From assembly GCA_038883775.1 (NCBI GenBank), contig JAVZLM010000005.1:109634-173633 (forward strand): a DNA stretch of 64,000 nucleotides, given 5' to 3'. This DNA is from Candidatus Bathyarchaeia archaeon (GTDB taxonomy: Archaea; Thermoproteota; Bathyarchaeia; Bathyarchaeales; Bathycorpusculaceae). Below the pieces are notes generated by a model, which made no database searches, was not told the origin of the DNA, and saw only the letters and a program-made list of their open reading frames with translations. Of the stretch, positions 1 to 64,000 are shown in pieces. A program made the position numbers and the translations under genes. Position 1 is the first letter of the stretch, and each line of letters begins with the position of its first letter.

Positions 1-663
1 GGCGGTCAACTTTCAGAAATTGCAAGAATCTTTGAAACACTGTATAAAATTGGAATGGATCACGATGCTGAATTAATTGAAATGAACCCGCTGGTGGAAA
101 CCGTTGATGGAAAATTTGTAGCAGCAGACGCCCGCATAATAATTGATGATAACGCTTTATTCCGCCACCAAGAATACAAAAAGAGACTTTTAGAAGGCGA
201 AAGCGAACTAACCCCAGAAGAAATAGAAGCCATAAAAAACGACCTAGCCTACGTCAAACTAGACGGAAACATAGGCGTTATAGGCAACGGAGCAGGTCTT
301 GTAATGGCAACCTTGGACACAATTCAATATTATGGCGGAAAACCAGCCAACTTCTTAGATGTGGGCGGAGGAGCACCAGCAGAAAAAATCGCCACAGCCC
401 TAAAAATAGTGCTTTTAGACCCAAATGTTAAGACGCTTTTCATAAACATTTTAGGCGGAATAACAAGATGCGACGAAGTTGCAAAGGGAATACTAGAGGC
501 GAAAATAAAAGTTGGCGTAACAAAACCCATGGTTATTAGGCTTGTAGGCACAAATGAGGAAGAAGGAAAAAGGATACTGAAAGAAGCTGGAATCCACGTT
601 TTAGAAAGCATGGAAGAAGCCGCACAAAAAGCAGTCGAAATCTCAAAGCATGGAGGAGAATAA
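1..663 (+). CDS. sucC: Succinyl-CoA synthetase beta subunit (5' partial)
   Basis: Frame is open from base 1. Motifs [28 protein letters not shown] and [10 protein letters not shown]; followed by the alpha subunit. Confidence 0.95.
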
Positions 664-664
664 T

Positions 665-1525
665 TTGGGAATAATAATAGGAAAAGATACACGCGCCATA
701 GTTCAAGGAATAACAGGAGCCCAAGGAAGCTTTCACACAAAACTCATGCTTGAATATGGAACAAAAATAGTGGCGGGAGTAACTCCTGGAAAAGGTGGAA
801 CCCAAGTTCATGGAATTCCAGTTTATGATACTGTGAAAGAAGCCCAAGAAAAGCATTCAGCCAACGCCTCAATAATTTTTGTTCCAGCCCCCTTCGCTGC
901 AGATGCAGCCCTAGAAGCGCTTGAAAATGGGATAAGAACTATTGTGATAATAACGGAGCACATCCCAATAAAAGACGCAATAAACCTAATGGCAGCCGCA
1001 AAACAACTAAAAGCAACAATAATCGGACCAAACACGCCTGGCATAATCACGCCAGAAGAAAGCAAACTTGGAATAATGCCAGCCCACATTTTCAAAAAAG
1101 GTAGCATAGGGATGGTTTCAAGAAGCGGAACCCTAACATACGAAATAGCAGCAAGCCTAACAAAGAAAGGTTTGGGACAATCCACATGCCTAGGCTTGGG
1201 AGGAGACCCAATAACGGGTTTAAACTTCATAGATGCATTAAAAATGTTTAAAGAAGACCCTCAAACAAATGCTGTGGTCTTGATTGGAGAGATAGGCGGA
1301 AACCTCGAAGAACTCGCCGCAGAATATATACAAAAAGAAAGATATTCAAAGCCAGTTGTAGCCTTCATAGCTGGCCGCTCCGCTCCCCCTGGGAAACGCA
1401 TGGGGCATGCTGGAGCAATAGTGATGGGAAAAGCTGGAACTGCGGAAAGCAAAATAGATGCCTTCAAAAAAGCCGGTGTGAAAGTGGCTGAAAAACCAAG
1501 CGACGTAGCAGAATTGCTGAAATGA
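665..1525 (+). CDS. sucD: Succinyl-CoA synthetase alpha subunit
   Basis: [22 protein letters not shown] and catalytic-His motif MGHAGA. Likely TTG start at 665 after GGAGGAG. Confidence 0.95.
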
Positions 1526-1628
1526 ATTCGCAGTCGGAAAAACTGTAATGAGGCACTCATTAAAAATGCAAAAAGTATATTTTCCAGTATAATATCTCAC
1601 TTTTAGCAATTCATTAGAGGAAAACAAA

Positions 1629-1790
1629 ATGCCAATAATGGATCCGCTTAAAAAAACTCTCGCCCAGAAACACAGATTATATATGAAAATATGCAGAGAA
1701 TGCGGCGCCAGAAATGCTGCAACCGCAGTTAAATGCAGAAAATGCCGAAGCAAAAACCTACGTTGGAAGAAAAGAGAACTCGTAAAGTAA
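1629..1790 (+). CDS. rpl40e: 50S ribosomal protein eL40
   Basis: Not in the ORF track. Manual translation MPIMDPLKKTLAQKHRLYMKICRECGARNAATAVKCRKCRSKNLRWKKRELVK has the eL40 C4 zinc finger. Confidence 0.93.
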   Translation: MPIMDPLKKTLAQKHRLYMKICRECGARNAATAVKCRKCRSKNLRWKKRELVK

Positions 1791-1870
1791 TTTTCCTCTA
1801 ACTTCTCTACTCAGTTGATTGGTTATTGAATGCGAAAATTACATATATGATAAATTCCATATTTATAAAA

Positions 1871-1927
1871 TAGGCTGTTCGAAGATTAAAAACTTTTATA
1901 TATAACTGTCATATTACTATTATTTGG
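1871..1927 (+). repeat. Left terminal inverted repeat
   Basis: 45/57 identity by hand alignment to the reverse complement of 13142-13198; first 19 nt identical. Confidence 0.9.
1889..1906 (+). promoter_or_regulatory. BRE/TATA-like box inside left TIR (transposase promoter)
   Basis: AAAACTTTTATATATAA: purine run followed by a TTTATATA archaeal TATA box, facing inward. Confidence 0.55.
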
Positions 1928-1994
1928 TTGCCATATGGCTATTATATAATCCCAGAAGGATGGAAAACCACCCCTCTGGAGGAGTTGACAACCC

Positions 1995-2999
1995 GTGGTA
2001 GCGAGCCTCAACTCCAATATGCCCAGTCATATTCAGAGTGATAAATGTCTTTCGTTAGAGTTTTTGTTTGACAATGTGGATTTTTTGTTTGTTTGGAAGA
2101 TTGTTATGAAAAAGTATCATTTGCGTGGGAGACCTCATGACCCTATTGCTATGTTTAAGGCTTTGCTTTTGAAGGAGATGAGGCAGTTTTCTTCTCGTCG
2201 GAAATTGGTGGAGTTTCTTAGGCGTGATTCTTTTTGGTTGAGAAAGTGTGGTTTTGAGCAGCCGCCGAGCCATAATAGTTTTTCTGATTTTGTTGATAGG
2301 GTTGGGGCAGATGCTACTGAGCAGCTTTTCTATCATTTGGTCAATGAAATAAGGAAACTTAAGAAGATTGGGGAAATCGTCTCAATAGACTCCACACCTT
2401 TGAAAGCATATGCACATTTTTGGAAGAATAGGGAATGCTCTGACCCTGATGCCAAGTGGGGATATAGTCCTACGGCGGAGTGGGTTTTCGGTTATAAAGT
2501 TCACTTAGCCGTTGATGCAGATTCAGAACTTCCTTTGGCATTTATTGTTACACCAGCCAATATTTATGATAGTGTAGAATATCCTGAACTTTTAAACAAA
2601 CTGATTCAGATGGGAATACAGCCAAAAATAGTTCTTGCGGACGCAGGATACGACTCCAAGAAAAACTATCTGCTAACTCTAAAATGTGGAGCTACTCCAA
2701 TCATTGCACTTAACAAGCGAAAAATGAAGAGAAGGAAAACAAGGGATTTCGAACGTATCTTGCCGATAAAACGAAAAAGTGAACGTTGGAAGTCTCTTTA
2801 CAGAAAGAGAAGCAGTGCTGAAAGAGTCATTTCACGGCTGAAAGAAGAGTTAGCTTTGAGAGACGTAAAAGTGAGAGGATTGAACAATGTGCGAATTCAC
2901 GTAGCATTCTCTTTAATAGCAATGTTAACCGTAGCCCTCGTTGCCTTAAAAACCGGAAATGGACACAAAGCGACAAGTGTAAACTCATTTAGATTCTAA
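1995..2999 (+). CDS. DDE transposase (IS4/IS5/IS1182-like, DDE_Tnp_1 type)
   Basis: IDST (D1), DPDAKWG..GYKVHLAVD, LADAGYD (D2) and Y-x2-R-x3-E-x6-K (YRKRSSAERVISRLK). N-terminal RGRP..P..MFKALLL DUF772-like region. Confidence 0.92.
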   Translation: MVASLNSNMPSHIQSDKCLSLEFLFDNVDFLFVWKIVMKKYHLRGRPHDPIAMFKALLLKEMRQFSSRRKLVEFLRRDSFWLRKCGFEQPPSHNSFSDFVDRVGADATEQLFYHLVNEIRKLKKIGEIVSIDSTPLKAYAHFWKNRECSDPDAKWGYSPTAEWVFGYKVHLAVDADSELPLAFIVTPANIYDSVEYPELLNKLIQMGIQPKIVLADAGYDSKKNYLLTLKCGATPIIALNKRKMKRRKTRDFERILPIKRKSERWKSLYRKRSSAERVISRLKEELALRDVKVRGLNNVRIHVAFSLIAMLTVALVALKTGNGHKATSVNSFRF

Positions 3000-3307
3000 T
3001 CGGTATTCATAGTTACTCATGCACGAGGAGCTGCCAGTATTTTACTCATTGTTTGGAGTGTGCAAGAAAACCAGAGAAAAACATTATTGAAGGTGTGGGC
3101 ACACATTAGATATTCGATTGGTTAATGCAAAGGCGAAAAGCAATTCGCTTACTTTAAATTCTACTAAATATTACTTGTAACAGGTGTTTTATGCTCTATT
3201 ACACTATCCTATTTTGAGAAAGCTTAAAATCCTTTTTTGAGATAACTTTATAAGCAACTCTGTATCTTATTTTAGGATGTAAATAAGCATAACAACGTAA
3301 GTAGGAG

Positions 3308-3985
3308 GTGAAAATCTTGCCGAAGTTAGGAAATATGGTGTATCCATATATTAAACTTAGCCGTGCTATTGAAATCGCCAGACGTATTTGTGAGAGTCCA
3401 TACAAAGGAGAAATCAGCGTTAGTGGTCTTGCTCAAGAACTTAAAATGTCAGAGAAAGGCGGAGGTTTCCTTTATCTCGTAGCTTCCTTGCGAGACTATG
3501 GATTAGTTGAGGGGACGGGCACTCTTAGAGCGACGGAAATAGCTAAGAAAATCGTAGCAGGAACTCCTGAAGAAATGAGTAAGAGTCGAGTAGAAAGCTT
3601 CCTAAAAGTTGAGCTTTTTAAGAGTCTTAAAGAGAAAATAGGCACAGAGGTTCCAGAAATAGAGCAGTTTTCTGTCATTTTAAGAGATTTAACGAAAGCA
3701 GACCCGCTTAAAGTAAAAAATGTCGCAGAAACAATCCGTAATCTTTATTTAGACGGAGTTCCTTACATTAAAGCACTTGAAGAGGCTAAAAAAGAGGAGA
3801 TTAAAATGACCAAAGAAACTGCAACAGCCCAAGTTGACATATCTACGGCAAAACCGCCTATGCTTGAAGAACTGAAGTTTGGAGAAAATGTTAGAATATG
3901 GCTTCCCAAAGAGAACATCAAAGAGGAATGGAAAAAAGCCAAAAAGATGGTTGATATCTATCTCGGTATTGAAGAGGGGAGATAA
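3308..3985 (+). CDS. Hypothetical protein with N-terminal winged-HTH-like region
   Basis: 225-aa ORF; GLAQELKMSEKGGGF..VASLRDYGLVE helix-turn-helix/wing pattern. Confidence 0.7.
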   Translation: MKILPKLGNMVYPYIKLSRAIEIARRICESPYKGEISVSGLAQELKMSEKGGGFLYLVASLRDYGLVEGTGTLRATEIAKKIVAGTPEEMSKSRVESFLKVELFKSLKEKIGTEVPEIEQFSVILRDLTKADPLKVKNVAETIRNLYLDGVPYIKALEEAKKEEIKMTKETATAQVDISTAKPPMLEELKFGENVRIWLPKENIKEEWKKAKKMVDIYLGIEEGR

Positions 3986-4100
3986 TTCCTCTTTTCCCTT
4001 AATTTTTTGTAGAGGCATACCTCTTGAAAATTTAAAGCCCATTTTTAGAGTGAACGAATTTTCAATCTTAGTTTGGATGCAAAAGCAGGAAAAAGAGAGA

Positions 4101-4376
4101 TTAATAAATTTTGAGTTTTCCTTTAATCTGATTAACAGTGTCTCTAATCTCTTTTAGGTCCTTTTGGATTTCATCTACATCTTTTGAAACCAGTGATACT
4201 TTCATGTATAAAGCACCTGCTCCAAAGGCGACTGAAATCCAAGGCACATTAGCCAAAATATCCTCAAATGGAGGGTCTAATCTCAACAACATTTTGATAA
4301 TCCATATAACGAGTATAGCAAAAGCTATAAGGAAAATCAAATTACTAAGCGATTCTTGCTTTTTTCTTCTCGCCAT
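4101..4376 (-). CDS. Small membrane protein (2 TM plus C-terminal coiled coil)
   Basis: Two hydrophobic segments then heptads VDEIQKDLKEIRDTVNQIKGKL; AGGTGA SD upstream. Confidence 0.7.
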   Translation of the reverse strand: MARRKKQESLSNLIFLIAFAILVIWIIKMLLRLDPPFEDILANVPWISVAFGAGALYMKVSLVSKDVDEIQKDLKEIRDTVNQIKGKLKIY

Positions 4377-4465
4377 TTTATCACCTAAATCTATTCACTC
4401 TATTTTAACAATTAACATTTTCTGAAAATCATAAAATATCTTAACATTGCCTATGAAAAACCAGT

Positions 4466-4726
4466 TCAAGTATCTCCCAGAGCAATTTCTTCTACAATAT
4501 CTTGTGGGGATTTTAATTGGTAGGTTCTTTTTCTGGCATCGTTGGGGTCTAAAAATGTTTTAAGCCATCCGTGCTTTCTTAAATCAGACAAAATCACACT
4601 GACAGTCTTATCGTCTTTCTCTTTTAGCAGACGCCTTGCCTCGTCAAAATCGAAATTTTGATTCTTTTTCTCTTTCCAAAGCTTGGCATAGCGAAGAAAT
4701 AACCATTTAGGAAGGGGGTTAGTCAT
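4466..4726 (-). CDS. Small MarR-like winged-helix regulator
   Basis: VSVILSDLRKHGWL...DPNDARKRTYQL is a MarR-type wing (DxR) motif. Confidence 0.75.
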   Translation of the reverse strand: MTNPLPKWLFLRYAKLWKEKKNQNFDFDEARRLLKEKDDKTVSVILSDLRKHGWLKTFLDPNDARKRTYQLKSPQDIVEEIALGDT

Positions 4727-4778
4727 GTTTATCCCAGTCCTTTAGTTATCTGTTAAGCGCTATATTTATATACTACGT

Positions 4779-4802
4779 AAGCTATTAGCTTGTATGACAA
4801 GC
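4779..4802. promoter_or_regulatory. Two overlapping palindromes, candidate operator
   Basis: AAGCTA-T-TAGCTT (4779-4791) and GCTTGT-ATG-ACAAGC (4788-4802), just downstream of TATATTTATATA in a divergent promoter region. Confidence 0.45.
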
Positions 4803-4820
4803 AAACAACAAACCATATGA

Positions 4821-5984
4821 GTGAAATTAATGAGCGTTGAAAGATGTCCTGTTTGCGGAGGCTTTCCAAGTCGATATTTAATTAATGATGCGAATCTGAA
4901 GTTTCTGAAGGATTGCGCAACTAAGGGTCAACTGGATGAAGCCATCTCTGTTGCTCGAATCCTTTGGAGCAAGTTTCCAGAACTGCGGTTAAACGCTGAT
5001 TCAAAGATAATTATAGAGGGTGTATCAGCTAATATGCTCAGAGCACTACAAGCCCAAATAAACGAAACATTGGAACCAGCAAAAATGTTTGCTGAGAAGC
5101 TTCCTGAACTTGTTTACAAGCTACCAGTGGAAATGGATAAGACCATGGATGAGAAGATTGAAGAAATGAGAACTTTATTAGCTAAGGAGTTTAAGGAGAC
5201 ACTTAACAACATGGGATTTCCCGAACCCGAGCAACTCAAGTTACTGAGCCAACTTATGCCTGCTGTTTTACCTCTTCTACAAGAATTATTGATGCTTCAA
5301 AAAGTTCCAAGCGAAAAAGGGAAAACTGGAGAATTAGAACTACTAAAGGAATTGAAAGACGTTTTCCCAGAAGATGACTACAAACATGTTGGCGGTCCAG
5401 GAGCAACGGATATCATCGCCACCCCCGTATATGGTGGTTTTCAACTCAGTCAAAGAGTGCTCATCGAATCAAAGAAAAACAACAGCGGTTGGAGCAGAGA
5501 CTTTGTAGATGAAGTCAGAAGGCATATGCAAGCCTATTCAAATCGTTTCGCTATACTCGCTGTAGAAGTTATGCCAAAAGGAGCAAGAGGTTTTCTCATC
5601 GAACATTTCAATGAAGGTGCCATTTTGGTCACAAGTAGAAAAGATGTTTGCATAGCCTATGGAGCTCTTAGGGCTGTTTTCATCGCTACGTATCCTTTCG
5701 AAGTTAGTGCTGGAGACCTTCGGAAACTTTTTGAAGAAAAAAGAATCGAAGAAGCTATAAAAGACGCTTTGAATTATCAAGAATATCTAAAAAAGATTAA
5801 AACAAAATCAGCAAGCATAATTTTAAATGCAAAAAATATTGTTGAGCTTTCTGACGACCTGAACACTCATTTAAGATTTTGCCTCACCGAACTTCAGAAA
5901 AGAATAAGAAATGCAGTTCAAGAAATCGTAGAAGCTCGACCAACTACTAAAGGTGGTTCACCAAACATATTAAAAAGGAGTTAA
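4821..5984 (+). CDS. DUF2130/RmuC-like coiled-coil PD-(D/E)XK nuclease-fold protein
   Basis: KGKTGELEL..LKDVFPED, TDII...LIESKK..GWSRDF and FAILAVEVMPKG; N-terminal CPVC. Confidence 0.7.
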   Translation: MKLMSVERCPVCGGFPSRYLINDANLKFLKDCATKGQLDEAISVARILWSKFPELRLNADSKIIIEGVSANMLRALQAQINETLEPAKMFAEKLPELVYKLPVEMDKTMDEKIEEMRTLLAKEFKETLNNMGFPEPEQLKLLSQLMPAVLPLLQELLMLQKVPSEKGKTGELELLKELKDVFPEDDYKHVGGPGATDIIATPVYGGFQLSQRVLIESKKNNSGWSRDFVDEVRRHMQAYSNRFAILAVEVMPKGARGFLIEHFNEGAILVTSRKDVCIAYGALRAVFIATYPFEVSAGDLRKLFEEKRIEEAIKDALNYQEYLKKIKTKSASIILNAKNIVELSDDLNTHLRFCLTELQKRIRNAVQEIVEARPTTKGGSPNILKRS

Positions 5985-6025
5985 CGTTACCTTAGTAAGT
6001 GTAAGAAGGAGGATTTAGAAAAACA

Positions 6026-7270
6026 TTGCTTGAGGCTCCAAGGTCTATGGCTGAGCCGATTCTTGACTGGATTCTGAACGGCATACCTGTGCGTGTTGAC
6101 GTGAAACTTTTTGATGATGTTAGTCTTATTTATGAAGCCCAACTCGCCAAAATGGAGCTATCAAAATGGTGGGACGACCTTGAAAGTTTTAGAAAGAGAA
6201 CAGCATATTTCGAAGAAGTTAACGGGAAAAAGTCCTACCACTATTATATTTCAGACATCAAAGGGAAGGGGCAGATAGGGAGAACATGTCAATATCTTAC
6301 TCATTGGTATTATCCTTATAAAGCAAAGTTTCATCCTCAAATGATTAAAGCAATAATTAACTGGATGGGTCTAAAGAGACCTCAAAAACTGCTTGACCCA
6401 TTCGTGGGAAGTGGAACTGCTTTGGTTGAAGCCAAAACAATGGGTGTAGACAGCATAGGAATAGACATCAATCCCGTTTGCACTTTGATGTCCAGAGTTA
6501 AATGCGACCTTCTGGACTTATCTCCAGAGGATTTAAATTCTGTTCCAAGGGAAAAAGCTTTCCATTTCTTTGACAGAAAAAGAAAAAAACTCGGGCACAC
6601 AAGCCTTGAAAAATTTGTAGAACATAATACAGAGCAAATTATTCAGCTTTCATCAGATGAAAGAGTGGCTCGATTCTACGAACTATCCTATCTTTATGCA
6701 TTATCTGATTTCACCTATGTAAAGAGAGACTTATGGAAAGGGTTTAACGAAAATATTGATGCCGTTATTGACACCGTGGAAAGGTTCAGTAAATTGAAAG
6801 AGGAGCTGAATCTTGAGTTAGGGAATGTTGATGTAAGGGAAGGAGACGCAAGAAAGCTACCTTTTAGAGATGAGGAAATAGATGGAATTGTTACTTCCCC
6901 ACCTTACAGTATTGCTGTCGATTACATTAAACAAGATTTACACGCTTTGGACTATCTAAACATTGATATCGCTCAACTTGTCAATAACATGATAGGGCTC
7001 AGAGGAAAGGGCGAAGAAAGAATCGTCAACTACTTCGTGGACATGCTTGCTGCATTTAGAGAGATGTATCGAGTTTTAAAGAAAGGAGCATTTTGCGTGA
7101 TTCTAATAGGAGACGTGACATATAATGGGAAACGGTTACCTATACATAAAAAGTATATTGAATTTGCTGAAACCGTTGGTTTCTCTCATATTGGAATAAT
7201 AAAGCGACCTATACTTGGCGGTTACGCCAGACTCAGGTATGAATACATTTTAATGTTCCAAAAATTATAG
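6026..7270 (+). CDS. DNA amino-methyltransferase (probably N4-cytosine, alpha motif order)
   Basis: THWYYPYKAKFHPQ, motif I DPFVGSGT, GIDINP, motif IV TSPPY and MYRVLKKG. Confidence 0.9.
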   Translation: MLEAPRSMAEPILDWILNGIPVRVDVKLFDDVSLIYEAQLAKMELSKWWDDLESFRKRTAYFEEVNGKKSYHYYISDIKGKGQIGRTCQYLTHWYYPYKAKFHPQMIKAIINWMGLKRPQKLLDPFVGSGTALVEAKTMGVDSIGIDINPVCTLMSRVKCDLLDLSPEDLNSVPREKAFHFFDRKRKKLGHTSLEKFVEHNTEQIIQLSSDERVARFYELSYLYALSDFTYVKRDLWKGFNENIDAVIDTVERFSKLKEELNLELGNVDVREGDARKLPFRDEEIDGIVTSPPYSIAVDYIKQDLHALDYLNIDIAQLVNNMIGLRGKGEERIVNYFVDMLAAFREMYRVLKKGAFCVILIGDVTYNGKRLPIHKKYIEFAETVGFSHIGIIKRPILGGYARLRYEYILMFQKL

Positions 7271-8341
7271 TCTGCTTAAGCCTTGAACATGAGGATAATA
7301 GGAAATAAGTCTTTTTTCTTGTTCTTTCTCGTCCTTCAAAAGATTTCTAACAAATGGTTTTTTTCTTACGCAATTGTAGTGATAGTGAAGTTCCTTTTCC
7401 TCAGAGGGTTTGAGCACTCCTTTATACGTTATGTAATTGCACTTTCTGAAATTTTTGCATTCTTTTTTGCAGCTTATTTTTATATCTTCAATCTTCTGAG
7501 AGTAGTCAGAAAATCTGTTTATGATTTCGTCGCAATAAAGAATCCATTTTTCGCATATTGGGCAACGCAACGGAACAGTGTTTGGGACACGAGCTACCAC
7601 GACCGGAATAGAGGTTCTTGATGAAAAATCGAATATGTGGTCGGGAGTTTTTTGAATGGCTTGCTTCACTTCCACTCCAAAAATTCGACCATTTTTGACT
7701 ATTAGAAAGTCTGGAGCTATAGAATGTGAATCATGAGATAACAATCTTTGATTGAGAAGCATTGGAATAACGTATCCAAAATTGTGCCTTATCAGGTAAG
7801 CATAAACAATAAGCTCAATGGCTGCGCCAACAGATTTGGGAAGAAGGGAGTCCACAGCATAGTAAAGCTTCTTTGTTTTCTTATCTTTGTATGACAAGTC
7901 CTCCTTGAACTTTTTAGCTTCTTCGTAGATTTTTTCAGCTTCTTCATCTTCGAAAAAGTATGGAATATTCTGTTTTTTCATGAAATCCATAAGGCGTTTT
8001 CTTATTGAGAAACAAGCATAGGTAGTAACTTGTTCTTGAATTAGAAGCTGGTTAACGACGTATAATATCATTTTAAGATACGATTTTCGGTTAGTCTTGT
8101 GAAAGCCCCAGATAGAACCTCGAGATACTAAAATATACATAAGGTAGTCGTATAGAATCATTTGTCTGCCATCTTTACCAACATAAAGCTCTTTAGAGAA
8201 TTTCTCATAACCTTCAAGTGAATCAATCTTTTTACGCATCATCATGTAATCTTGGTCATGTGTGGCAAAAAATTGGTCAACAATCAGAAGATGTTTTGCT
8301 GTTGATAATGCCCTTTCCAAAACTTTATCCAAAACATTCAC
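7265..8341 (-). CDS. Putative PD-(D/E)XK restriction endonuclease with Cys-rich C-terminus
   Basis: GAAIELIV...APDFLIVK...GVEVKQ; CPIC and CKKECKNFRKC..HYHYNC. Convergent with the MTase (6-nt overlap). Confidence 0.7.
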   Translation of the reverse strand: MNVLDKVLERALSTAKHLLIVDQFFATHDQDYMMMRKKIDSLEGYEKFSKELYVGKDGRQMILYDYLMYILVSRGSIWGFHKTNRKSYLKMILYVVNQLLIQEQVTTYACFSIRKRLMDFMKKQNIPYFFEDEEAEKIYEEAKKFKEDLSYKDKKTKKLYYAVDSLLPKSVGAAIELIVYAYLIRHNFGYVIPMLLNQRLLSHDSHSIAPDFLIVKNGRIFGVEVKQAIQKTPDHIFDFSSRTSIPVVVARVPNTVPLRCPICEKWILYCDEIINRFSDYSQKIEDIKISCKKECKNFRKCNYITYKGVLKPSEEKELHYHYNCVRKKPFVRNLLKDEKEQEKRLISYYPHVQGLSRL

Positions 8342-8371
8342 CTACAAAGAATTTGTTTGCGGGATAGTTGC

Positions 8372-9136
8372 CTAAAATAATTTCGTTTGTTGTCCTTTGT
8401 CTCTTCTCCATTCATCACTGGCTTTTTTGATTATTCGCAAAATTGCTTCGTAGGTTCCAACTCCTCCAAGTTTATCCCACATTTCCTTTCCGATTAGCAC
8501 CTCTTTTTCCATATCCATAATTCGTTTCGTAAAACTCCACCTATACAAATGCCGTTCAACGTAAGGATTATATGTCAAACCAAGAAATGCTTGAGCTCTT
8601 TTTCCTTCATGAGCTACCAAAAACAATAGCATCTTCCTTTTCGATTCAGCACATTGGTCAAGATTAGGTAAAGGAGCCTTAATTTCCATGAACAAAGGTC
8701 CATCTTCATGGTCACCTACATACAAATCAGCTATTATCCTAACAGAAGTTTTTTCAGAGCTGGAAACTGACATTATTTCCCTCATTTCCTCTATGTGATT
8801 TGGTCTTCGCATTCCGCTACGAAGGCTATTCACTATAGTGTCAACCATTGTGACTTTTGCACCGTCAAGGTCAGTTAAAATTTCATATTCCCTGTGAACA
8901 TCTGAATATCGTCCCTTCGCAACAATCTCCGCCACTGCTGGCAGAAAACGAGTCCCCACAGTTGTCTCAACTGAACTTACCAAATCTCCATGAAGTATAG
9001 CTTCATCGGTCAAAAACGCACTATGAAAAGGTTTAGCCTCCTTAACTTCTTCCAGAGAACGCCGAGCCTTAATAGAAAGGTCCTCAAGAACTCTCTTAAC
9101 TAAATCTGAAATTTCCTTTTCCGTTTTCTCGTCCAA
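8372..9136 (-). CDS. TdeIII/MjaII-family type II restriction endonuclease
   Basis: KPFH..L, IADLY...MEIKAPLPNLDQCAESKRKML, YNPY and VLIGKEMWDKLGG.GTYE. Confidence 0.85.
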   Translation of the reverse strand: MDEKTEKEISDLVKRVLEDLSIKARRSLEEVKEAKPFHSAFLTDEAILHGDLVSSVETTVGTRFLPAVAEIVAKGRYSDVHREYEILTDLDGAKVTMVDTIVNSLRSGMRRPNHIEEMREIMSVSSSEKTSVRIIADLYVGDHEDGPLFMEIKAPLPNLDQCAESKRKMLLFLVAHEGKRAQAFLGLTYNPYVERHLYRWSFTKRIMDMEKEVLIGKEMWDKLGGVGTYEAILRIIKKASDEWRRDKGQQTKLF

Positions 9137-9261
9137 GTATTTATCACTAATCTAACAAATCGTCTGACCAGATTTATAAGAACTATCCCTCGGAATAATA
9201 ACAACGCTAACTTAGAAAGTTTTATTTGCTGAGTGAAAAAGATTTAGACCTTGTGATTTAT

Positions 9262-9696
9262 ATGACGTTAAGAATAACTACAAGAAATAGAAACAAGCTT
9301 TCACAAGAGTTGCATGATTGGGTTATTGAAATGACTGTGGAGCGTCTTTATGGTAAATTTAGAGAGGCAGGCAGAAAAATATACACAAATCCAAATCAAC
9401 AGAAGAACTTTGCTGTAAATGGTTTCTATCCCGACATTGTGGTCTAAAATCCGGAGACGGAAAAAGTTACATTTATCGATGAAATAGAGACGGAAGTGGG
9501 CGAAATCGAGAAAAATCAATGGGAAGATTTCGCCAAACTTGGAATAGGTTTTTCTGTAACAGTTCCATTGAATGACGTAGAAAATGCCAAGAAAATTATT
9601 AGAGACAACAAAATTAGAGTAACCTCTCTTTGGTCTTATAAAACTGATTACCCGGCAACTAAAAATATAACTTTCAAAGAAGAAACTCTTTCATAA
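9262..9696 (+). pseudogene. PD-(D/E)XK-like small nuclease gene interrupted by in-frame TAA
   Basis: ORFs 9226-9447 and 9496-9696 share a frame and read ...GFYPDIVV*NPETEKVTFIDEIET... across TAA 9445-9447. Confidence 0.7.
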
Positions 9697-9723
9697 ATGG
9701 TCACAAAAACAAACAAAAAATGG

Positions 9724-9924
9724 TTATTTCGCTTCTTTCTGAGACCATTTTGCTTTAACTGCAAGCAACTCTTGTATATACTCTTCTCTTTTCTTTGCGT
9801 ATTCTTTGATGGCGTTTGCGAAAGCTTTCCCGATGGTATCTTCTAACCCCAACTTAGTTAATTGTCGAGCTAAATTGTAAGCCTCTTCTGGAACCGTTAC
9901 GGATTTATATCCATTTAGAGGCAT
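9724..9924 (-). CDS. Ribbon-helix-helix (CopG/antitoxin-like) protein
   Basis: YKSVTVPEEAYNLA beta-strand/helix pattern; AGGTGG SD upstream. Confidence 0.7.
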   Translation of the reverse strand: MPLNGYKSVTVPEEAYNLARQLTKLGLEDTIGKAFANAIKEYAKKREEYIQELLAVKAKWSQKEAK

Positions 9925-10011
9925 CTAAACCACCTTTGCTATAAATATGTTGAAAAAGTAAATATATGTTATTACCACAAAACCTTAAATCAGTATGGTA
10001 AAAATGGTAAG

Positions 10012-10272
10012 GTGCATATCATGGAAACTGAAGGTTCATCAGACTTTATCATAACAAATGGAAAATACGCAGAAGGTAATAGAATCCTTGTAATCAATCC
10101 AAAGACGAACAAAGGGTTGTATGCAATGCTCAGAAACCTCGAGTTTCTAAGCGAGATTCAACGACCCGGCGATAAAATAAATGTGCACTGCAGAAGTGGC
10201 GTCACCTCAAAGGGCGAATTTGTATTCTGTGACGTTTTCCTAACCAGAGAATTCGCTAACTCTGAGTTCTGA
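10012..10272 (+). CDS. Hypothetical protein
   Basis: 86-aa ORF divergent from the RHH gene; no recognised motif. Confidence 0.5.
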   Translation: MHIMETEGSSDFIITNGKYAEGNRILVINPKTNKGLYAMLRNLEFLSEIQRPGDKINVHCRSGVTSKGEFVFCDVFLTREFANSEF

Positions 10273-10335
10273 TTGAGCGATAGTTGACCGAGTTTTCTAT
10301 TTGCTCGTCCCTGAATGGCTTTCTAAGCACAAAAT

Positions 10336-10926
10336 TTAGATTGAAATGATGTGAATATCCTCTGGTAACTTTGTTATATCGATGAGTGGAGAAACGGTCA
10401 TTATTGCTTGGATTTTAAGGCGTTTTAGTTCTCTAAAAAGGGAAGGGACCATATTTTTGATAAGCCTCTCAAAAGGGTCGTCAGCTATCAAGCATTGGTA
10501 GCCTCTTGTAAGGTTTTGTAAGTTTCCCGTTATGCTTATGGAATCTTGTTTTGGAAACAGTCTTAGCGTTATTGTTCCATTGTTAAATACTCTGTTCGTG
10601 AAATATCGGTGTCTTATACCGAAAGCAAACAGAATAGCTCTTACTATGGTAGATTTGCCACTTCCGCATGTGCCATGAATCAAATTTATCGAGTTTCTGC
10701 AAAAATATGCTTCAAAATTATCAAATGGTCCGACTTTAGTCAATTTCAGTGATTCAATTTGGAAAGGCAAGAAGTATGTTTCTCCGTAAAGGGAGTCTTC
10801 ACAGCCTACTTCAGCCAACAATTTTCGCAAATGTTCTTTAGCTGTTCTTGGTCTTTTTATCTCTAAAGCTTGTCTTAGTTCCTTCTTTTGAGGTCTGGAA
10901 ATACTTGTGTTTTCTGTTTTCTTCAT
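10336..10926 (-). CDS. Minimal ABC/SMC-type P-loop ATPase-like protein
   Basis: IESLKLTKVGPF N-terminal strand, Walker A GTCGSGKST and Walker B/D-loop-like CLIADDPF. Confidence 0.7.
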   Translation of the reverse strand: MKKTENTSISRPQKKELRQALEIKRPRTAKEHLRKLLAEVGCEDSLYGETYFLPFQIESLKLTKVGPFDNFEAYFCRNSINLIHGTCGSGKSTIVRAILFAFGIRHRYFTNRVFNNGTITLRLFPKQDSISITGNLQNLTRGYQCLIADDPFERLIKNMVPSLFRELKRLKIQAIMTVSPLIDITKLPEDIHIISI

Positions 10927-11160
10927 GGAATAAAATAAATTTGACCATGTAAATAAGTTCTTCTTAAGGTTTGATACTATTCACTTCTATGGTTTTTTCT
11001 ATATTGCCTTGGACATTAGAGTTTAGAAGGAAAAGAGAAAATCTTAGAAAAGAATGTGGCGTTGTCATACTAAATGCTCAGATGAATTATTTCAGTTTGG
11101 CGAGAGAGTATGGAGATAAATTTTTTAACTATTGATGAGCAAGATTAGTGTGGTAGAAGT

Positions 11161-11865
11161 ATGGAGTTAATTCTTAAAGAAGCAGCAAAGGCTTTTGGAA
11201 AGGAAGTAGCAAAAGAAGTAACGCCAATAATAGTGAAGAAATTTTTAGGGAAAACACAAAAACTATCTGTAAAGTTCGGGTTAGTGTTGACTTTTTATGA
11301 ATATCCATTAATGGATGATGCAATAGCCCTTATAGAAAATTGTATACACAAGTTCAAATGTGGCGTAGGTATGTTGAAGATTGATGACGTAACATTTGAT
11401 TATTACATTAGCTTTGAACTTGAAGAGTTTGTGAGCCCCGATATTGACATTCTAATTCAAGAAGAGCCTGAATACGCAATCTCTGACCAATTTATTTCCT
11501 TGCTTGAGATTCTGCTCTCTCCTCATCTAAAGAAAGAAGTCCATGACAAGAAAGAAGTTGAAAATGTCTTCTTTTCCGGGTTTAAGCTGTTAGATGGAAT
11601 TACAAAGTGTTTAGAAAATGAAGAAATCGCTGCGACAGTATTAAAAATTCGTTCAGCAGTAAAATTGCTTGGTATTGAATCTGAGTTAAATTTTGCACAG
11701 AATATTTTTACGGAGTTGTCTAAAAAAATTGCGAAATTAAAATTGCCTTACAGCCCATACGTCTCTTTTTCGCCAATTTCAAAAATAGAAGGACAAATTG
11801 GGCAAGTTATCGTATCACTCAAAGATGCGGGGGTGTTAATGGCTATAATAGATGCGATAACATGA
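11161..11865 (+). CDS. Hypothetical protein
   Basis: 234-aa ORF, one nucleotide from the next ORF. Confidence 0.65.
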   Translation: MELILKEAAKAFGKEVAKEVTPIIVKKFLGKTQKLSVKFGLVLTFYEYPLMDDAIALIENCIHKFKCGVGMLKIDDVTFDYYISFELEEFVSPDIDILIQEEPEYAISDQFISLLEILLSPHLKKEVHDKKEVENVFFSGFKLLDGITKCLENEEIAATVLKIRSAVKLLGIESELNFAQNIFTELSKKIAKLKLPYSPYVSFSPISKIEGQIGQVIVSLKDAGVLMAIIDAIT

Positions 11866-11866
11866 G

Positions 11867-12634
11867 GTGAAGATTTTGGTATTTTGGACGTGTAGAGTTT
11901 TTAAAATAAATCCCAAATTTGATAGTATTGTAAAGGATGTTATTTTGAAAACGGGAAGTTACCAATATGGTAAAGTTGAAAACAAAAATCTTTTCTTATA
12001 CATTGACAGAATTCAGGAGACTTTTGGTGGATGGGCTAAATTAATTGAGACTTACATCGATAGTCCTCGCAGGGTATTTAATAGAGAAGAAGGTTATGTT
12101 GCCATAAAAGAAACAGTTCCATTTAACATTTGTCTATTTGAAAAATCAAGCATCCCAAATTTCTTGGCTATTTTTGGTTCAAGTTACAATATTCCAGTTC
12201 TGACCTATGCTCTTAAGGTGATAATTTCTGAAAGGGGACGGTCTAAAGGTCAGATTCCAGACTCATTAATTGTGTTCTCTCCTTTATTTAAACTGAATTT
12301 CAGGTTGAAAGGAAAAGAAAATGAATTAAGTAAATATCTCTCTAACATCAGAGAAATTAGCGTTAGAGAAATTAAAGACATGTATGTCCATGCAGCGAGC
12401 CTCAAAGGACTATTATTGGAATTAAGTGAAGAATATCAAAAATATGTCCGTGACAGTGAGATATCTGGAAGAATAAATTATTTCGGCGTAAACGTTGAAG
12501 GCAGAGTTATGATGTTGTCTTCTGAAGGAAAAATATGGACGAGACAGGGAAAAAATAATGTCGAACCGGAAATTGTTAAAATGATTCTCGAGGTCTTAGA
12601 TAAATGTGATGCAATTCATGTTGTAGAGCAATGA
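11867..12634 (+). CDS. Hypothetical protein
   Basis: 255-aa ORF with GTG start immediately after the upstream stop. Confidence 0.65.
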   Translation: MKILVFWTCRVFKINPKFDSIVKDVILKTGSYQYGKVENKNLFLYIDRIQETFGGWAKLIETYIDSPRRVFNREEGYVAIKETVPFNICLFEKSSIPNFLAIFGSSYNIPVLTYALKVIISERGRSKGQIPDSLIVFSPLFKLNFRLKGKENELSKYLSNIREISVREIKDMYVHAASLKGLLLELSEEYQKYVRDSEISGRINYFGVNVEGRVMMLSSEGKIWTRQGKNNVEPEIVKMILEVLDKCDAIHVVEQ

Positions 12635-12671
12635 AAATTGTGCTCATGTTTTAACGGTTGTTAGTGAGAGT

Positions 12672-12881
12672 TTGATAAGAATGTTTGAGCATGCTGAAAA
12701 GGTTGTAAAAAAATTGACGAAAGAAAACATGGAACATTTGAGACGCCAGATAGATGAGTGCTTGAAGATGGCAATCAAGTTTGATGAAACGGGTAAAGCA
12801 AAATATTTTGTTAAGATGAAGAATTCTTGCCAAACCTTTCTCCAGATGCTAAATGAGTTGGAGAAGAAAGCTGATTCTTAG
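12672..12881 (+). CDS. Small helical hypothetical protein
   Basis: 69-aa ORF; 3' end overlaps the convergent AbrB-like gene. Confidence 0.45.
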   Translation: MIRMFEHAEKVVKKLTKENMEHLRRQIDECLKMAIKFDETGKAKYFVKMKNSCQTFLQMLNELEKKADS

Positions 12882-13120
12882 CCTTCCACGATTTTTATTT
12901 TCTTTCCTCTAATCACAAAGCCATCCGGCGACACTTTGATTTTCGGCTCTTCTACCGACGTTATTATCATTAGCTTGCGATATGGGTCAATAGTAATTTT
13001 AACTGTATCTCCAGCCTTAAACGGATAATTAGAATCCTGAACCATAACAGACGGAATAACCAAATACTGAGTATGTGCATTCTTACTTTGCACAATCTTA
13101 ACTTCAGCCTCTAAAACCAT
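12878..13120 (-). CDS. AbrB/MazE/SpoVT-like DNA-binding protein
   Basis: KIVQSKNAHTQYLVIPS...PFKAGDTVKITID swapped-hairpin pattern; GGTGG SD upstream. Confidence 0.7.
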   Translation of the reverse strand: MVLEAEVKIVQSKNAHTQYLVIPSVMVQDSNYPFKAGDTVKITIDPYRKLMIITSVEEPKIKVSPDGFVIRGKKIKIVEG

Positions 13121-13141
13121 ACAACAACCACCAACAGACTC

Positions 13142-13198
13142 CCAAATAACAACTGTATGAAAACTATATAAAAACTTTATTAATCTTCGAACAGCCTA
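13142..13198 (-). repeat. Right terminal inverted repeat
   Basis: Reverse complement reads TAGGCTGTTCGAAGATTAATAAAGTTTTTATATAGTTTTCATACAGTTGTTATTTGG, matching 1871-1927. Confidence 0.9.
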
Positions 13199-13234
13199 AT
13201 AAAATTATAAAATGCAGGTTTTGAGGTGCAAGCA

Positions 13235-13288
13235 GTGGCTTGTAAGACTAAGAAGAAAACCAAGAAAAAAGCGAAGAAAACGAAATAA
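13235..13288 (+). CDS. Putative Lys-rich micropeptide MACKTKKKTKKKAKKTK
   Basis: GAGGTG SD (13223-13228) six nt before GTG; TTATAAAA upstream. Confidence 0.35.
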   Translation: MACKTKKKTKKKAKKTK

Positions 13289-13358
13289 AAAATCACATTA
13301 ATCTCCTCATTTCCCCATTTTTATTTGAAAGAAAAACGTGCGCTCAACTCTCTTATAT

Positions 13359-13973
13359 TTAAAGAATTTTTGATAAAGTTTCAAGGTTGAAAATGGTGTT
13401 TGCACAGCCATTCTTTATCAGAGGAACGGCTTGACCAGCAATTCCCAAATAGTTTAATGCCTCACCGCTCAATCTTATTTCTTCGCCACAAGCAACTCCA
13501 ACAACCCCATCATAATGATTATTTTTCAAAATTTTCTGAACACAAGAACCACCAGGCAATATGTAAACGTCATAACCTTTTTTCTCGGCGAGAACCACTG
13601 CTCTGTTAATTAGGCAGTCTGGGGAACAATGCGCACAACTGTAAGAGGGAATATGGGGGTCAAAAGTTGCCTTACAACGATTATCCATATATTTCCTAGA
13701 ACAATGTGGCAGAAAAAGAGCCCGTTTTCTCGTCTGCTCAAACCGTTTCCTTTCTAAAAGGTTTCTGGCTTGCATGTCTATAAGGTCTTGAAGAAGAAAA
13801 ACAGCATCAGACAAGTTGAGACCCGTAATCTCCTGAATCCTAAACTTTTTAATGATATCCTGCATTGTTTTGCTAACCTTTTTATGAACACCCTTTTGAA
13901 ATCCAACTCTAGCAACTTCGGTAAAGAAGAAACGAGGAACCCTTGAAAGGTCAAAGGTAAACTTGTATGGCAT
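13359..13973 (-). CDS. DUF116 domain-containing protein
   Basis: LFLPHC, CAHCSPDC, YILPGGS, GVVGVAC and VPLIKNGC. Confidence 0.88.
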   Translation of the reverse strand: MPYKFTFDLSRVPRFFFTEVARVGFQKGVHKKVSKTMQDIIKKFRIQEITGLNLSDAVFLLQDLIDMQARNLLERKRFEQTRKRALFLPHCSRKYMDNRCKATFDPHIPSYSCAHCSPDCLINRAVVLAEKKGYDVYILPGGSCVQKILKNNHYDGVVGVACGEEIRLSGEALNYLGIAGQAVPLIKNGCANTIFNLETLSKIL

Positions 13974-14060
13974 AAAGTATTCTATAAATAACAAACCTTT
14001 AAAATTAACTGTTGCTTATACTCATACTCTAAGACATTGAAACAAAAAGGAGGAAAAACG

Positions 14061-14468
14061 TTGGGCATACTTGACAGATTTAGAAAGAAAAAAGAAGAAC
14101 AAAAGAAAACGGATACAGAAACTGTAAAGACAATAACTGAACTTGAACAAATCTGCGAAGACGACAAAGAAACATATGAAGCATTACACAATACCATGTT
14201 CCTTGATCCTACAAAGATAACAACATCCATGAAAGAAGCAGCTGAAAACGCCAAAAAATTTGAGAAAGAAAAAGATTTTGTCAGAGCCAAAGCATGGTAT
14301 GAGATTGCAGGCGGCTTAGCCATCTATGAAGGAAACGTGAAAAAAGTTGTTGAATATTTTAGTGAATGCCAAAAACTCTCTCCAAATACAGAATATCTAA
14401 TCTTGAAAAATCCGGAGAAGGCTGTAGCTAAGGCTCAAGAATATTATAAAAAATATTTGAAAGCTTAA
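14061..14468 (+). CDS. Hypothetical helical (TPR-like) protein
   Basis: TTG start after GGAGG; AKAWYEIAGGLAIYEG helical-repeat pattern. Confidence 0.65.
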   Translation: MGILDRFRKKKEEQKKTDTETVKTITELEQICEDDKETYEALHNTMFLDPTKITTSMKEAAENAKKFEKEKDFVRAKAWYEIAGGLAIYEGNVKKVVEYFSECQKLSPNTEYLILKNPEKAVAKAQEYYKKYLKA

Positions 14469-14481
14469 GCAAGTATCACTG

Positions 14482-14913
14482 TTATTTTTCTGTTTCTTCC
14501 GAATAGCCCAAAAGCTCTCTTAGAGATTTTACTTCTTCCCGGAGCATGTGTACTTCACTTTCAAGAGCGTTAACCCTTGATTCCGCAACCTTCTTTAATT
14601 TTTCAATTTCAACCATCAAATTTGCCCGTTCCGTCTCCAGAGTCTTTATTTTTTCACGGAGATTCTTTAAAGTCTGCATAAGTTCTCCCTTTATACCCTT
14701 AATTCTTTCAACCATATTTTTAATACTTACTCTCTCCTCAACCCTTGCCTCAGCGGTTAAAGCAGACCTAAATCTGGCTTTACAATTTGGACATTCAAAT
14801 ATTCCTATAACAAGCCCAGTCTCTTCACCCTTCCCCAACGGTTTCTTAGGAGAAACCATCCAAGTTTTAGTTGGTGCGGCCACTTCAACACCACATCTTG
14901 GACACTTAACCAA
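14482..14913 (-). CDS. Cren7-like zinc-ribbon chromatin domain fused to a long coiled coil
   Basis: KCPRCG..PTKTWMVSPK...VIGIFECPNCKARFR resembles Cren7 (P.K.W.L.PK..IGLF..P..G..FR); about 80 aa of heptads follow. Confidence 0.7.
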   Translation of the reverse strand: MVKCPRCGVEVAAPTKTWMVSPKKPLGKGEETGLVIGIFECPNCKARFRSALTAEARVEERVSIKNMVERIKGIKGELMQTLKNLREKIKTLETERANLMVEIEKLKKVAESRVNALESEVHMLREEVKSLRELLGYSEETEK

Positions 14914-15024
14914 CCATAAACCCCCATAATAATTATCATTTAAAGTTAAAATGTGTTTTGCATTCAAATGAGGATAAATTATTAATTGCAAACTTGAATA
15001 AAATGAAAAAGGGAGTGAAGGGTT

Positions 15025-15318
15025 ATGAAGGCTGTGGAAATGAAAACGAAATTGGAAGAAAGAATTAGGGCTTTAGAAAAGGAGAAAAGTATGCTTTTGG
15101 AGGAGATAGGGCAGCTTAAAGAAATTGTGGAGTTAAGTGAGAAAGCAAAAGAGTTAGAGAACGAAGTAAACAAACTCAAAAAGGAAGCTAAAGCGTTAAA
15201 AGAAAGGATCCCACAAGAATTTCTCCAAGAACTCCGTGAGGTTACATCCCCTTTAGAGGGAGAAAAAGAAGAGGACAGCGAAGAATGTCCTAGCTGCGAG
15301 GAAGAAGAACTTCTTTAG
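15025..15318 (+). CDS. Coiled-coil protein with acidic CPSC tail
   Basis: Continuous heptads; ends EECPSCEEEELL. Confidence 0.7.
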   Translation: MKAVEMKTKLEERIRALEKEKSMLLEEIGQLKEIVELSEKAKELENEVNKLKKEAKALKERIPQEFLQELREVTSPLEGEKEEDSEECPSCEEEELL

Positions 15319-15370
15319 AAAAGCACTTGCGCAAGAGTTGAGTAGATGCATAGAAAAAAGAAGAGAAATT

Positions 15371-16351
15371 TTAGATAGTTATTTGGAACATTAACCTTTC
15401 AACGAGTTCCTTGTAGCGGTTTCGAATGGTAACCTCTGTTACTTGCGCTATTTCAGCTATTTCCCTCTGCGTTTTTCTTTCGCCAGTTAACACAGAAGCG
15501 ATATAACTTGCAGCAGCAGCAATGCCTGTAGGCCCGCGTCCAGAGGTTAGTTTAAGCTCCTTTGCCGCAGTTAAAATTTTGTGGGCAATTTCTTCAACCT
15601 TCCCCTGCATTGTCAACTGGTTTGAAAACTTTGTTATGTACTGGCTTGGCTTAAGCGGAGGTATGGAATAGTCAAGTTCTTTGATTAGAAAGCGATAACT
15701 GCGACCAATCTCCTTCTTGTTAACGTTGGATGCTTGGGCTATCTCTTCCAGTGTTCTGGGCAATCCACACTGCCTACAAGCCAAATAAATTGCTGCAGCG
15801 GTTACGCCTTGAATAGACCTTCCACGAATCAATCTCTCTTTAACGGCTTTTCTATAAATGACGGATGCTGTTTCAAGAATGTTTTTTGGAAGGCTAAGGT
15901 TTGTGGCAAACTTTGTTATTTCAGACAAGGCAAAGGCAAGGTTACGTTCCGTTGCGTCAGAAACCCTTATGCGACGCTGCCATTTTCTAAGCCTATAAAC
16001 CTGCGCCTTTTGTCCTGGAGATAAACTTTTTCCATAAATGTCACGGTCATGCCAATCAATCATTGTTGACAAGCCTTTGTCATGTATTGTATAGGTTAAG
16101 GGTGCGCCAACCCTTGTTCTTTTGGCTCTTTGCTCATCGTCGAAAGCTCGCCATTCCGGTCCTCTATCCGCTATTTTTGCGGCTACCACAAAACCGCAGT
16201 CCATACAAACTATTTCGGCGCATTCATAATCTCGCATAAGCCTTGTGCTTCCACATTCTGGGCAACGTTGAACCTTCGCTGGCTCAACATGCTGTAGTGG
16301 TAATGCAAGGTCAGAATCATCCTGCCCTTCACTATCATGGCTCAATTTCAT
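15371..16351 (-). CDS. tfb: Transcription initiation factor IIB
   Basis: CPECG..CMDCG zinc ribbon, GPEWRAF, two cyclin repeats and [12 protein letters not shown]. Confidence 0.98.
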
Positions 16352-16593
16352 CTTCTCCTTTCTCCTCTTGAGGGGAAAACATACAATATCTTACCTGCCA
16401 ATTTCTCAGCTTCTCGCAAAGTCGGCTTTACTGCTGCGTAAGGCGAGGAAACTGGACCGAAAATGTCGAAAACTTTTCCAAGAGGCGTTAAATTTTCGTC
16501 AATAACTGTTTCGCCGATTTTGGGAGTGTTTTCAATTTTTACTATAAGGTTTCGGCTTGAACTTAGGTGAAGAACTCGGCCTATTCTCTGCAA
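16348..16593 (-). CDS. gar1: H/ACA RNP protein Gar1/Naf1
   Basis: [14 protein letters not shown] motif; conserved position upstream of tfb. Confidence 0.9.
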
Positions 16594-16826
16594 ACTTTTA
16601 AATTCCCCTCACGGAAAAGCAGAATGGTTCAAACGAATCACCGTATTTAAACTTTTCTACAAGGATATGCGTGACAGAAGCTATATAAACTGCTCATGTC
16701 TAAAACTGACTGCCGAACCGCGTGTCATAAATAACAATTGTTCTCTTCAATTGTCACCGTATACTCACATTCATATGTGATAGTGCTATTTAGAATTTGG
16801 CGTCGTAAACAAAATTTTCAACGGCA

Positions 16827-17714
16827 TTAAACTGTTACGACTTCGTATTCTTCTTCGCTGTGCGGACCAAGGCCCAACTCTACTGCGTGTTTAATTTGCC
16901 TTAAATTCCAAACATCTTTGTCTTCTAAACTATTGGCCGGGTAGCTCTGTAATATTTTCACACCTTCTACGTCTATGGCTACTTGATTGCCAGAAGCCAA
17001 AATCAAGTTAGGCTCCCGTAATTCGCCTTTTGCCGGTCCTCCATTGATGAAAACTTTTCTTGCATCCATAATAATTAGATCTGGCTTTATTATTAGGCTT
17101 AGTTCTGCAAGTTTTTCGTGAAGATGTTTCATGTGAAACGTAATTTGGTCAAAGAAAGGTTTTACAAATCCCATGGCAAGTTTTATTGCGCCAGTAAATT
17201 CAGCGGCGTGATGAGTTTTTATTAGTGGAGCGTAAACAATCTTCTTTATTTCCAAGGCTTCTTTGGCAACGGAAACCTTACGCAAAAATTGACCGCCCGG
17301 AACTTTAACACGTCTCCATCCGCTTCTGTCAAATAGCACTTGCCAACCATCTTTTCCGAAAACTTTAACCTCAGCCCTAGCTTTCTCAGCAACCTTAATA
17401 ATGCCTGCTTGCTCCAAAACCATGCGGCTGTGGAGAAATGCTGTCCTTTCGCCTACAATGACTTTTCCAGCCCCAGCCTCATATAGCAGTTCTATAATGG
17501 TCTTTAAGAACTCTGGGTCGCTTGAGCCTGGAAACGGATCCGCTGTATTATAGTTTGGTTTTAAAAGAATTGTGTCGCCTTTCTCAACAAGCTTATCGAG
17601 TCCTCCAATAAGTGAAACAGCATGTTCAACAGATTCCTTCAAGTTTCCATCATATGCAACCTCGCTTACAAGTGGGCGCCCAGAACGCACAAAAAGGTTT
17701 TGTTTCATGAACAT
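16827..17714 (-). CDS. DUF362 domain-containing protein
   Basis: ILLKPN, KTHH..FTGAIKLAMG, KPDLIIMD and NQVAID. Confidence 0.85.
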   Translation of the reverse strand: MFMKQNLFVRSGRPLVSEVAYDGNLKESVEHAVSLIGGLDKLVEKGDTILLKPNYNTADPFPGSSDPEFLKTIIELLYEAGAGKVIVGERTAFLHSRMVLEQAGIIKVAEKARAEVKVFGKDGWQVLFDRSGWRRVKVPGGQFLRKVSVAKEALEIKKIVYAPLIKTHHAAEFTGAIKLAMGFVKPFFDQITFHMKHLHEKLAELSLIIKPDLIIMDARKVFINGGPAKGELREPNLILASGNQVAIDVEGVKILQSYPANSLEDKDVWNLRQIKHAVELGLGPHSEEEYEVVTV

Positions 17715-17730
17715 TCACGATTTTCGCCAA

Positions 17731-19650
17731 TCAAAGCAGCCTAAATGTTTCCATTATTGCCGGTGCGAGCGCTTGGATTCCGCATCTTTTTTGGATGAAG
17801 TTGGCTACGCTTAGGCATTTTGCTCTTTCACCGTGGCAAACAATAACTCTTTCGGGTTTGGGCTTTAGGTTAGTTATGTAGTTGATTATTTGTCTTCGGT
17901 CTGAATGTCCAGAAAAGCCTTCAATGGATTCCACACGCAACCTAACCTTTACAACGTCCATTTTGCCTTCGCTGTTCATCATTGTGACTTCTGTTAAGCC
18001 CTTCTGTACACGCCTTCCTAAGGTGCCCTCAATTTGATAGCTAACAAAGATTATCGAGTTATTCTCGTTTTCAGCTAAGCTTTTGAAATATTCTATTACT
18101 GGACCGCCTTCAAGCATGCCAGAAGTTGCCATAATAATGCATGGCTCTCCATCTATAATGTCTTGTCTAACGTTTGGATGCTCAACGACCGTGAAATAAT
18201 CTGATTGAAAGGGGTTAACTCCCTCATGTAATATGCTGTAGCGAACTTCCCTTCCCAAATATTCTGGATAAGCCGTGTGGATGGCTGTAGCCTCAGAAAT
18301 CATACCTTCAATAAAAACTGGCGCCTCCTTCATTAAACCTCGACGCATATAACCGTCAATAATAAGCATTATTTCCTGAGCCCTTCCAACCGCTGGAACT
18401 GGAATCAAAATTTTACCCTTACGCTCCAAAGTTTCATTTATAATGGCTGTTAAACGTTCTTCCGCTTCAACCCGCGAAGGCATGACATCGTCTGCGCCAC
18501 CGTAGGTGCTTTCGGTTATTACTGTTTCAACCCTTGGAAATTCTGTTGCTGCCGCTTCCAAAAGCATGGTTCTTCCATATTTGTAATCGCCAGTATAGAC
18601 AATGTTGTGTAAGCCTTCGCCGATGTGTAAATGAGCCATGGAAGAGCCGAGAATGTGACCAGCATTGTGGAGGGTTAGGCGAATGTCTGGAGCTATATCC
18701 GTTACAACGCCATAACGTAAAGGAATTGTATGCAGAACGCATTCGCGCACATCCTTCTGGTCATAAGGCGCAATAATGCCTTGTTTGCTGGCTACATCCA
18801 AATAATCCAACTGAAGCAAAGTCATCAAATTTGAAGTTGGAGAAGAACAGTAAACTGGACCATCATAACCATACTTGTAAAGAAAAGGCACAAGACCACA
18901 ATGGTCAAGATGTGCATGAGTTATAACAACGGCATCCAAAGAATCAAGCTCAAAAACTGGATCATCAAACCTTGGAAAAGCCTCAAAAGGTCTAGAAGAG
19001 CCAGGGTTAATTCCACAATCTAAAAGTACGCTGCTTTCCCTTGTCTGGATAAGAAAGGCTGAGCGCCCAACCTCTTGGACCCCGCCCAAAGCTGTAATCC
19101 TAATATCTCCAACCTCGTAAATTTTTGGTCTAAAAATTCTCTCGCCCACAGCCCGAAGGATTTGCTCTCTTTCTTTGCTTTCAGAATGTAGATAGTGACG
19201 CATGTGGGCAACAATCTTCGATCGCAAAGGAGGGCTTCTCAAAACGTGAGGGCGCCACTTAGTGCGCCTAATAATTTCTTGCAAAACCGCCCCGTTCTTT
19301 CCAATAACAAGCCCAGGCTTTTTTGCTTCAATTATGATTTCTCCGAGACTTGGGTCAAAATTTATGTCCGTAACTTCAGCTTCGGCTGGTATTATTTCCC
19401 TTGCAATTCTTTCAGCCTCATTTTCTGGAAGCCTCACAGAAGGGTCGGAGCGCACAACAATCCTTTTTCTTATGATGCCGACTATGTCGGCTATGGTGCT
19501 GCTTTGTTCGACAAGGATTTCTGGTCTTTTAGTGTAAACTGCAAGGGCTGGTCCTTCATATTCTATTCTAGTTACTTCAGCTTCTTTTGGCACGTGTTCT
19601 AGAATGTAGTGGCTTATTTCTACCTTGTCCTTTTCGATGTTAGGTGTCAC
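17731..19650 (-). CDS. fttA: Beta-CASP ribonuclease aCPSF1 / transcription termination factor FttA
   Basis: Two KH domains, THAHLDHCG, NAGHILGS and GFSGHSD; downstream of psmB. Confidence 0.96.
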   Translation of the reverse strand: MTPNIEKDKVEISHYILEHVPKEAEVTRIEYEGPALAVYTKRPEILVEQSSTIADIVGIIRKRIVVRSDPSVRLPENEAERIAREIIPAEAEVTDINFDPSLGEIIIEAKKPGLVIGKNGAVLQEIIRRTKWRPHVLRSPPLRSKIVAHMRHYLHSESKEREQILRAVGERIFRPKIYEVGDIRITALGGVQEVGRSAFLIQTRESSVLLDCGINPGSSRPFEAFPRFDDPVFELDSLDAVVITHAHLDHCGLVPFLYKYGYDGPVYCSSPTSNLMTLLQLDYLDVASKQGIIAPYDQKDVRECVLHTIPLRYGVVTDIAPDIRLTLHNAGHILGSSMAHLHIGEGLHNIVYTGDYKYGRTMLLEAAATEFPRVETVITESTYGGADDVMPSRVEAEERLTAIINETLERKGKILIPVPAVGRAQEIMLIIDGYMRRGLMKEAPVFIEGMISEATAIHTAYPEYLGREVRYSILHEGVNPFQSDYFTVVEHPNVRQDIIDGEPCIIMATSGMLEGGPVIEYFKSLAENENNSIIFVSYQIEGTLGRRVQKGLTEVTMMNSEGKMDVVKVRLRVESIEGFSGHSDRRQIINYITNLKPKPERVIVCHGERAKCLSVANFIQKRCGIQALAPAIMETFRLL

Positions 19651-19664
19651 GATTTTAACTTCCC

Positions 19665-20303
19665 TTAATCTGTTAGAAGCTTTTCTTTCTCCTTCTCACC
19701 CAATTCACGATAACCCTTTTTGTCTATAATTGCAACATTAAAACTGTCGCCGCTTGCAGCATCCCGTTTCATGGCAGAATTAATAGCCTTAACAATTATT
19801 GGCAAAAGCTCAGCCACAGACATGTCCTCCCTATACTTGTCTTCTAAAACGCCGTAAGCTATCGGTGAACCAGAACCCGTGGCAACACACTTTTCTTCTG
19901 TTAAACTTCCAAATGGATCTAACGAATAAACATGAGGTCCAGTGTCATCCACTCCGCCAACAAGAACCTGCGTAAGCAAAGGCGCATATCTTGATGAAAA
20001 TAGAAGGTTTGCCACCAGTCTCGCAGCAGAACTTACTGGTAAGGGTCTGCCCATACTAATTTTGTAAAGCTGTGCATTTGCCGTCAGTATGTCCACAGTT
20101 CTCTGTGCATCTGCAACGGTTCCAGAGATGGTCATTGCCAAATGATCGTCTATTTTGTACACTTTTTTCCCATGTTTATGAGCTACATAAAAACCCATGG
20201 TTACGCGGGTGTCTGAGGCTAGTATTACGCCGTCTTTGCAGACGACGCCTATGGTTGTTGTTCCCTTTAGCATTAATTGATTGGCTATATCTTTATGTGC
20301 CAT
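19665..20303 (-). CDS. psmB: Proteasome subunit beta
   Basis: Propeptide then GTTT catalytic Thr; TGSGS and RDAASG. Confidence 0.97.
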   Translation of the reverse strand: MAHKDIANQLMLKGTTTIGVVCKDGVILASDTRVTMGFYVAHKHGKKVYKIDDHLAMTISGTVADAQRTVDILTANAQLYKISMGRPLPVSSAARLVANLLFSSRYAPLLTQVLVGGVDDTGPHVYSLDPFGSLTEEKCVATGSGSPIAYGVLEDKYREDMSVAELLPIIVKAINSAMKRDAASGDSFNVAIIDKKGYRELGEKEKEKLLTD

Positions 20304-20461
20304 TTTAATTTCCCCTAAAACCTAAATACATCGCGGTTTTACTTCGCTAGGAAGTAGCATCATTTAATCACAACCATGCCATTTATTAACATTACGGTTT
20401 AGAAAAAGCAAGACTTAAACATGAAAGCGAGAAACATAAAGAGAGTTAAAAGCCAATAAAT

Positions 20462-21526
20462 GTGGTTGGTTTGTCTTTAAAACATCATCGCATGCAACTT
20501 CCAAGAGAAGTAATCGTGGGAAAGGGCACCATAGAATGTGCAGCTGACATTTCAAAAAGGTTAGGATTCACAAAATCTGCACTAATAATTGCTGGTTCAA
20601 AAACATATGAAATTGCAGGAAAAACTATCAAAGAACTACTTGAAAAAGAGGGAATAAAAGTTGACACTTTTCTCGTGGAATCAGCTACAGTTAAAGATTT
20701 AGAGGCGGTTGAAGAAAGAATAAGGGTTCTCAAGCCTCAAGTTATTTTTGGGGTTGGTGGAGGAACAAAAATAGATGTTGCAAAATTAAGTTCTGCAAAG
20801 CAGAAAATCCCATTCATTAGCGTTCCAACCACGGCGTCTCACGACGGAATTGCAAGTCCCCTATCCTCTGTGAAAGGGCTAGAAAAGCCATATTCAGTTT
20901 TAGCCCAAGCACCAATAGCCATCATAGCCGACACAAACATAATAATGAAGGCTTCTTGGCGCTTCGCCATAAGCGGCTGCGGAGACGTAATCGCAAAGTT
21001 AACAGCCGTAAGGGATTGGAGACTGGCGCACAAAGAAAATAAAGAGTATTATGGAAGTTATGCTGCAAGCCTCGCCTTAATGAGCGCAAAACTTGTGATG
21101 CAAAACGCAGACCTAATAAAGCCAGAGAGCGAGGAAGGCTTACGAATTTTAATAGAAGCACTGATAAGCTGCGGAGTTTCCATGAGCATTGCCGGAAGTA
21201 GTCGCCCTTGCAGTGGTTCAGAACACCTCTTCAGTCACGCTCTTGACATAACCGCTAAAAAGCACGCCATGCACGGCGAACAATGTGGAGTAGGTACAAT
21301 AATGATGGCGTATTTGCATAGGACTAACTGGAAAAGCATCAAGAATACGCTGAAAAAGTTGGGGGCGCCCACAAACGCTGAGGAGCTTGGAGTGGAAAAG
21401 GAAGATGTTGTGAAGGCTTTGGAGATGGCTGCATCCATAAGACCAGAAAGATATACAATTTTGAGTAAGCTGAAATGGAAAAGGGAAAATTTCGAGAATC
21501 TTGCCAAAACTACGGAGGTTATATAA
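20462..21526 (+). CDS. egsA: Glycerol-1-phosphate dehydrogenase
   Basis: GGGTKIDVAK, PTTASHDG, SRPCSGSEHLFSHALD and HGEQCG. Confidence 0.96.
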   Translation: MVGLSLKHHRMQLPREVIVGKGTIECAADISKRLGFTKSALIIAGSKTYEIAGKTIKELLEKEGIKVDTFLVESATVKDLEAVEERIRVLKPQVIFGVGGGTKIDVAKLSSAKQKIPFISVPTTASHDGIASPLSSVKGLEKPYSVLAQAPIAIIADTNIIMKASWRFAISGCGDVIAKLTAVRDWRLAHKENKEYYGSYAASLALMSAKLVMQNADLIKPESEEGLRILIEALISCGVSMSIAGSSRPCSGSEHLFSHALDITAKKHAMHGEQCGVGTIMMAYLHRTNWKSIKNTLKKLGAPTNAEELGVEKEDVVKALEMAASIRPERYTILSKLKWKRENFENLAKTTEVI

Positions 21527-21530
21527 GCGT

Positions 21531-22247
21531 TTATTGTTCAGCTTCAGTTTTTGGCTGCGCCTTAAAAGTTTCAGTGAATTTTACCATAGTTATTTTTGGG
21601 AAAAACTTTTGTATGTCCATGGCTATGCCCCTTTTTGCCACTTGTATTCCCTCCAAATAGAAGGCTTCTTCTGGCATTTCTATGCTAACAATTTTCTGCC
21701 TAATCGTAAACTTGAACTTTTCCGCTTCCACACCTGGTATTCGCCTATGAATTAGCGCACCAATTTTATCGTTTAATGTTTCAAGTTTCTTTTGAACCTT
21801 AACCTCATAGACTAACGTTTTTCCAGCCAAAGGCGGGTTAAAATCTAATAGGACTCTTCCAGCGCCAACAGCCCTTACAATTGCCATTTTCCCATCATAT
21901 TCTAAACGCATTCCAAGAGTTGGAGTTATGCCCTTAGCTGTCAAATGCCTCAAGGGAACACGCTTGACTTTTTCTGGATCACGAGGTCCAAAGGCTTTTT
22001 CTGGCGGAATCTCCACGGAACTTGTTTTTCCAATCTCCATTGTTGTTAGACTTTCATCCAAAGCCTTGAGAACCCAGCCCTCGCCGATTACTACAAGTTT
22101 AGGCTCGTAAATTTCGCTTTCCTTGTATAAGCGTTCTTTTTTAGCCATTTCTTCAATTGTTGTGTCGAAGACTTCGCCCGTTTCCCTCACTTTTGCAACA
22201 TAGTCGATTAATATGAAGTCGCCCTTTTGCAAACTCATAGGCATCAT
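21531..22247 (-). CDS. FKBP-type peptidyl-prolyl isomerase (long SlyD-like)
   Basis: GEVFDTT, IPPEKAFG and DFNPPLAGKTL. Confidence 0.92.
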   Translation of the reverse strand: MMPMSLQKGDFILIDYVAKVRETGEVFDTTIEEMAKKERLYKESEIYEPKLVVIGEGWVLKALDESLTTMEIGKTSSVEIPPEKAFGPRDPEKVKRVPLRHLTAKGITPTLGMRLEYDGKMAIVRAVGAGRVLLDFNPPLAGKTLVYEVKVQKKLETLNDKIGALIHRRIPGVEAEKFKFTIRQKIVSIEMPEEAFYLEGIQVAKRGIAMDIQKFFPKITMVKFTETFKAQPKTEAEQ

Positions 22248-22348
22248 CTTTTAAAACATCGCAAACATACCTGAAACTTTAATAAAAGCTTTCCCCAAAA
22301 CACATAAGCTTCCTAAACAAATTCCTTACAAGATTAAGGACGAAGATA

Positions 22349-23533
22349 ATGCAGAAAGAAACGCAGTCAAAAATTAACAAAACCGCTTACATGGGCATCC
22401 TCCTCCTAGGAATAGTCAGCCTCATGGGCGACGTGGTTTACGAAGGCTCCGGAGGAATAATCCCAGACTACCTAAAATTTTTAGAAGCAACAGGAGTAAT
22501 CGCAGGACTAGTTGTAGGATTCGGCGAATTTCTCGGAAACGCCTTTAGGCTTTTCAGCGGACTCTTAGCCGACACAACCCGCGCTTATTGGCTTTTCATA
22601 TTTTTAGGTTACGGACTAATAATTTCAGTTCCTCTTTTGGGCGTTTCAACAACCATAGAAATAGCCATAATCCTCATCCTTCTTGAAAGGTTAGGCAAAG
22701 CCCTTAGATCGCCTTCCAGAGACGCAGTCCTATCCATCGTAAGCAAGGACATAGGCGCAGGAAAAGCCTTCGGCATCCACGAGTTTTTAGACCAAGTCGG
22801 CGCCATTCTTGGACCACTTTTGGTTGCTGTTTTAATGTTTTCAACAAAAAACAATTATAGCTACACCTTCAGCTTCCTATTCATACCATTCCTAATCCTG
22901 TTGACAGTTTTAGTCTACACTTACAAGAGAATAGGCTCAAAAACGATAACTGAAACCTTAAAGGCTCCAGAGAGAAAAGAGAAACTTCCAAAATTCTTTT
23001 ACATTTATACGCTTGCTGTTTTAGTGAACACTGTTGGGCTTATGTCGGCTAAACTTATACTTTTTAGGGCTTCTGAACTTCTTAATCCGATTGGGCAGCA
23101 GTGGATTGTGCCTCTCATGTATTTACTAATTCAGGGTGTGGATGCGCCCACAGCTCTTGTGGCGGGATATACCTATGACAAGTTTGGAATAAAGATTCTA
23201 GTTTTACCGTTCGCACTTTCGATTTTTCCAGCATTATTCGCCATGAGCAACAACGAACTCCCATTCCTCATAGCCGCTTCGGTTTTTTCAGGCTTAGTTT
23301 TGGGAATGCAAGAATCCATTTACCGTGCAGCAGTTTCAGAGCTTACGCCCGTTGCTTCTCGAGGCACAGCCTATGGCTTATTTAATGTTGTTTATGGATT
23401 TGGCGAACTTGTCAGCGGTGGAATATTCGGCTTATTCATAGACTTGCAAATGTCTCTTGTTATTGTGATGTTTTATGCTGTGGCATTCCAGATTATGGCG
23501 ATAGCCCTTTTGTTAAGGGTTAAAAGGGAATGA
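22349..23533 (+). CDS. MFS transporter
   Basis: About 12 TM segments; ERLGKALRSPSRDA and GKAFGIHEFLDQVGA. Confidence 0.92.
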   Translation: MQKETQSKINKTAYMGILLLGIVSLMGDVVYEGSGGIIPDYLKFLEATGVIAGLVVGFGEFLGNAFRLFSGLLADTTRAYWLFIFLGYGLIISVPLLGVSTTIEIAIILILLERLGKALRSPSRDAVLSIVSKDIGAGKAFGIHEFLDQVGAILGPLLVAVLMFSTKNNYSYTFSFLFIPFLILLTVLVYTYKRIGSKTITETLKAPERKEKLPKFFYIYTLAVLVNTVGLMSAKLILFRASELLNPIGQQWIVPLMYLLIQGVDAPTALVAGYTYDKFGIKILVLPFALSIFPALFAMSNNELPFLIAASVFSGLVLGMQESIYRAAVSELTPVASRGTAYGLFNVVYGFGELVSGGIFGLFIDLQMSLVIVMFYAVAFQIMAIALLLRVKRE

Positions 23534-23581
23534 AAAGGCTTTATAGAAGAGACGTTTACATGCAGAAAGACGGAATACACC

Positions 23582-24391
23582 ATGAACGTTCAAGATTTCT
23601 TTGAATATTTAGAGTCTCAAACTTTGTTCGGAGTTAGCCTATCCACTATTATTTGGATAATAGCCATAGGCGTTGTGGCGCTCATTTTGGAAAGGGTTAT
23701 AACGAGATATTTGAGAAAGTTTGCAAGAAAAGCGCATTTGGCGCCTTATGTTGCAAACAGCATGGTTTTGACTTTTAGAATACTAATATTGATTGGCGCC
23801 ACGTTCGCCCTATTCAGAGTTGGCGGATTACCCTCCGAATGGATTGTAGCCCTCTCCGCCTTAGGCGGAACAGCCGTTGGTTTCGCGTCAACTCGGACTA
23901 TTGGAAACTTTATTGCCGGACTTTACTTGTTCGCTACAAGACCTTTCAGGGTTGGCGATTATGTCCGCATAGGAACCGTGGAAGGAATAGTTCAAGAAAT
24001 CACAATCAACTACACAAAAATCCTCACGATTGGAAACAATGTGGTCTCAATAAGCAACCTTCAAATCATGGATAGGGATATAACAAATTACTATTACGAA
24101 AGCGAAGAACACATAAACCTTTACTGCTACACTTTTGAGATAGGCTTTGACCATAGCGTTTCAAGCACAAAAATTGCGGAAATCTTCAACGAAGTTTTTG
24201 AAAGATACGTGCATATGCTTCCAGAAAAGCCAAAGTATATGCTCGTTAGGTCAGGTGCTTTCGAAAGGGTTTACATGGTTTATTTGTATGTGGAGCATCC
24301 CGAAGACATTTTTGTTTTGAGACCCCAAATTGTGGAAGAGGTGTTCAAACGCTGGGACATGGAAAGGGAAAAGGCTAAAGGAAAAGCATAG
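23582..24391 (+). CDS. Small-conductance mechanosensitive channel (MscS family)
   Basis: Three TMs; GNFIAGL..RPFRVGDYVRIG..G.V.EI. Confidence 0.9.
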   Translation: MNVQDFFEYLESQTLFGVSLSTIIWIIAIGVVALILERVITRYLRKFARKAHLAPYVANSMVLTFRILILIGATFALFRVGGLPSEWIVALSALGGTAVGFASTRTIGNFIAGLYLFATRPFRVGDYVRIGTVEGIVQEITINYTKILTIGNNVVSISNLQIMDRDITNYYYESEEHINLYCYTFEIGFDHSVSSTKIAEIFNEVFERYVHMLPEKPKYMLVRSGAFERVYMVYLYVEHPEDIFVLRPQIVEEVFKRWDMEREKAKGKA

Positions 24392-24446
24392 TTTATGCAT
24401 GGACAAATGGTAATAAGGCGCTTTCAGCATTGTTACGAATGGGGTA

Positions 24447-24785
24447 ATGCTAAAAATTATGGACTCAAGCACCAAACGCATTGCAATGCAACGCATACAA
24501 ACCCTTTTTCATCTAGCAAAAGAAACTATCAACGAAGACCCTGCCCTAGCACAGCGTTATGTTGACTTAGCCAGAAAAATAGCCATGGCGGCCAAAGTTC
24601 GCCTACCAAGAGAGTATAGGCGTCAAGTTTGTAGGCACTGCAAAAGTTTTATTCTTCCCGGAGTTAATTCCCGTGTGCGAATAAAAAAGCGGCGAGAGCC
24701 CCACTTGGTGATTACTTGTTTAAACTGTGGCAAACACATGCGCATACCATTAAAAACGAAAAAGGAGCAGGATAGTTTTGAATAA
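24447..24785 (+). CDS. rnp4: RNase P protein component 4 (Rpp21)
   Basis: CRHC...PG.N.RVR...CLNCG zinc ribbon. Confidence 0.93.
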   Translation: MLKIMDSSTKRIAMQRIQTLFHLAKETINEDPALAQRYVDLARKIAMAAKVRLPREYRRQVCRHCKSFILPGVNSRVRIKKRREPHLVITCLNCGKHMRIPLKTKKEQDSFE

Positions 24786-25059
24786 ACTAGCTTTTCGAAT
24801 GAGGCGACGAATTAAGCGTAGATTAAGCGGGGAAAAACCCACCATATGGATTGGCAAGAGCGGAGTTTCAAAAGAGCTTTTGAAGGAAGTTGAGAAGCAA
24901 TTGGAAAAGAATGAGATGGTTAAGGTTAAAGTTTTAAAAAGCGCCCTTGAAGGAAATAAGGCGAAGGAAATAGCTTCAAGAATTGCTGAACAGACGGGAG
25001 CATTGTTGGTTGAGATTAGAGGGCACACGTTCATGCTTTATAAGCGCCGCAAAAAGTGA
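24778..25059 (+). CDS. YhbY/CRM RNA-binding protein
   Basis: PTIWIGKSG, EMVKVKVL and RGHTFMLY. Confidence 0.9.
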   Translation: MNKLAFRMRRRIKRRLSGEKPTIWIGKSGVSKELLKEVEKQLEKNEMVKVKVLKSALEGNKAKEIASRIAEQTGALLVEIRGHTFMLYKRRKK

Positions 25060-25114
25060 AAGCCTTTATATTTGGCTTCATGATTTACTGAAGGAAAGCT
25101 AAGAGGATAAGCAT

Positions 25115-25579
25115 TTGAAAACGCCCCATGATGTTCCAGCTTCCAAATTCATCGAAAAACTAGCCAAGTATCTAAAAGAAAATGTTGATGCGGTGAATCC
25201 GCCAAGCTGGGCTAATGTTGTAAAGACTGGCGCGCATGTTCAGAGGCAGCCTCAAAACTCGGACTGGTGGTATGTCCGCTGTGCCTCGTTGCTACGGAAA
25301 ATTTACATTCACGGACCTATTGGCTTGGAGAAGCTTAGGGCTGAGTATGGCGGGAGGAAAGATTTCGGCGTTAAACCGGAGCATGTGGTTAAAGCTGGCG
25401 GCACAATAATAAGGAAGGCTTTACAACAGTTAGAAGCGGCGGGTTTAATTGAAACTGCTAAGCCTCAAGGAAGGAGAATGACAAAGGAAGGCAGGAAACT
25501 TCTGCATGAAATAGCCGAAGATGTGGGTAAGGAACTGGTGAAGGCGATTCCGGAATTAGAGAAATACCAAAAAGGGTGA
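25115..25579 (+). CDS. rps19e: 30S ribosomal protein eS19
   Basis: [22 protein letters not shown] and [10 protein letters not shown]. Confidence 0.97.
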
Positions 25580-25908
25580 GTGAAATGTCTGAGGACGAGA
25601 GCGAACTGGAAGAGCTTAGGAGAAGAAAACTCTTAGCCTTACAGCAGAAATTGGCTGAGGAGCAAAGGCAAGCGCAGATAGAACAGCAAAAACAGGCTTT
25701 GCTTAGAAAAATACTAACGCCAGACGCCAGACAAAGGCTCACAAACCTTAAAATGGTTAGACCAGAATTTACAGAACAGCTGGAACTTCAGCTAATCCAA
25801 CTGGCACAGCAGGGAAAACTTCCCATACCCTTAACGGATGCTCAATTAAAGCAAATTCTCATTCAACTTCAATCTCAAAGGCGTGAACCACGCATAAGAA
25901 GGATATAG
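25576..25908 (+). CDS. PDCD5-like DNA-binding protein
   Basis: [17 protein letters not shown] motif; usual position after rps19e. Confidence 0.92.
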
Positions 25909-25910
25909 AC

Positions 25911-26066
25911 ATGGCTAGAAACAAACCAACAGCAAAAAAACGGCGACTTGCGAAAGCCGGAAAACAAAAGAAGGCTGTTCCAACATGGGTTATAGCCAAA
26001 ACTGCTGGAAAATTTAGGGCTCATCCCAAGAGAAGGATGTGGAGAATCAGAAAAATAAAGGCTTAG
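25911..26066 (+). CDS. rpl39e: 50S ribosomal protein eL39
   Basis: Not in the ORF track. Manual translation [51 protein letters not shown]. Confidence 0.95.
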
Positions 26067-26078
26067 AAGGAATAGCCT

Positions 26079-26588
26079 ATGAAAGAAGAAAAAGTTGAAG
26101 AAGAACCAGTTAAAGAGAAAGAAGAAGAGTTAGCGGAAACGATGGAAAAAGCAAAAACTGAAGAAATAGAAGAGGAAGAGAACGAAGAAGTTGAGGAAGC
26201 GGATGAAACAGCAATAACAGAAGAAGAAATGCCGCCGCCACCAAAGGAAGAAGAGGTTAAACCACCGCCACGGGAAGAAAAGCCCGAAGAAGAAATTGTT
26301 GAAGAAAGGATTTACACGATTCCCTTAGGCAAAGCGTGGATTGGCCCGCCAAAAAAGAGGGCGCCCCGAGCCATGCGCATAATTAAGAGTTTTTTGATTA
26401 AGCACATGAAACTTGAGAAGAAAGGAGAAGGCGAAGAGGAAGAAGCGCCTAAAAGACTCATTATTAGTAATGAAGTGAATGAAAAGATTTGGAGCAGAGG
26501 GATAGAGAAGCCTCCGAGGAAAGTTAGGGTTAGGGCTGCAAAAGATAAAGAAGGCAATGTAACGGTTTATTTGGCTGAGGGAGACTAA
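26079..26588 (+). CDS. rpl31e: 50S ribosomal protein eL31 with acidic N-terminal extension
   Basis: ERIYTIPL, KRAPRA and VNEKIWSRGIEKPPRKVRV. Confidence 0.95.
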   Translation: MKEEKVEEEPVKEKEEELAETMEKAKTEEIEEEENEEVEEADETAITEEEMPPPPKEEEVKPPPREEKPEEEIVEERIYTIPLGKAWIGPPKKRAPRAMRIIKSFLIKHMKLEKKGEGEEEEAPKRLIISNEVNEKIWSRGIEKPPRKVRVRAAKDKEGNVTVYLAEGD

Positions 26589-26591
26589 TAT

Positions 26592-27272
26592 TTGGCGGTT
26601 TACCTTTCCAGCCTTTTTGGAAGCCCAAGCATAGGCGTATATTCCCTTTCCACAGACAAGGCGGTAATAATTCCAAAGCTAGTTCCAATTAAAAAGGCTG
26701 AAAGGATTGAAAATTGGCTTAAAGTAAAACTTATCCACACAACCATTGGCGGTTCAGTTCTTGTTGGAGCGCTTGCGTGTGCAAACTCTAATGGGATTTT
26801 GCTTCCCCATTTTGTTAGGGAAGAGGAGCTTGAAATTATAAAATCTGTTTTTGAAGGAAATATAACGGTGATGGAGACAAAGAAAACTGCCTATGGAAAT
26901 ATGGTTTTAGCCAACGATTACGGCGCCATCGTAGACCCAAGACTAAAGAGTGCGGAAATTAAGAAAATTTCTGAAACCTTAGGCGTTGAAGCTGTACAAG
27001 GCGAAATTGCTGGTTTGCCATATGTTGGTTCTTTGGCTTTCGCCACAAACAAGGGTGTTTTGGCTCATCCCATGTTGAAGGGTTCTGAAAGGAAACTTTT
27101 GGAAGAAGTTTTGAAGGTTCCAGTGGACGTGGGCACTGTTAATTGCGGCATTCCATATGTGGGTACTGGTTTGATTGGCAACAGATATGCGGCTGTTGCT
27201 GGTTCCTTAACCACTGGACCCGAGATGTTTATAATTGGGAATGCCTTGGATGTTATGAAAGAGGATGATTAA
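26592..27272 (+). CDS. eif6: Translation initiation factor aIF6
   Basis: GNMVLANDYGAIV, ATNKGVLAHP, GTVNCG and TTGPE. Confidence 0.96.
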   Translation: MAVYLSSLFGSPSIGVYSLSTDKAVIIPKLVPIKKAERIENWLKVKLIHTTIGGSVLVGALACANSNGILLPHFVREEELEIIKSVFEGNITVMETKKTAYGNMVLANDYGAIVDPRLKSAEIKKISETLGVEAVQGEIAGLPYVGSLAFATNKGVLAHPMLKGSERKLLEEVLKVPVDVGTVNCGIPYVGTGLIGNRYAAVAGSLTTGPEMFIIGNALDVMKEDD

Positions 27273-27522
27273 AGTGAAAGTTTTCAGAGTTACCGGCGAA
27301 ATTCGAAAGCCGAACTTGCAATCGCCTTTTAAGAAAGAAGTCATAGCCGTAAAACCAGAACATGCCATAGAAAGGGTTTACGCAGAACTGGGCAGCAAAC
27401 ATAGGGCTAAACGTTTCCAAATAAAAATCCTAAACGTCGAAGAAATTCCAGTTGATGAAATAGAAAATCCGCTTTTACGAAAACTTGTTTTGGGAGAAGA
27501 AGAAGTTGGCAAGCAAAAGTGA
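27265..27522 (+). CDS. rplX: 50S ribosomal protein LX (eL20/L18Ae)
   Basis: AIERVYAELGSKHRAKR..I.I..VEEI; operon context. Confidence 0.92.
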   Translation: MIKVKVFRVTGEIRKPNLQSPFKKEVIAVKPEHAIERVYAELGSKHRAKRFQIKILNVEEIPVDEIENPLLRKLVLGEEEVGKQK

Positions 27523-27952
27523 AGAAGAACTCCGTAAACTAAGCGTTGAAATCCGCTTCTTGGAACAGACAGCAGAGACCATACAATCCAGAATAAACGC
27601 TGTAAACGCCGTCGTAACAGACCTAACCTACGCAAGCATGACATTGGAAGGCTTAGAAAAAGAAAAGGAAAACACGGAACTCCTAGTTCCAATAGGCGGC
27701 AACTCCTACATAAAGGCAAGACTTGAAAACCCAGACAAAGTAATCGTTGGAATGGGGGCTGGCATTTCCCTAGAAAAAACATTGCAAGAGGCAAAAGAAA
27801 TCATTAAAAAACGATTAGAAAACCTGGAGAAAACAAGGAATACCCTTCAACAACAGCTCGCTCAAGTGGCTGAAAGAATTGAAGAAGACAGAGAAAAATT
27901 TGAAACCATAATAGCCGAATTAAGGGAGAGGAAAGCTTCAGAAAATGTTTGA
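27506..27952 (+). CDS. pfdA: Prefoldin alpha subunit
   Basis: ELLVPIGGNSYIKA..DKVIVGMGAG flanked by coiled coils. Confidence 0.94.
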   Translation: MASKSEEELRKLSVEIRFLEQTAETIQSRINAVNAVVTDLTYASMTLEGLEKEKENTELLVPIGGNSYIKARLENPDKVIVGMGAGISLEKTLQEAKEIIKKRLENLEKTRNTLQQQLAQVAERIEEDREKFETIIAELRERKASENV

Positions 27953-28850
27953 AAGGCTTAAATCTGGACTGAAAGGACTCGTAAATAAGGTTACGACAAC
28001 AGAGCTTAAGGCTGAAAACCTCCGCTCGCTTCTTTCAGAATTCAAAATAAACCTTGTAGAAAATGATGTCGCCTTTCCAGTGGCTGAAAAAATATGCAAT
28101 GAAATGGAAAAACGCCTAGACGGCGTCCAAGTAAAAAGATTAGAAGATCGCAGAAAAATAGTGAAACAAAATCTTAGAGAAGTCCTCCTGGAAACACTGC
28201 TAACAAACAACAAAATCGATTTGTTAAGGACTGTGGAAGAAAAACGCAAGAAAGGCGAACCATTCGTCATAGTTTTCGTTGGAATAAACGGAACAGGAAA
28301 AACAACAACCATAGCCAAAGTCGCCAAATTCCTTAACAAAAAAGGCTATTCGGTTGTGCTTGCATGCAGCGACACTTACAGGGCTGGCTCAATAGAGCAG
28401 TTGGAGGAACATGCAAAACGTTTGGGAATGCGGATGATTAAGCACAAGTATGGTTCAGACCCCGCGGCTGTTGCCTATGACACCATAAACCACGCAAAAG
28501 CCCATGGAATAAATGTGGTTTTAATAGATACTGCTGGAAGAATGCAAACAAACAGAAACTTAATGGACGAGTTGGCAAAAATTAAACGCATCGCAAACCC
28601 AGACCTAACAATCCTTACAGTGGATTCGTTAACGGGCAATGATGCAGTTATGCAAGCAGAAGAATTCCATAAAAGCGTTGGAATAGATGCAACAATATTG
28701 ACAAAGGTTGATGCTGACATTAAGGGAGGTTCAGCCTTAAGCGTAACCTACGTAACCAAAAAACCTATCCTCTTCATTGGAACTGGACAAAAATATGATG
28801 ATTTAGAAGAGTTCAACCCAGAAAAATTTGTGCAGATGATAATTAAATAG
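27945..28850 (+). CDS. ftsY: SRP receptor FtsY
   Basis: GINGTGKTT, DTYRAG, DTAGR and TKVD. Confidence 0.97.
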   Translation: MFERLKSGLKGLVNKVTTTELKAENLRSLLSEFKINLVENDVAFPVAEKICNEMEKRLDGVQVKRLEDRRKIVKQNLREVLLETLLTNNKIDLLRTVEEKRKKGEPFVIVFVGINGTGKTTTIAKVAKFLNKKGYSVVLACSDTYRAGSIEQLEEHAKRLGMRMIKHKYGSDPAAVAYDTINHAKAHGINVVLIDTAGRMQTNRNLMDELAKIKRIANPDLTILTVDSLTGNDAVMQAEEFHKSVGIDATILTKVDADIKGGSALSVTYVTKKPILFIGTGQKYDDLEEFNPEKFVQMIIK

Positions 28851-28865
28851 TTGAGTTTATTCTCT

Positions 28866-29780
28866 CTAGTATTTTCCCAACAGTTTTAGCAGTATAGCCT
28901 TCGCAGAATAAAGCCTATTTTCACTTTGCTCGTAAATTATTGATTTTGGGCTTTCTATAACGTCTGGGCTTATTTCGTAGCCTCTATGGATTGGCATGTC
29001 ATGCATTATGTAAGCGCTGCTTTCCTTTAATAGCTCCATGTTTATTTGGTAGGGCATCATAATTTTGACGCGCTTCTCCTTTTCCGCAGCATATTTTGGG
29101 TCAAGGAAGAATTCCATGTCAACCCAAGTGTCTGTGTAAACAAAATCCGCATCTTTAACAGCCCTTTTAACGTCTAAGGTTGTTTCCCAAAGCCCAGTTT
29201 TCTTCGCATTTTCCAAAAGCTCCTCATCCCTTGATGGCTCGTTAAATATGGGCGTTACAGTGGTTATTTTTACGCCAGTTTTTGTGCATCCATCAATGAG
29301 CGAATTGCAGACATTGTTGTGGGCTCCTATGTAAACGAGTTTAACGCCTTTTAACTTGCCCTTCTTCTCTTTCATGGTCATTAAGTCGGCTATGGCTTGA
29401 CTTGGATGATATTTCTCATCGCATCCGTTAATTACTGGAACACGGGAAGCCTTAGCCATAACTTGCAAATCAGCATTTCGTAGCAATCTAGCCATTATGC
29501 AATCCACATTACGCGACAAATATTGCGTCTCATCGTAAACATCAGCCAAAGTGAAGTTTGATGTCCTCCAATCAATGTATAGGGCATGTCCACCAAGCTG
29601 GGTCATCGCCACTTCAAAAGAAACCCTTGTCCGCGTGGAAGTCTTCTGAAAAATCATAGCCAAAGACTTGCCAGCTAAAGCATTTTTATATTTTTCAGGG
29701 TTATGCTTAACTTCTATAGCCTTATCGATTATTGCTGTTAATTGTTGACCGGACAATTCTTTAAAATTGATTAGGTGCAT
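28866..29780 (-). CDS. argF: Ornithine carbamoyltransferase
   Basis: STRTR, HPSQ, YTDTWVDM and MHDMP (variant of HCLP). Confidence 0.9.
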   Translation of the reverse strand: MHLINFKELSGQQLTAIIDKAIEVKHNPEKYKNALAGKSLAMIFQKTSTRTRVSFEVAMTQLGGHALYIDWRTSNFTLADVYDETQYLSRNVDCIMARLLRNADLQVMAKASRVPVINGCDEKYHPSQAIADLMTMKEKKGKLKGVKLVYIGAHNNVCNSLIDGCTKTGVKITTVTPIFNEPSRDEELLENAKKTGLWETTLDVKRAVKDADFVYTDTWVDMEFFLDPKYAAEKEKRVKIMMPYQINMELLKESSAYIMHDMPIHRGYEISPDVIESPKSIIYEQSENRLYSAKAILLKLLGKY

Positions 29781-29883
29781 TTTAGCTGCCTCTTTAAACT
29801 TTAAGGCTTCAACTGATTTTAACTGTTATAAGCTTTATGGAAACCTTTTTCTTAACATCCAACATTTGAATTATAGAAACAGA

Positions 29884-30711
29884 ATGACAATTCTGATAGC
29901 AGCCTCAAACAAAGATGTGGCAAGCTTAAACATTAAAAGGCAAATTCTAAACTACTACAATTTTAATGAAAGTACTGAAAAATTTCAGCAGAATTCAATT
30001 TATATAGCCGAAATAGGTGGCAGAGAAGCCAAACTCGTAACGTTAAATGAAGAATTAGTAAGCGCACAAAACATAACTGATTTCTTTAAGGATTTAGAAC
30101 TTGTGGTTTTCATTTCTAGGCATAGCAGCGAAAGCGGCACCCCAACCCTTTCTGTACACACGCCTGGCAATTTGGGCGAAGCAGAATTGGGCGGACTTCC
30201 AAGAAGGGTTTCTGTTTCTCCGGCAAACGCCATGAGAAACGCTTTAAAGGCTTTAAAACAATTTAGGGATGAGATGCGTTTGGATTATGAAGTTTGTTAT
30301 GAATGCACCCATCATGGACCATCATTAAATGTGCCAACCATGTTCGTAGAGCTGGGAAGTTCGCCAAAACAATGGAGCGATTTGAAGGCGGCTGAAGCCG
30401 TTGCCCACGCAGCAATAAAAGCCGTATCCACTTTCGGTGAAGCTGAGGCTAAAGCAGTTTTAGGCATTGGTGGACCCCACTATAACTCAAAATTTACAAG
30501 AATGGCATTAGAGAGCGCAACAGCTTTTGGTCATATAATTCCAAAATATGCCATTCCATACGTGGATGCAGAGATTTTAAGGCAATGTGCAGAGAAAACT
30601 TTGGAAAAAGTTGAAAATGTAATCTTAGATTGGAAAGGAATAAAAGGCGAAAACAAAGCCAAACTTGTCGAAATGCTTCAGGAAATATGCGTTTCAATCC
30701 AAAAGGTTTAA
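29884..30711 (+). CDS. dtdA: D-aminoacyl-tRNA deacylase (GEK1/DTD2 type)
   Basis: SRHSS, HTPGN, ECTHHGP, FVELGS and GGPHY. Confidence 0.93.
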   Translation: MTILIAASNKDVASLNIKRQILNYYNFNESTEKFQQNSIYIAEIGGREAKLVTLNEELVSAQNITDFFKDLELVVFISRHSSESGTPTLSVHTPGNLGEAELGGLPRRVSVSPANAMRNALKALKQFRDEMRLDYEVCYECTHHGPSLNVPTMFVELGSSPKQWSDLKAAEAVAHAAIKAVSTFGEAEAKAVLGIGGPHYNSKFTRMALESATAFGHIIPKYAIPYVDAEILRQCAEKTLEKVENVILDWKGIKGENKAKLVEMLQEICVSIQKV

Positions 30712-30773
30712 TTCAAAAATTGATCTCTCAAAAACATAAAAACATTTTTCCTTACAATTATAGTGAATGGTTG

Positions 30774-31458
30774 ATGACCCAAAGAAAAGACTTCAGCAAG
30801 CCATCAAAAATTGCACAGTTTATAACAATATACCTTTATCCCTTAGTCATGACTGGTGCCTTAGTTGCCGCAGGATTACATTTCGTTAATTATGTAGAAT
30901 ACAGCGGACCATATAGCAGAACATATATGGAAAGACCGATAATCCTAAACAGTAGCCAAACCTTCACGTTTCATTTGTAACATACGTGAAAATCAATCTT
31001 ACCTAGGCACATTATTCTTTGAAGAAAACTATACATTTTGTTATCTGATGAAAACGGTTTCTAAACCTAAAACATTAACTAAATGGGAGATTGTAAGATT
31101 CACGTTATGGTTCGAAGTAAATGAATCTCTTGATGCATGGTTTGCAAGTTATGATCTGCAAGGAAATGTTATGGAAAACTTTCAATTTCATTCAGCTCCA
31201 GGTGTCTATTATCCCCTAACGGAGTATATTGAAGTCGCTCAGGCTGGAACATACAAGTTTGAACTGAAAAATTGCAATACACAAGATACACATGTTTTTC
31301 TGCACATTTACATAGAAGAGACGGTATTCGAGAAACCATACTTTTACTACGGCGTTTTGGGAATAACTATAGCCGTACTTTACCCCACTTTCTTATTTTT
31401 AGGGGTTTTGGTGCGAAGTTTAGTTTCGAAATTTAAGCGTAATAACCATTTAAAATAA
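30774..31458 (+). pseudogene. Frameshifted membrane-anchored protein (N- and C-terminal TM)
   Basis: First ORF ends QTFTFHL*. Deleting one T near 30969-30971 continues FICNIRENQSY... in frame into the 31048-31458 ORF. Confidence 0.6.
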
Positions 31459-31618
31459 GACTTAACAGTGGTCGTTTCAGAAAACCATTTGGAAGTTTAC
31501 ACAAAATTTCATTTATTTTTCGTTAGAGGAAAAAGTTAATAGAAAGGGTTTAAACACTTTATCAAAGTTATAGCAACGTTTATTATGTTAAAGTTGAAAT
31601 GTTGAGTGTGCGATTAAA

Positions 31619-31807
31619 ATGGGCTTAAGGTCATTCCTATCCCAAGCTGCAAGAACATTAAAGCTTGCAGTGAAACCAGGAAAAAGTGAGGTTTGGCTAT
31701 CATTGAAAATATGCTTTTTGGGCATAGGCGCCATTGGAATAATAGGATTCGTCATAAAACTTTTATCATCGATTCTGCAACCAGGCGGAACCGCCACAGC
31801 CACTTAA
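31619..31807 (+). CDS. secE: Protein translocase SecE/Sec61 gamma
   Basis: RTLKLAVKP..E....KI..LG...IG.IGF; upstream of spt5. Confidence 0.93.
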   Translation: MGLRSFLSQAARTLKLAVKPGKSEVWLSLKICFLGIGAIGIIGFVIKLLSSILQPGGTATAT

Positions 31808-31819
31808 GAAGGAAAAATT

Positions 31820-32305
31820 ATGGCAAAAAGCGAAGAGTTTTCCACAAAAATTTTTGCTGTAAAAACAACCACTGGGCAAGAGCGGAATGTGGCAAAATTG
31901 ATTACGGCGAGAATTGAAATGAACAATATACCAATAAAGGCAATTCTTGTCCCAGAAACCCTAAGGGGTTATGTTTTTGTGGAAGCGGAAGGACCCCACT
32001 TTGTAGAACAAGCCATAGCTGGCATAAGGCATGTGCGCTCAAGGGTTCCAGGAGTTGTAAACTTTTCAGAAATTGAAAGATACATTGTAAGAAAACCAGT
32101 GATTGAAGAGTTAAGCGAAAATGACATAGTGGAAGTGACAGGTGGACCCTTTAAGGGAATGCGAGCAAAAATAACACGCATAGACAAGAGCAAAGCGGAA
32201 GTAACCCTTGAACTTTTGGAGGCAACATTCACCTTGCCCATAACCGTGCATTCTGATTACGTTAAGCTTGTGGAGAAAACAAAAACCGAAGGTGGCGAAA
32301 AGTAA
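31820..32305 (+). CDS. spt5: Transcription elongation factor Spt5
   Basis: TTGQE, GYVFVEA and KOW motif GGPFKG. Confidence 0.97.
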
Positions 32306-32793
32306 TGGCTGAGAAAAAAGTTGTGGAATTACTTGTAAGCGGCGGACAAGCAACAGCAGGTCCGCCACTGGGTCCGGCTTTGGGTCCTTTAGGCGTTAAT
32401 GTTATGATGATTGTAAACAAGATTAATGAGCTTACAAAGGATTATGCTGGAATGAAGGTTCCAGTGAAAGTTTCTGTTGACCCAGAAACAAAAGAGTTCG
32501 AAGTGACTGTTGGAACACCCACCATGTCCGCCTTAATTGTTAGTGAATTAAAAATAGAGAAGGGTTCAGGAACGCCAAGCACACAAAAAGTTGGAAACTT
32601 AACCATGGAACAGGTTGTACGTATAGCAAAAATTAAACGTCCAGAGCTTTTAGCAAAAACTTTGAAGGCAGCCGCAAAAGAAGTTTTGGGAAGTTGCGTT
32701 AGCATGGGCGTCACAGTGGAAGGCAAAGATCCCCGGGAAGTGCAAAAGGAAATCGATGAAGGCAAATATGACAAACTTTTTAGTCAAGAATAG
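32305..32793 (+). CDS. rpl11: 50S ribosomal protein uL11
   Basis: [14 protein letters not shown] and GSCVSMGV. Confidence 0.98.
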
Positions 32794-32850
32794 GAATGAG
32801 AATATTTTTATAATCCCATTCTATTCCCTCATTGGCACGAGGCTCAAAAA

Positions 32851-33501
32851 ATGCCACTGGACCAAAAAACAATACTGAATGCGGTTAAAGAGGCAAAAGA
32901 GAAATCCAAAAAAAGAAACTTCAACCAATCCATAGAGCTAGTTCTAAGCTTAAAAGACATTGACATGAAATCGTCAGAGGGCAAAATCCAAGAAATCATA
33001 GAACTACCATATTTGCCTGAGAAAACGAACAAAATATGTGTTATAGCTACTGGAGAATTAGCCCTCAAAGCCAGAAAAGCTAATGCAGACCTTGTTATTG
33101 AAAGGGCTGAGCTTGAGGGGTTGGCTGGAAACAAAAGGGAACTACGGAAAATTGCGAATAATTATGATTTCTTCATAGCCGAAGCCCCCCTAATGCCTAC
33201 TGTGGGCAAAGTTTTGGGTCCAGTTTTGGGTCCGAGGGGTAAAATGCCCATTCCAGTTCCGCCAACAGCTGATATTGCAAGTCTGATAGAAAAGCATCGA
33301 AAAACAGTCATTTTAAGAATGAGAAACCAACCAGTCCTCCAATGCCGTGTTGGAACAGAAAACATGAAAGAAGAGGAAATAGCCGAAAACATTCAGACAA
33401 TATTAAGGGTTGTGGAGGCAAAACTTAAAAGAGGAATAAAAAACATCAAGTCCACCTACATTAAAACATCTATGGGTCCACCAGTAAAAATTAAACCATA
33501 A
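32851..33501 (+). CDS. rpl1: 50S ribosomal protein uL1
   Basis: RNFNQSIEL, LGPRGKMP and KTSMGP. Confidence 0.98.
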   Translation: MPLDQKTILNAVKEAKEKSKKRNFNQSIELVLSLKDIDMKSSEGKIQEIIELPYLPEKTNKICVIATGELALKARKANADLVIERAELEGLAGNKRELRKIANNYDFFIAEAPLMPTVGKVLGPVLGPRGKMPIPVPPTADIASLIEKHRKTVILRMRNQPVLQCRVGTENMKEEEIAENIQTILRVVEAKLKRGIKNIKSTYIKTSMGPPVKIKP

Positions 33502-33516
33502 AAGAGGGGAAGACCA

Positions 33517-34401
33517 ATGCCATCCCAACAGATCTTGCAGCAAAAAATCAGCGAAGTGGAAGAGGTAACCCAACTAATAAAGCGACACAGAGCCATAGGA
33601 ATCGCAAGCCTCCAAAAAGTTAGGGCAAGCCAGCTACAAGAGTTCAAGAAAAATCTTTCAGACAAGGTTTACATGAGAGTAATAAAGAATACACTGATGA
33701 GAAAAGTCATTGAGAAATGCAAAGAAAAGCCGAACCTTGAAAAGCTCATGGAACACTTAGCGGGCTCAAACATTTTCCTATTCACAAATTTAAACCCGTT
33801 CAAATTGGCGTTAATTCTTGAAAAAGGAAAAGTTAGAACTACAGCGAAAGCAGGCGACATAGCCGCCTTTGACATCATAGTTCCAGCTGGAAACACTGGG
33901 CAACCGCCAGGACCAATAATTAGTCAATTGAACGCTGTGGGTTTGCCGACAAGGATTGAGTCTGGAAGCGTCTGGGTTAGCAAGGATACATTGGTGGCGA
34001 GAAAGGGCGACGTAATTGATGAAAGGCTTGCAAGTGTCTTGTCGAAGCTTGGAATAAAACCTGTTGAGGCCGGATTATCCATTAGGGTTATTTATGATGA
34101 TGGTTTGATAATAACCCAAGAACAGCTCAGAATAGACATAAAAGAAACCCAGCAAACCATCCAAAAAGCCCATGCGGATGCCTTTGCTCTTTCAATAAGC
34201 TGCGCTTATCCAACACCAGAAAACACTGTAACCCTTTTGCAGGTAGCTCATCAAGAAGCCTATGCGCTTTCAATTAATGCTGCCATCCCCACAAAGAATA
34301 CAATAGCAGACTTGATTAGAAGGGCGTATATGGAAATGTTAAATTTAAGTAGTAGACTGCCTAATTTAGAGGGAAAAGTCGCATCAATTGAAAAAGGTTA
34401 A
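33517..34401 (+). CDS. rpl10: 50S ribosomal protein uL10 (P0)
   Basis: KNTL, AKAGDIA and GNTGQPPGP. Confidence 0.97.
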   Translation: MPSQQILQQKISEVEEVTQLIKRHRAIGIASLQKVRASQLQEFKKNLSDKVYMRVIKNTLMRKVIEKCKEKPNLEKLMEHLAGSNIFLFTNLNPFKLALILEKGKVRTTAKAGDIAAFDIIVPAGNTGQPPGPIISQLNAVGLPTRIESGSVWVSKDTLVARKGDVIDERLASVLSKLGIKPVEAGLSIRVIYDDGLIITQEQLRIDIKETQQTIQKAHADAFALSISCAYPTPENTVTLLQVAHQEAYALSINAAIPTKNTIADLIRRAYMEMLNLSSRLPNLEGKVASIEKG

Positions 34402-34428
34402 AATATTAGAATGAAGAGGTGAAAAGGT

Positions 34429-34755
34429 ATGGAATACATTTACGCCGCCATGCTCCTTCACAAAGCTGGAAAAGAAATAAACGAAGAAAACCTTACACAG
34501 GTTTTGACAGCAGCAGGCATAAACGTCGATACAATCCGCGTAAAAGCTTTAGTGGCTTCCTTAGCCGAAGTCAACATTGACGACGCCATCAAAACCGCAC
34601 CAACAATGATGGCTGCACCAGTTGCCGCTGCGCCCGCATCAGCAACGCCAGCAGCAGAAGCTAAGCCAAAGGAAGAAGAGAAGAAAAAGAAGGAAGAGGA
34701 AGAGAAAGCAAAAGAAGAAGCAGCGTTGGAAGGCTTAGGCGCACTATTCGGTTAG
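34429..34755 (+). CDS. rpl12: 50S ribosomal stalk protein P1 (aL12)
   Basis: [11 protein letters not shown], Ala-rich hinge and EGLGALFG C-terminus. Confidence 0.98.
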
Positions 34756-34792
34756 AGAATTGCCCATTTCTTTTACCGTCTTAAAAGGCTGT

Positions 34793-35791
34793 TTAACGCT
34801 TACGTTTTAGGCTTTTCCATAAAATAAACGGTATCCATCCACAAATAATCATTAAAGTTCCTGGAAAAGCCCCAGGGCGATAATTTAACAGAAAAGCCTC
34901 AAATATAAAGAAGGATGCGCCCATCCCTATGGCGGATAAAACTGCAACTTCTTTCCCAAATTTTTTCAAAGTTTGCAAAGCTAAGAGCCCAGCGAAGAAG
35001 AAGTCGCCCAAACCCAAGGACATGTAAACTTTGCCAAGCTCTGTTGCAATTTCCGGAACAGTCGGCAAAGTAATCAAAACTGGAAGTCTTAAACCCGAAA
35101 CATGCGTTGCCGCGGAAACCATGGCGCCGCTAAACAAAACGAGAATTATGTCCATAAAGGTGAGGGCTCCAGCGAAAAATATGGTTATTTTCCACGTGAA
35201 AAGGCTTCCCAAATAAAGTATTATCAAAACTGCAAAGACTATTCCATACAAATTCAGCAAATACGGAAACCATATAGGGGTTCTGCTGAAAAATATGTAT
35301 AGGCTTATGAACAAGGCTGGAGGTAAAACGGCCAAATACCATCTCTCCTTTGCACTAACTCGGCTTTCTTCGTAAAGCAAGGCTAGAAAAGCGAAAGTGA
35401 ATAGTCCGAAAAAGGTTAAGGCTGCATAAACCGCTATGCTGTTTCCAATGAAAATAAAGAGGCTTGCCGAGCCTATCCAAAAGGTAACAGTGAGAAATGC
35501 TATGCAGAAGAGTTTGGCTCCAAATTTTTGAAAGTTCGAGAAAATGTAGGTAAAAGTAAAGAGAAGCGTAGAATAGGCGAAAAGGAACACTATCATAACA
35601 GCCATTTGAGGAATGAAAACGATAAGCCAAACAGTAACGCTGATTGCGCCTATAAGCAGAAGAGCATCCAAAAAACCAAACTTTCTCTCTTCAAAAACGC
35701 CTTTTAGTTTTCCCTCAACCTTATCATTTAACAACATTGCTACAAGAGTAACAGCGAAAAGCGTTAATGGCATGGCAAAGTCGAAATACAT
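34793..35791 (-). CDS. Presenilin/SPP-like GxGD intramembrane aspartyl protease
   Basis: Multi-TM protein with TFMDIILV..SGAMV, SLGLGDFFF and a PAL-equivalent FPGT. Confidence 0.75.
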   Translation of the reverse strand: MYFDFAMPLTLFAVTLVAMLLNDKVEGKLKGVFEERKFGFLDALLLIGAISVTVWLIVFIPQMAVMIVFLFAYSTLLFTFTYIFSNFQKFGAKLFCIAFLTVTFWIGSASLFIFIGNSIAVYAALTFFGLFTFAFLALLYEESRVSAKERWYLAVLPPALFISLYIFFSRTPIWFPYLLNLYGIVFAVLIILYLGSLFTWKITIFFAGALTFMDIILVLFSGAMVSAATHVSGLRLPVLITLPTVPEIATELGKVYMSLGLGDFFFAGLLALQTLKKFGKEVAVLSAIGMGASFFIFEAFLLNYRPGAFPGTLMIICGWIPFILWKSLKRKR

Positions 35792-35823
35792 ACAAGCACA
35801 ATAGACGAACAAACATTTAAACA

Positions 35824-36678
35824 TTAAAAGCCAAAATGCACATTGAAAACGGCTAAAGAAGCGATAAGCGCTTCTTCGGTTCGAACGGTTTCCGTTCCCT
35901 GCATTGGAATAGTATTAACGACAAAGTCCACAATCGCGTTCAAGTTTAATCCTTCCTTTTTGGCTATTTCATACAATCCCTGCGTTGGAGCCCCAAAGGC
36001 TAAAAGAATCTTGCCAGCCTTTTTCCATCTTTCAGACAATTTTTCGGCAACCTCCGCCAATGAAGCGCCATATTTGGATGTGGCGATAGTTAAGTCAAAG
36101 CCTCCACGTTTTAAAAGAAAACCGAAAGATTTGGGTTCAACTGTAACCGCGTAACCCCAATACTCTGCTACTTCATTGCGACTTGTCAGTTCCACCTCAA
36201 CCTCCTTTTCAATTTTTGCGATTTTTACGGTAACCCGTTTTTGTATGGGTAACTGCTTATTTACTAATAATGCTGGCTGCTCCACTCCAATATCAATTAA
36301 TGTGCCTTCCCTAGTTTTTGATGCGGTTACACCTTCTCTGTATTCGCCGACCTTCAGATTTTCGACTTTACGATTTAGTGGATGATGGGGGGTTCGAAGG
36401 GGTGGAAGAATTCCAGCATAACGCAGTTCTGGTTTAAGTCTGAAAAGGCTTTTTCGAAGATACTGAGGCGTTTCCATGTAAGAAAGTAATGTAGCAATCA
36501 AATTAATTTCGCTTTTCTGGTTAACCTCCGCATCGTCTGGATAAATTATAATTTCATCAACTCTGAAAATTGCCGCTGCTCGCCCAATCAAACCTATTTT
36601 TGCTGTTTTCTCACGTAAGTGGGGCGTGTCTGAAACAACAGAGGCTGGTATGGCTATGGAAACTTTTTTCTTTGGCAA
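35824..36678 (-). CDS. SPOUT RNA methyltransferase (MTH1/C9orf114-like)
   Basis: RAAAIFRVDEI, ETPQYLRK, LPPLRTPHH and QGTETVRTEEA. Confidence 0.93.
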   Translation of the reverse strand: MPKKKVSIAIPASVVSDTPHLREKTAKIGLIGRAAAIFRVDEIIIYPDDAEVNQKSEINLIATLLSYMETPQYLRKSLFRLKPELRYAGILPPLRTPHHPLNRKVENLKVGEYREGVTASKTREGTLIDIGVEQPALLVNKQLPIQKRVTVKIAKIEKEVEVELTSRNEVAEYWGYAVTVEPKSFGFLLKRGGFDLTIATSKYGASLAEVAEKLSERWKKAGKILLAFGAPTQGLYEIAKKEGLNLNAIVDFVVNTIPMQGTETVRTEEALIASLAVFNVHFGF

Positions 36679-36763
36679 ATTAACCCTTCGCCTTCGCTTT
36701 TCAAAACGCTTTTCGCAAATAAAAGCTTAAAATGCCAAATCAAAAGCATAGTATAGAACTAGT

Positions 36764-37894
36764 GTGTTAAAATTGTCGAAAACAAACATTTTAGACGATA
36801 CTGCCAGAATTAGGAAAATCGACAAAAGCAACATGCTATCCTTTTGCGTCGACGCCCCAAAACATTATGAAGAAGCTGTAAAAATCGCAAGAAAATCCTC
36901 GATTGGCTACTTAAAACCTCAGAAAATTATTGTAGCGGGCATGGGTGGCTCTGCCATTGGTGGAGAACTTGTAAAAGATTGGGCGAGGGATAAAGCGCTT
37001 GTTCCTATAGAGGTTGAGAGGGAATATTCCCTGCCAGCCTATGCAGACAAAAATACGCTAGTATTTGTTGTGAGCTATTCTGGAGAAACTGAGGAAACTT
37101 TAAGCGTTTTTCTTGACGCAATTAGGCGAGGCTGCATGGTTGTTTGTGTAAGTTCTGGAGGAAAACTGTTAGAGTTTGCTGAAAAATTTGGCTTGCCATA
37201 CATTCGCATTCCTTCTGGAATGCCTCCTCGGACAGCCCTCCCTTATCTTTTCATGCCTTTGCTTATAAGTTTGGAAAAAATTGGTTTAGTTTCAAATGTC
37301 AACACAGAAGTTGCTGAGGCTATTAAGGTTCTGGAAAAAGTTAGTAGTGAGAACATGTCTGAAAAACCGTTAAGCATTAATTTTTCGAAGGCTTTGGCAT
37401 TAAAAGTTAACGGGACTGTTCCAGTTGTTTATGGGTTTGGGTTTTATCGGGCTGTTGCTCAACGTTTCAAACAACAGTTCAATGAAAACAGTAAAATCCC
37501 AGCAAAATGGGAGATTTTGCCAGAGCTTAATCACAATGAAATTGTGGGTTGGGAAAGGGCGGGGAAAATGGCGAAAAATTTTTCGGCATTTTTCCTTCGA
37601 GACAAGGATGAACCTAAAGAAATTCGAGATAGAATTGAAGCCACTAAAGAGTTAATGCGCAAAGTGTGCAAAGAAAAAGTGAAGATTTTTGAAGTTTGGA
37701 GCAGTGGCGAAAGTATGTTGGCAAAAATGTTGTCAACCATCTGCATAGGAGACTTCACAAGTGTTTATTTGGCTTTACTGCGAAAAGTAGATCCAACGCC
37801 AGTGAAGACCATCGCCATGTTAAAAGAGAAGATGAAGCAGAGCGGAATGAAGGAGAAAATATTAAGGGAACTGGAAAAAATGGTAGATAAATAA
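36764..37894 (+). CDS. Bifunctional phosphoglucose/phosphomannose isomerase
   Basis: GMGGSAIGG, SYSGETEET, NENSK and ELNHNE. Confidence 0.93.
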   Translation: MLKLSKTNILDDTARIRKIDKSNMLSFCVDAPKHYEEAVKIARKSSIGYLKPQKIIVAGMGGSAIGGELVKDWARDKALVPIEVEREYSLPAYADKNTLVFVVSYSGETEETLSVFLDAIRRGCMVVCVSSGGKLLEFAEKFGLPYIRIPSGMPPRTALPYLFMPLLISLEKIGLVSNVNTEVAEAIKVLEKVSSENMSEKPLSINFSKALALKVNGTVPVVYGFGFYRAVAQRFKQQFNENSKIPAKWEILPELNHNEIVGWERAGKMAKNFSAFFLRDKDEPKEIRDRIEATKELMRKVCKEKVKIFEVWSSGESMLAKMLSTICIGDFTSVYLALLRKVDPTPVKTIAMLKEKMKQSGMKEKILRELEKMVDK

Positions 37895-37903
37895 ATTCGT
37901 CAA

Positions 37904-38962
37904 TTACTTTTTCATGAGGAAGTCTTCGAACATTTTCTCGGCAGTTTCCAAGGAAACCATTTGCGGTGGGTGTTTGAAGGCATAAGCGCAGATTGGCATT
38001 ATTGCACCCTTCATTTTATTGTTTAAGGCTATTTTTACAGCTCTTATAACGTCGAGGAGAACAGAACCAGCGTTTGGCGCATCCACTGTTGAGAGTTTTA
38101 GGTCTATTTGCATGGGTGTTTTGCAGAAGTATAAGCCCCTAATCCAGAAGTAGCTGTCTCGCCTATTTTGGAGGAAATCAACATAATCCATTGAGCCCGC
38201 CACAACCTCAGCCTTATAGGGCAATGCGCCCTCAACAGACCGCGTCTTGACGGTTCTCTTCAAATCCCTTGTTCTCTCCAAAGTGTCTAAGGATTCGGTG
38301 CCTCCGCCCACATCCAACTGATAAGTTTCCGTTATGCGAACACCATGCATAGAAAGCAACTTAAGCAAGGCTTTGTGCAATGTGGTTGCGCCTACCTGAT
38401 CCATTAAGTCATCACCCACAAGCGGCAGTCCAGCCTCTTCAAAACGCTTACGCCACTCGCTATCGCTGGCGATAAAGGTTGGAGTGGCGTTCACAAAGGC
38501 GCATTTCGCCTTTAGGGCTTGCTCTGCATACCATTGTGAAGCTTTTGCGGCTCCGCTTGGAAGCAAGTTTAGGAGCATTTCAGCGCCCGTCTCTTTCAAT
38601 GTTGCAGAAACATCAACTTCTTGTTCGTCGTTGATTTGGACAACGTTTTTTGTGTATTCGCCAACGCCGTCTAAAACTGGTCCTTTTTGCACGATAACGT
38701 TGGATGGTGGAACATCGACTATTTTTGGGGCGTTGTTTGGCTGTGCGAAAATGGCTTCGGAAAGGTCTTTTCCAACTTTTCGACTGTCGATGTCGAAGGC
38801 TGTAACTATTTGGATATCCCTGGGATGGAAGCCTCCCAAAAATAAATGCCGAAGCCCAATGCTTTCTTCGGCGTTTTCGCATTGACTATAATATTTTAAG
38901 CCTTGGATTAGGGCGGAGGCGCAGTTTCCAACTCCTGTTAAGGCAACTTTTATTTTCGGCAT
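37904..38962 (-). CDS. ino1: Myo-inositol-1-phosphate synthase
   Basis: GVGNCAS, AFDID.RKVGKDL, GDDLMDQVGAT and DAPNAG; some active-site residues look divergent. Confidence 0.85.
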   Translation of the reverse strand: MPKIKVALTGVGNCASALIQGLKYYSQCENAEESIGLRHLFLGGFHPRDIQIVTAFDIDSRKVGKDLSEAIFAQPNNAPKIVDVPPSNVIVQKGPVLDGVGEYTKNVVQINDEQEVDVSATLKETGAEMLLNLLPSGAAKASQWYAEQALKAKCAFVNATPTFIASDSEWRKRFEEAGLPLVGDDLMDQVGATTLHKALLKLLSMHGVRITETYQLDVGGGTESLDTLERTRDLKRTVKTRSVEGALPYKAEVVAGSMDYVDFLQNRRDSYFWIRGLYFCKTPMQIDLKLSTVDAPNAGSVLLDVIRAVKIALNNKMKGAIMPICAYAFKHPPQMVSLETAEKMFEDFLMKK

Positions 38963-39048
38963 TTTTGGACACCTTAATTGGCAGTTTCATATTTTGCGAC
39001 TGGTTTATAAAGTGCTATGGTGTTTATGCCTGAAATGGAGACTATAAA

Positions 39049-39279
39049 ATGAAAACTTGGTTAGATGTGGCTGTTTTACGCTGTCCAAATTGTGGACGCT
39101 ATTATGTTGATGCTTCATGGTATGTCATGGAAATAGAATCTGACATTCAATGTGGAAATTGCGGAAAAGAGTTTAACAGCAAGAAAAACGCAAAAGACCG
39201 TATAATGCTCGAATTCCAAATAGATGAAAATGGGAAAATACAAGAAACCAAAATCCTCGAACACTTGAAGCTAGAATAA
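39049..39279 (+). CDS. Small zinc-ribbon protein
   Basis: CPNCG...CGNCG. Confidence 0.75.
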   Translation: MKTWLDVAVLRCPNCGRYYVDASWYVMEIESDIQCGNCGKEFNSKKNAKDRIMLEFQIDENGKIQETKILEHLKLE

Positions 39280-39291
39280 ACAAGCACTTAC

Positions 39292-40389
39292 CTACTGCCG
39301 TTGCAATTTTTCAATGGGCACATATTCTTCCATTATGCCCGACCTTTGAAGAGCATCCTTCCATAAGTCTAAGCCTTTTTTAGTTCGCCATTTCTCTGGT
39401 GATGGCAAACCCAAAACGACAATTTTGTCGCCTTTCTCTATTTTTTCTGCTGTTATGCACTTGCCAGTTTCCGGATGCACAGGGGTTATGATGTCTGGAG
39501 CTATTGCTGCTAGTTTTCCGTTTTTATAGGCTATTAGCACTTCGTTTTTAGCTTTAAATTCAAATGTGCTGCCAGCATACCCGTGATTTCCCTTAAGTTT
39601 TATGTTAACAAATGTGAAGCCAGCTTCAGTTTTTTGTTCAGTGTTTTCCACCACACCTTCGAAGAGTTTAAACCCACTGGTTTCCTTCAAAACCGCCTTT
39701 ATGGGCTCAATTGCTGTCCTTAACAATTTTCCAATTTTTATGCATTTTGAAAGGCTAAGCTGTATTGGTGAAGTTTTTACCTGAGAGCCCGTTAAGATTC
39801 TTCTGGCAGTGTAAGCACTTTGGCCCCACTCCGCCGCCAACACCCGTGCGATTCTTTCAGCAGCCTTTGCATCCATTGTTTCTTTAATGATAACCACGTT
39901 TTTTGCATGGATATCTGCAACAACCATTGGAGTTAAGGGGATATTGTCAATTGTGTAAACTTTCAACTGGACTTCTGGAACAGCCCTTCCAGCTCCATCG
40001 GCATCTACAACGGAAATACCCCTCCTAGCAGCCACATCTACGGCGGCTAATGTGTTAAAACCGCCAAGTTCCACGGGAATTGTGGCGAAAGCAGAAAAGC
40101 CAGCATATTCTTCTAAAACTTTTAGAGTTTTTACAGCTGCATCAGAATCGTATCCGATGGCAGTGGTAGCCCCCACACATGAAAAATTTACAACTCTTGC
40201 TTCATTTGAAACCTCTGAAGGAGCAACAAGCTTAACCGTGTAACCTTGACTAGCCAAGTTATCTGCTATTTTATAACCAGTTTCAGGGTCACCTCCGCCT
40301 CCAGCGGAAAAAATTGCGGCACCATCAACTAAGTCAAGCAAATCTTGATGGTTAAGGGTTCTCAAATCTTGAAGCCTCCATTGTTGCAT
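39292..40389 (-). CDS. DUF917 family protein
   Basis: GAAIFSAGGGGDP, ELGGFN, DADGAGRAVPE and PDII. Confidence 0.9.
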   Translation of the reverse strand: MQQWRLQDLRTLNHQDLLDLVDGAAIFSAGGGGDPETGYKIADNLASQGYTVKLVAPSEVSNEARVVNFSCVGATTAIGYDSDAAVKTLKVLEEYAGFSAFATIPVELGGFNTLAAVDVAARRGISVVDADGAGRAVPEVQLKVYTIDNIPLTPMVVADIHAKNVVIIKETMDAKAAERIARVLAAEWGQSAYTARRILTGSQVKTSPIQLSLSKCIKIGKLLRTAIEPIKAVLKETSGFKLFEGVVENTEQKTEAGFTFVNIKLKGNHGYAGSTFEFKAKNEVLIAYKNGKLAAIAPDIITPVHPETGKCITAEKIEKGDKIVVLGLPSPEKWRTKKGLDLWKDALQRSGIMEEYVPIEKLQRQ

Positions 40390-40444
40390 GAAAGTTTATT
40401 ATTAGTAAGCCTTAAAGTCTTTTAAACGTTTATCCATAAATAGG

Positions 40445-42217
40445 TTGGCAGAATTGACGAATGAAATTAAAACCACAGATAAATTTACAGCAATTAACGA
40501 ATTGGCACGCCGAAGAGGTTTTTTTTGGCCATCCTACGAGATATATGGCGGCGTAAGCGGTTTCATCACCTACGGACATTTGGGCGCAAGACTTAAACAA
40601 AACATTGAGAAAAAAATAAGGGAATTTTATGTTTACAAGCTTGGCATTATGGAAATTGAGTCACCAATAATTGCGCCTGAAAAAGTTTTCGAAGCTTCTG
40701 GGCATGTGGAACATTTTAAAGAACCCATGGTTGAATGTCAAAAATGTAAGAAAAAGTTTAGGGCTGACCACCTGATCGCAGAAACTACAAAAGTTCCCCA
40801 AACAGAAGTTGAAAAACTGAGCCTAATAGAAATAAAAAACATAGTTGAAAGGGAGAAAATTCTCTGTCCAGAATGTGGCGGACCTTTAAGCGAACCAAGG
40901 CAGTTTCTAACGATGTTTAAAACAACTATAGGGCCATATTCAGATGCTGTGGGTTATGCAAGACCAGAAGCCGCCCAAGGCATATTTGTGGAGTTTAAAC
41001 GCCTTTATGAAATGGCACGAGAGAAACTTCCCTTCGGCGTAATACAGATCGGACGTGCCTTAAGGAACGAGATTTCGCCGAGGCAAGGTCTCTTGAGGCT
41101 TCGGGAATTCACTATCGGAGATTTGGAATTTTTCTTCGACCCAGAAGAACCAAACTGTTACTTGCTTAAGGAAGTGGAAAATGAGACATTGCAATTGGTT
41201 TTGGCTGAGAACAGACTAAAAGGCTCAGAAGAACTCACAAAGGTTACTGTGAAAGAGGCTTTGGAGAAAGGTTACATTAAGGCTGAGTGGCAGGCGGTTT
41301 TTATGACAATTTCAAAAAAGCTACTAATAGCCTTAGGGGTGCCTGCCGAAAAGCAACGCTTCATAGAAAAACTTCCATGGGAAAGAGCGCATTATTCCGC
41401 TCAAACCTTTGACCATGAGGTTCTGGTTGAAAGGTGGGGTTGGATTGAAGTTACAGCCACAGCCCACAGAACAGATTATGACTTAAAGAGGCATACGGAA
41501 TTCAGCAATCAAGACATGTACGTCTTCAAAGAATATGAAAGGCCTTTGGAAAAGGAACAAGTCACCGTAAAGCCAGTTATGGAAAAATTGGGACCAGCCT
41601 TTAAGAAGGAAGCCGCAAAAGTTGCTAAAATGCTTTCTAAGGCTGATCTGAAAGAAGTGGAGGCTTCCCTTAAAAGAAATGGATATTTTATACTTGGGAA
41701 ATACAAAATCTTGCCAGAACATTTAGAAATTAAACATGAAAAAGTTGTTGAACGAGGAAGACGCTTCATACCCCACGTTATAGAACCAACCTTCGGCACA
41801 GACCGCCTCCTATACGTAACTTTTGAATACGCCTATCGAGTGAAGGATGATAGAACTGTCATGAGTTTTCCAAGGGACATCGCCCCCATTCAAGTCGGCG
41901 TCTATCCCCTTGTAAGCAAGGATGGATTGCCAGAAAAAGCCATGGAATTACATAAAAATTTAGTTAATGAAGGCTTCGTTGTGGAGTATGACGAGGCTGG
42001 TTCCATTGGTAGACGTTACGCCAGGGCAGATGAGATTGGCATACCATTGGGCATAACAGTTGACTATCAAACGCTTAAGGATAACACGGTTACCATCCGA
42101 GACAGAGATTCTTGGAAACAAGTTAGAAGTAAAATTGAAGATATGCCGGAGCTTTTGCATAAATATTTTAGATGGAAAATCAACTTTGAGGATTTAGGCA
42201 TGTCATTTAAAGGTTAA
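40445..42217 (+). CDS. glyS: Glycine--tRNA ligase (alpha2 type)
   Basis: RRGFF..SYEIYGG, RPEAAQG, RNEISPRQGLLRLREF and PHVIEPTFG. Confidence 0.97.
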   Translation: MAELTNEIKTTDKFTAINELARRRGFFWPSYEIYGGVSGFITYGHLGARLKQNIEKKIREFYVYKLGIMEIESPIIAPEKVFEASGHVEHFKEPMVECQKCKKKFRADHLIAETTKVPQTEVEKLSLIEIKNIVEREKILCPECGGPLSEPRQFLTMFKTTIGPYSDAVGYARPEAAQGIFVEFKRLYEMAREKLPFGVIQIGRALRNEISPRQGLLRLREFTIGDLEFFFDPEEPNCYLLKEVENETLQLVLAENRLKGSEELTKVTVKEALEKGYIKAEWQAVFMTISKKLLIALGVPAEKQRFIEKLPWERAHYSAQTFDHEVLVERWGWIEVTATAHRTDYDLKRHTEFSNQDMYVFKEYERPLEKEQVTVKPVMEKLGPAFKKEAAKVAKMLSKADLKEVEASLKRNGYFILGKYKILPEHLEIKHEKVVERGRRFIPHVIEPTFGTDRLLYVTFEYAYRVKDDRTVMSFPRDIAPIQVGVYPLVSKDGLPEKAMELHKNLVNEGFVVEYDEAGSIGRRYARADEIGIPLGITVDYQTLKDNTVTIRDRDSWKQVRSKIEDMPELLHKYFRWKINFEDLGMSFKG

Positions 42218-42294
42218 GGTTTCGTTACCTTTTTTAACACTTCACTCTATTTAATTGTAGAAAGAAATAACCTTACTTTGCGGGCGGGAAAAAT

Positions 42295-42954
42295 TTGGTG
42301 CTTCCAGCAGAAACCGAAGAACGAGTAAAACGGAGAGCCTTAAGCGTATGCCAAGACCACCTAAGAAAGGTTCTGGACTTGACAAGGAAGGTTCCCCAGA
42401 TGGTGGACTGCTTCGTGAAAAATGACAAGGAAAGAGCAAAACAGCTTTTCAACGAAATTAGAAGCGGCGAAGACGAAGTTGACAACGCAAGAAGACTTGT
42501 CTCGCAAGAGCTTGCCGAAATAGGAGCTATCCTCCTCAGCAGAGAAGATTTCTTAAGGTTTACAAACCTCACAAGCGAGATTGCAGATTTCTCAGAGGGC
42601 ATCGCCTTCCGTTTGGTGGAAATTATGGAGCACAACTGGAACGTTCCCATGGACATAAAGAAGGACTTGCTTAAGCTTTCAGAAACCGTCTTGGAGGCTG
42701 TGCTTAAACTTAGAGAAACCACTATGGTTCTCACTTATGGCTCTTCTAAAGCTATGGAAAAAGCCAAAGAGGTTGAAATCGCAGAGAGGGCGGTGGACGA
42801 GTTATACCGCGAACTAGAAATAAAACTGTTAAATAGCAAACTAGAGTTCCCAGCCCTAATCCTTCTAAGAGACGTTCTACAACTATTGGAGGATTCAGCA
42901 GACAAGGCTGAAGATGCAGCTGATGCCGCCAGAATACTCTCTTTCATCATGTAA
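42295..42954 (+). CDS. DUF47/PhoU-like phosphate transport regulator
   Basis: EDEVD..RR, REDF, ERAVD and EDSADKAEDAAD repeats. Confidence 0.88.
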   Translation: MVLPAETEERVKRRALSVCQDHLRKVLDLTRKVPQMVDCFVKNDKERAKQLFNEIRSGEDEVDNARRLVSQELAEIGAILLSREDFLRFTNLTSEIADFSEGIAFRLVEIMEHNWNVPMDIKKDLLKLSETVLEAVLKLRETTMVLTYGSSKAMEKAKEVEIAERAVDELYRELEIKLLNSKLEFPALILLRDVLQLLEDSADKAEDAADAARILSFIM

Positions 42955-42970
42955 AAAGGCGAAAACCCAA

Positions 42971-43528
42971 ATGCCTAAAAAAATTAGCGTCGAATTAATT
43001 GAAAACTTCTTAATCGTTTGGAACCCAAAGGAAGGGTCGGAACTTTATAAAAGAGGCTTTTACGGAAAACCCTTAGGGATTCCAAAACCAAAAATTCCAG
43101 AATTTGAAGTCCCACTAATTTTAGATTTGATGGAAGGATTATATCTAGCTGAAAAGGGAATCATAAACATTTACGAAGGCTCGGAAAAGAAAAAGGTTGG
43201 TCTTAAAAAGTTGCGTCAAAAGGCTAGACAATTATATGAGGAGTTTGATGAGAAATATGCTGTTTACCGCGACCTGCGCGATAACGGCTTGATTGTGACA
43301 CCTGGAATAAAGTTTGGATGCGACTTCGCCGTTTACAAGCATGGACCCGGCATTGAGCATGCGCCTTACATGGTTTCTGTTAAAAGTGCTTCTTCAGAAA
43401 TAACAGCGACTGAAATTGTGAAGGCTGGAAGGCTTGCCACAACCGTTAGGAAAAGGTTCATAATAGCAGTGCCAGACATGGAAAAAGGGAAAATAAGATA
43501 CTTAATATTTAAATGGTTTAAAGCCTAA
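42971..43528 (+). CDS. endA: tRNA-splicing endonuclease
   Basis: VYRDLRD.G, GIKFGCDFAVY..GPGIEHAPY and GRLATTVRK (Y/H/K triad). Confidence 0.95.
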   Translation: MPKKISVELIENFLIVWNPKEGSELYKRGFYGKPLGIPKPKIPEFEVPLILDLMEGLYLAEKGIINIYEGSEKKKVGLKKLRQKARQLYEEFDEKYAVYRDLRDNGLIVTPGIKFGCDFAVYKHGPGIEHAPYMVSVKSASSEITATEIVKAGRLATTVRKRFIIAVPDMEKGKIRYLIFKWFKA

Positions 43529-43533
43529 TTCTT

Positions 43534-44022
43534 TTAGCTCATCCGCTCATGCTTTTTTAAAATAATTTTCAGCAAATCTTCTTCCAAAGTGGGCTCACGC
43601 GGGTTCTCAACTATTCTTCCGATCTCTTTGCCTTCTTTGTCAAATACGATTATCAATGGAATCTTATCAACATTAAACGTTTCCACTTCAGGGGGCGAAG
43701 GCGGAATCCTCCACTTTCTTTCATAACTTAACGGATCCTTCATTAAACCTCCAAACACCCTAACTTCTAAACCAGTTTTTTCAGATATTAGAGCTAGGAC
43801 TGGAATGTTTGCTGCGCAGTCTTTGCACCATTCCGCAGAAAAAACAACTAACAAATGATCACGTGCAAATTTCTTGAGTTCATCTATAACTTCACGTTTA
43901 AGCGTGTATGATTTTTTCCTTTCCTTGAATTTCTCCGCAAACGGCTCCCTTATATTTTTAAGATATTCACTAACTGAAACTGTTTTATTTACAATTTCTG
44001 AAAGGTTAGTGGACATTTCCAT
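43534..44022 (-). CDS. Thioredoxin-family protein
   Basis: WCKDC active site; cis-Pro motif KIP; EIGRIVENP. Confidence 0.88.
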   Translation of the reverse strand: MEMSTNLSEIVNKTVSVSEYLKNIREPFAEKFKERKKSYTLKREVIDELKKFARDHLLVVFSAEWCKDCAANIPVLALISEKTGLEVRVFGGLMKDPLSYERKWRIPPSPPEVETFNVDKIPLIIVFDKEGKEIGRIVENPREPTLEEDLLKIILKKHERMS

Positions 44023-44077
44023 CAGAAATTGCTTTAATTAATATAAGCACTTAAAAGTTTCAGCGACAAAACGTAAA

Positions 44078-45961
44078 CTATGGTATCTTCATCTCAAGCA
44101 CATTATAGACAAAGGCCATCACGTCAGAATATTCTGATATTTTGGTTTTCGGTGTTGCACCTGAATGCCCACTTTTTGTTTCAACCCTTAACAGGCAAGG
44201 GCTTCCCACTTCTTCGATTTTTGCTGCAAACTTGAACGCATGGGCTGGATGAACCCTATCATCATGTAGACCTGTATAAAGCAGTATTGGCGGATAATTT
44301 TTCTTAGTCACGTTATGGTAAGGCGAATATTTGACTAGAAATTCAGCGTCTTTTGGATTGTCTGGATTGCCATATTCAGGGACCCAAGCTTCACCTATGT
44401 AAAGTTTATGAAATCTAAGCATGTCAAGCACGGGATAACCCATTACAGCGCCGTCAAGTAATTCTGGGCGTTGCGTCAAAATCGCCCCTACCAATAAACC
44501 ACCGTTGCTAACGCCCATGGCAACAATTTTAGCATTTTTACGTTTAAAAAATTCTAAAACCGCCATGAAATCGTCGAAAACATTCTGTTTCTTTTCCCTC
44601 ATACCATTTCTATGCCATTCCTCGCCAAATTCCTTCCCACCTCTTAAGTTGGCTACAACAAAAGTTCCACCATCCTCAAGGAACGGGATTATATGTGGAT
44701 AATATCTTGGAGTAAGAGGTACAGCAAATCCGCCATAACCATAAGCCAAAACTTTCCTGCTTCCTTTCTTAGCCTTCTCAACTTTAAAGCCATGAATAGA
44801 CGTCGAATCCTTCGATCTAACCCAGAACTCTTCCAAAGCAAAGTCTCCGTCAATTTCTTTATAATCCAAAATTTCTAGTCCGTCACTTGCTAGCGCATAA
44901 ATGCGATATGGAACAAAAAAGGATTCATACTTAAAGACGCATTTGGCACCGTTAGAGTCTAGAGACTCTATGGTCCCTGAAGGTTTTACTCTGATTTCAT
45001 TGTTTGCTTTACCATTTAAATAGAACATTTTCAGAACAGATGAGGCGTTCTCAAGATAGTTAGCAACCAATTTTTCTTTGTAAATGACAGCTTCCTGCAA
45101 TGGATATTCCAGCTCACCAACAACTTCGTCTATTTTGCCACTATCAGAAGTTGCAAGTATTCTCCCTTTTCCGTTCCCATCAAAAGAGGCGATGTAATAT
45201 TTCCCGCGGATGTAATCTATGGGGTAAGCCATAAAATTGCCTTTTCCGTAAATTAAGTTCCAGCTTTCAGGGTTTTCAAGCATTCCAGCGTAGACGTCGC
45301 TCCTTGTCCATCCATAACTCACAGTTAAAAGCGCTTTAGCTCCTTCGTTGCTCCTTTTTAATGTGATGAAATATGATTTAGGTATTCCTTTTCCAAAAAC
45401 CATCACGTCCTTGCCATTTTCTCTTAAGAAAACTCTTTCAGCTGGAGGTTCAACGCCGTCTGGAGTTTTCTCAGTGGCATAAAATTTAACATAGAAGTAT
45501 TCTTCCTCACTCAACCAAGCTATGTCACCAATTCGTCCTTTCAGTTCATCAATAACATCGCCAGAACATGTCTCTACAATTCGTAAAAATCCCTCATCAG
45601 AACCACCAACGGAATATGAGAAAACGAAAATTTCTCCATTTTTTGTGGTGTAAAGACGCTGTAAGACTACATCTTTACCAATTTTTTTGGAATTCACTAA
45701 CTCTTTAGAGGATTTTTCATCTGTTATTATTTTAATTTTGAAGGCTTCGGCATCGCGCAAGAGGACGAAATATCCATTTTCGCTTGCCCTAACTTGAAAG
45801 ACATATGGAGCAGCATAATAGTATGCAATTCTTGGCCTAAGTGTTATGGAAAGATTTTCGAGCGTTTTTCTGGCAATTTTATCTTTTTGCCGTGCCCACT
45901 TTATCACTTGTGGGTTTTCTAAATTTTCTAACCATTGGTAATTATCTGGATTTTGGGTCAT
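44078..45961 (-). CDS. Prolyl oligopeptidase (S9A)
   Basis: YQWLE, GYGGF, GVSNGG, DDRV and KSGH. Confidence 0.96.
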   Translation of the reverse strand: MTQNPDNYQWLENLENPQVIKWARQKDKIARKTLENLSITLRPRIAYYYAAPYVFQVRASENGYFVLLRDAEAFKIKIITDEKSSKELVNSKKIGKDVVLQRLYTTKNGEIFVFSYSVGGSDEGFLRIVETCSGDVIDELKGRIGDIAWLSEEEYFYVKFYATEKTPDGVEPPAERVFLRENGKDVMVFGKGIPKSYFITLKRSNEGAKALLTVSYGWTRSDVYAGMLENPESWNLIYGKGNFMAYPIDYIRGKYYIASFDGNGKGRILATSDSGKIDEVVGELEYPLQEAVIYKEKLVANYLENASSVLKMFYLNGKANNEIRVKPSGTIESLDSNGAKCVFKYESFFVPYRIYALASDGLEILDYKEIDGDFALEEFWVRSKDSTSIHGFKVEKAKKGSRKVLAYGYGGFAVPLTPRYYPHIIPFLEDGGTFVVANLRGGKEFGEEWHRNGMREKKQNVFDDFMAVLEFFKRKNAKIVAMGVSNGGLLVGAILTQRPELLDGAVMGYPVLDMLRFHKLYIGEAWVPEYGNPDNPKDAEFLVKYSPYHNVTKKNYPPILLYTGLHDDRVHPAHAFKFAAKIEEVGSPCLLRVETKSGHSGATPKTKISEYSDVMAFVYNVLEMKIP

Positions 45962-46034
45962 GGAGGTCTTTCTCCATATACTTTGAAAGTTTCCAAATTG
46001 ATGATTATTGAGATATTTAATCAGTCTTTAAAGT

Positions 46035-47306
46035 TTATGCCGGCATTAGTGTTTGGTTTTCAAATTCGCCTCTAACGTATTGGTGAGGGTATATTTTTGT
46101 CGCCTTTAATTTACATCCTTCTGCGATTACGACATCGTCAGCTATGACTGAAACTGCGCTTATTTTTGTTGGTTTCTTCGAGTTTGAGAGGATGGTTACA
46201 TGCCGTCCTATAATGCTTTCTTTTATCTCCGCCTTTTCCTCGATTATAACTCTGTCCATGATGGCGGAATTTTCTATTACAACGCCTTTGCCAATTTTAG
46301 TGTAATTGTCGATGCATGAATTCACTATTCTTGCGCCTTCTTCTATTTGACAGTGCCTTCCAATGAGAACGGCGCCTTCAACCTCTATTTTCCTTTCCTT
46401 AATTTTCTTTATAATTTCCTTTCTCCTCTTCATTGATTCTATGCTTTCGCCTTGAACCCAAATTCTTTTTTCTTCGCTTATTCTTCCGCCAAAGTCTGTT
46501 AATGAAGAAAAACGCCCCTGAAGCATGTCCTGCATTGTTTGTAAGTAACGTTTCGGGTTGCCAACATCATACCAACTTCCTTTTAGGGTATAGCCATAAA
46601 CTGGTCTTCTACTCTTTATTATGTAAGGAATAAAGTCATAGCCGAAATCTAGGCGCTGCTTCTCTTTAATTATTTTTTTAACGCCTTCTTCTTTGAATAT
46701 TTTCCTTATTTCTGGCGAAACCATGTACAGGCCCGTGTTTGCAAGGTTGGATGGCGCATCTTTCGGCGCTGGTTTTTCCACAAACCTTGAGATTCGCATA
46801 TCTTTGTCTATATCGGCTATTCCATAACCTTCAACATCTTCAACTTCCCTTAGGGCTATGGTCATGATGGCGCCCTTTTTCTGGTGAAACTCCATAAGCT
46901 CTTTTAGGTTCACGTCAAAAATGTTGTCGCCTTGCACAGCGAAAATTGGATCCCTAACGTTGTAGTATTCCATGTTTATTCTGGCTGAGTCTGCGCTTCC
47001 CAAATCTTCTATGTTTGGTTGATATTTTATGTGCACGCGGGGTTTTATGCCGTATCTAGCGGAAAACCCATAACCCGACTCAAAATAGTCATGTAAATCC
47101 CTATAGTTTGTGTAGCCCTTCACTCCGAAAATGAAGTTTCTAATTCCTTGATTGGCGAGGGATAGTAGGGAAAATTCAATTAGTGGTCTATTCAGTATGC
47201 GCAGACAAGCCTTGCTTGTTTCTGCGGTAAGTGGAAGAAGCCTTGTGGCTTTTCCTCCAACGGGAATTATCACTCTTAACCTTTCTGGCGCATAGTTAGG
47301 GTTCAA
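46035..47306 (-). CDS. NDP-sugar pyrophosphorylase with left-handed beta-helix
   Basis: GGKATRLLPLT, GDNI, FVEKP, NTGLY, WYDVG and hexapeptide repeats. Confidence 0.9.
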   Translation of the reverse strand: MNPNYAPERLRVIIPVGGKATRLLPLTAETSKACLRILNRPLIEFSLLSLANQGIRNFIFGVKGYTNYRDLHDYFESGYGFSARYGIKPRVHIKYQPNIEDLGSADSARINMEYYNVRDPIFAVQGDNIFDVNLKELMEFHQKKGAIMTIALREVEDVEGYGIADIDKDMRISRFVEKPAPKDAPSNLANTGLYMVSPEIRKIFKEEGVKKIIKEKQRLDFGYDFIPYIIKSRRPVYGYTLKGSWYDVGNPKRYLQTMQDMLQGRFSSLTDFGGRISEEKRIWVQGESIESMKRRKEIIKKIKERKIEVEGAVLIGRHCQIEEGARIVNSCIDNYTKIGKGVVIENSAIMDRVIIEEKAEIKESIIGRHVTILSNSKKPTKISAVSVIADDVVIAEGCKLKATKIYPHQYVRGEFENQTLMPA

Positions 47307-47403
47307 AAGCCTACCACCAACAGATTTAGAAATGGTTTACTTATGCCAAACGTATTAAACTTTCGAATTTAATCGTGAATTTTATAACTTTGAAGGAAAG
47401 CTA

Positions 47404-48273
47404 ATGTTATGGCAGGATTTAAACATGAGAAAAGTCAGCGGGTATCTGCGTTTAATGCGTCCAATAAACTGTTCAATGATGGGCTTTGCTGTCATAGTGG
47501 GCGCAGCCCTAGCAAACCCAAAATTTTTAGGCGTCGGTTGGCAAAACCTCACATACGGTTTTATCACCGGTTTCGCTTTAACAGCCGCTTCCATGGCTAT
47601 AAATGACTATTATGATAGAGAAATTGACGCAGTAAACGAGCCAAAGCGTCCAATCCCAAGCGGCTTAATCCAGCCTAAAAACGCCCTAATCTTTGCATCA
47701 ACGCTAACGGCGATAGGTTTCATAAGCGCCTTTCTAACAAACATTCTTTGTTTCTTAATAGCCATAATTGCATGGATAATCTTTGTAGCCTACACCACTG
47801 TTGGAAAGCGTAGCGGTTTGCCCGGCAACTTTCTCGTCAGCACATGTGTATCCATGCCATTTATTTATGGAAGCGTAACCGCAGTTAACACTGTTATGCC
47901 GAATGTTTTGATTTTCGTTTTAATGGTTTTTCTTTCAAACACTGGTAGAGAGATAACGAAGGGTATAGTTGATGTTCAAGGGGATAAACTGCAGAATGTG
48001 AGAACTTTGGCTGTTCTTTATGGAGAGAAGAAAGCCGCCATAACTGCAGCATCATTTTATTTTTCTGCGGTTCTTTTAAGCCCAGTCCCATGGCTTTTGG
48101 AAAATGTTTCTTTTTGGTTCCTTCCCTTTGTGGCTATAACTGATTTTGGACTTTTGGCTTCCGCATTCATGCTTCTTAAAGATTTTTCGAGGAAAAACGC
48201 CAGAAAAATCAAAAACACGGTCCTTTTATGGTTTCTCATTGGTTTGTTAGCCTTTATTGCTGGAGCCTTTTAG
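47404..48273 (+). CDS. Digeranylgeranylglyceryl phosphate synthase (UbiA family)
   Basis: NDYYDREIDAVNEPKRPIPSG and REITKGIVDVQGD. Confidence 0.9.
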   Translation: MLWQDLNMRKVSGYLRLMRPINCSMMGFAVIVGAALANPKFLGVGWQNLTYGFITGFALTAASMAINDYYDREIDAVNEPKRPIPSGLIQPKNALIFASTLTAIGFISAFLTNILCFLIAIIAWIIFVAYTTVGKRSGLPGNFLVSTCVSMPFIYGSVTAVNTVMPNVLIFVLMVFLSNTGREITKGIVDVQGDKLQNVRTLAVLYGEKKAAITAASFYFSAVLLSPVPWLLENVSFWFLPFVAITDFGLLASAFMLLKDFSRKNARKIKNTVLLWFLIGLLAFIAGAF

Positions 48274-48282
48274 GGTGAAAAC

Positions 48283-48999
48283 TTGATTGGTGATGAAGTG
48301 TTTGCAAACGTTCTTTTAATGCTTCTATGCTATTTTTACATACTGCTAATAATTTTTGTTTCTGGCAGAATGGACAAAATTTTAGACATACAACGAAAGA
48401 CTTCCAGAAAATTCTTGCACATAATGATTGGAAACTTACCCTTCATAATTCCATTCTTTACATCAAACATTTACCCATTTCTTGTTGCAGCCCCCTTCAT
48501 ACCAATAACATTTTTCGCATCAGCCTATTCTCCATTTAAAAATTTAAGCACAAAAATGAAGGGACTTGCAGACATAACCGAGGAAGGGCATCAGTTAGGA
48601 CTGGTTTTTTATGCCATATCCTACACTGTTTTGGCTTTGTTTTTCGCTTTTAAACAGTATGTTATGGTTTTGGCAGCAGGTATTTTGCCTATGGCTTATG
48701 GTGATGCAGTAGCCTCTATAGTTGGAGAAAAGTTTGGCAAGAGAAAATATGGAGTTTTTGCAGAAAAAAGTCTTGAAGGCTCAGCTGCAATGTTCCTTGC
48801 CAGCTTCATCGTCTTCACCTTCAGCCTCTTCTATTTTTCTCTAATACTGCCATTCTCATTCGTAGACAAACTTTTCTCTGCGGTTACCGTGGCCGCAGTC
48901 ACAACCTTAGTTGAGGCGTTTACGCCATTAGGCTTTGACAATTTAACTGTGCCAGTCTTCGGCGCTTTGACCTTCTTCCTTTTGAACGGAGGATTGTAA
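48283..48999 (+). CDS. CTP-dependent polyprenol/phytol/dolichol kinase family protein
   Basis: SRKFLHI, YGDAVASIVG..FG, KSLEGS and DNLTVP. Confidence 0.88.
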   Translation: MIGDEVFANVLLMLLCYFYILLIIFVSGRMDKILDIQRKTSRKFLHIMIGNLPFIIPFFTSNIYPFLVAAPFIPITFFASAYSPFKNLSTKMKGLADITEEGHQLGLVFYAISYTVLALFFAFKQYVMVLAAGILPMAYGDAVASIVGEKFGKRKYGVFAEKSLEGSAAMFLASFIVFTFSLFYFSLILPFSFVDKLFSAVTVAAVTTLVEAFTPLGFDNLTVPVFGALTFFLLNGGL

Positions 49000-49004
49000 G
49001 CTCA

Positions 49005-49568
49005 TTGGTTTTTATAGTAATAGATGGGTTGGATGCTTCTGGAAAAAACACTCAAGCCTTTAGACTTTACAACTTTCTAAAAAGTAATGGAAAAACAGTC
49101 TATTTACGCTTTCACCCGTCAAACGACAATTTTTTTGGAATCAAAGCAAAACAATTTCTTTATTCAAAGGGTAGAAGCGCCCATTTTGCGGCAGCCCTCT
49201 TTTACATGGTTGATGTTATCCGTTCAATTCTGCTCTATTCTTGGAGAAAATTTGACTGCATAATTTTTGTCCGTTATTTGATGGGAACCGCTTACTTACC
49301 ATCACCATTACATACAATTGCCTACCACTTTTTCGCTTCAATGGTGCCAACATCAAATTTCATGTTTTTTCTCGACGTTACCCCCGAGGAAGCATATAAA
49401 AGAATACAACAAGTGCGGAAAAAACGGGAAATGTTTGAAAGCTTTGAGGAATTGGAAAAGATTAGGCGTAAAGCACTATATTTGGCGTTAATCGGCGAAT
49501 GGAAAATTATAAACGCAAACAGACCAGCAAAGGAGATAGAAAAAGAAATCATTGAGCATTTCTGTTAA
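49005..49568 (+). CDS. Thymidylate kinase-like P-loop kinase (atypical)
   Basis: IDGLDASGKNTQ, FLDV.PEEA..RI and MFE; VRY replaces DRY. Confidence 0.75.
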   Translation: MVFIVIDGLDASGKNTQAFRLYNFLKSNGKTVYLRFHPSNDNFFGIKAKQFLYSKGRSAHFAAALFYMVDVIRSILLYSWRKFDCIIFVRYLMGTAYLPSPLHTIAYHFFASMVPTSNFMFFLDVTPEEAYKRIQQVRKKREMFESFEELEKIRRKALYLALIGEWKIINANRPAKEIEKEIIEHFC

Positions 49569-49634
49569 CATGGTTGTTCTTGTTCTAAAAATTGGACTTA
49601 TAAGCCTCGCATGCTATGGATTTAATTTAGAGAA

Positions 49635-50093
49635 GTGTGGCACCCATTGAGTGAGGAGGATGAAGCCAAATTTGAATATGCGCTTCGGGGGAAGGACTGG
49701 AAAGTTTATTGGCTTCTCTTAAAAAACGGTCGCCCAATGAGTGTACGCGAAGTTCAAAGAGCCCTCCATTTCAGCAGTCCAAGCGTGGCGCAGCACCACC
49801 TTGAACAATTACGCGAATTAGGCTTGGTGCAGAAACATGACATCGGTGGACACTATTCTTTAGTTAGCGAAGTCAAAATCGGTGTGCTTAGACATTTCGT
49901 CAAGTTGGGCAGAATCTTATTTCCGAGATATTTCTTTTACGCAGTTTTCTCCACAACCTTCTACGTGGCTTATCTCCTATTTTTAATGCAGGGCTTCACA
50001 AGAGAAAACCTTTTCATAATCTTCTTTGGAGCCATAATTTCAGCAATATTTTGGTATGAAGCCATTCGCATATGGTCTCTGAAACCGTTCTAG
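49635..50093 (+). CDS. Membrane-anchored winged-HTH regulator
   Basis: SVREVQRALHFSSPSVAQHHLEQL..LGLV followed by two C-terminal TM helices. Confidence 0.85.
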   Translation: MWHPLSEEDEAKFEYALRGKDWKVYWLLLKNGRPMSVREVQRALHFSSPSVAQHHLEQLRELGLVQKHDIGGHYSLVSEVKIGVLRHFVKLGRILFPRYFFYAVFSTTFYVAYLLFLMQGFTRENLFIIFFGAIISAIFWYEAIRIWSLKPF

Positions 50094-50160
50094 TTTCTGT
50101 ATTAGGTTGTACTAGAGATTAGAATAAAATATGATGAAAATGCTTGTTTAAGTTAGGCGA

Positions 50161-51960
50161 TTGAGAATGCAGAAGGAAATTAAGAAGCGTGCGTACGTTT
50201 ATGGTTTTGCCGCTGTTCTCCTAGCAATATTGTTAGGCTCATTATGCTATAATCTTGGAGTTAATCCACAATTTGGAGAACCCACCAAGCCAACACCACC
50301 CATAGAGCCTTCCCCCGCCCCATCCCTCACAGCCTTAAGGACATTCTCATCCCTAGACGAGCTTAGAAGCTTCTTATCAAATAGCTCCGCGTTCATATTC
50401 TACGGACCTTTTGATTTTAAAATCTTGGGAATAGTCCCATTAGGACCTGAAGTGCGCACAGCAAATGTCGAATATTCAACAACAAACGTTCAGGTTGCTG
50501 GGGTGGACGAGGCAGACATCGTAAAAACCGAGGAGGGATACATTTATGTGGTGTCAAGCAACGATGTTTTCATTTTAAAAGCTTATCCGCCAGAAGAAGC
50601 TGAGTTAGTTTCAAAAATAACTTATAATGACACTTATCTTGTGGGAATTTTTGTAAGCCACAATAAGTTAGCTGTTTTAGGATGCAAATATTTTATTCCT
50701 TTAAAATTTCCATACGAGTATTTTGCCTACTATTGCCTAAACATCAAAACGTTCATAGACTTATATGACATTTCAAATAAGACAAACCCTGTGTTTCTGA
50801 AAAATTTCACGATAAGCGGAAGCTACTTCAATTCAAGAATGATAGGCGACTACGTCTATTTTGTTGTCAGCGAACCAGCCTACCTCCTCAATTACACGGT
50901 TATTCTTCCAAAAATTTACACAAAAGAAGGAATCAAAGAAATAGACGCCACTCAAATCTACTATTATAATGCCTCTGATGAGTACTATTTGTATACAACT
51001 GTTGTTGCCTTTAACATGCAAAACGTCACGGAAGAAACAACATATAAGACGATTATGCTTGGCGGAGCAAGCTGCATGTACGTTTCCTTAAACAATGTTT
51101 ACATAACATTTCAAGAAAACTACCAAAATACGACAATTTATAGGATACGCATAGAAAACAATACCATCACTCCCGAAGCTGTAGGCAGAGTGTTAGGGCA
51201 TCCGCTTAACCAATTCTCAATGGACGAGTATTATGACTACTTCAGAATAGCCACCAGCGAATGGGTGAACGGAAACATCCAAAATAACTTGTTCATACTA
51301 GACATGAACCTAAGCATCGTTGGAAAGCTAGAAAACATAACCCTTGCCTTTAACGAACGCATGGACTCGGCTAGATTCATAGGAAATCGCTGTTACCTCT
51401 CAACCTCAGTAGTTCAAAGAGACCCATTCTTCGTGATAGATGTTGAAAATGCCAGCGAACCAAAAGTTTTAGGCTACTTAAAAATTCCTGGTTTTACAAG
51501 CTATCTGCACCCATACGATGAAAACCATATCATAGGTTTAGGAATGGATGGAAGTAACGTGAAAATTTCCATCTATGACGTCAACAATGTCACGGCTCCA
51601 AAGAACATAACTGAATATAAGATTGATGGTTATTGGTCATACACTTTGGCTTTGACAGAGCATAAGGCGTTTCTTTTCGACGAAGTGAAGGAGCTTTTAG
51701 TTATTCCAGTGACTGTTTATTACCAAGACCCGCATTTAGAATACAATTTTCTCCCATGGTATGGCGTCTACGTTTTTAAAATAAATTTAGAGGAAGGCAT
51801 TGCTTTGAGGGGTAATGTTACCCAACAAGAGAATGATACTATCTATTATATAACAAGGGCGCTTTACATTGAAAATTTATTGTACACGGTTTCTGAAGCA
51901 AAAGTGCAAATAAACAGTCTAGAAAACTTGGAGTATATAGGAGAAATCAAGCTTCGCTGA
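50161..51960 (+). CDS. Secreted/membrane-anchored beta-propeller domain protein
   Basis: N-terminal TM, YSTTNVQVAGVDEADIVKT, LNQFSMDE, LKIPGFTSYLHP and HKAFLFD. Confidence 0.9.
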   Translation: MRMQKEIKKRAYVYGFAAVLLAILLGSLCYNLGVNPQFGEPTKPTPPIEPSPAPSLTALRTFSSLDELRSFLSNSSAFIFYGPFDFKILGIVPLGPEVRTANVEYSTTNVQVAGVDEADIVKTEEGYIYVVSSNDVFILKAYPPEEAELVSKITYNDTYLVGIFVSHNKLAVLGCKYFIPLKFPYEYFAYYCLNIKTFIDLYDISNKTNPVFLKNFTISGSYFNSRMIGDYVYFVVSEPAYLLNYTVILPKIYTKEGIKEIDATQIYYYNASDEYYLYTTVVAFNMQNVTEETTYKTIMLGGASCMYVSLNNVYITFQENYQNTTIYRIRIENNTITPEAVGRVLGHPLNQFSMDEYYDYFRIATSEWVNGNIQNNLFILDMNLSIVGKLENITLAFNERMDSARFIGNRCYLSTSVVQRDPFFVIDVENASEPKVLGYLKIPGFTSYLHPYDENHIIGLGMDGSNVKISIYDVNNVTAPKNITEYKIDGYWSYTLALTEHKAFLFDEVKELLVIPVTVYYQDPHLEYNFLPWYGVYVFKINLEEGIALRGNVTQQENDTIYYITRALYIENLLYTVSEAKVQINSLENLEYIGEIKLR

Positions 51961-51977
51961 AGCATTGTCTCATTCTT

Positions 51978-52523
51978 TTATATGATTATGTGGAGGACCT
52001 CTCCGATGAAGTAGGAGATTAAGGCTCCAGCAATTGTTATTGAGGCATATTTTAGTCCGCACTTGAATCGGTTTTCCTTTGTTAGTTTTCCAACGTAACT
52101 ACCTAGAACGAAGGCTAATATGATGCCGATTATGAAAGAGACCACTGTGGCGTAAAGTATGTCGCTTATTAGCTTGAATGGCGAAATCAAGAAGAAGAGG
52201 GCGACTATCGTGGCTATGAAGGAGAATAATCCGCTCATTCGAACCTCCTTTTTGGAATGGATTCTGCCTTCGGTTCCATGCTCAACTCCGTAAATTTGAA
52301 CAGCCCTTTCAGTTGATTGAGAGACAAAGAAGCCTACAGAGTTTCCAAGGGCGTCAGCCACTCCGCCCACAATGCCAGCTATTATTACAATATTTGGGTC
52401 TAGGGTAGCTCTTGCAACGCCGACTATTATGCCGAGGAAACATATTATGCCATCTGTTAATCCGAAGGCTACGCTCTCCATTAAATAGTGAACCTCAAAC
52501 TTTTCTGGCGTAGTCTTTTTCAT
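51978..52523 (-). CDS. VIT1/CCC1 family transporter
   Basis: FGLTDGI..GI.VG, ADALG.SVG..VS..E; 5 TMs. Confidence 0.85.
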   Translation of the reverse strand: MKKTTPEKFEVHYLMESVAFGLTDGIICFLGIIVGVARATLDPNIVIIAGIVGGVADALGNSVGFFVSQSTERAVQIYGVEHGTEGRIHSKKEVRMSGLFSFIATIVALFFLISPFKLISDILYATVVSFIIGIILAFVLGSYVGKLTKENRFKCGLKYASITIAGALISYFIGEVLHIII

Positions 52524-52649
52524 CTAATAACCTTCGTGAATACGTAGTATGGGGCTGGGAAGGCGATTTAAGGATTGTGCGTTTATTCTCTAAATTTAAT
52601 ACTTAAAAACAAGTGTTGACATTAAATTTTGGGAAATAAGCAGAAGAGA

Positions 52650-53951
52650 ATGATAGGCATGAGCGTTGGCGAAATTTTGGATGGAAAACTGACAGAAAAG
52701 GAAGTTGAAATAAAGGGTTGGGTAGTTACCAGACGCTCCAGCGGAGGAGTTCAATTCCTAATAGTTAGAGACGGAAGCGGAATGATACAAGCCACAATCC
52801 ACAAAGAAGATGTTGCATCACAAACATTCGAGGATGTGGATAGGCTAACCCAAGAATCGTCGATCATTGTTAAAGGCATAGTTAAAGAAGACAAGAGAGC
52901 GCCAGGCGGCTACGAGGTAAGAGTTAAGGATTTGAAAATTGTTCACTTGGCGATGCCAGAATATCCCTTAAGCAAAAAATCCCATGGCATAGACTTCTTA
53001 GCAAGCCTTAGGCATTTGTGGATAAGAAGCCCAAGACAAGTTGCAATTTTAAAGGTGAGGGCTGAGGTCATAAAGGCGTGCAGAGACTTCCTCGATGAAA
53101 ATGGTTTTACGCTAACAGACTCGCCGATTCTCACACCAGCAGCCGTTGAGGGAACAACCACGCTTTTCGAAACCCCCTATTTCGGCGATAAAGCCTTTCT
53201 AACCCAAAGCGGACAACTTTATGTTGAAGCCACAATTGCCGCTTTCGGCAAAGTTTACTGTTTTGGTCCAACTTTTCGTGCAGAAAAATCGAAGACTCCA
53301 CGCCACTTGACGGAGTTCTGGATGGTTGAGCCTGAAATGGCTTTCTACACTTTTGAGGATAACTTGAAACTTCAAGAAGAAATGGTAACCTTCATTGTTA
53401 AGCGGGTTCTTGAAAAGAGAAAGAGAGAATTGGAATTCCTAAAAAGGGATTTGGAGCCTTTGAGAAGGGTTGAGCCGCCTTTTGATAGGATAAGCTATAC
53501 GGAAGCAGTGGATAGACTGCAGAGGGCTGGTTATAGCATTGAGTGGGGAGAAGATTTAGGTGCACCTCATGAAAAGTTCATATCATTGCAATTTGAAAAG
53601 CCTGTTTTCGTCCATCGTTACCCAGCAAAAGCCAAGGCCTTCTACATGCAGCCAGACCCAGAAAACCCAGAGGTTGTACTCTGCGCAGATTTAATGGCTC
53701 CGGAGGGATATGGCGAAATAATAGGCGGAAGCGAGAGAATTCACGATTTAAAATTGTTGGAGCGAAGAATAGAAGAGTTTGGCTTGCCAAGAGAAGCTTA
53801 TGAGTGGTATTTGGATTTGAGAAGATACGGCTCAGTGCCCCATTCCGGATTTGGGTTAGGAATTGAGAGAGTTGTAATGTGGATTTGTAAGCTAAAACAT
53901 ATACGTGAAACCATTCCTTTCCCAAGAACTATCACAAGAGTCTATCCATAA
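52650..53951 (+). CDS. asnS: Asparagine--tRNA ligase
   Basis: [15 protein letters not shown]...[20 protein letters not shown] and [11 protein letters not shown]. Confidence 0.95.
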
Positions 53952-54059
53952 AACAAAGTTTTGGCTATAAGAGATTAGCGATAGACATATTCACCAGAAA
54001 TACTTTAAAACATAATTGTATATGCTATACTTAGAGTAATTTTGGAGGATTCCTTAGGA

Positions 54060-56726
54060 GTGGGGACAGAAAATCTTGACAAAATTTTCAACCCAAAAAG
54101 GATAGCAGTAATCGGAGCCACAGACAGAGAAGGCTCCGTTGGCGCCAGACTTTTCAGGAATATGATTGGAGTTGGATTTGGTGGGGCGGTTTATCCAGTC
54201 AACCCCTTTAGAACCACTGTTCAAGGTATTACGGCTTATCCGAGCATCCTAAAAATTCCATGGCATGTGGACCTCGCAATCATAGCAACTCCAGCGCATA
54301 CAGTCCCGCAAATAGTTGAGGAGTGTGGAAAAGCTGGGGTTGGAGGAATAATAATTATTTCTGCCGGTTTCAGAGAAACTGGAAAAGAAGGTGAAGCCCT
54401 AGAAAAGCAAGTTCTTGAACTTAAGGACAAATATGGCATGCGGATTCTTGGACCGAACTGTTTTGGAATAATGAGACCAAAAATAGGATTGAACGCCACT
54501 TTCGCAAATAAGGCAGCCATGCCTGGAAAAATAGCCTTCATCTCCCAAAGTGCAGCATTATGCGCTTCAGTAGTTGATTGGGCTACTGAAGCCCACATTG
54601 GATTCAGCGCCGTAGTTTCCACGGGTTCAATGATTGATGTTGATTTTGGAGACTTAATCGATTATTTTGGAACAGACCCGCAAACAAGAAGCATAGTACT
54701 TTACATAGAATCCATCAGAAACGCAAGAAAATTCTTGAGTGCAGCAAGGGGATTCGCAAGGGCAAAACCCATAGTTGTCGTGAAGGCTGGAAGATTTCCA
54801 AGAAGCGTCGAAGCAGCAGTTTCTCACACTGGAGCCCTTTGCGGAGAAGATGCAGTTTATGATGCAGCCTTTAGAAGGGCTGGAATAGTCCGCGTTGAAG
54901 CCATAAGCGACCTATTCAACTGCGCAGAAACGTTGGCGATGCAGCCCAACCCAAAAGGTCCAAACCTAACCATAATAACAAACGCTGGTGGTCCAGGAAT
55001 TATGGCTGCAGATTTTCTCATAGCTAAAGGCGGAAAACTGACCTCTCTAAGCGCAGAGACTACTGATGCTTTAAAGAAGGCTTTGCCTCCCTACTGCAGT
55101 ATTATAAATCCAATAGACATTTTAGAAGAGGCTACTCCAGAACGATTCAGAAAAGTTATTGAAATCTGCCTCCAAGACCCAAACAGTGACGGTTTCTTAA
55201 TAATTTATACGCCCCAAGGAGCCACCGAGCCCTTGGCCATTGCAAAAATAATTTTGGAATTGTCAAAACAAACAACCAAACCCATTCTCACCTCTTTGAT
55301 GGGCGAAGTGGAGTGCCGAAGGGCTGGGCAGATTCTGCGAAAAAACAGAATCCCAGTATTCACAACTCCGGAACAGGCGGTTTCAACCTTCATGTATATG
55401 TATAGCTATACTCAAAACTTGGAACTTCTTTACCAAACTCCAGAAGAGCTTACAATGGAATTGGCAATTCCAACATTTCTAAAAGAAGTTTTAAGGAAAG
55501 CCTACAATGAAGGGCGAACAATCCTAAACCAGCACGAGTCTTTACAGTTCATTGAAGCCTACAAAATCCCAACAATAAAAACCCTAGTTGCAAAAACTTC
55601 TGAGGAAGCAGAAGTCATAGCTTCAGAAATTGGATGTCCCATAGTTATGAAGGCACTTTCGCCCCAAATAACCCACAAGTCAAAGGCTGAAGGAGTCATC
55701 CTAAACGTTTGGTCACCAGAACAAGCCAAAGTCCTTTTCGAAACATTAGCTGAAAGGGTTAAAAAGTACAGTCCAGAAGCCGAATTTCAAGGCGCCATTA
55801 TCCAACCCATGATTCAGAAAAAGCTTTGCGAACTGTTGATAGGTTCGAAAAAGGATAAGGAGTTTGGATCCATAATAATGTTTGGAATGGGCGGAACCGC
55901 CACAGAATTAATCCAAGACGTAAACATTGGGCTTCCACCCCTAAATCAGGTGCTTGGAAGGAGACTTATAGAAGGAACCAAAGTTTGCAAACTTGCAGAA
56001 ATGAGCGAAGGACGCTTTAATGTTAAGCTTTTGGAAGAAATTTTAGTAAAGTTTTCGCAACTCGTCATAGACTTTCCAGAGATAAAGGAGATAGAAATAA
56101 ACCCCCTCATAGTTGATGAGAATACTGCCTTAGCTGTGGATGCAAGAATAGTCATAGACCCAGAAAAAATTTTGCATGAACCTCGCTCCCATGAACACCT
56201 TGTTATTGCGCCGTACCCAAAAAAGTATGTTGCACAGTGGATTTTGAAAGATGGAACAGAGGTTACTCTTCGCCCAATAAAACCAGAAGATGAAGCGCTC
56301 CTGCGTGAATTATATTGTTCTCTTTCAGAGGAAACCATGAGGTTTAGGTTTTTCCAAGTTTTTAGAGAGGTAACCCACGAAACTTTAACGAGATATTGCA
56401 ACTTGGATTATGACCGTGAAATCGCCATAGTTGCAGAAATACAGAAAGACCAAAGAAAAATAATTGGAGTTGCTTTGCTTTCTCTTGAACCTGGCAAGAA
56501 AAATGGAGAATTCGCCGTCGTTGTGGGAGACCAGTGGCAAGGGCTTGGACTTGGATCCAAATTGATTGATTATATTATTGAGATTGGTAAAGAAATGAAG
56601 CTAAAGGCTATTTACGGTTTTGTAATTTCAGACAATTCGAAAATGATTCACTTATGCACAAAAAAAGGTTTTAGAATTGAACCAGTAGATAGCGAAACTT
56701 CCAAAGCCGTAATGGAATTAGCATAA
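54060..56726 (+). CDS. NDP-forming acyl-CoA synthetase-GNAT fusion (Pat/PatZ-like protein lysine acetyltransferase)
   Basis: CoA-binding, ligase and ATP-grasp domains (GPNCFG, SHTGAL, TNAGGPG, EINPL) plus C-terminal GNAT (GEFAVVVGDQWQGLGLG). Confidence 0.9.
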   Translation: MGTENLDKIFNPKRIAVIGATDREGSVGARLFRNMIGVGFGGAVYPVNPFRTTVQGITAYPSILKIPWHVDLAIIATPAHTVPQIVEECGKAGVGGIIIISAGFRETGKEGEALEKQVLELKDKYGMRILGPNCFGIMRPKIGLNATFANKAAMPGKIAFISQSAALCASVVDWATEAHIGFSAVVSTGSMIDVDFGDLIDYFGTDPQTRSIVLYIESIRNARKFLSAARGFARAKPIVVVKAGRFPRSVEAAVSHTGALCGEDAVYDAAFRRAGIVRVEAISDLFNCAETLAMQPNPKGPNLTIITNAGGPGIMAADFLIAKGGKLTSLSAETTDALKKALPPYCSIINPIDILEEATPERFRKVIEICLQDPNSDGFLIIYTPQGATEPLAIAKIILELSKQTTKPILTSLMGEVECRRAGQILRKNRIPVFTTPEQAVSTFMYMYSYTQNLELLYQTPEELTMELAIPTFLKEVLRKAYNEGRTILNQHESLQFIEAYKIPTIKTLVAKTSEEAEVIASEIGCPIVMKALSPQITHKSKAEGVILNVWSPEQAKVLFETLAERVKKYSPEAEFQGAIIQPMIQKKLCELLIGSKKDKEFGSIIMFGMGGTATELIQDVNIGLPPLNQVLGRRLIEGTKVCKLAEMSEGRFNVKLLEEILVKFSQLVIDFPEIKEIEINPLIVDENTALAVDARIVIDPEKILHEPRSHEHLVIAPYPKKYVAQWILKDGTEVTLRPIKPEDEALLRELYCSLSEETMRFRFFQVFREVTHETLTRYCNLDYDREIAIVAEIQKDQRKIIGVALLSLEPGKKNGEFAVVVGDQWQGLGLGSKLIDYIIEIGKEMKLKAIYGFVISDNSKMIHLCTKKGFRIEPVDSETSKAVMELA

Positions 56727-56748
56727 AGAAAAAATGTTTATAGCAGAT

Positions 56749-58794
56749 TTAGGTTTTACCGCGTTCTAACGCTTCCTTTACGCTTTCGTAAGCCTTTTTG
56801 GCTTCTTCCACAGCCACTCCGTCTTCTAATGTCGTAACATCGCCTATGGCTGCTCCACTGACAATCGCCTTCAAAAGTCTTCGCATAATTTTGCCGCTTC
56901 TTGTTTTTGGCACAGAATCCACAAAGGCTATTACTGCATCTGAAGCCACAAGGGGACCAATGGTTGCTCTCAAATGCATTTTTAACTCATCCGCAAGCTT
57001 CGGATTTGGCGAATAGCCATGTTTAAGCACTGTGAATATGAAGGGTATTTCGCCTTTCACTGGGTCTGCCTTGCCAATGCATGCTGATTCTGCAACGGCT
57101 GGATGCTTAATCATCGCAGATTCAATTTCTGCAGTTCCAATCCTGTGACCAGCAACTTTTAAAACGTCATCAGCCCTTCCCAATATCCACAAATACCCAT
57201 CCTTATCTTTTATGGCAAAATCTCCAGTGTAGAAGTAGGTTTTACCCTTAAACCTTGACCAGTAAACATCCACATACCTTTGAGGATTCTTATAAAGCGT
57301 CATAAGCATGGCTGGCCAAGGCGAAGTTATGGCTAAATATCCTCTGACCCCAGGCGGACATGGATTCCCATCATCATCCAAAACCTCTAATGTTACGCCC
57401 GGGAACGGATAACCATTTGTTCCAGGCTTAAGCGGAAATATTTTACCCAAACCTGGAAAATGTCCCGTCAACATCTGCCCTGTTTCTGTCATCCACCAAG
57501 TGCTTGAAGCGATTATGTCTTCTCTTCCAATGTTTTTGAAGTACCATTTGAAGGCTTCTGGGTTTATGGGTTCGCCCACTGAATGGCAAATTCGCACTGT
57601 GGATAGGTCGTATTTTTTGATGAGTTCTTCCGGAAACTTCATAAGCATTCTTATGGCTGTTGGTGTTGTATAGAAGAGTGTGACGCCATAGCGTTGAATT
57701 ATGCTCCACCACCTATCGGGTCCCGGGAAATCTGGTGCGCCTTCATACATTATGGACGTTAAACCGGTTAGAAACGGACCGTAAACTATATAGGAGTGGC
57801 CAGTAACCCATCCGATGTCGGCTGTGCACCAATAGATGTCGTCTTCTTTTACATCAAATATTAATTTCATAGTAGCGTACAATCCAACCGCATATCCACC
57901 TATTGGAATTTGGGCACCTTTTGGTGCGGCTGTTGTGCCAGAAGTGTAGAGGATGTAGGAGAAATCTTCTGAGCCGCATCTTTCAGCTGGAACCTTTATA
58001 TTTTTTGGAACATCTTTTATTAGTTCGTGATGCCAAACGTCTATTTGGCTATTCCAGGGTATTTCATTGCCAGCCCTTCTAACCACGATGATCTTTTCTA
58101 TTTTTACGCCGCTTTGTGCGCATATTTTTATGGCTTCATCCACTATTGGTTTGAGGCTGATTATTCTTCCTCGTCTATAGAAGCCATCAGCGGTAACGAT
58201 TATTCTTGAGCCCGCATCCATGGCTCTTGTAGCTAAGGCATCAGCACTGAATCCACTGTAAACTGCGCTGTGTTTTGCTCCAAGTCTTTGAAGGGCAAGC
58301 ATGTAGAAAGGCAGTTCTGGAATCATTGGCAAATATAATGTCACTATTTCGCCCTTTTTGACGCCAAGTTTCTCTTTTAGGGCATAGCTGATTACGTTCG
58401 ATTCTCTGTATAAGTCGTAATACGTAAACTTTCTAACTTCTTTTGGCTGTTCAAGCTTTTCATCCCATGGCTCGCCTTCCCAAATCAAAGCCAGCTTATT
58501 CTTTCTTCCCTGTTCAATCTGCCAGTCAGTGTCCAAATAGGCTAGGTTTGTTTCTCCACCTACAAACCATCTGTAAAATGGGGGGTTGCTGTCATCCAAC
58601 ACTTTGTTCCATTTCTTGAACCAGAAAATCTCGTTTGCCCATTTTCCCCACCATTCTTCCATGGCTTTTTTGTTGTTCACCGTGCTTTCGTACCATTTTT
58701 TAAAGTCGCTTTTATCCCATATGCGGTCTTTCCAGCTGGGCGGAATTATGTTAGCTTCAAATTCCTTGTAGACTTCTATTCCTTCCTTGGACAT
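56749..58794 (-). CDS. acs: AMP-forming acetyl-CoA synthetase
   Basis: YTSGTT, ADIGWVTGHSY, GEPIN, TWWMTETG and PKTRSGKIMRR. Confidence 0.96.
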   Translation of the reverse strand: MSKEGIEVYKEFEANIIPPSWKDRIWDKSDFKKWYESTVNNKKAMEEWWGKWANEIFWFKKWNKVLDDSNPPFYRWFVGGETNLAYLDTDWQIEQGRKNKLALIWEGEPWDEKLEQPKEVRKFTYYDLYRESNVISYALKEKLGVKKGEIVTLYLPMIPELPFYMLALQRLGAKHSAVYSGFSADALATRAMDAGSRIIVTADGFYRRGRIISLKPIVDEAIKICAQSGVKIEKIIVVRRAGNEIPWNSQIDVWHHELIKDVPKNIKVPAERCGSEDFSYILYTSGTTAAPKGAQIPIGGYAVGLYATMKLIFDVKEDDIYWCTADIGWVTGHSYIVYGPFLTGLTSIMYEGAPDFPGPDRWWSIIQRYGVTLFYTTPTAIRMLMKFPEELIKKYDLSTVRICHSVGEPINPEAFKWYFKNIGREDIIASSTWWMTETGQMLTGHFPGLGKIFPLKPGTNGYPFPGVTLEVLDDDGNPCPPGVRGYLAITSPWPAMLMTLYKNPQRYVDVYWSRFKGKTYFYTGDFAIKDKDGYLWILGRADDVLKVAGHRIGTAEIESAMIKHPAVAESACIGKADPVKGEIPFIFTVLKHGYSPNPKLADELKMHLRATIGPLVASDAVIAFVDSVPKTRSGKIMRRLLKAIVSGAAIGDVTTLEDGVAVEEAKKAYESVKEALERGKT

Positions 58795-58917
58795 TTTCAC
58801 TTCACCCTTTCGAGGATTTTCTTTACAAAAATTATTTACCATATTTATAGGTTTAGGTTGCGAAAATATGGAATTATTGTTGGTTTATATCAAAAATAGA
58901 AAAGGGTGCAGAAAGGT

Positions 58918-59571
58918 TCAGCTTATTGGACATATTGGCAACACTGTTCTCCCATGGGCTTCGTTTAGAATTTCCGCTAAAGCCAAGTAGAAGGCGCTTA
59001 ATCCGCAGATTATGCCTTCAACTCCAATTATGCGTGTGAACAATTCTAAGTCTGACGGAGTGAAAGAAGTGTAGGCTAAAAGCGCTGATTTGGCTGCGAG
59101 TAAGAAGAAGAGTATGGCTAAGCTTAGGAAAACGAATTGTAATGCCCTATTTGTTTTCAGAGTGCCAAAGAACATTATAAACGTGAAGAGTCCCCACATG
59201 AAAAAATAAGCCATAAATGCTTCTTGACTGACAAGCCAAGGCGTATTATATTGTGGTATGGCTGGTGCGTAGGAAGAGAAGGGCCATACGCCCATTGTTG
59301 CCACGTTGGCTGTTCCAAGCCAGTTTAGGGCTACGAAGGATAGCCAGAACAGTCCATAGGATGTGAAGGCTGTTGTGCCGAAGGTGTTGCCTTTCTTGTA
59401 TTCTAATATGCCAGCAATAATTTGGGCTAAACCGCCGTAGAATATTCCCATTCCAAGAATCATACCATCAACTGGTCCTAAACGGGCGTTGTGGACAAAG
59501 TTTAGGAGGACTGTTGTCATTCCAAAGCCTAAAAGCCCAAGTGGAGCTGGGTTTGCAGTTTTTTCACTCAT
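58918..59571 (-). CDS. satP: Acetate uptake transporter (GPR1/FUN34/YaaH)
   Basis: [18 protein letters not shown] and GNTFG.TAFTSYG.FW. Confidence 0.93.
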
Positions 59572-59640
59572 GCCTTTTCAATCCTTCTTTTGTGGTGAAA
59601 GCCTTACATAAAAATAGGTTGGGGATATATGCTTTTCTGG

Positions 59641-62406
59641 TTATGCTTTCCGTTTTTTACTTGCAATATACTTTCCTATTTCTAATGAGCCGAAGACTAT
59701 AGCAGTGAATAATATTGCAATCGCCCAGTCTATTGGTTCTGGAGCGTGCACATCGAATAAATCTTGAAGAATAGGTGTGTAAAGAACCATTAGTTGAAGC
59801 CCTAATGATGAGAGGATTGCAGCCCAAAGGAACTTGTTTTTGAAGACGCCAACTTTGAATACCGTGTATTTTAGTGAACGGGCGGATATGGCATTTGCTA
59901 ACTCCATTAAGATCATAGCCGTAAGCAACTGTGTCCTAGCCTCAAGCAAATTGTATTCGCCTAACCATGGTTGATGCATGAAATAGCCATATAGAAGCAG
60001 CACAGTCATCACAATGGGCACTAGTGTCAGATATAGTTTGACGTCACGTGTGAAAACGCTTTCATTCGGATCTCTAGGTTTCCTTTCCATCAAATCCGGG
60101 TCGCCGGGGTCTATTCCTAAGGCTAATGCTGGTAAACCATCCGTTGTCAAGTTAACCCATAAGAGCTGTATTGCGGTCAAGGCAACTGTTGGAGAAAGTT
60201 TCGGATCTTCGCCTACTTGATATGCTGAACCTGCTAAGTATGGAACGCTTACCATTACTATGAACATTACGAGGATTTCCATAACGTTGCATCGGAGTAA
60301 ATATGTTAGGTATTTCTTTATGTTATCGTAGATTTCGCGTCCTTCTTTGACAGCCTTAACAATAGATGCGAAATTATCGTCTGTTAAAACCATGTCTGAA
60401 GCTTCTTTCGTCACTTCTGTACCCGTGATTCCCATGGCAACGCCTATATCTGACAATTTTAGGGCTGGTGCATCGTTTACGCCGTCACCAGTCATTGCAA
60501 CAACATATCCTCTCGCCTTCCAAGCCTTAACAATCCTCATTTTATGTTCAGGCGAAACACGAGCGTAAATCACAACGTTCTCAACCATTTGGGTTAGCTG
60601 TTCATCACTTATTTTGTCCAACTCTTGACCAGTAAGCACTTGACTCGGCGACTCATTTTCGCCTATTAAGTTGAGTTCTTTTGCCACAGCAACCGCCGTA
60701 AGTTTATGGTCGCCAGTTACCATAACAACTTTGATTCCGGCGTTTCTGCAAAGCGAAATTGCATCCTTAACTTCTTCCCTTGGAGGGTCAATCATTCCCA
60801 TTATTCCAACAAAAGTCATATCATTCTCAATTTTTTCATCAAAACTTGTTGCAGATTCTGGCAGTTCTTTATAGGCGAAGCCTAAATTCCTTAGCGCTTG
60901 CATTGCCATAGCTTCGTTTACTTTCAGTATCTTTTCTCTGTCTTCCTCTGTTATTTTGCGCACTTTTCCCTTTGAAAGAATCTTTGTGCACCTTTCCAAG
61001 ACTATTTCAGGCGCTCCTTTCATGAAAGCCATTTTCTTCTTAGATGCCAAGTGAACCGTTGTCATGCGTTTTCTTTCAGAAGAAAATGGAACCTCACCTA
61101 TCCTTGGAGTTTCCTTTTCCAACTCTTCTTTCCATAATCCAGCCTTGGCTGCAGCAACCACCAAAGCGCCTTCTGTTGGGTCGCCTTTAATTATCCATCT
61201 TCCACTTTCCTTTTCTTTTTCCAACTTTGCATCATTGCACAATGCTGAAATTTTTAAGAGCGCAACGAGTTCCTCTTCTTGTGCTGGGTCCAATTTTTTG
61301 TCTTCGAATATGAATTCGCCTTGTGGCTCATAGCCGACTCCTGAAACTTTTATTGTTTGGTCATTCACGTATATCCTTTGAACAGTCATTTCACCTTTAG
61401 TCATTGTTCCAGTTTTGTCGGCGCAGATGACGCTTGTGCATCCCAAAGTTTCAACGGCTGGGAGTCTCCTGACGATTGTGTTTACCTTAGCCATGCGGTA
61501 CATGCCAACAGCGAGGGCGCCTGTTACTATGGCGGGTAATGCTTCTGGAACAGCAGCAACAGCTAGGCTTACACCCCACAAAATCATGTCTAGAGGATTG
61601 CGTCCTTCCGCTATGCCTATGCCTGCCACTGTTAGGCAGACGGCTATGCATAATATTCCAATCCATTTTCCAACAGAGGCCATACGCTTTTCGAGAGGGG
61701 TCTCCTCCTCTTCTGTTACTTGAACCATTTTAGCTATTTTTCCAAACTCAGTGTTCATTCCAGTTGAAGTAACAACAGCTTTCCCACGTCCATAAACAAC
61801 AGCTGTTCCAGTGAAAACAAAATTCCGTCTTTCAGGAAGTCCAGTTTCTTCAGGTAAGGGATCCACGCTCTTGTTTACGGGTGTGGATTCCCCTGTTAAT
61901 GGTGCTTCATCCATTTTTAGGTTGATTGCTTCAATAAGTCTGGCGTCTGCTGGAACCTTGTCGCCCGTGTATAATAGGATTATGTCGCCTGGAACGATTT
62001 CGCTTGCTTGGACCTTAACCTCTTTTCCATCTCTTAAAACCATGGCCGTCGGCGCCGTCATCTTCTTTAATGCTTCTAAAGCTTTTTCTGAACGGTATTC
62101 TTCTACAAATCCTAAAATTGCACAGGCTAGGACTATGGCTATTATTACAATAGCGTCAGTAATTTCTCCCAAATAGATGGAGAGACCTGTTGCGATTAAC
62201 AGTATTATAATAAGTATGTCTGTAAACTGTTCTATGAAAAGCCTTATTGGCGATATTCCCTTTTCCTTCTTAAGCTCATTAGGTCCATATTCTTGTAGGC
62301 GCTTTTGCACTTCTCTTTGGGTTAAGCCATTCTCCGAAGTGTTCAAAGCCTTTAAAGTTTCTTCAATTTCCATCGCATGCCATGGCTTTGACGTTTTAAT
62401 CACCAT
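59641..62406 (-). CDS. P-type cation (Ca2+-type, P2A-like) ATPase
   Basis: TGES, PEALP, DKTGT, KGAPE, TGDGVNDAP and QLLWVNLTTD. Confidence 0.95.
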   Translation of the reverse strand: MVIKTSKPWHAMEIEETLKALNTSENGLTQREVQKRLQEYGPNELKKEKGISPIRLFIEQFTDILIIILLIATGLSIYLGEITDAIVIIAIVLACAILGFVEEYRSEKALEALKKMTAPTAMVLRDGKEVKVQASEIVPGDIILLYTGDKVPADARLIEAINLKMDEAPLTGESTPVNKSVDPLPEETGLPERRNFVFTGTAVVYGRGKAVVTSTGMNTEFGKIAKMVQVTEEEETPLEKRMASVGKWIGILCIAVCLTVAGIGIAEGRNPLDMILWGVSLAVAAVPEALPAIVTGALAVGMYRMAKVNTIVRRLPAVETLGCTSVICADKTGTMTKGEMTVQRIYVNDQTIKVSGVGYEPQGEFIFEDKKLDPAQEEELVALLKISALCNDAKLEKEKESGRWIIKGDPTEGALVVAAAKAGLWKEELEKETPRIGEVPFSSERKRMTTVHLASKKKMAFMKGAPEIVLERCTKILSKGKVRKITEEDREKILKVNEAMAMQALRNLGFAYKELPESATSFDEKIENDMTFVGIMGMIDPPREEVKDAISLCRNAGIKVVMVTGDHKLTAVAVAKELNLIGENESPSQVLTGQELDKISDEQLTQMVENVVIYARVSPEHKMRIVKAWKARGYVVAMTGDGVNDAPALKLSDIGVAMGITGTEVTKEASDMVLTDDNFASIVKAVKEGREIYDNIKKYLTYLLRCNVMEILVMFIVMVSVPYLAGSAYQVGEDPKLSPTVALTAIQLLWVNLTTDGLPALALGIDPGDPDLMERKPRDPNESVFTRDVKLYLTLVPIVMTVLLLYGYFMHQPWLGEYNLLEARTQLLTAMILMELANAISARSLKYTVFKVGVFKNKFLWAAILSSLGLQLMVLYTPILQDLFDVHAPEPIDWAIAILFTAIVFGSLEIGKYIASKKRKA

Positions 62407-62564
62407 CCTCTTTTATCCAATAGACCTTCTATTGTGTTAAAAATCATTGGATATAATCTTTTCTAAGAAAGGCAAAGGCTTGGGAAATAAGTTTATAAGC
62501 AATTTTGTACTTCACTCTAAAGGTATTTAAAATAAATAGAAAGATTCCGTTGAGAGGTGAAAGG

Positions 62565-64000
62565 ATGTTTGAGCCATGGATAATAGCTCCAATATCGGCT
62601 TTGATATCCATTATGGTTGGCGCATACTTCTATTACTATGTGAAAAAGCAGGACAGCGGCACAAAAAGAATGCAAGAGATTGCCGCTGCAATAGAGGAGG
62701 GAGCCAACGCTTTTATAAGAAGAGAATATACCGTATTAGCAATATTCGTAGCCGTAGTAGCCGTCTTATTGTGCATTTTTCTGCCAGAACCCATATGGCA
62801 AACTCAAAAACCAATAGAAAATGTTGAACTCACACTAGCCTACATATTCGGTTCATTCTGTTCAGCTCTTGCTGGCGTTTTAGGTTTGCGCATCGCAACA
62901 AAGGCTAACACCAAAGCAGCTAGCGCAGCGAGGGAAGGATTGAACAAAGCTTTCCCAATAGGCTTCCGCGGCGGAGCAGTAATGGGCTTAGCCGTTGTGG
63001 GTGCAGGTTTGCTTGGAATAAGCATAGTTTACGCTGTCACTGGTAATCCAGAAATAGTTTTGGGCTATAGCTTCGGCGCAAGCTCTTTGGCTCTTTTCGC
63101 CAAGGCTGGAGGAGGCATATACACGAAAACCGCTGATATAAGCGCAGACTTAGTCGGAAAAGTGGAGCTGGGTATCCCAGAAGATGACCCAAGAAACCCG
63201 GCAGTAATAGCCGACAACGTGGGCGACAACGTGGGCGATGTGGCTGGAATGGGCGCAGACCTCTTCGACTCTTATGTGGCGAGCATTGTGGCAGTAATGA
63301 TTCTTGGAGAAGCCATCGATATAATTCCTGGTTCAGGGGGAAAATTCACACAGATTCCATTGGTTTTTGCTGGTTTAGGCATTATAGCTGCAGTTTTAGG
63401 CGCATTATTGGTTAGAGTCGGCAAACATGGCAATCCTGGAAGAGCCCTTAACATGGGCACATACATCACATGCACAATCTTTGTAGTTCTAACCTTCTTA
63501 GCCTCTTACTATCTCAATTATGATTTGAGAATTTGGGGAGCAACGGTTGTCGGCTTAATTGCTGGAATAATAATTGGCACAACCTCAGACTATTTCACAT
63601 CAGAAGACAAAACACCAGTCAAGAAAACAGCCGAAGCCTCTCTAACTGGAACCGCAACAAACATCATAACAGGATTTTCTTATGGATTGCACAGCGTCTT
63701 CCCACCACTAATCGGAATAGGCGTAGCCTCAGCCATCGCTTACTTCTTATGCGCACCCCTCGGCGACAAATATGCCCTCTACGGCATTGGAATGGCAGCG
63801 GTTGGGATGCTTTCAATAGTTGGACTTATCGTATCAAATGATGCTTACGGTCCAATCGTTGACAATTCAAGAGGCATAGCCATGCAAGGCGGACTAAGCG
63901 AAGAAGTCATACGAGTAACAGACGAGATGGATGCTGCGGGCAACACAGCCAAAGCCATAACTAAAGGCTTCGCCATAGGCGCAGCAGGACTTACCGTCAT
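62565..64000 (+). CDS. hppA: Membrane-bound pyrophosphatase (3' partial), K+-independent signature
   Basis: Not in the ORF track because it runs off the window. GAGGTGA SD; GGGIYTKTADISADLVGKVE..PEDDPRNPAVIADNVGDNVGD; GNTAKA. Confidence 0.95.
   Translation, partial: MFEPWIIAPISALISIMVGAYFYYYVKKQDSGTKRMQEIAAAIEEGANAFIRREYTVLAIFVAVVAVLLCIFLPEPIWQTQKPIENVELTLAYIFGSFCSALAGVLGLRIATKANTKAASAAREGLNKAFPIGFRGGAVMGLAVVGAGLLGISIVYAVTGNPEIVLGYSFGASSLALFAKAGGGIYTKTADISADLVGKVELGIPEDDPRNPAVIADNVGDNVGDVAGMGADLFDSYVASIVAVMILGEAIDIIPGSGGKFTQIPLVFAGLGIIAAVLGALLVRVGKHGNPGRALNMGTYITCTIFVVLTFLASYYLNYDLRIWGATVVGLIAGIIIGTTSDYFTSEDKTPVKKTAEASLTGTATNIITGFSYGLHSVFPPLIGIGVASAIAYFLCAPLGDKYALYGIGMAAVGMLSIVGLIVSNDAYGPIVDNSRGIAMQGGLSEEVIRVTDEMDAAGNTAKAITKGFAIGAAGLTV

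What the first reader, a model, noticed from the sequence alone, without database searches (positions are those of the whole stretch)
1865..13204. Single-transposase 11.3-kb transposon carrying a defence island
Seen: the only partner I found for the transposase's left end lies about 10 kb beyond the transposase stop. 1871-1927 and 13142-13198 are inverted repeats (19 bp perfect, 45/57 overall), each flanked by ATAAAA. If the ends are instead read as GGCTG.., the duplication is only TA. There is no second transposase at the right end and no repeat copy just after the transposase. Known: IS4/IS5-like elements are usually 1-2 kb, cargo normally moves in two-IS composite transposons, and transporter-IS elements carry only a few passengers. 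Inference: this is an unusually large archaeal transporter-IS/unit transposon that moves about 14 genes dominated by nucleases and a methyltransferase, and the intact ends suggest a recent insertion.
Basis: partly seen in the sequence, partly recalled or inferred. Interest (0 to 1): 0.88.

Follow-up and report, generated by a model that had tools for sequence, protein, structure and literature searches.

The report
Archaeal single-transposase transposon carrying restriction-modification genes
An 11.3-kb stretch in a Bathyarchaeia genome is a real jumping element with one transposase gene at one end and a small conserved DNA-binding-like gene at the other, and it belongs to a so far undescribed family that carries different restriction-modification and other defence-type genes between archaeal genomes.

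Summary
1871-1927 and 13142-13198 are inverted repeats (45/57, outer 19 perfect), each flanked by ATAAAA. The whole 11,328-bp segment is missing at exactly this site, between sucD and a DUF116 gene, in three congeneric genomes. One contig of another hot-spring metagenome joins 1864 to 13199 and keeps a single ATAAAA.

It is not a one-off. Eight further complete elements of 4.5-10.2 kb share three features: the same termini (TAGGCTGT...), a related DDE transposase just inside one end, and a conserved 80-aa gene ('sm80') just inside the other. A perfect 6-bp target duplication is present in 7 of the 9 elements. The cargo between the two end modules differs. Six of 9 carry a DNA methyltransferase, four of those with a recognisable restriction enzyme. 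The other three carry PAPS-reductase or HerA/NurA-type sets.

Transposases 35-40% identical sit in ordinary 1.1-1.26-kb IS with homologous repeats and form a separate branch (100/100 support). No repeat remnant follows the transposase stop.

This is a new variant of a known kind (transporter-IS/unit transposon), here in archaea.

The parts
1865..1870 (.). left copy of the 6-bp target-site duplication (ATAAAA)
   Evidence: The empty-site contig in run X2 joins 1864 to 13199, with 7 letters that fit on either side. A perfect 6-bp duplication is present in 7 of 9 complete family members.
1871..1927 (+). left terminal inverted repeat. The outer 19 nt are perfect. The inner part holds a TATA-like box upstream of the transposase gene.
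   Evidence: 57 nt, 79%. Homology to other elements begins at 1871. In the alignment of 16 ends, TAGGC.GTTC and TATA at positions 29-32 are invariant.
1995..2999 (+). DDE transposase, 334 aa (DUF772 + DDE_Tnp_1), intact
   Evidence: Pfam DDE_Tnp_1 E 1.5e-31 and DUF772 E 1.6e-13. NCBIfam best hits are IS1182 (172.7 bits, cut-off 270) and IS5_4 (101.7 bits, cut-off 140). D132, D216, E276 and Y269-x2-R272-x3-E276-x6-K283 are conserved with the 56%-identical G065 protein. The motif itself is recalled.
3005..4483 (.). variable segment directly after the transposase, specific to this copy. It holds a 225-aa ORF at 3308-3985 and several ORFs under 100 aa, none with a family match.
   Evidence: It is absent from the 86-89%-identical elements L060 and L064. 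No contig of runs X2-X4 was laid on most of it. No Pfam, NCBIfam, PADLOC or PHROG match.
4821..5984 (+). DUF2130 protein, 387 aa
   Evidence: Pfam DUF2130 E 2.9e-8. It is shared with L060 and L064.
6026..7270 (+). DNA methyltransferase, 414 aa (N6_N4_Mtase, type II)
   Evidence: Pfam N6_N4_Mtase E 1.6e-15. PADLOC MTase_II E 6.8e-29.
7265..8341 (-). 358-aa protein of unknown family, between the methyltransferase and the restriction enzyme
   Evidence: No match in Pfam, NCBIfam, PADLOC or PHROGs. The Atlas gives only sub-threshold leads (0.84-0.86). It is conserved in L064.
8372..9136 (-). type II restriction endonuclease, TdeIII family, 254 aa
   Evidence: Pfam RE_TdeIII E 2.3e-49, covering profile positions 3-240 of 242. 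PADLOC REase_II E 1.2e-26.
10336..10926 (-). small P-loop protein, 196 aa, with an AAA_23/SMC-N-like N-terminus
   Evidence: Pfam AAA_23 E 9e-8. PADLOC gives weak LmuB/PtuA N-terminal matches. Homologues 71% identical, of 233-255 aa, end at the same C-terminus in L061 and L068.
11161..12634 (+). two adjacent ORFs (234 and 255 aa) of unknown family
   Evidence: No family match. The block 11100-13198 is shared at 86% nt identity with L060 and L064.
12878..13120 (-). 'sm80': a conserved 80-aa gene read inward from the right repeat. It is the second core gene of the family and is probably an AbrB/MazE-like dimeric DNA-binding protein.
   Evidence: 76% and 51% identical genes occupy the same position in G035 and G285. 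The metagenome scan found 102 relatives. The repeat core lies 64-117 nt upstream in 50 of 76 loci. Pfam matches are weak: MazE_antitoxin in 7/40 and B3-like in 9/40. A fused homologous domain passes the MazE_antitoxin gathering score. Homodimer model: score 0.60 against a best control of 0.00.
13142..13198 (-). right terminal inverted repeat, with a TATA-like box upstream of sm80
13199..13204 (.). right copy of the 6-bp target-site duplication (ATAAAA)

Best explanation
Window 1871-13198 is one transposon of 11,328 bp that inserted as a unit into the sucD/DUF116 intergenic spacer of a Bathyarchaeia chromosome and duplicated 6 bp of target (ATAAAA). It belongs to a family with a fixed frame. 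The left module is the repeat plus a 334-aa DDE transposase (about 1.13 kb). The right module is the 80-aa sm80 gene plus the repeat (about 0.33 kb). Each gene is read inward from a TATA-like box inside its repeat. Between the two modules lies an exchangeable cargo bay of about 3-10 kb.

Inferred mechanism: the transposase binds the two about 19-bp termini, which are identical at both ends. It brings them together across the cargo, cuts, and joins the ends to a target cut with a 6-bp stagger. A/T-rich target sites are seen. sm80, a predicted intertwined dimer of AbrB/MazE type, most likely binds DNA at or near the ends, either as a regulator of the transposase or as an architectural helper for pairing distant ends.

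In this copy the cargo is a TdeIII-type restriction enzyme plus an N6/N4 methyltransferase, a DUF2130 protein, a small P-loop protein and several unassigned genes. A restriction-modification pair may also stabilise the element by post-segregational killing; this is inference from general knowledge of such systems.

Shown: boundaries, insertion as a unit, duplication, family architecture, cargo swapping and different insertion sites. Inferred: transposase action on these ends, cut-and-paste versus copy-out, and the role of sm80.
For: (1) Precise insertion. In G001 and G003 (same genus) the alignments to window 1-1869 and to 13205/13209 onward abut with 7 and 4 nt of overlap. G004 has the same flanks 7 nt apart (alignment).

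(2) An empty allele in another sample. A contig of run X2 joins 1864 to 13199 (skips 11,334; 7 letters fit either side; 94 letters on the shorter side; depth 3.4). Shorter-spacer variants join 1860 or 1857 to 13203 in X2 and X4.

(3) The same element elsewhere. X4 record 25 carries the element from 1870 (36 differences in 967 nt), preceded by 29 letters unlike this window's flank. X2 record 16 runs 430 nt past 13204, unlike the window.

(4) Family. There are nine complete elements: G000 11,328 bp; L060 10,244; L100 9,891; L078 8,074; L088 6,305; L105 5,802; G285 5,558; G035 4,582; L083 4,479. Each has the transposase at one end and sm80 at the other. Target duplication is a perfect 6 bp in 7 of 9, 8 bp in G285, and 5 bp in the decayed G035 copy.

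(5) Cargo differs. An all-against-all blastp of three elements shares only the transposase and sm80. Cargo found: SacI-type enzyme + D12 methylase (G035); PAPS_reduct + ParB_N (G285); C5 methylase + HhH-GPD + REase_II-like (L078); N6_N4 methylase + BsaWI-type enzyme + NYN + EVE (L088); HerA + NurA + TPR + PAPS_reduct (L100); N6_N4 methylase (L083, L060). L064 keeps this window's R-M block at 86% identity, whereas L060 has other genes in its place.

(6) Homology between elements stops 0-6 nt after the transposase stop, and no repeat remnant lies there.

(7) Of 12 loci of 35-40%-identical transposases, 11 are compact IS of 1,101-1,258 bp with repeats GCGCGCTAGGCTGTTTAGAAATT.. homologous to these termini. 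The 8 cargo-clade transposases are separated from the 12 compact ones by a branch with 100/100 support.

(8) The transposase frame is intact and the D, D, E and Y-R-E-K positions are conserved.

(9) No tRNA gene and no Rfam match lie in or beside the element. No integrase or Cas1 family appears among the ORFs scanned.
Against: No transposition has been observed. All evidence is comparative. This genome holds only one copy.

The empty-site and other-site evidence rests on Logan contigs, not raw reads. Depth is low (2-5) and the likeness cut-off was 90%. The empty allele may be ancestral rather than an excision product.

The congeners' empty sites are about 8 nt shorter than the predicted one, so the exact pre-insertion sequence rests on the single X2 contig.

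Two of 9 elements do not show a 6-bp duplication (8 bp in G285, 5 bp in G035).

The eight other elements were found through sm80 or the repeat. Cargo-free members with sm80 would have been found and were not, but members without sm80 could have been missed.

The fold assignment for sm80 is weak. Its own Pfam matches are below threshold, the monomer model has pLDDT 65, and Foldseek finds nothing at E <= 0.001.

The tree is unrooted and has long branches.
Confidence: 0.88

Rival explanations
1. An ordinary IS of about 1.2-1.5 kb inserted here first. A separate island of about 10 kb then landed inside it, between the transposase stop and the right repeat, so the large size is a nesting accident.
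For: Compact IS relatives of 1.1-1.26 kb exist in the same archaeal family. This copy does contain a copy-specific segment, 3005-4483, right after the transposase.
Against: Nine of 9 complete clade members have the transposase and the far repeat separated by cargo, and that cargo differs in size and content. No cargo-free member was seen among the 80 sm80 loci. No second set of junctions, integrase, tRNA gene or internal repeat pair bounds the cargo. Closely related elements share large parts of the cargo in mosaic fashion.
Confidence: 0.04
2. One-ended capture, as in TnSha1 or TnCO-1: a complete IS uses a chance look-alike repeat far away and drags host DNA along.
For: Bacterial IS1182-family elements do this (passages read in PMC4923244, and PMC12056078). 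The transposase's best NCBIfam hit is IS1182, below cut-off.
Against: That model requires the IS's own second repeat next to the transposase, and none is present (homology ends at the stop codon). The far repeat is 19/19 identical at the tip and 45/57 overall, so it is not a degenerate surrogate. It always comes with the conserved sm80 gene. The cargo is absent from congeners and is not local host DNA.
Confidence: 0.03
3. The element is a fossil. It once moved as a unit but is now immobile in this genome, and the family spreads only by homologous recombination or with other vehicles.
For: There is a single copy in this genome. The G035 and G285 copies have broken transposase genes. No circle or excision junction was seen in contigs.
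Against: Here the transposase frame, both 19-bp tips and the 6-bp duplication are intact. Filled, empty and differently located copies at 95-99% identity coexist in hot-spring metagenomes. Many metagenome contigs break about 120-128 nt outside the repeat, as expected at polymorphic insertions; this last point is inference.
Confidence: 0.15
4. Assembly artefact: the contig is chimeric and the element was joined to this chromosome by mis-assembly at a repeat.
For: The genome is a metagenome-assembled draft (28 contigs, 5.1% contamination).
Against: An independent assembly (Logan) of run X1, which is probably the source run, has one 7,997-nt contig spanning 1749-9745 and one 956-nt contig spanning 12464-13419. 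Both cross a junction with 0 differences. The duplication of ATAAAA and the exact fit to the congeners' empty sites are not expected from a chimera.
Confidence: 0.02

Closest known systems
Transporter IS (tIS) as defined by ISfinder/TnCentral
   Same: One transposase gene, terminal inverted repeats, a target duplication, and passenger genes inside a single IS-like frame with no second IS copy.
   Different: [quoted passage not shown] Here the transposase is a DDE_Tnp_1 protein that is unclassified by NCBIfam cut-offs. The host is archaeal and the cargo reaches about 9.8 kb. A second conserved gene (sm80) sits at the far end.
Compact Bathyarchaeia IS with GCGCGCTAGGCTGTTTAGAAATT repeats (unnamed; loci L005, L021, L047-L050 and others)
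   Same: Transposases 35-40% identical, with a homologous repeat core (TAGGCTGTT..A.A.TTA).
   Different: They are 1.1-1.26 kb, carry the transposase only, have repeats with an extra outer GCGCGC, and have no sm80 and no cargo. They form a separate branch in the tree.
TnSha1 (IS1272, IS1182 family) and TnCO-1 of Thermoanaerobacter kivui
   Same: A single transposase mobilises passenger DNA using a distant repeat (passages read).
   Different: Those elements keep a complete IS with both of its own repeats and add a degenerate surrogate repeat. TnSha1 makes no target duplication and targets hairpins. Here there is no proximal repeat, the far repeat is a true partner, and a 6-bp duplication is made.
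Casposons (archaeal and bacterial self-synthesising transposons)
   Same: Archaeal elements bounded by terminal inverted repeats with target duplications, carrying several genes that include methyltransferases and nucleases (legend and text passages of PMC6563490).
   Different: Casposons move by Cas1 and encode PolB. Neither family was found among the ORFs scanned here.
Mobile restriction-modification units in bacteria
   Same: R-M gene pairs move as cargo of mobile elements. This is general knowledge. Of PMC4176335 only the title and the start of the abstract were seen, in the search listing.
   Different: Here the vehicle is a defined single-transposase archaeal transposon family, and whole R-M modules of different types (TdeIII, SacI, BsaWI, C5) occupy the same bay.
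Aloposons of Heimdallarchaeia
   Same: Described as archaeal transposons that carry cargo genes (passages read).
   Different: Aloposons integrate at tRNA sites and are defined by tandem giant genes and a ParA-like ATPase. None of these features is present here.

Membership tests
Transporter IS / unit transposon (single-transposase element with passengers) | Terminal inverted repeats at both ends of the mobile segment | tested here: met
   57-nt repeat, 45/57, with the outer 19 nt perfect. The same termini occur in 8 other complete elements.
Transporter IS / unit transposon (single-transposase element with passengers) | Direct target-site duplication, and an empty site with one copy | tested here: met
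   ATAAAA on both sides. The X2 contig joins 1864 to 13199. A perfect 6-bp duplication occurs in 7 of 9 elements.
Transporter IS / unit transposon (single-transposase element with passengers) | One transposase gene only; passenger genes inside the repeats | tested here: met
   There is one transposase match in the genome. The R-M genes and other ORFs lie between the repeats.
Transporter IS / unit transposon (single-transposase element with passengers) | Demonstrated transposition of the whole unit | not testable with these tools
   Evidence is comparative only: absence in 3 congeners and a related copy at another flank in run X4.
IS1182 / IS5 / IS4 families (ISfinder, NCBIfam equivalogs) | Transposase reaches the curated family score | tested here: not met
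   IS1182 172.7 bits against a cut-off of 270; IS5_4 101.7 against 140; IS4_1 55.1 against 115. The nearest annotated plasmid genes are at most 31% identical and labelled ISNCY.
IS1182 / IS5 / IS4 families (ISfinder, NCBIfam equivalogs) | DDE_Tnp_1 catalytic domain with D, D, E and the Y-R-E-K signature | tested here: met
   Pfam DDE_Tnp_1 E 1.5e-31. D132, D216, E276, Y269, R272 and K283 are conserved. The signature itself is recalled.
IS1182 / IS5 / IS4 families (ISfinder, NCBIfam equivalogs) | ISfinder classification by repeats and duplication length | not testable with these tools
   ISfinder was not available.
Composite (two-IS) transposon | An IS copy at each end | tested here: not met
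   Only a 57-nt repeat arm matches at the right end, and there is no second transposase.
TnSha1-type one-ended capture | A complete IS (both repeats) plus a degenerate extra repeat | tested here: not met
   No repeat follows the transposase stop: score 9 against a shuffle mean of 11.8.
Type II restriction-modification system (the cargo) | Adjacent restriction endonuclease and DNA methyltransferase genes | tested here: met
   RE_TdeIII E 2.3e-49 at 8372-9136, and N6_N4_Mtase E 1.6e-15 at 6026-7270, with one ORF between them. Activity and specificity were not tested.
AbrB/SpoVT/MazE swapped-hairpin DNA-binding proteins (sm80) | Match to the family profile at the curated score | tested here: inconclusive
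   sm80 proteins themselves match only weakly: MazE_antitoxin in 7 of 40 (best E 0.014) and B3-like RE_NgoFVII_C in 9 of 40. A homologous domain (52% identity to sm80) fused to a PAPS reductase in L100 passes, with 28.4 bits against a cut-off of 24.7.
AbrB/SpoVT/MazE swapped-hairpin DNA-binding proteins (sm80) | Intertwined homodimer; fold match to solved members | tested here: inconclusive
   The homodimer model scores 0.60 against a best control of 0.00. That mark was reached by 20 of 30 solved pairs and 1 of 23 single chains. Partner pLDDT is at least 71 and the runs agree in at least 86% of contacts. Foldseek's best hit is the SpoVT-AbrB protein 2l66 at E 1.6, which is not significant.
Integrase-type genomic island / casposon | Tyrosine or serine recombinase or Cas1; tRNA or att target | tested here: not met
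   No such family was found among the ORFs scanned. No tRNA gene lies in 1-16000.

The most novel reading that the evidence does not exclude
This may be the first defined family of cargo-carrying DDE transposons in archaea. It would be a two-gene frame (transposase + AbrB-like sm80) with a free cargo bay, serving as a main vehicle for swapping whole restriction-modification and other defence modules among Bathyarchaeia in hot-spring and sediment communities. In this reading sm80 is a new kind of transposition partner that makes long-range end pairing, or its control, possible. That would explain why only the sm80-bearing clade carries cargo while its sister IS stay at 1.2 kb.
Probability: 0.35. 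Interest if true: 0.85.

Novelty: new variant of a known kind. Interest (0 to 1): 0.76.

Why it matters
A 2019 survey of thaumarchaeal mobile elements stated that DNA transposons carrying passenger genes, common in bacteria, had 'not been detected in archaea' (Discussion passage of PMC6563490). Transporter IS were said to be restricted to two bacterial IS families. This family shows that an archaeal IS lineage made the step to a cargo carrier, and it shows what changed: the outer GCGCGC of the repeat was lost, the sm80 gene was gained, and a cargo bay opened.

It gives a concrete route for horizontal spread of restriction-modification and defence genes in an abundant, uncultured archaeal class. 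Its ends and two small genes are a compact, testable system that could also become a genetic tool for archaea. It also gives annotators a signature (TAGGCTGT.. termini + sm80) for delimiting defence islands exactly.

Tried and rejected
An 8-bp duplication (TTATAAAA) was considered. The congeners' empty sites hold only one TTATAAA(A) and G285 has an 8-bp duplication. I rejected it for this copy after seeing 6-bp duplications in 6 of 6 metagenomic elements and the X2 contig that joins 1864 to 13199.

GC content was tried as a boundary marker and rejected. Low GC runs on to about 15000, but 13205-16678 is native DNA shared with congeners.

Apparent 'partners' in L074 and L076 (10-mers with 1 mismatch) are chance matches, with 16/60 and 19/60 identity. 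A possible solo end in the window's own genome at contig C7 (16/18) has no similarity beyond the motif.

The genome-contig scan with the transposase alignment only re-found G035 and G065. The viral-contig scan with sm80 found nothing. The sm80 profile against PDB sequences gave E >= 0.43. The AlphaFold monomer had pLDDT 65 and Foldseek gave nothing at E <= 0.001. The Atlas search for the 358-aa ORF scored at most 0.86, which is a lead only. PHROGs gave nothing useful. Rfam and tRNA scans of the element were empty.

Parts of the element on which no contig of X2-X4 was laid (about 3205-4527) are not evidence of absence by themselves. The same gap in L060 and L064 is what supports a copy-specific segment.

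The class-level sm80 search (63 of 401 genomes at E <= 1e-5) mostly picks up short, weak AbrB-like matches. Only 7 genomes besides this one reach E < 1e-14, so I make no claim about prevalence.

The cargo census has limits. It covers 96 ORFs of at least 150 aa from the first 4.5 kb after sm80, in 45 of the 50 loci with a repeat. It found N6_N4_Mtase 6, N6_Mtase 3, C5 methylase 2, TdeIII 1, MjaI 1, HNH 2, HATPase_c_3 2, HerA 2 and TIR_2 1, but also nitroreductase 2 and peptidase M20 2. Element ends are unknown for most of these loci and most ORFs matched nothing. I read this as methylase-rich, not as proof of a 'defence' function.

Literature: no description of this family was found with the searches. 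The supplementary tables of PMC6563490 and PMC11529989 list IS-like elements that I could not see.

Full report
OBSERVATION. The window is G000:C5:109634-173633 of a 1.69-Mb draft genome in 28 contigs. Arms 1871-1927 and 13142-13198 form a 57-nt inverted repeat, 79% complementary. It is the longest inverted pair in the first 20 kb by a wide margin. The outer 19 nt are identical, and both arms are flanked on the outside by ATAAAA. The 17-mer repeat core occurs nowhere else in the window even with 3 mismatches allowed. The genome holds one transposase copy and, apart from it, only the distant 57-nt arm. The ORF at 1995-2999 is a 334-aa DUF772 + DDE_Tnp_1 transposase. A sensitive local alignment finds no trace of a repeat in the 550 nt after its stop (score 9; shuffles 11.8 +/- 1.7; true partner 34).

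INSERTION AS A UNIT. The flanks are housekeeping genes. On the left are succinyl-CoA ligase beta and alpha subunit genes. On the right are a DUF116 gene and a TFIIB gene, which marks the host as an archaeon. Record titles of two related contigs name Bathyarchaeia. I searched the four same-genus genomes with window 1-18000. In G001, one contig matches window 1-1869 and then 13205-16678, and the two alignments overlap by 7 nt. In G003 the matches are 1-1869 and 13209-13620, with 4 nt of overlap. In G004 they are 1-1794 and 13349-16660, 7 nt apart. G002's contig ends inside the left flank. The aligned junctions show the two flanks fused in the congeners, with one copy of TTATAAA(A)/TTAAAAA where G000 has ...TTATAAAA[element]ATAAAATTATAAAA...

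Public runs settled this point. Contigs of four hot-spring metagenome runs were laid on 1000-14200. Run X2, from a different sample and study than the probable source X1, has a contig that joins 1864 directly to 13199. It skips 11,334 nt, 7 letters fit either side, and 94 letters lie on the shorter side. This is the predicted empty site with a single ATAAAA. X2 and X4 also hold the shorter-spacer variant (1860 or 1857 joined to 13203). X1 and X3 hold the G004-like form. Two contigs of X1 cross the left junction (1749-9745) and the right junction (12464-13419) without a difference, so the filled junctions are not an artefact of the draft assembly. X1 may be the source run, so this is not an independent sample. 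In X4 a contig carries the element from 1870 inward at about 96% identity, preceded by 29 letters unlike this window's flank. An X2 contig runs 430 nt beyond 13204, also unlike the window. Near-identical elements therefore sit at other sites. All of this comes from contigs at low depth, not raw reads.

A FAMILY, NOT A FREAK. The transposase has 69%, 63% and 56% identical relatives in three other Bathyarchaeia genomes: G035, G285 and G065. Nucleotide homology to each begins exactly at T1871. None has a repeat after the transposase gene. A degenerate search for the repeat tip found the partners far away. G285:C26 has tips at 2539 and 8096 (5,558 bp, perfect 8-bp duplication ATACCCAA). G035:C4 has tips at 26408 and 30989 (4,582 bp, decayed transposase, 5-bp direct repeat). 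G065's contig ends 276 nt after the stop.

An all-against-all blastp of the ORFs of the three elements found just two shared genes. One is the transposase. The other is an 80-aa ORF that lies next to the far repeat and is read inward from it (window 12878-13120 on the minus strand; 76% and 51% identity). I call it sm80.

A metagenome scan with an sm80 alignment gave 102 relatives, of which 80 loci were kept. In 50 of the 76 loci with enough upstream sequence, the repeat core TAGGCTGT (at most 1 mismatch) lies 64-117 nt upstream of sm80. About 0.035 per locus is expected by chance; this figure is my own estimate. Six of these loci contain a whole element, with the inverted partner beyond a transposase 53-93% identical to this one:
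- L060: 10,244 bp, duplication TCTTAA
- L078: 8,074 bp, TCTATT
- L088: 6,305 bp, TTATTA
- L100: 9,891 bp, ATTGTA
- L105: 5,802 bp, ACATAT
- L083: 4,479 bp, ATCAAA
. No locus has sm80 directly beside the transposase. The smallest cargo is about 3 kb (L083).

The alignment of 16 ends shows an invariant tip (TAGGC.GTTC) and an invariant TATA at positions 29-32 at both ends. I read this as inward-facing archaeal promoters for the two core genes. It also explains why the similarity of the arms extends to 57 nt. This reading is inference.

ORIGIN. Transposases 35-40% identical occur in the same archaeal family. Of the 12 near-full-length loci examined, 11 are ordinary IS of 1,101-1,258 bp, with repeats such as GCGCGCTAGGCTGTTTAGAAATT directly flanking the gene. 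Apart from the outer GCGCGC, their repeat is recognisably the same as this element's tip. In a maximum-likelihood tree of 20 transposases, the 8 from the cargo clade are separated from the 12 compact ones by a branch with 100/100 support. The tree is unrooted with long branches, and the rows were chosen as told under Tried and rejected. NCBIfam puts the protein nearest IS1182 and IS5 but below every cut-off. The nearest annotated plasmid genes are at most 31% identical and labelled ISNCY. The D, D, E and Y-x2-R-x3-E-x6-K positions are conserved; the motif is recalled.

CARGO. In this copy the firm assignments are a TdeIII-family type II restriction endonuclease (8372-9136, E 2.3e-49), an N6/N4 DNA methyltransferase (6026-7270), a DUF2130 protein (4821-5984) and a 196-aa P-loop protein (10336-10926). 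The P-loop protein is probably complete, because 233-255-aa homologues in two other elements end at the same place. ORFs of 225, 358, 234 and 255 aa and several small ones match nothing. 'A defence island' is therefore fair for the R-M pair. 'Dominated by nucleases' is not shown.

Across the family the bay holds different modules:
- G035: SacI-type enzyme + D12 methylase + HTH
- L078: C5 methylase + HhH-GPD glycosylase + a HATPase_c_3 protein that PADLOC scores as REase_II
- L088: N6/N4 methylase + BsaWI-type enzyme + NYN + EVE + HTH
- L083 and L060: N6/N4 methylases
- G285: PAPS_reduct + ParB_N + a proteasome-like protein
- L100: HerA + NurA + TPR + PAPS_reduct
. Thus 6 of 9 complete elements carry a DNA methyltransferase, 4 of them with a recognisable restriction enzyme.

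Closely related copies are mosaics. L064 keeps 4480-9184 of this element at 86% identity. L060 shares the transposase, the DUF2130 gene and 11100-13198, but has other genes where the methylase, the 358-aa ORF and the TdeIII gene lie here. Both lack 3005-4483.

sm80. The protein is conserved (10 invariant positions in 40 sequences) but matches no Pfam family at threshold. The commonest weak matches are the B3-like domain of NgoFVII (9 of 40) and MazE_antitoxin (7 of 40). A homologous domain at the C-terminus of the L100 PAPS reductase does pass the MazE_antitoxin score (52% identity to sm80). The monomer model is poor (pLDDT 65). Foldseek's top, non-significant hit is an archaeal SpoVT-AbrB protein (E 1.6). 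A two-copy model passes the complex test. It scores 0.60 against a best control of 0.00; that mark was reached by 20 of 30 solved pairs and 1 of 23 single chains. Partner pLDDT is 71-77 and the runs agree in at least 86% of contacts. The interface is heavily interdigitated. This supports, but does not show, an intertwined dimer like AbrB or MazE, and the pass may reflect likeness to solved dimers. I take sm80 to be a small dimeric DNA-binding protein. Its role, as regulator of the transposase or helper in pairing distant ends, is inference.

COMPARISON WITH WHAT IS KNOWN. In function this is a transporter IS or unit transposon. The TnCentral preprint restricts tIS to the IS1595 and IS66 families. 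[quoted passage not shown] Aloposons of Heimdallarchaeia are tRNA-site elements defined by giant genes. Bacterial TnSha1 and TnCO-1 use a full IS plus a surrogate repeat, which is not the case here. Six literature searches found no description of this family. Supplements were closed.

VERDICT. The element is a genuine, probably recently inserted, single-transposase transposon with a restriction-modification cargo. It is one member of an undescribed archaeal family with a two-gene frame and a swappable cargo bay. Novelty: new variant of a known kind. Interest 0.76.

Noticed in passing
L004:17-496 (G035 contig C4, beside the decayed element): A 44-nt inverted repeat, 84% complementary, with 392 nt between the arms and tips that begin GCGCGC like the compact IS relatives. 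It is possibly a MITE of that IS group.
   Followed up: no
L057:4950-4983 (end of G065 contig C147): The contig ends in a sequence I recall as a Nextera adapter (CTGTCTCTTATACACATCT...), so the far end of that element is lost to an assembly artefact.
   Followed up: no
L060, L061, L062, L064, L074, L076 (contig starts): Six metagenome contigs begin 119-127 nt outside the repeat tip. That is about one assembler k-mer, as expected if the assembly graph branches at a polymorphic insertion boundary. This is inference only.
   Followed up: partly
window 12672-12881 (+): A 69-aa ORF converges on sm80 and overlaps its stop by 4 nt. Part of it (12771-12827) matches two places in congener G004 at 81-87% identity, one of them next to a homologue of the P-loop gene. 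It may be a further small conserved cargo gene.
   Followed up: partly
window 13205-15000: Low GC (0.355-0.383, against about 0.42 further out) continues for 1.8 kb beyond the right repeat. Yet this stretch is native DNA shared with congeners. Composition would have misplaced the island boundary.
   Followed up: yes
L100:17161-18675 (-) and L054:3734-5219: In the PAPS-reductase type of cargo the reductase carries, or is followed by, a C-terminal domain homologous to sm80 (MazE_antitoxin, 28.4 bits). These elements therefore hold two sm80-like domains.
   Followed up: partly
L078:12754-14530: A C5 cytosine methyltransferase sits next to an HhH-GPD glycosylase inside one element. I recall such a pairing from a methanogen plasmid, where the glycosylase repairs T/G mismatches arising from 5-methylcytosine deamination.
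   Followed up: no
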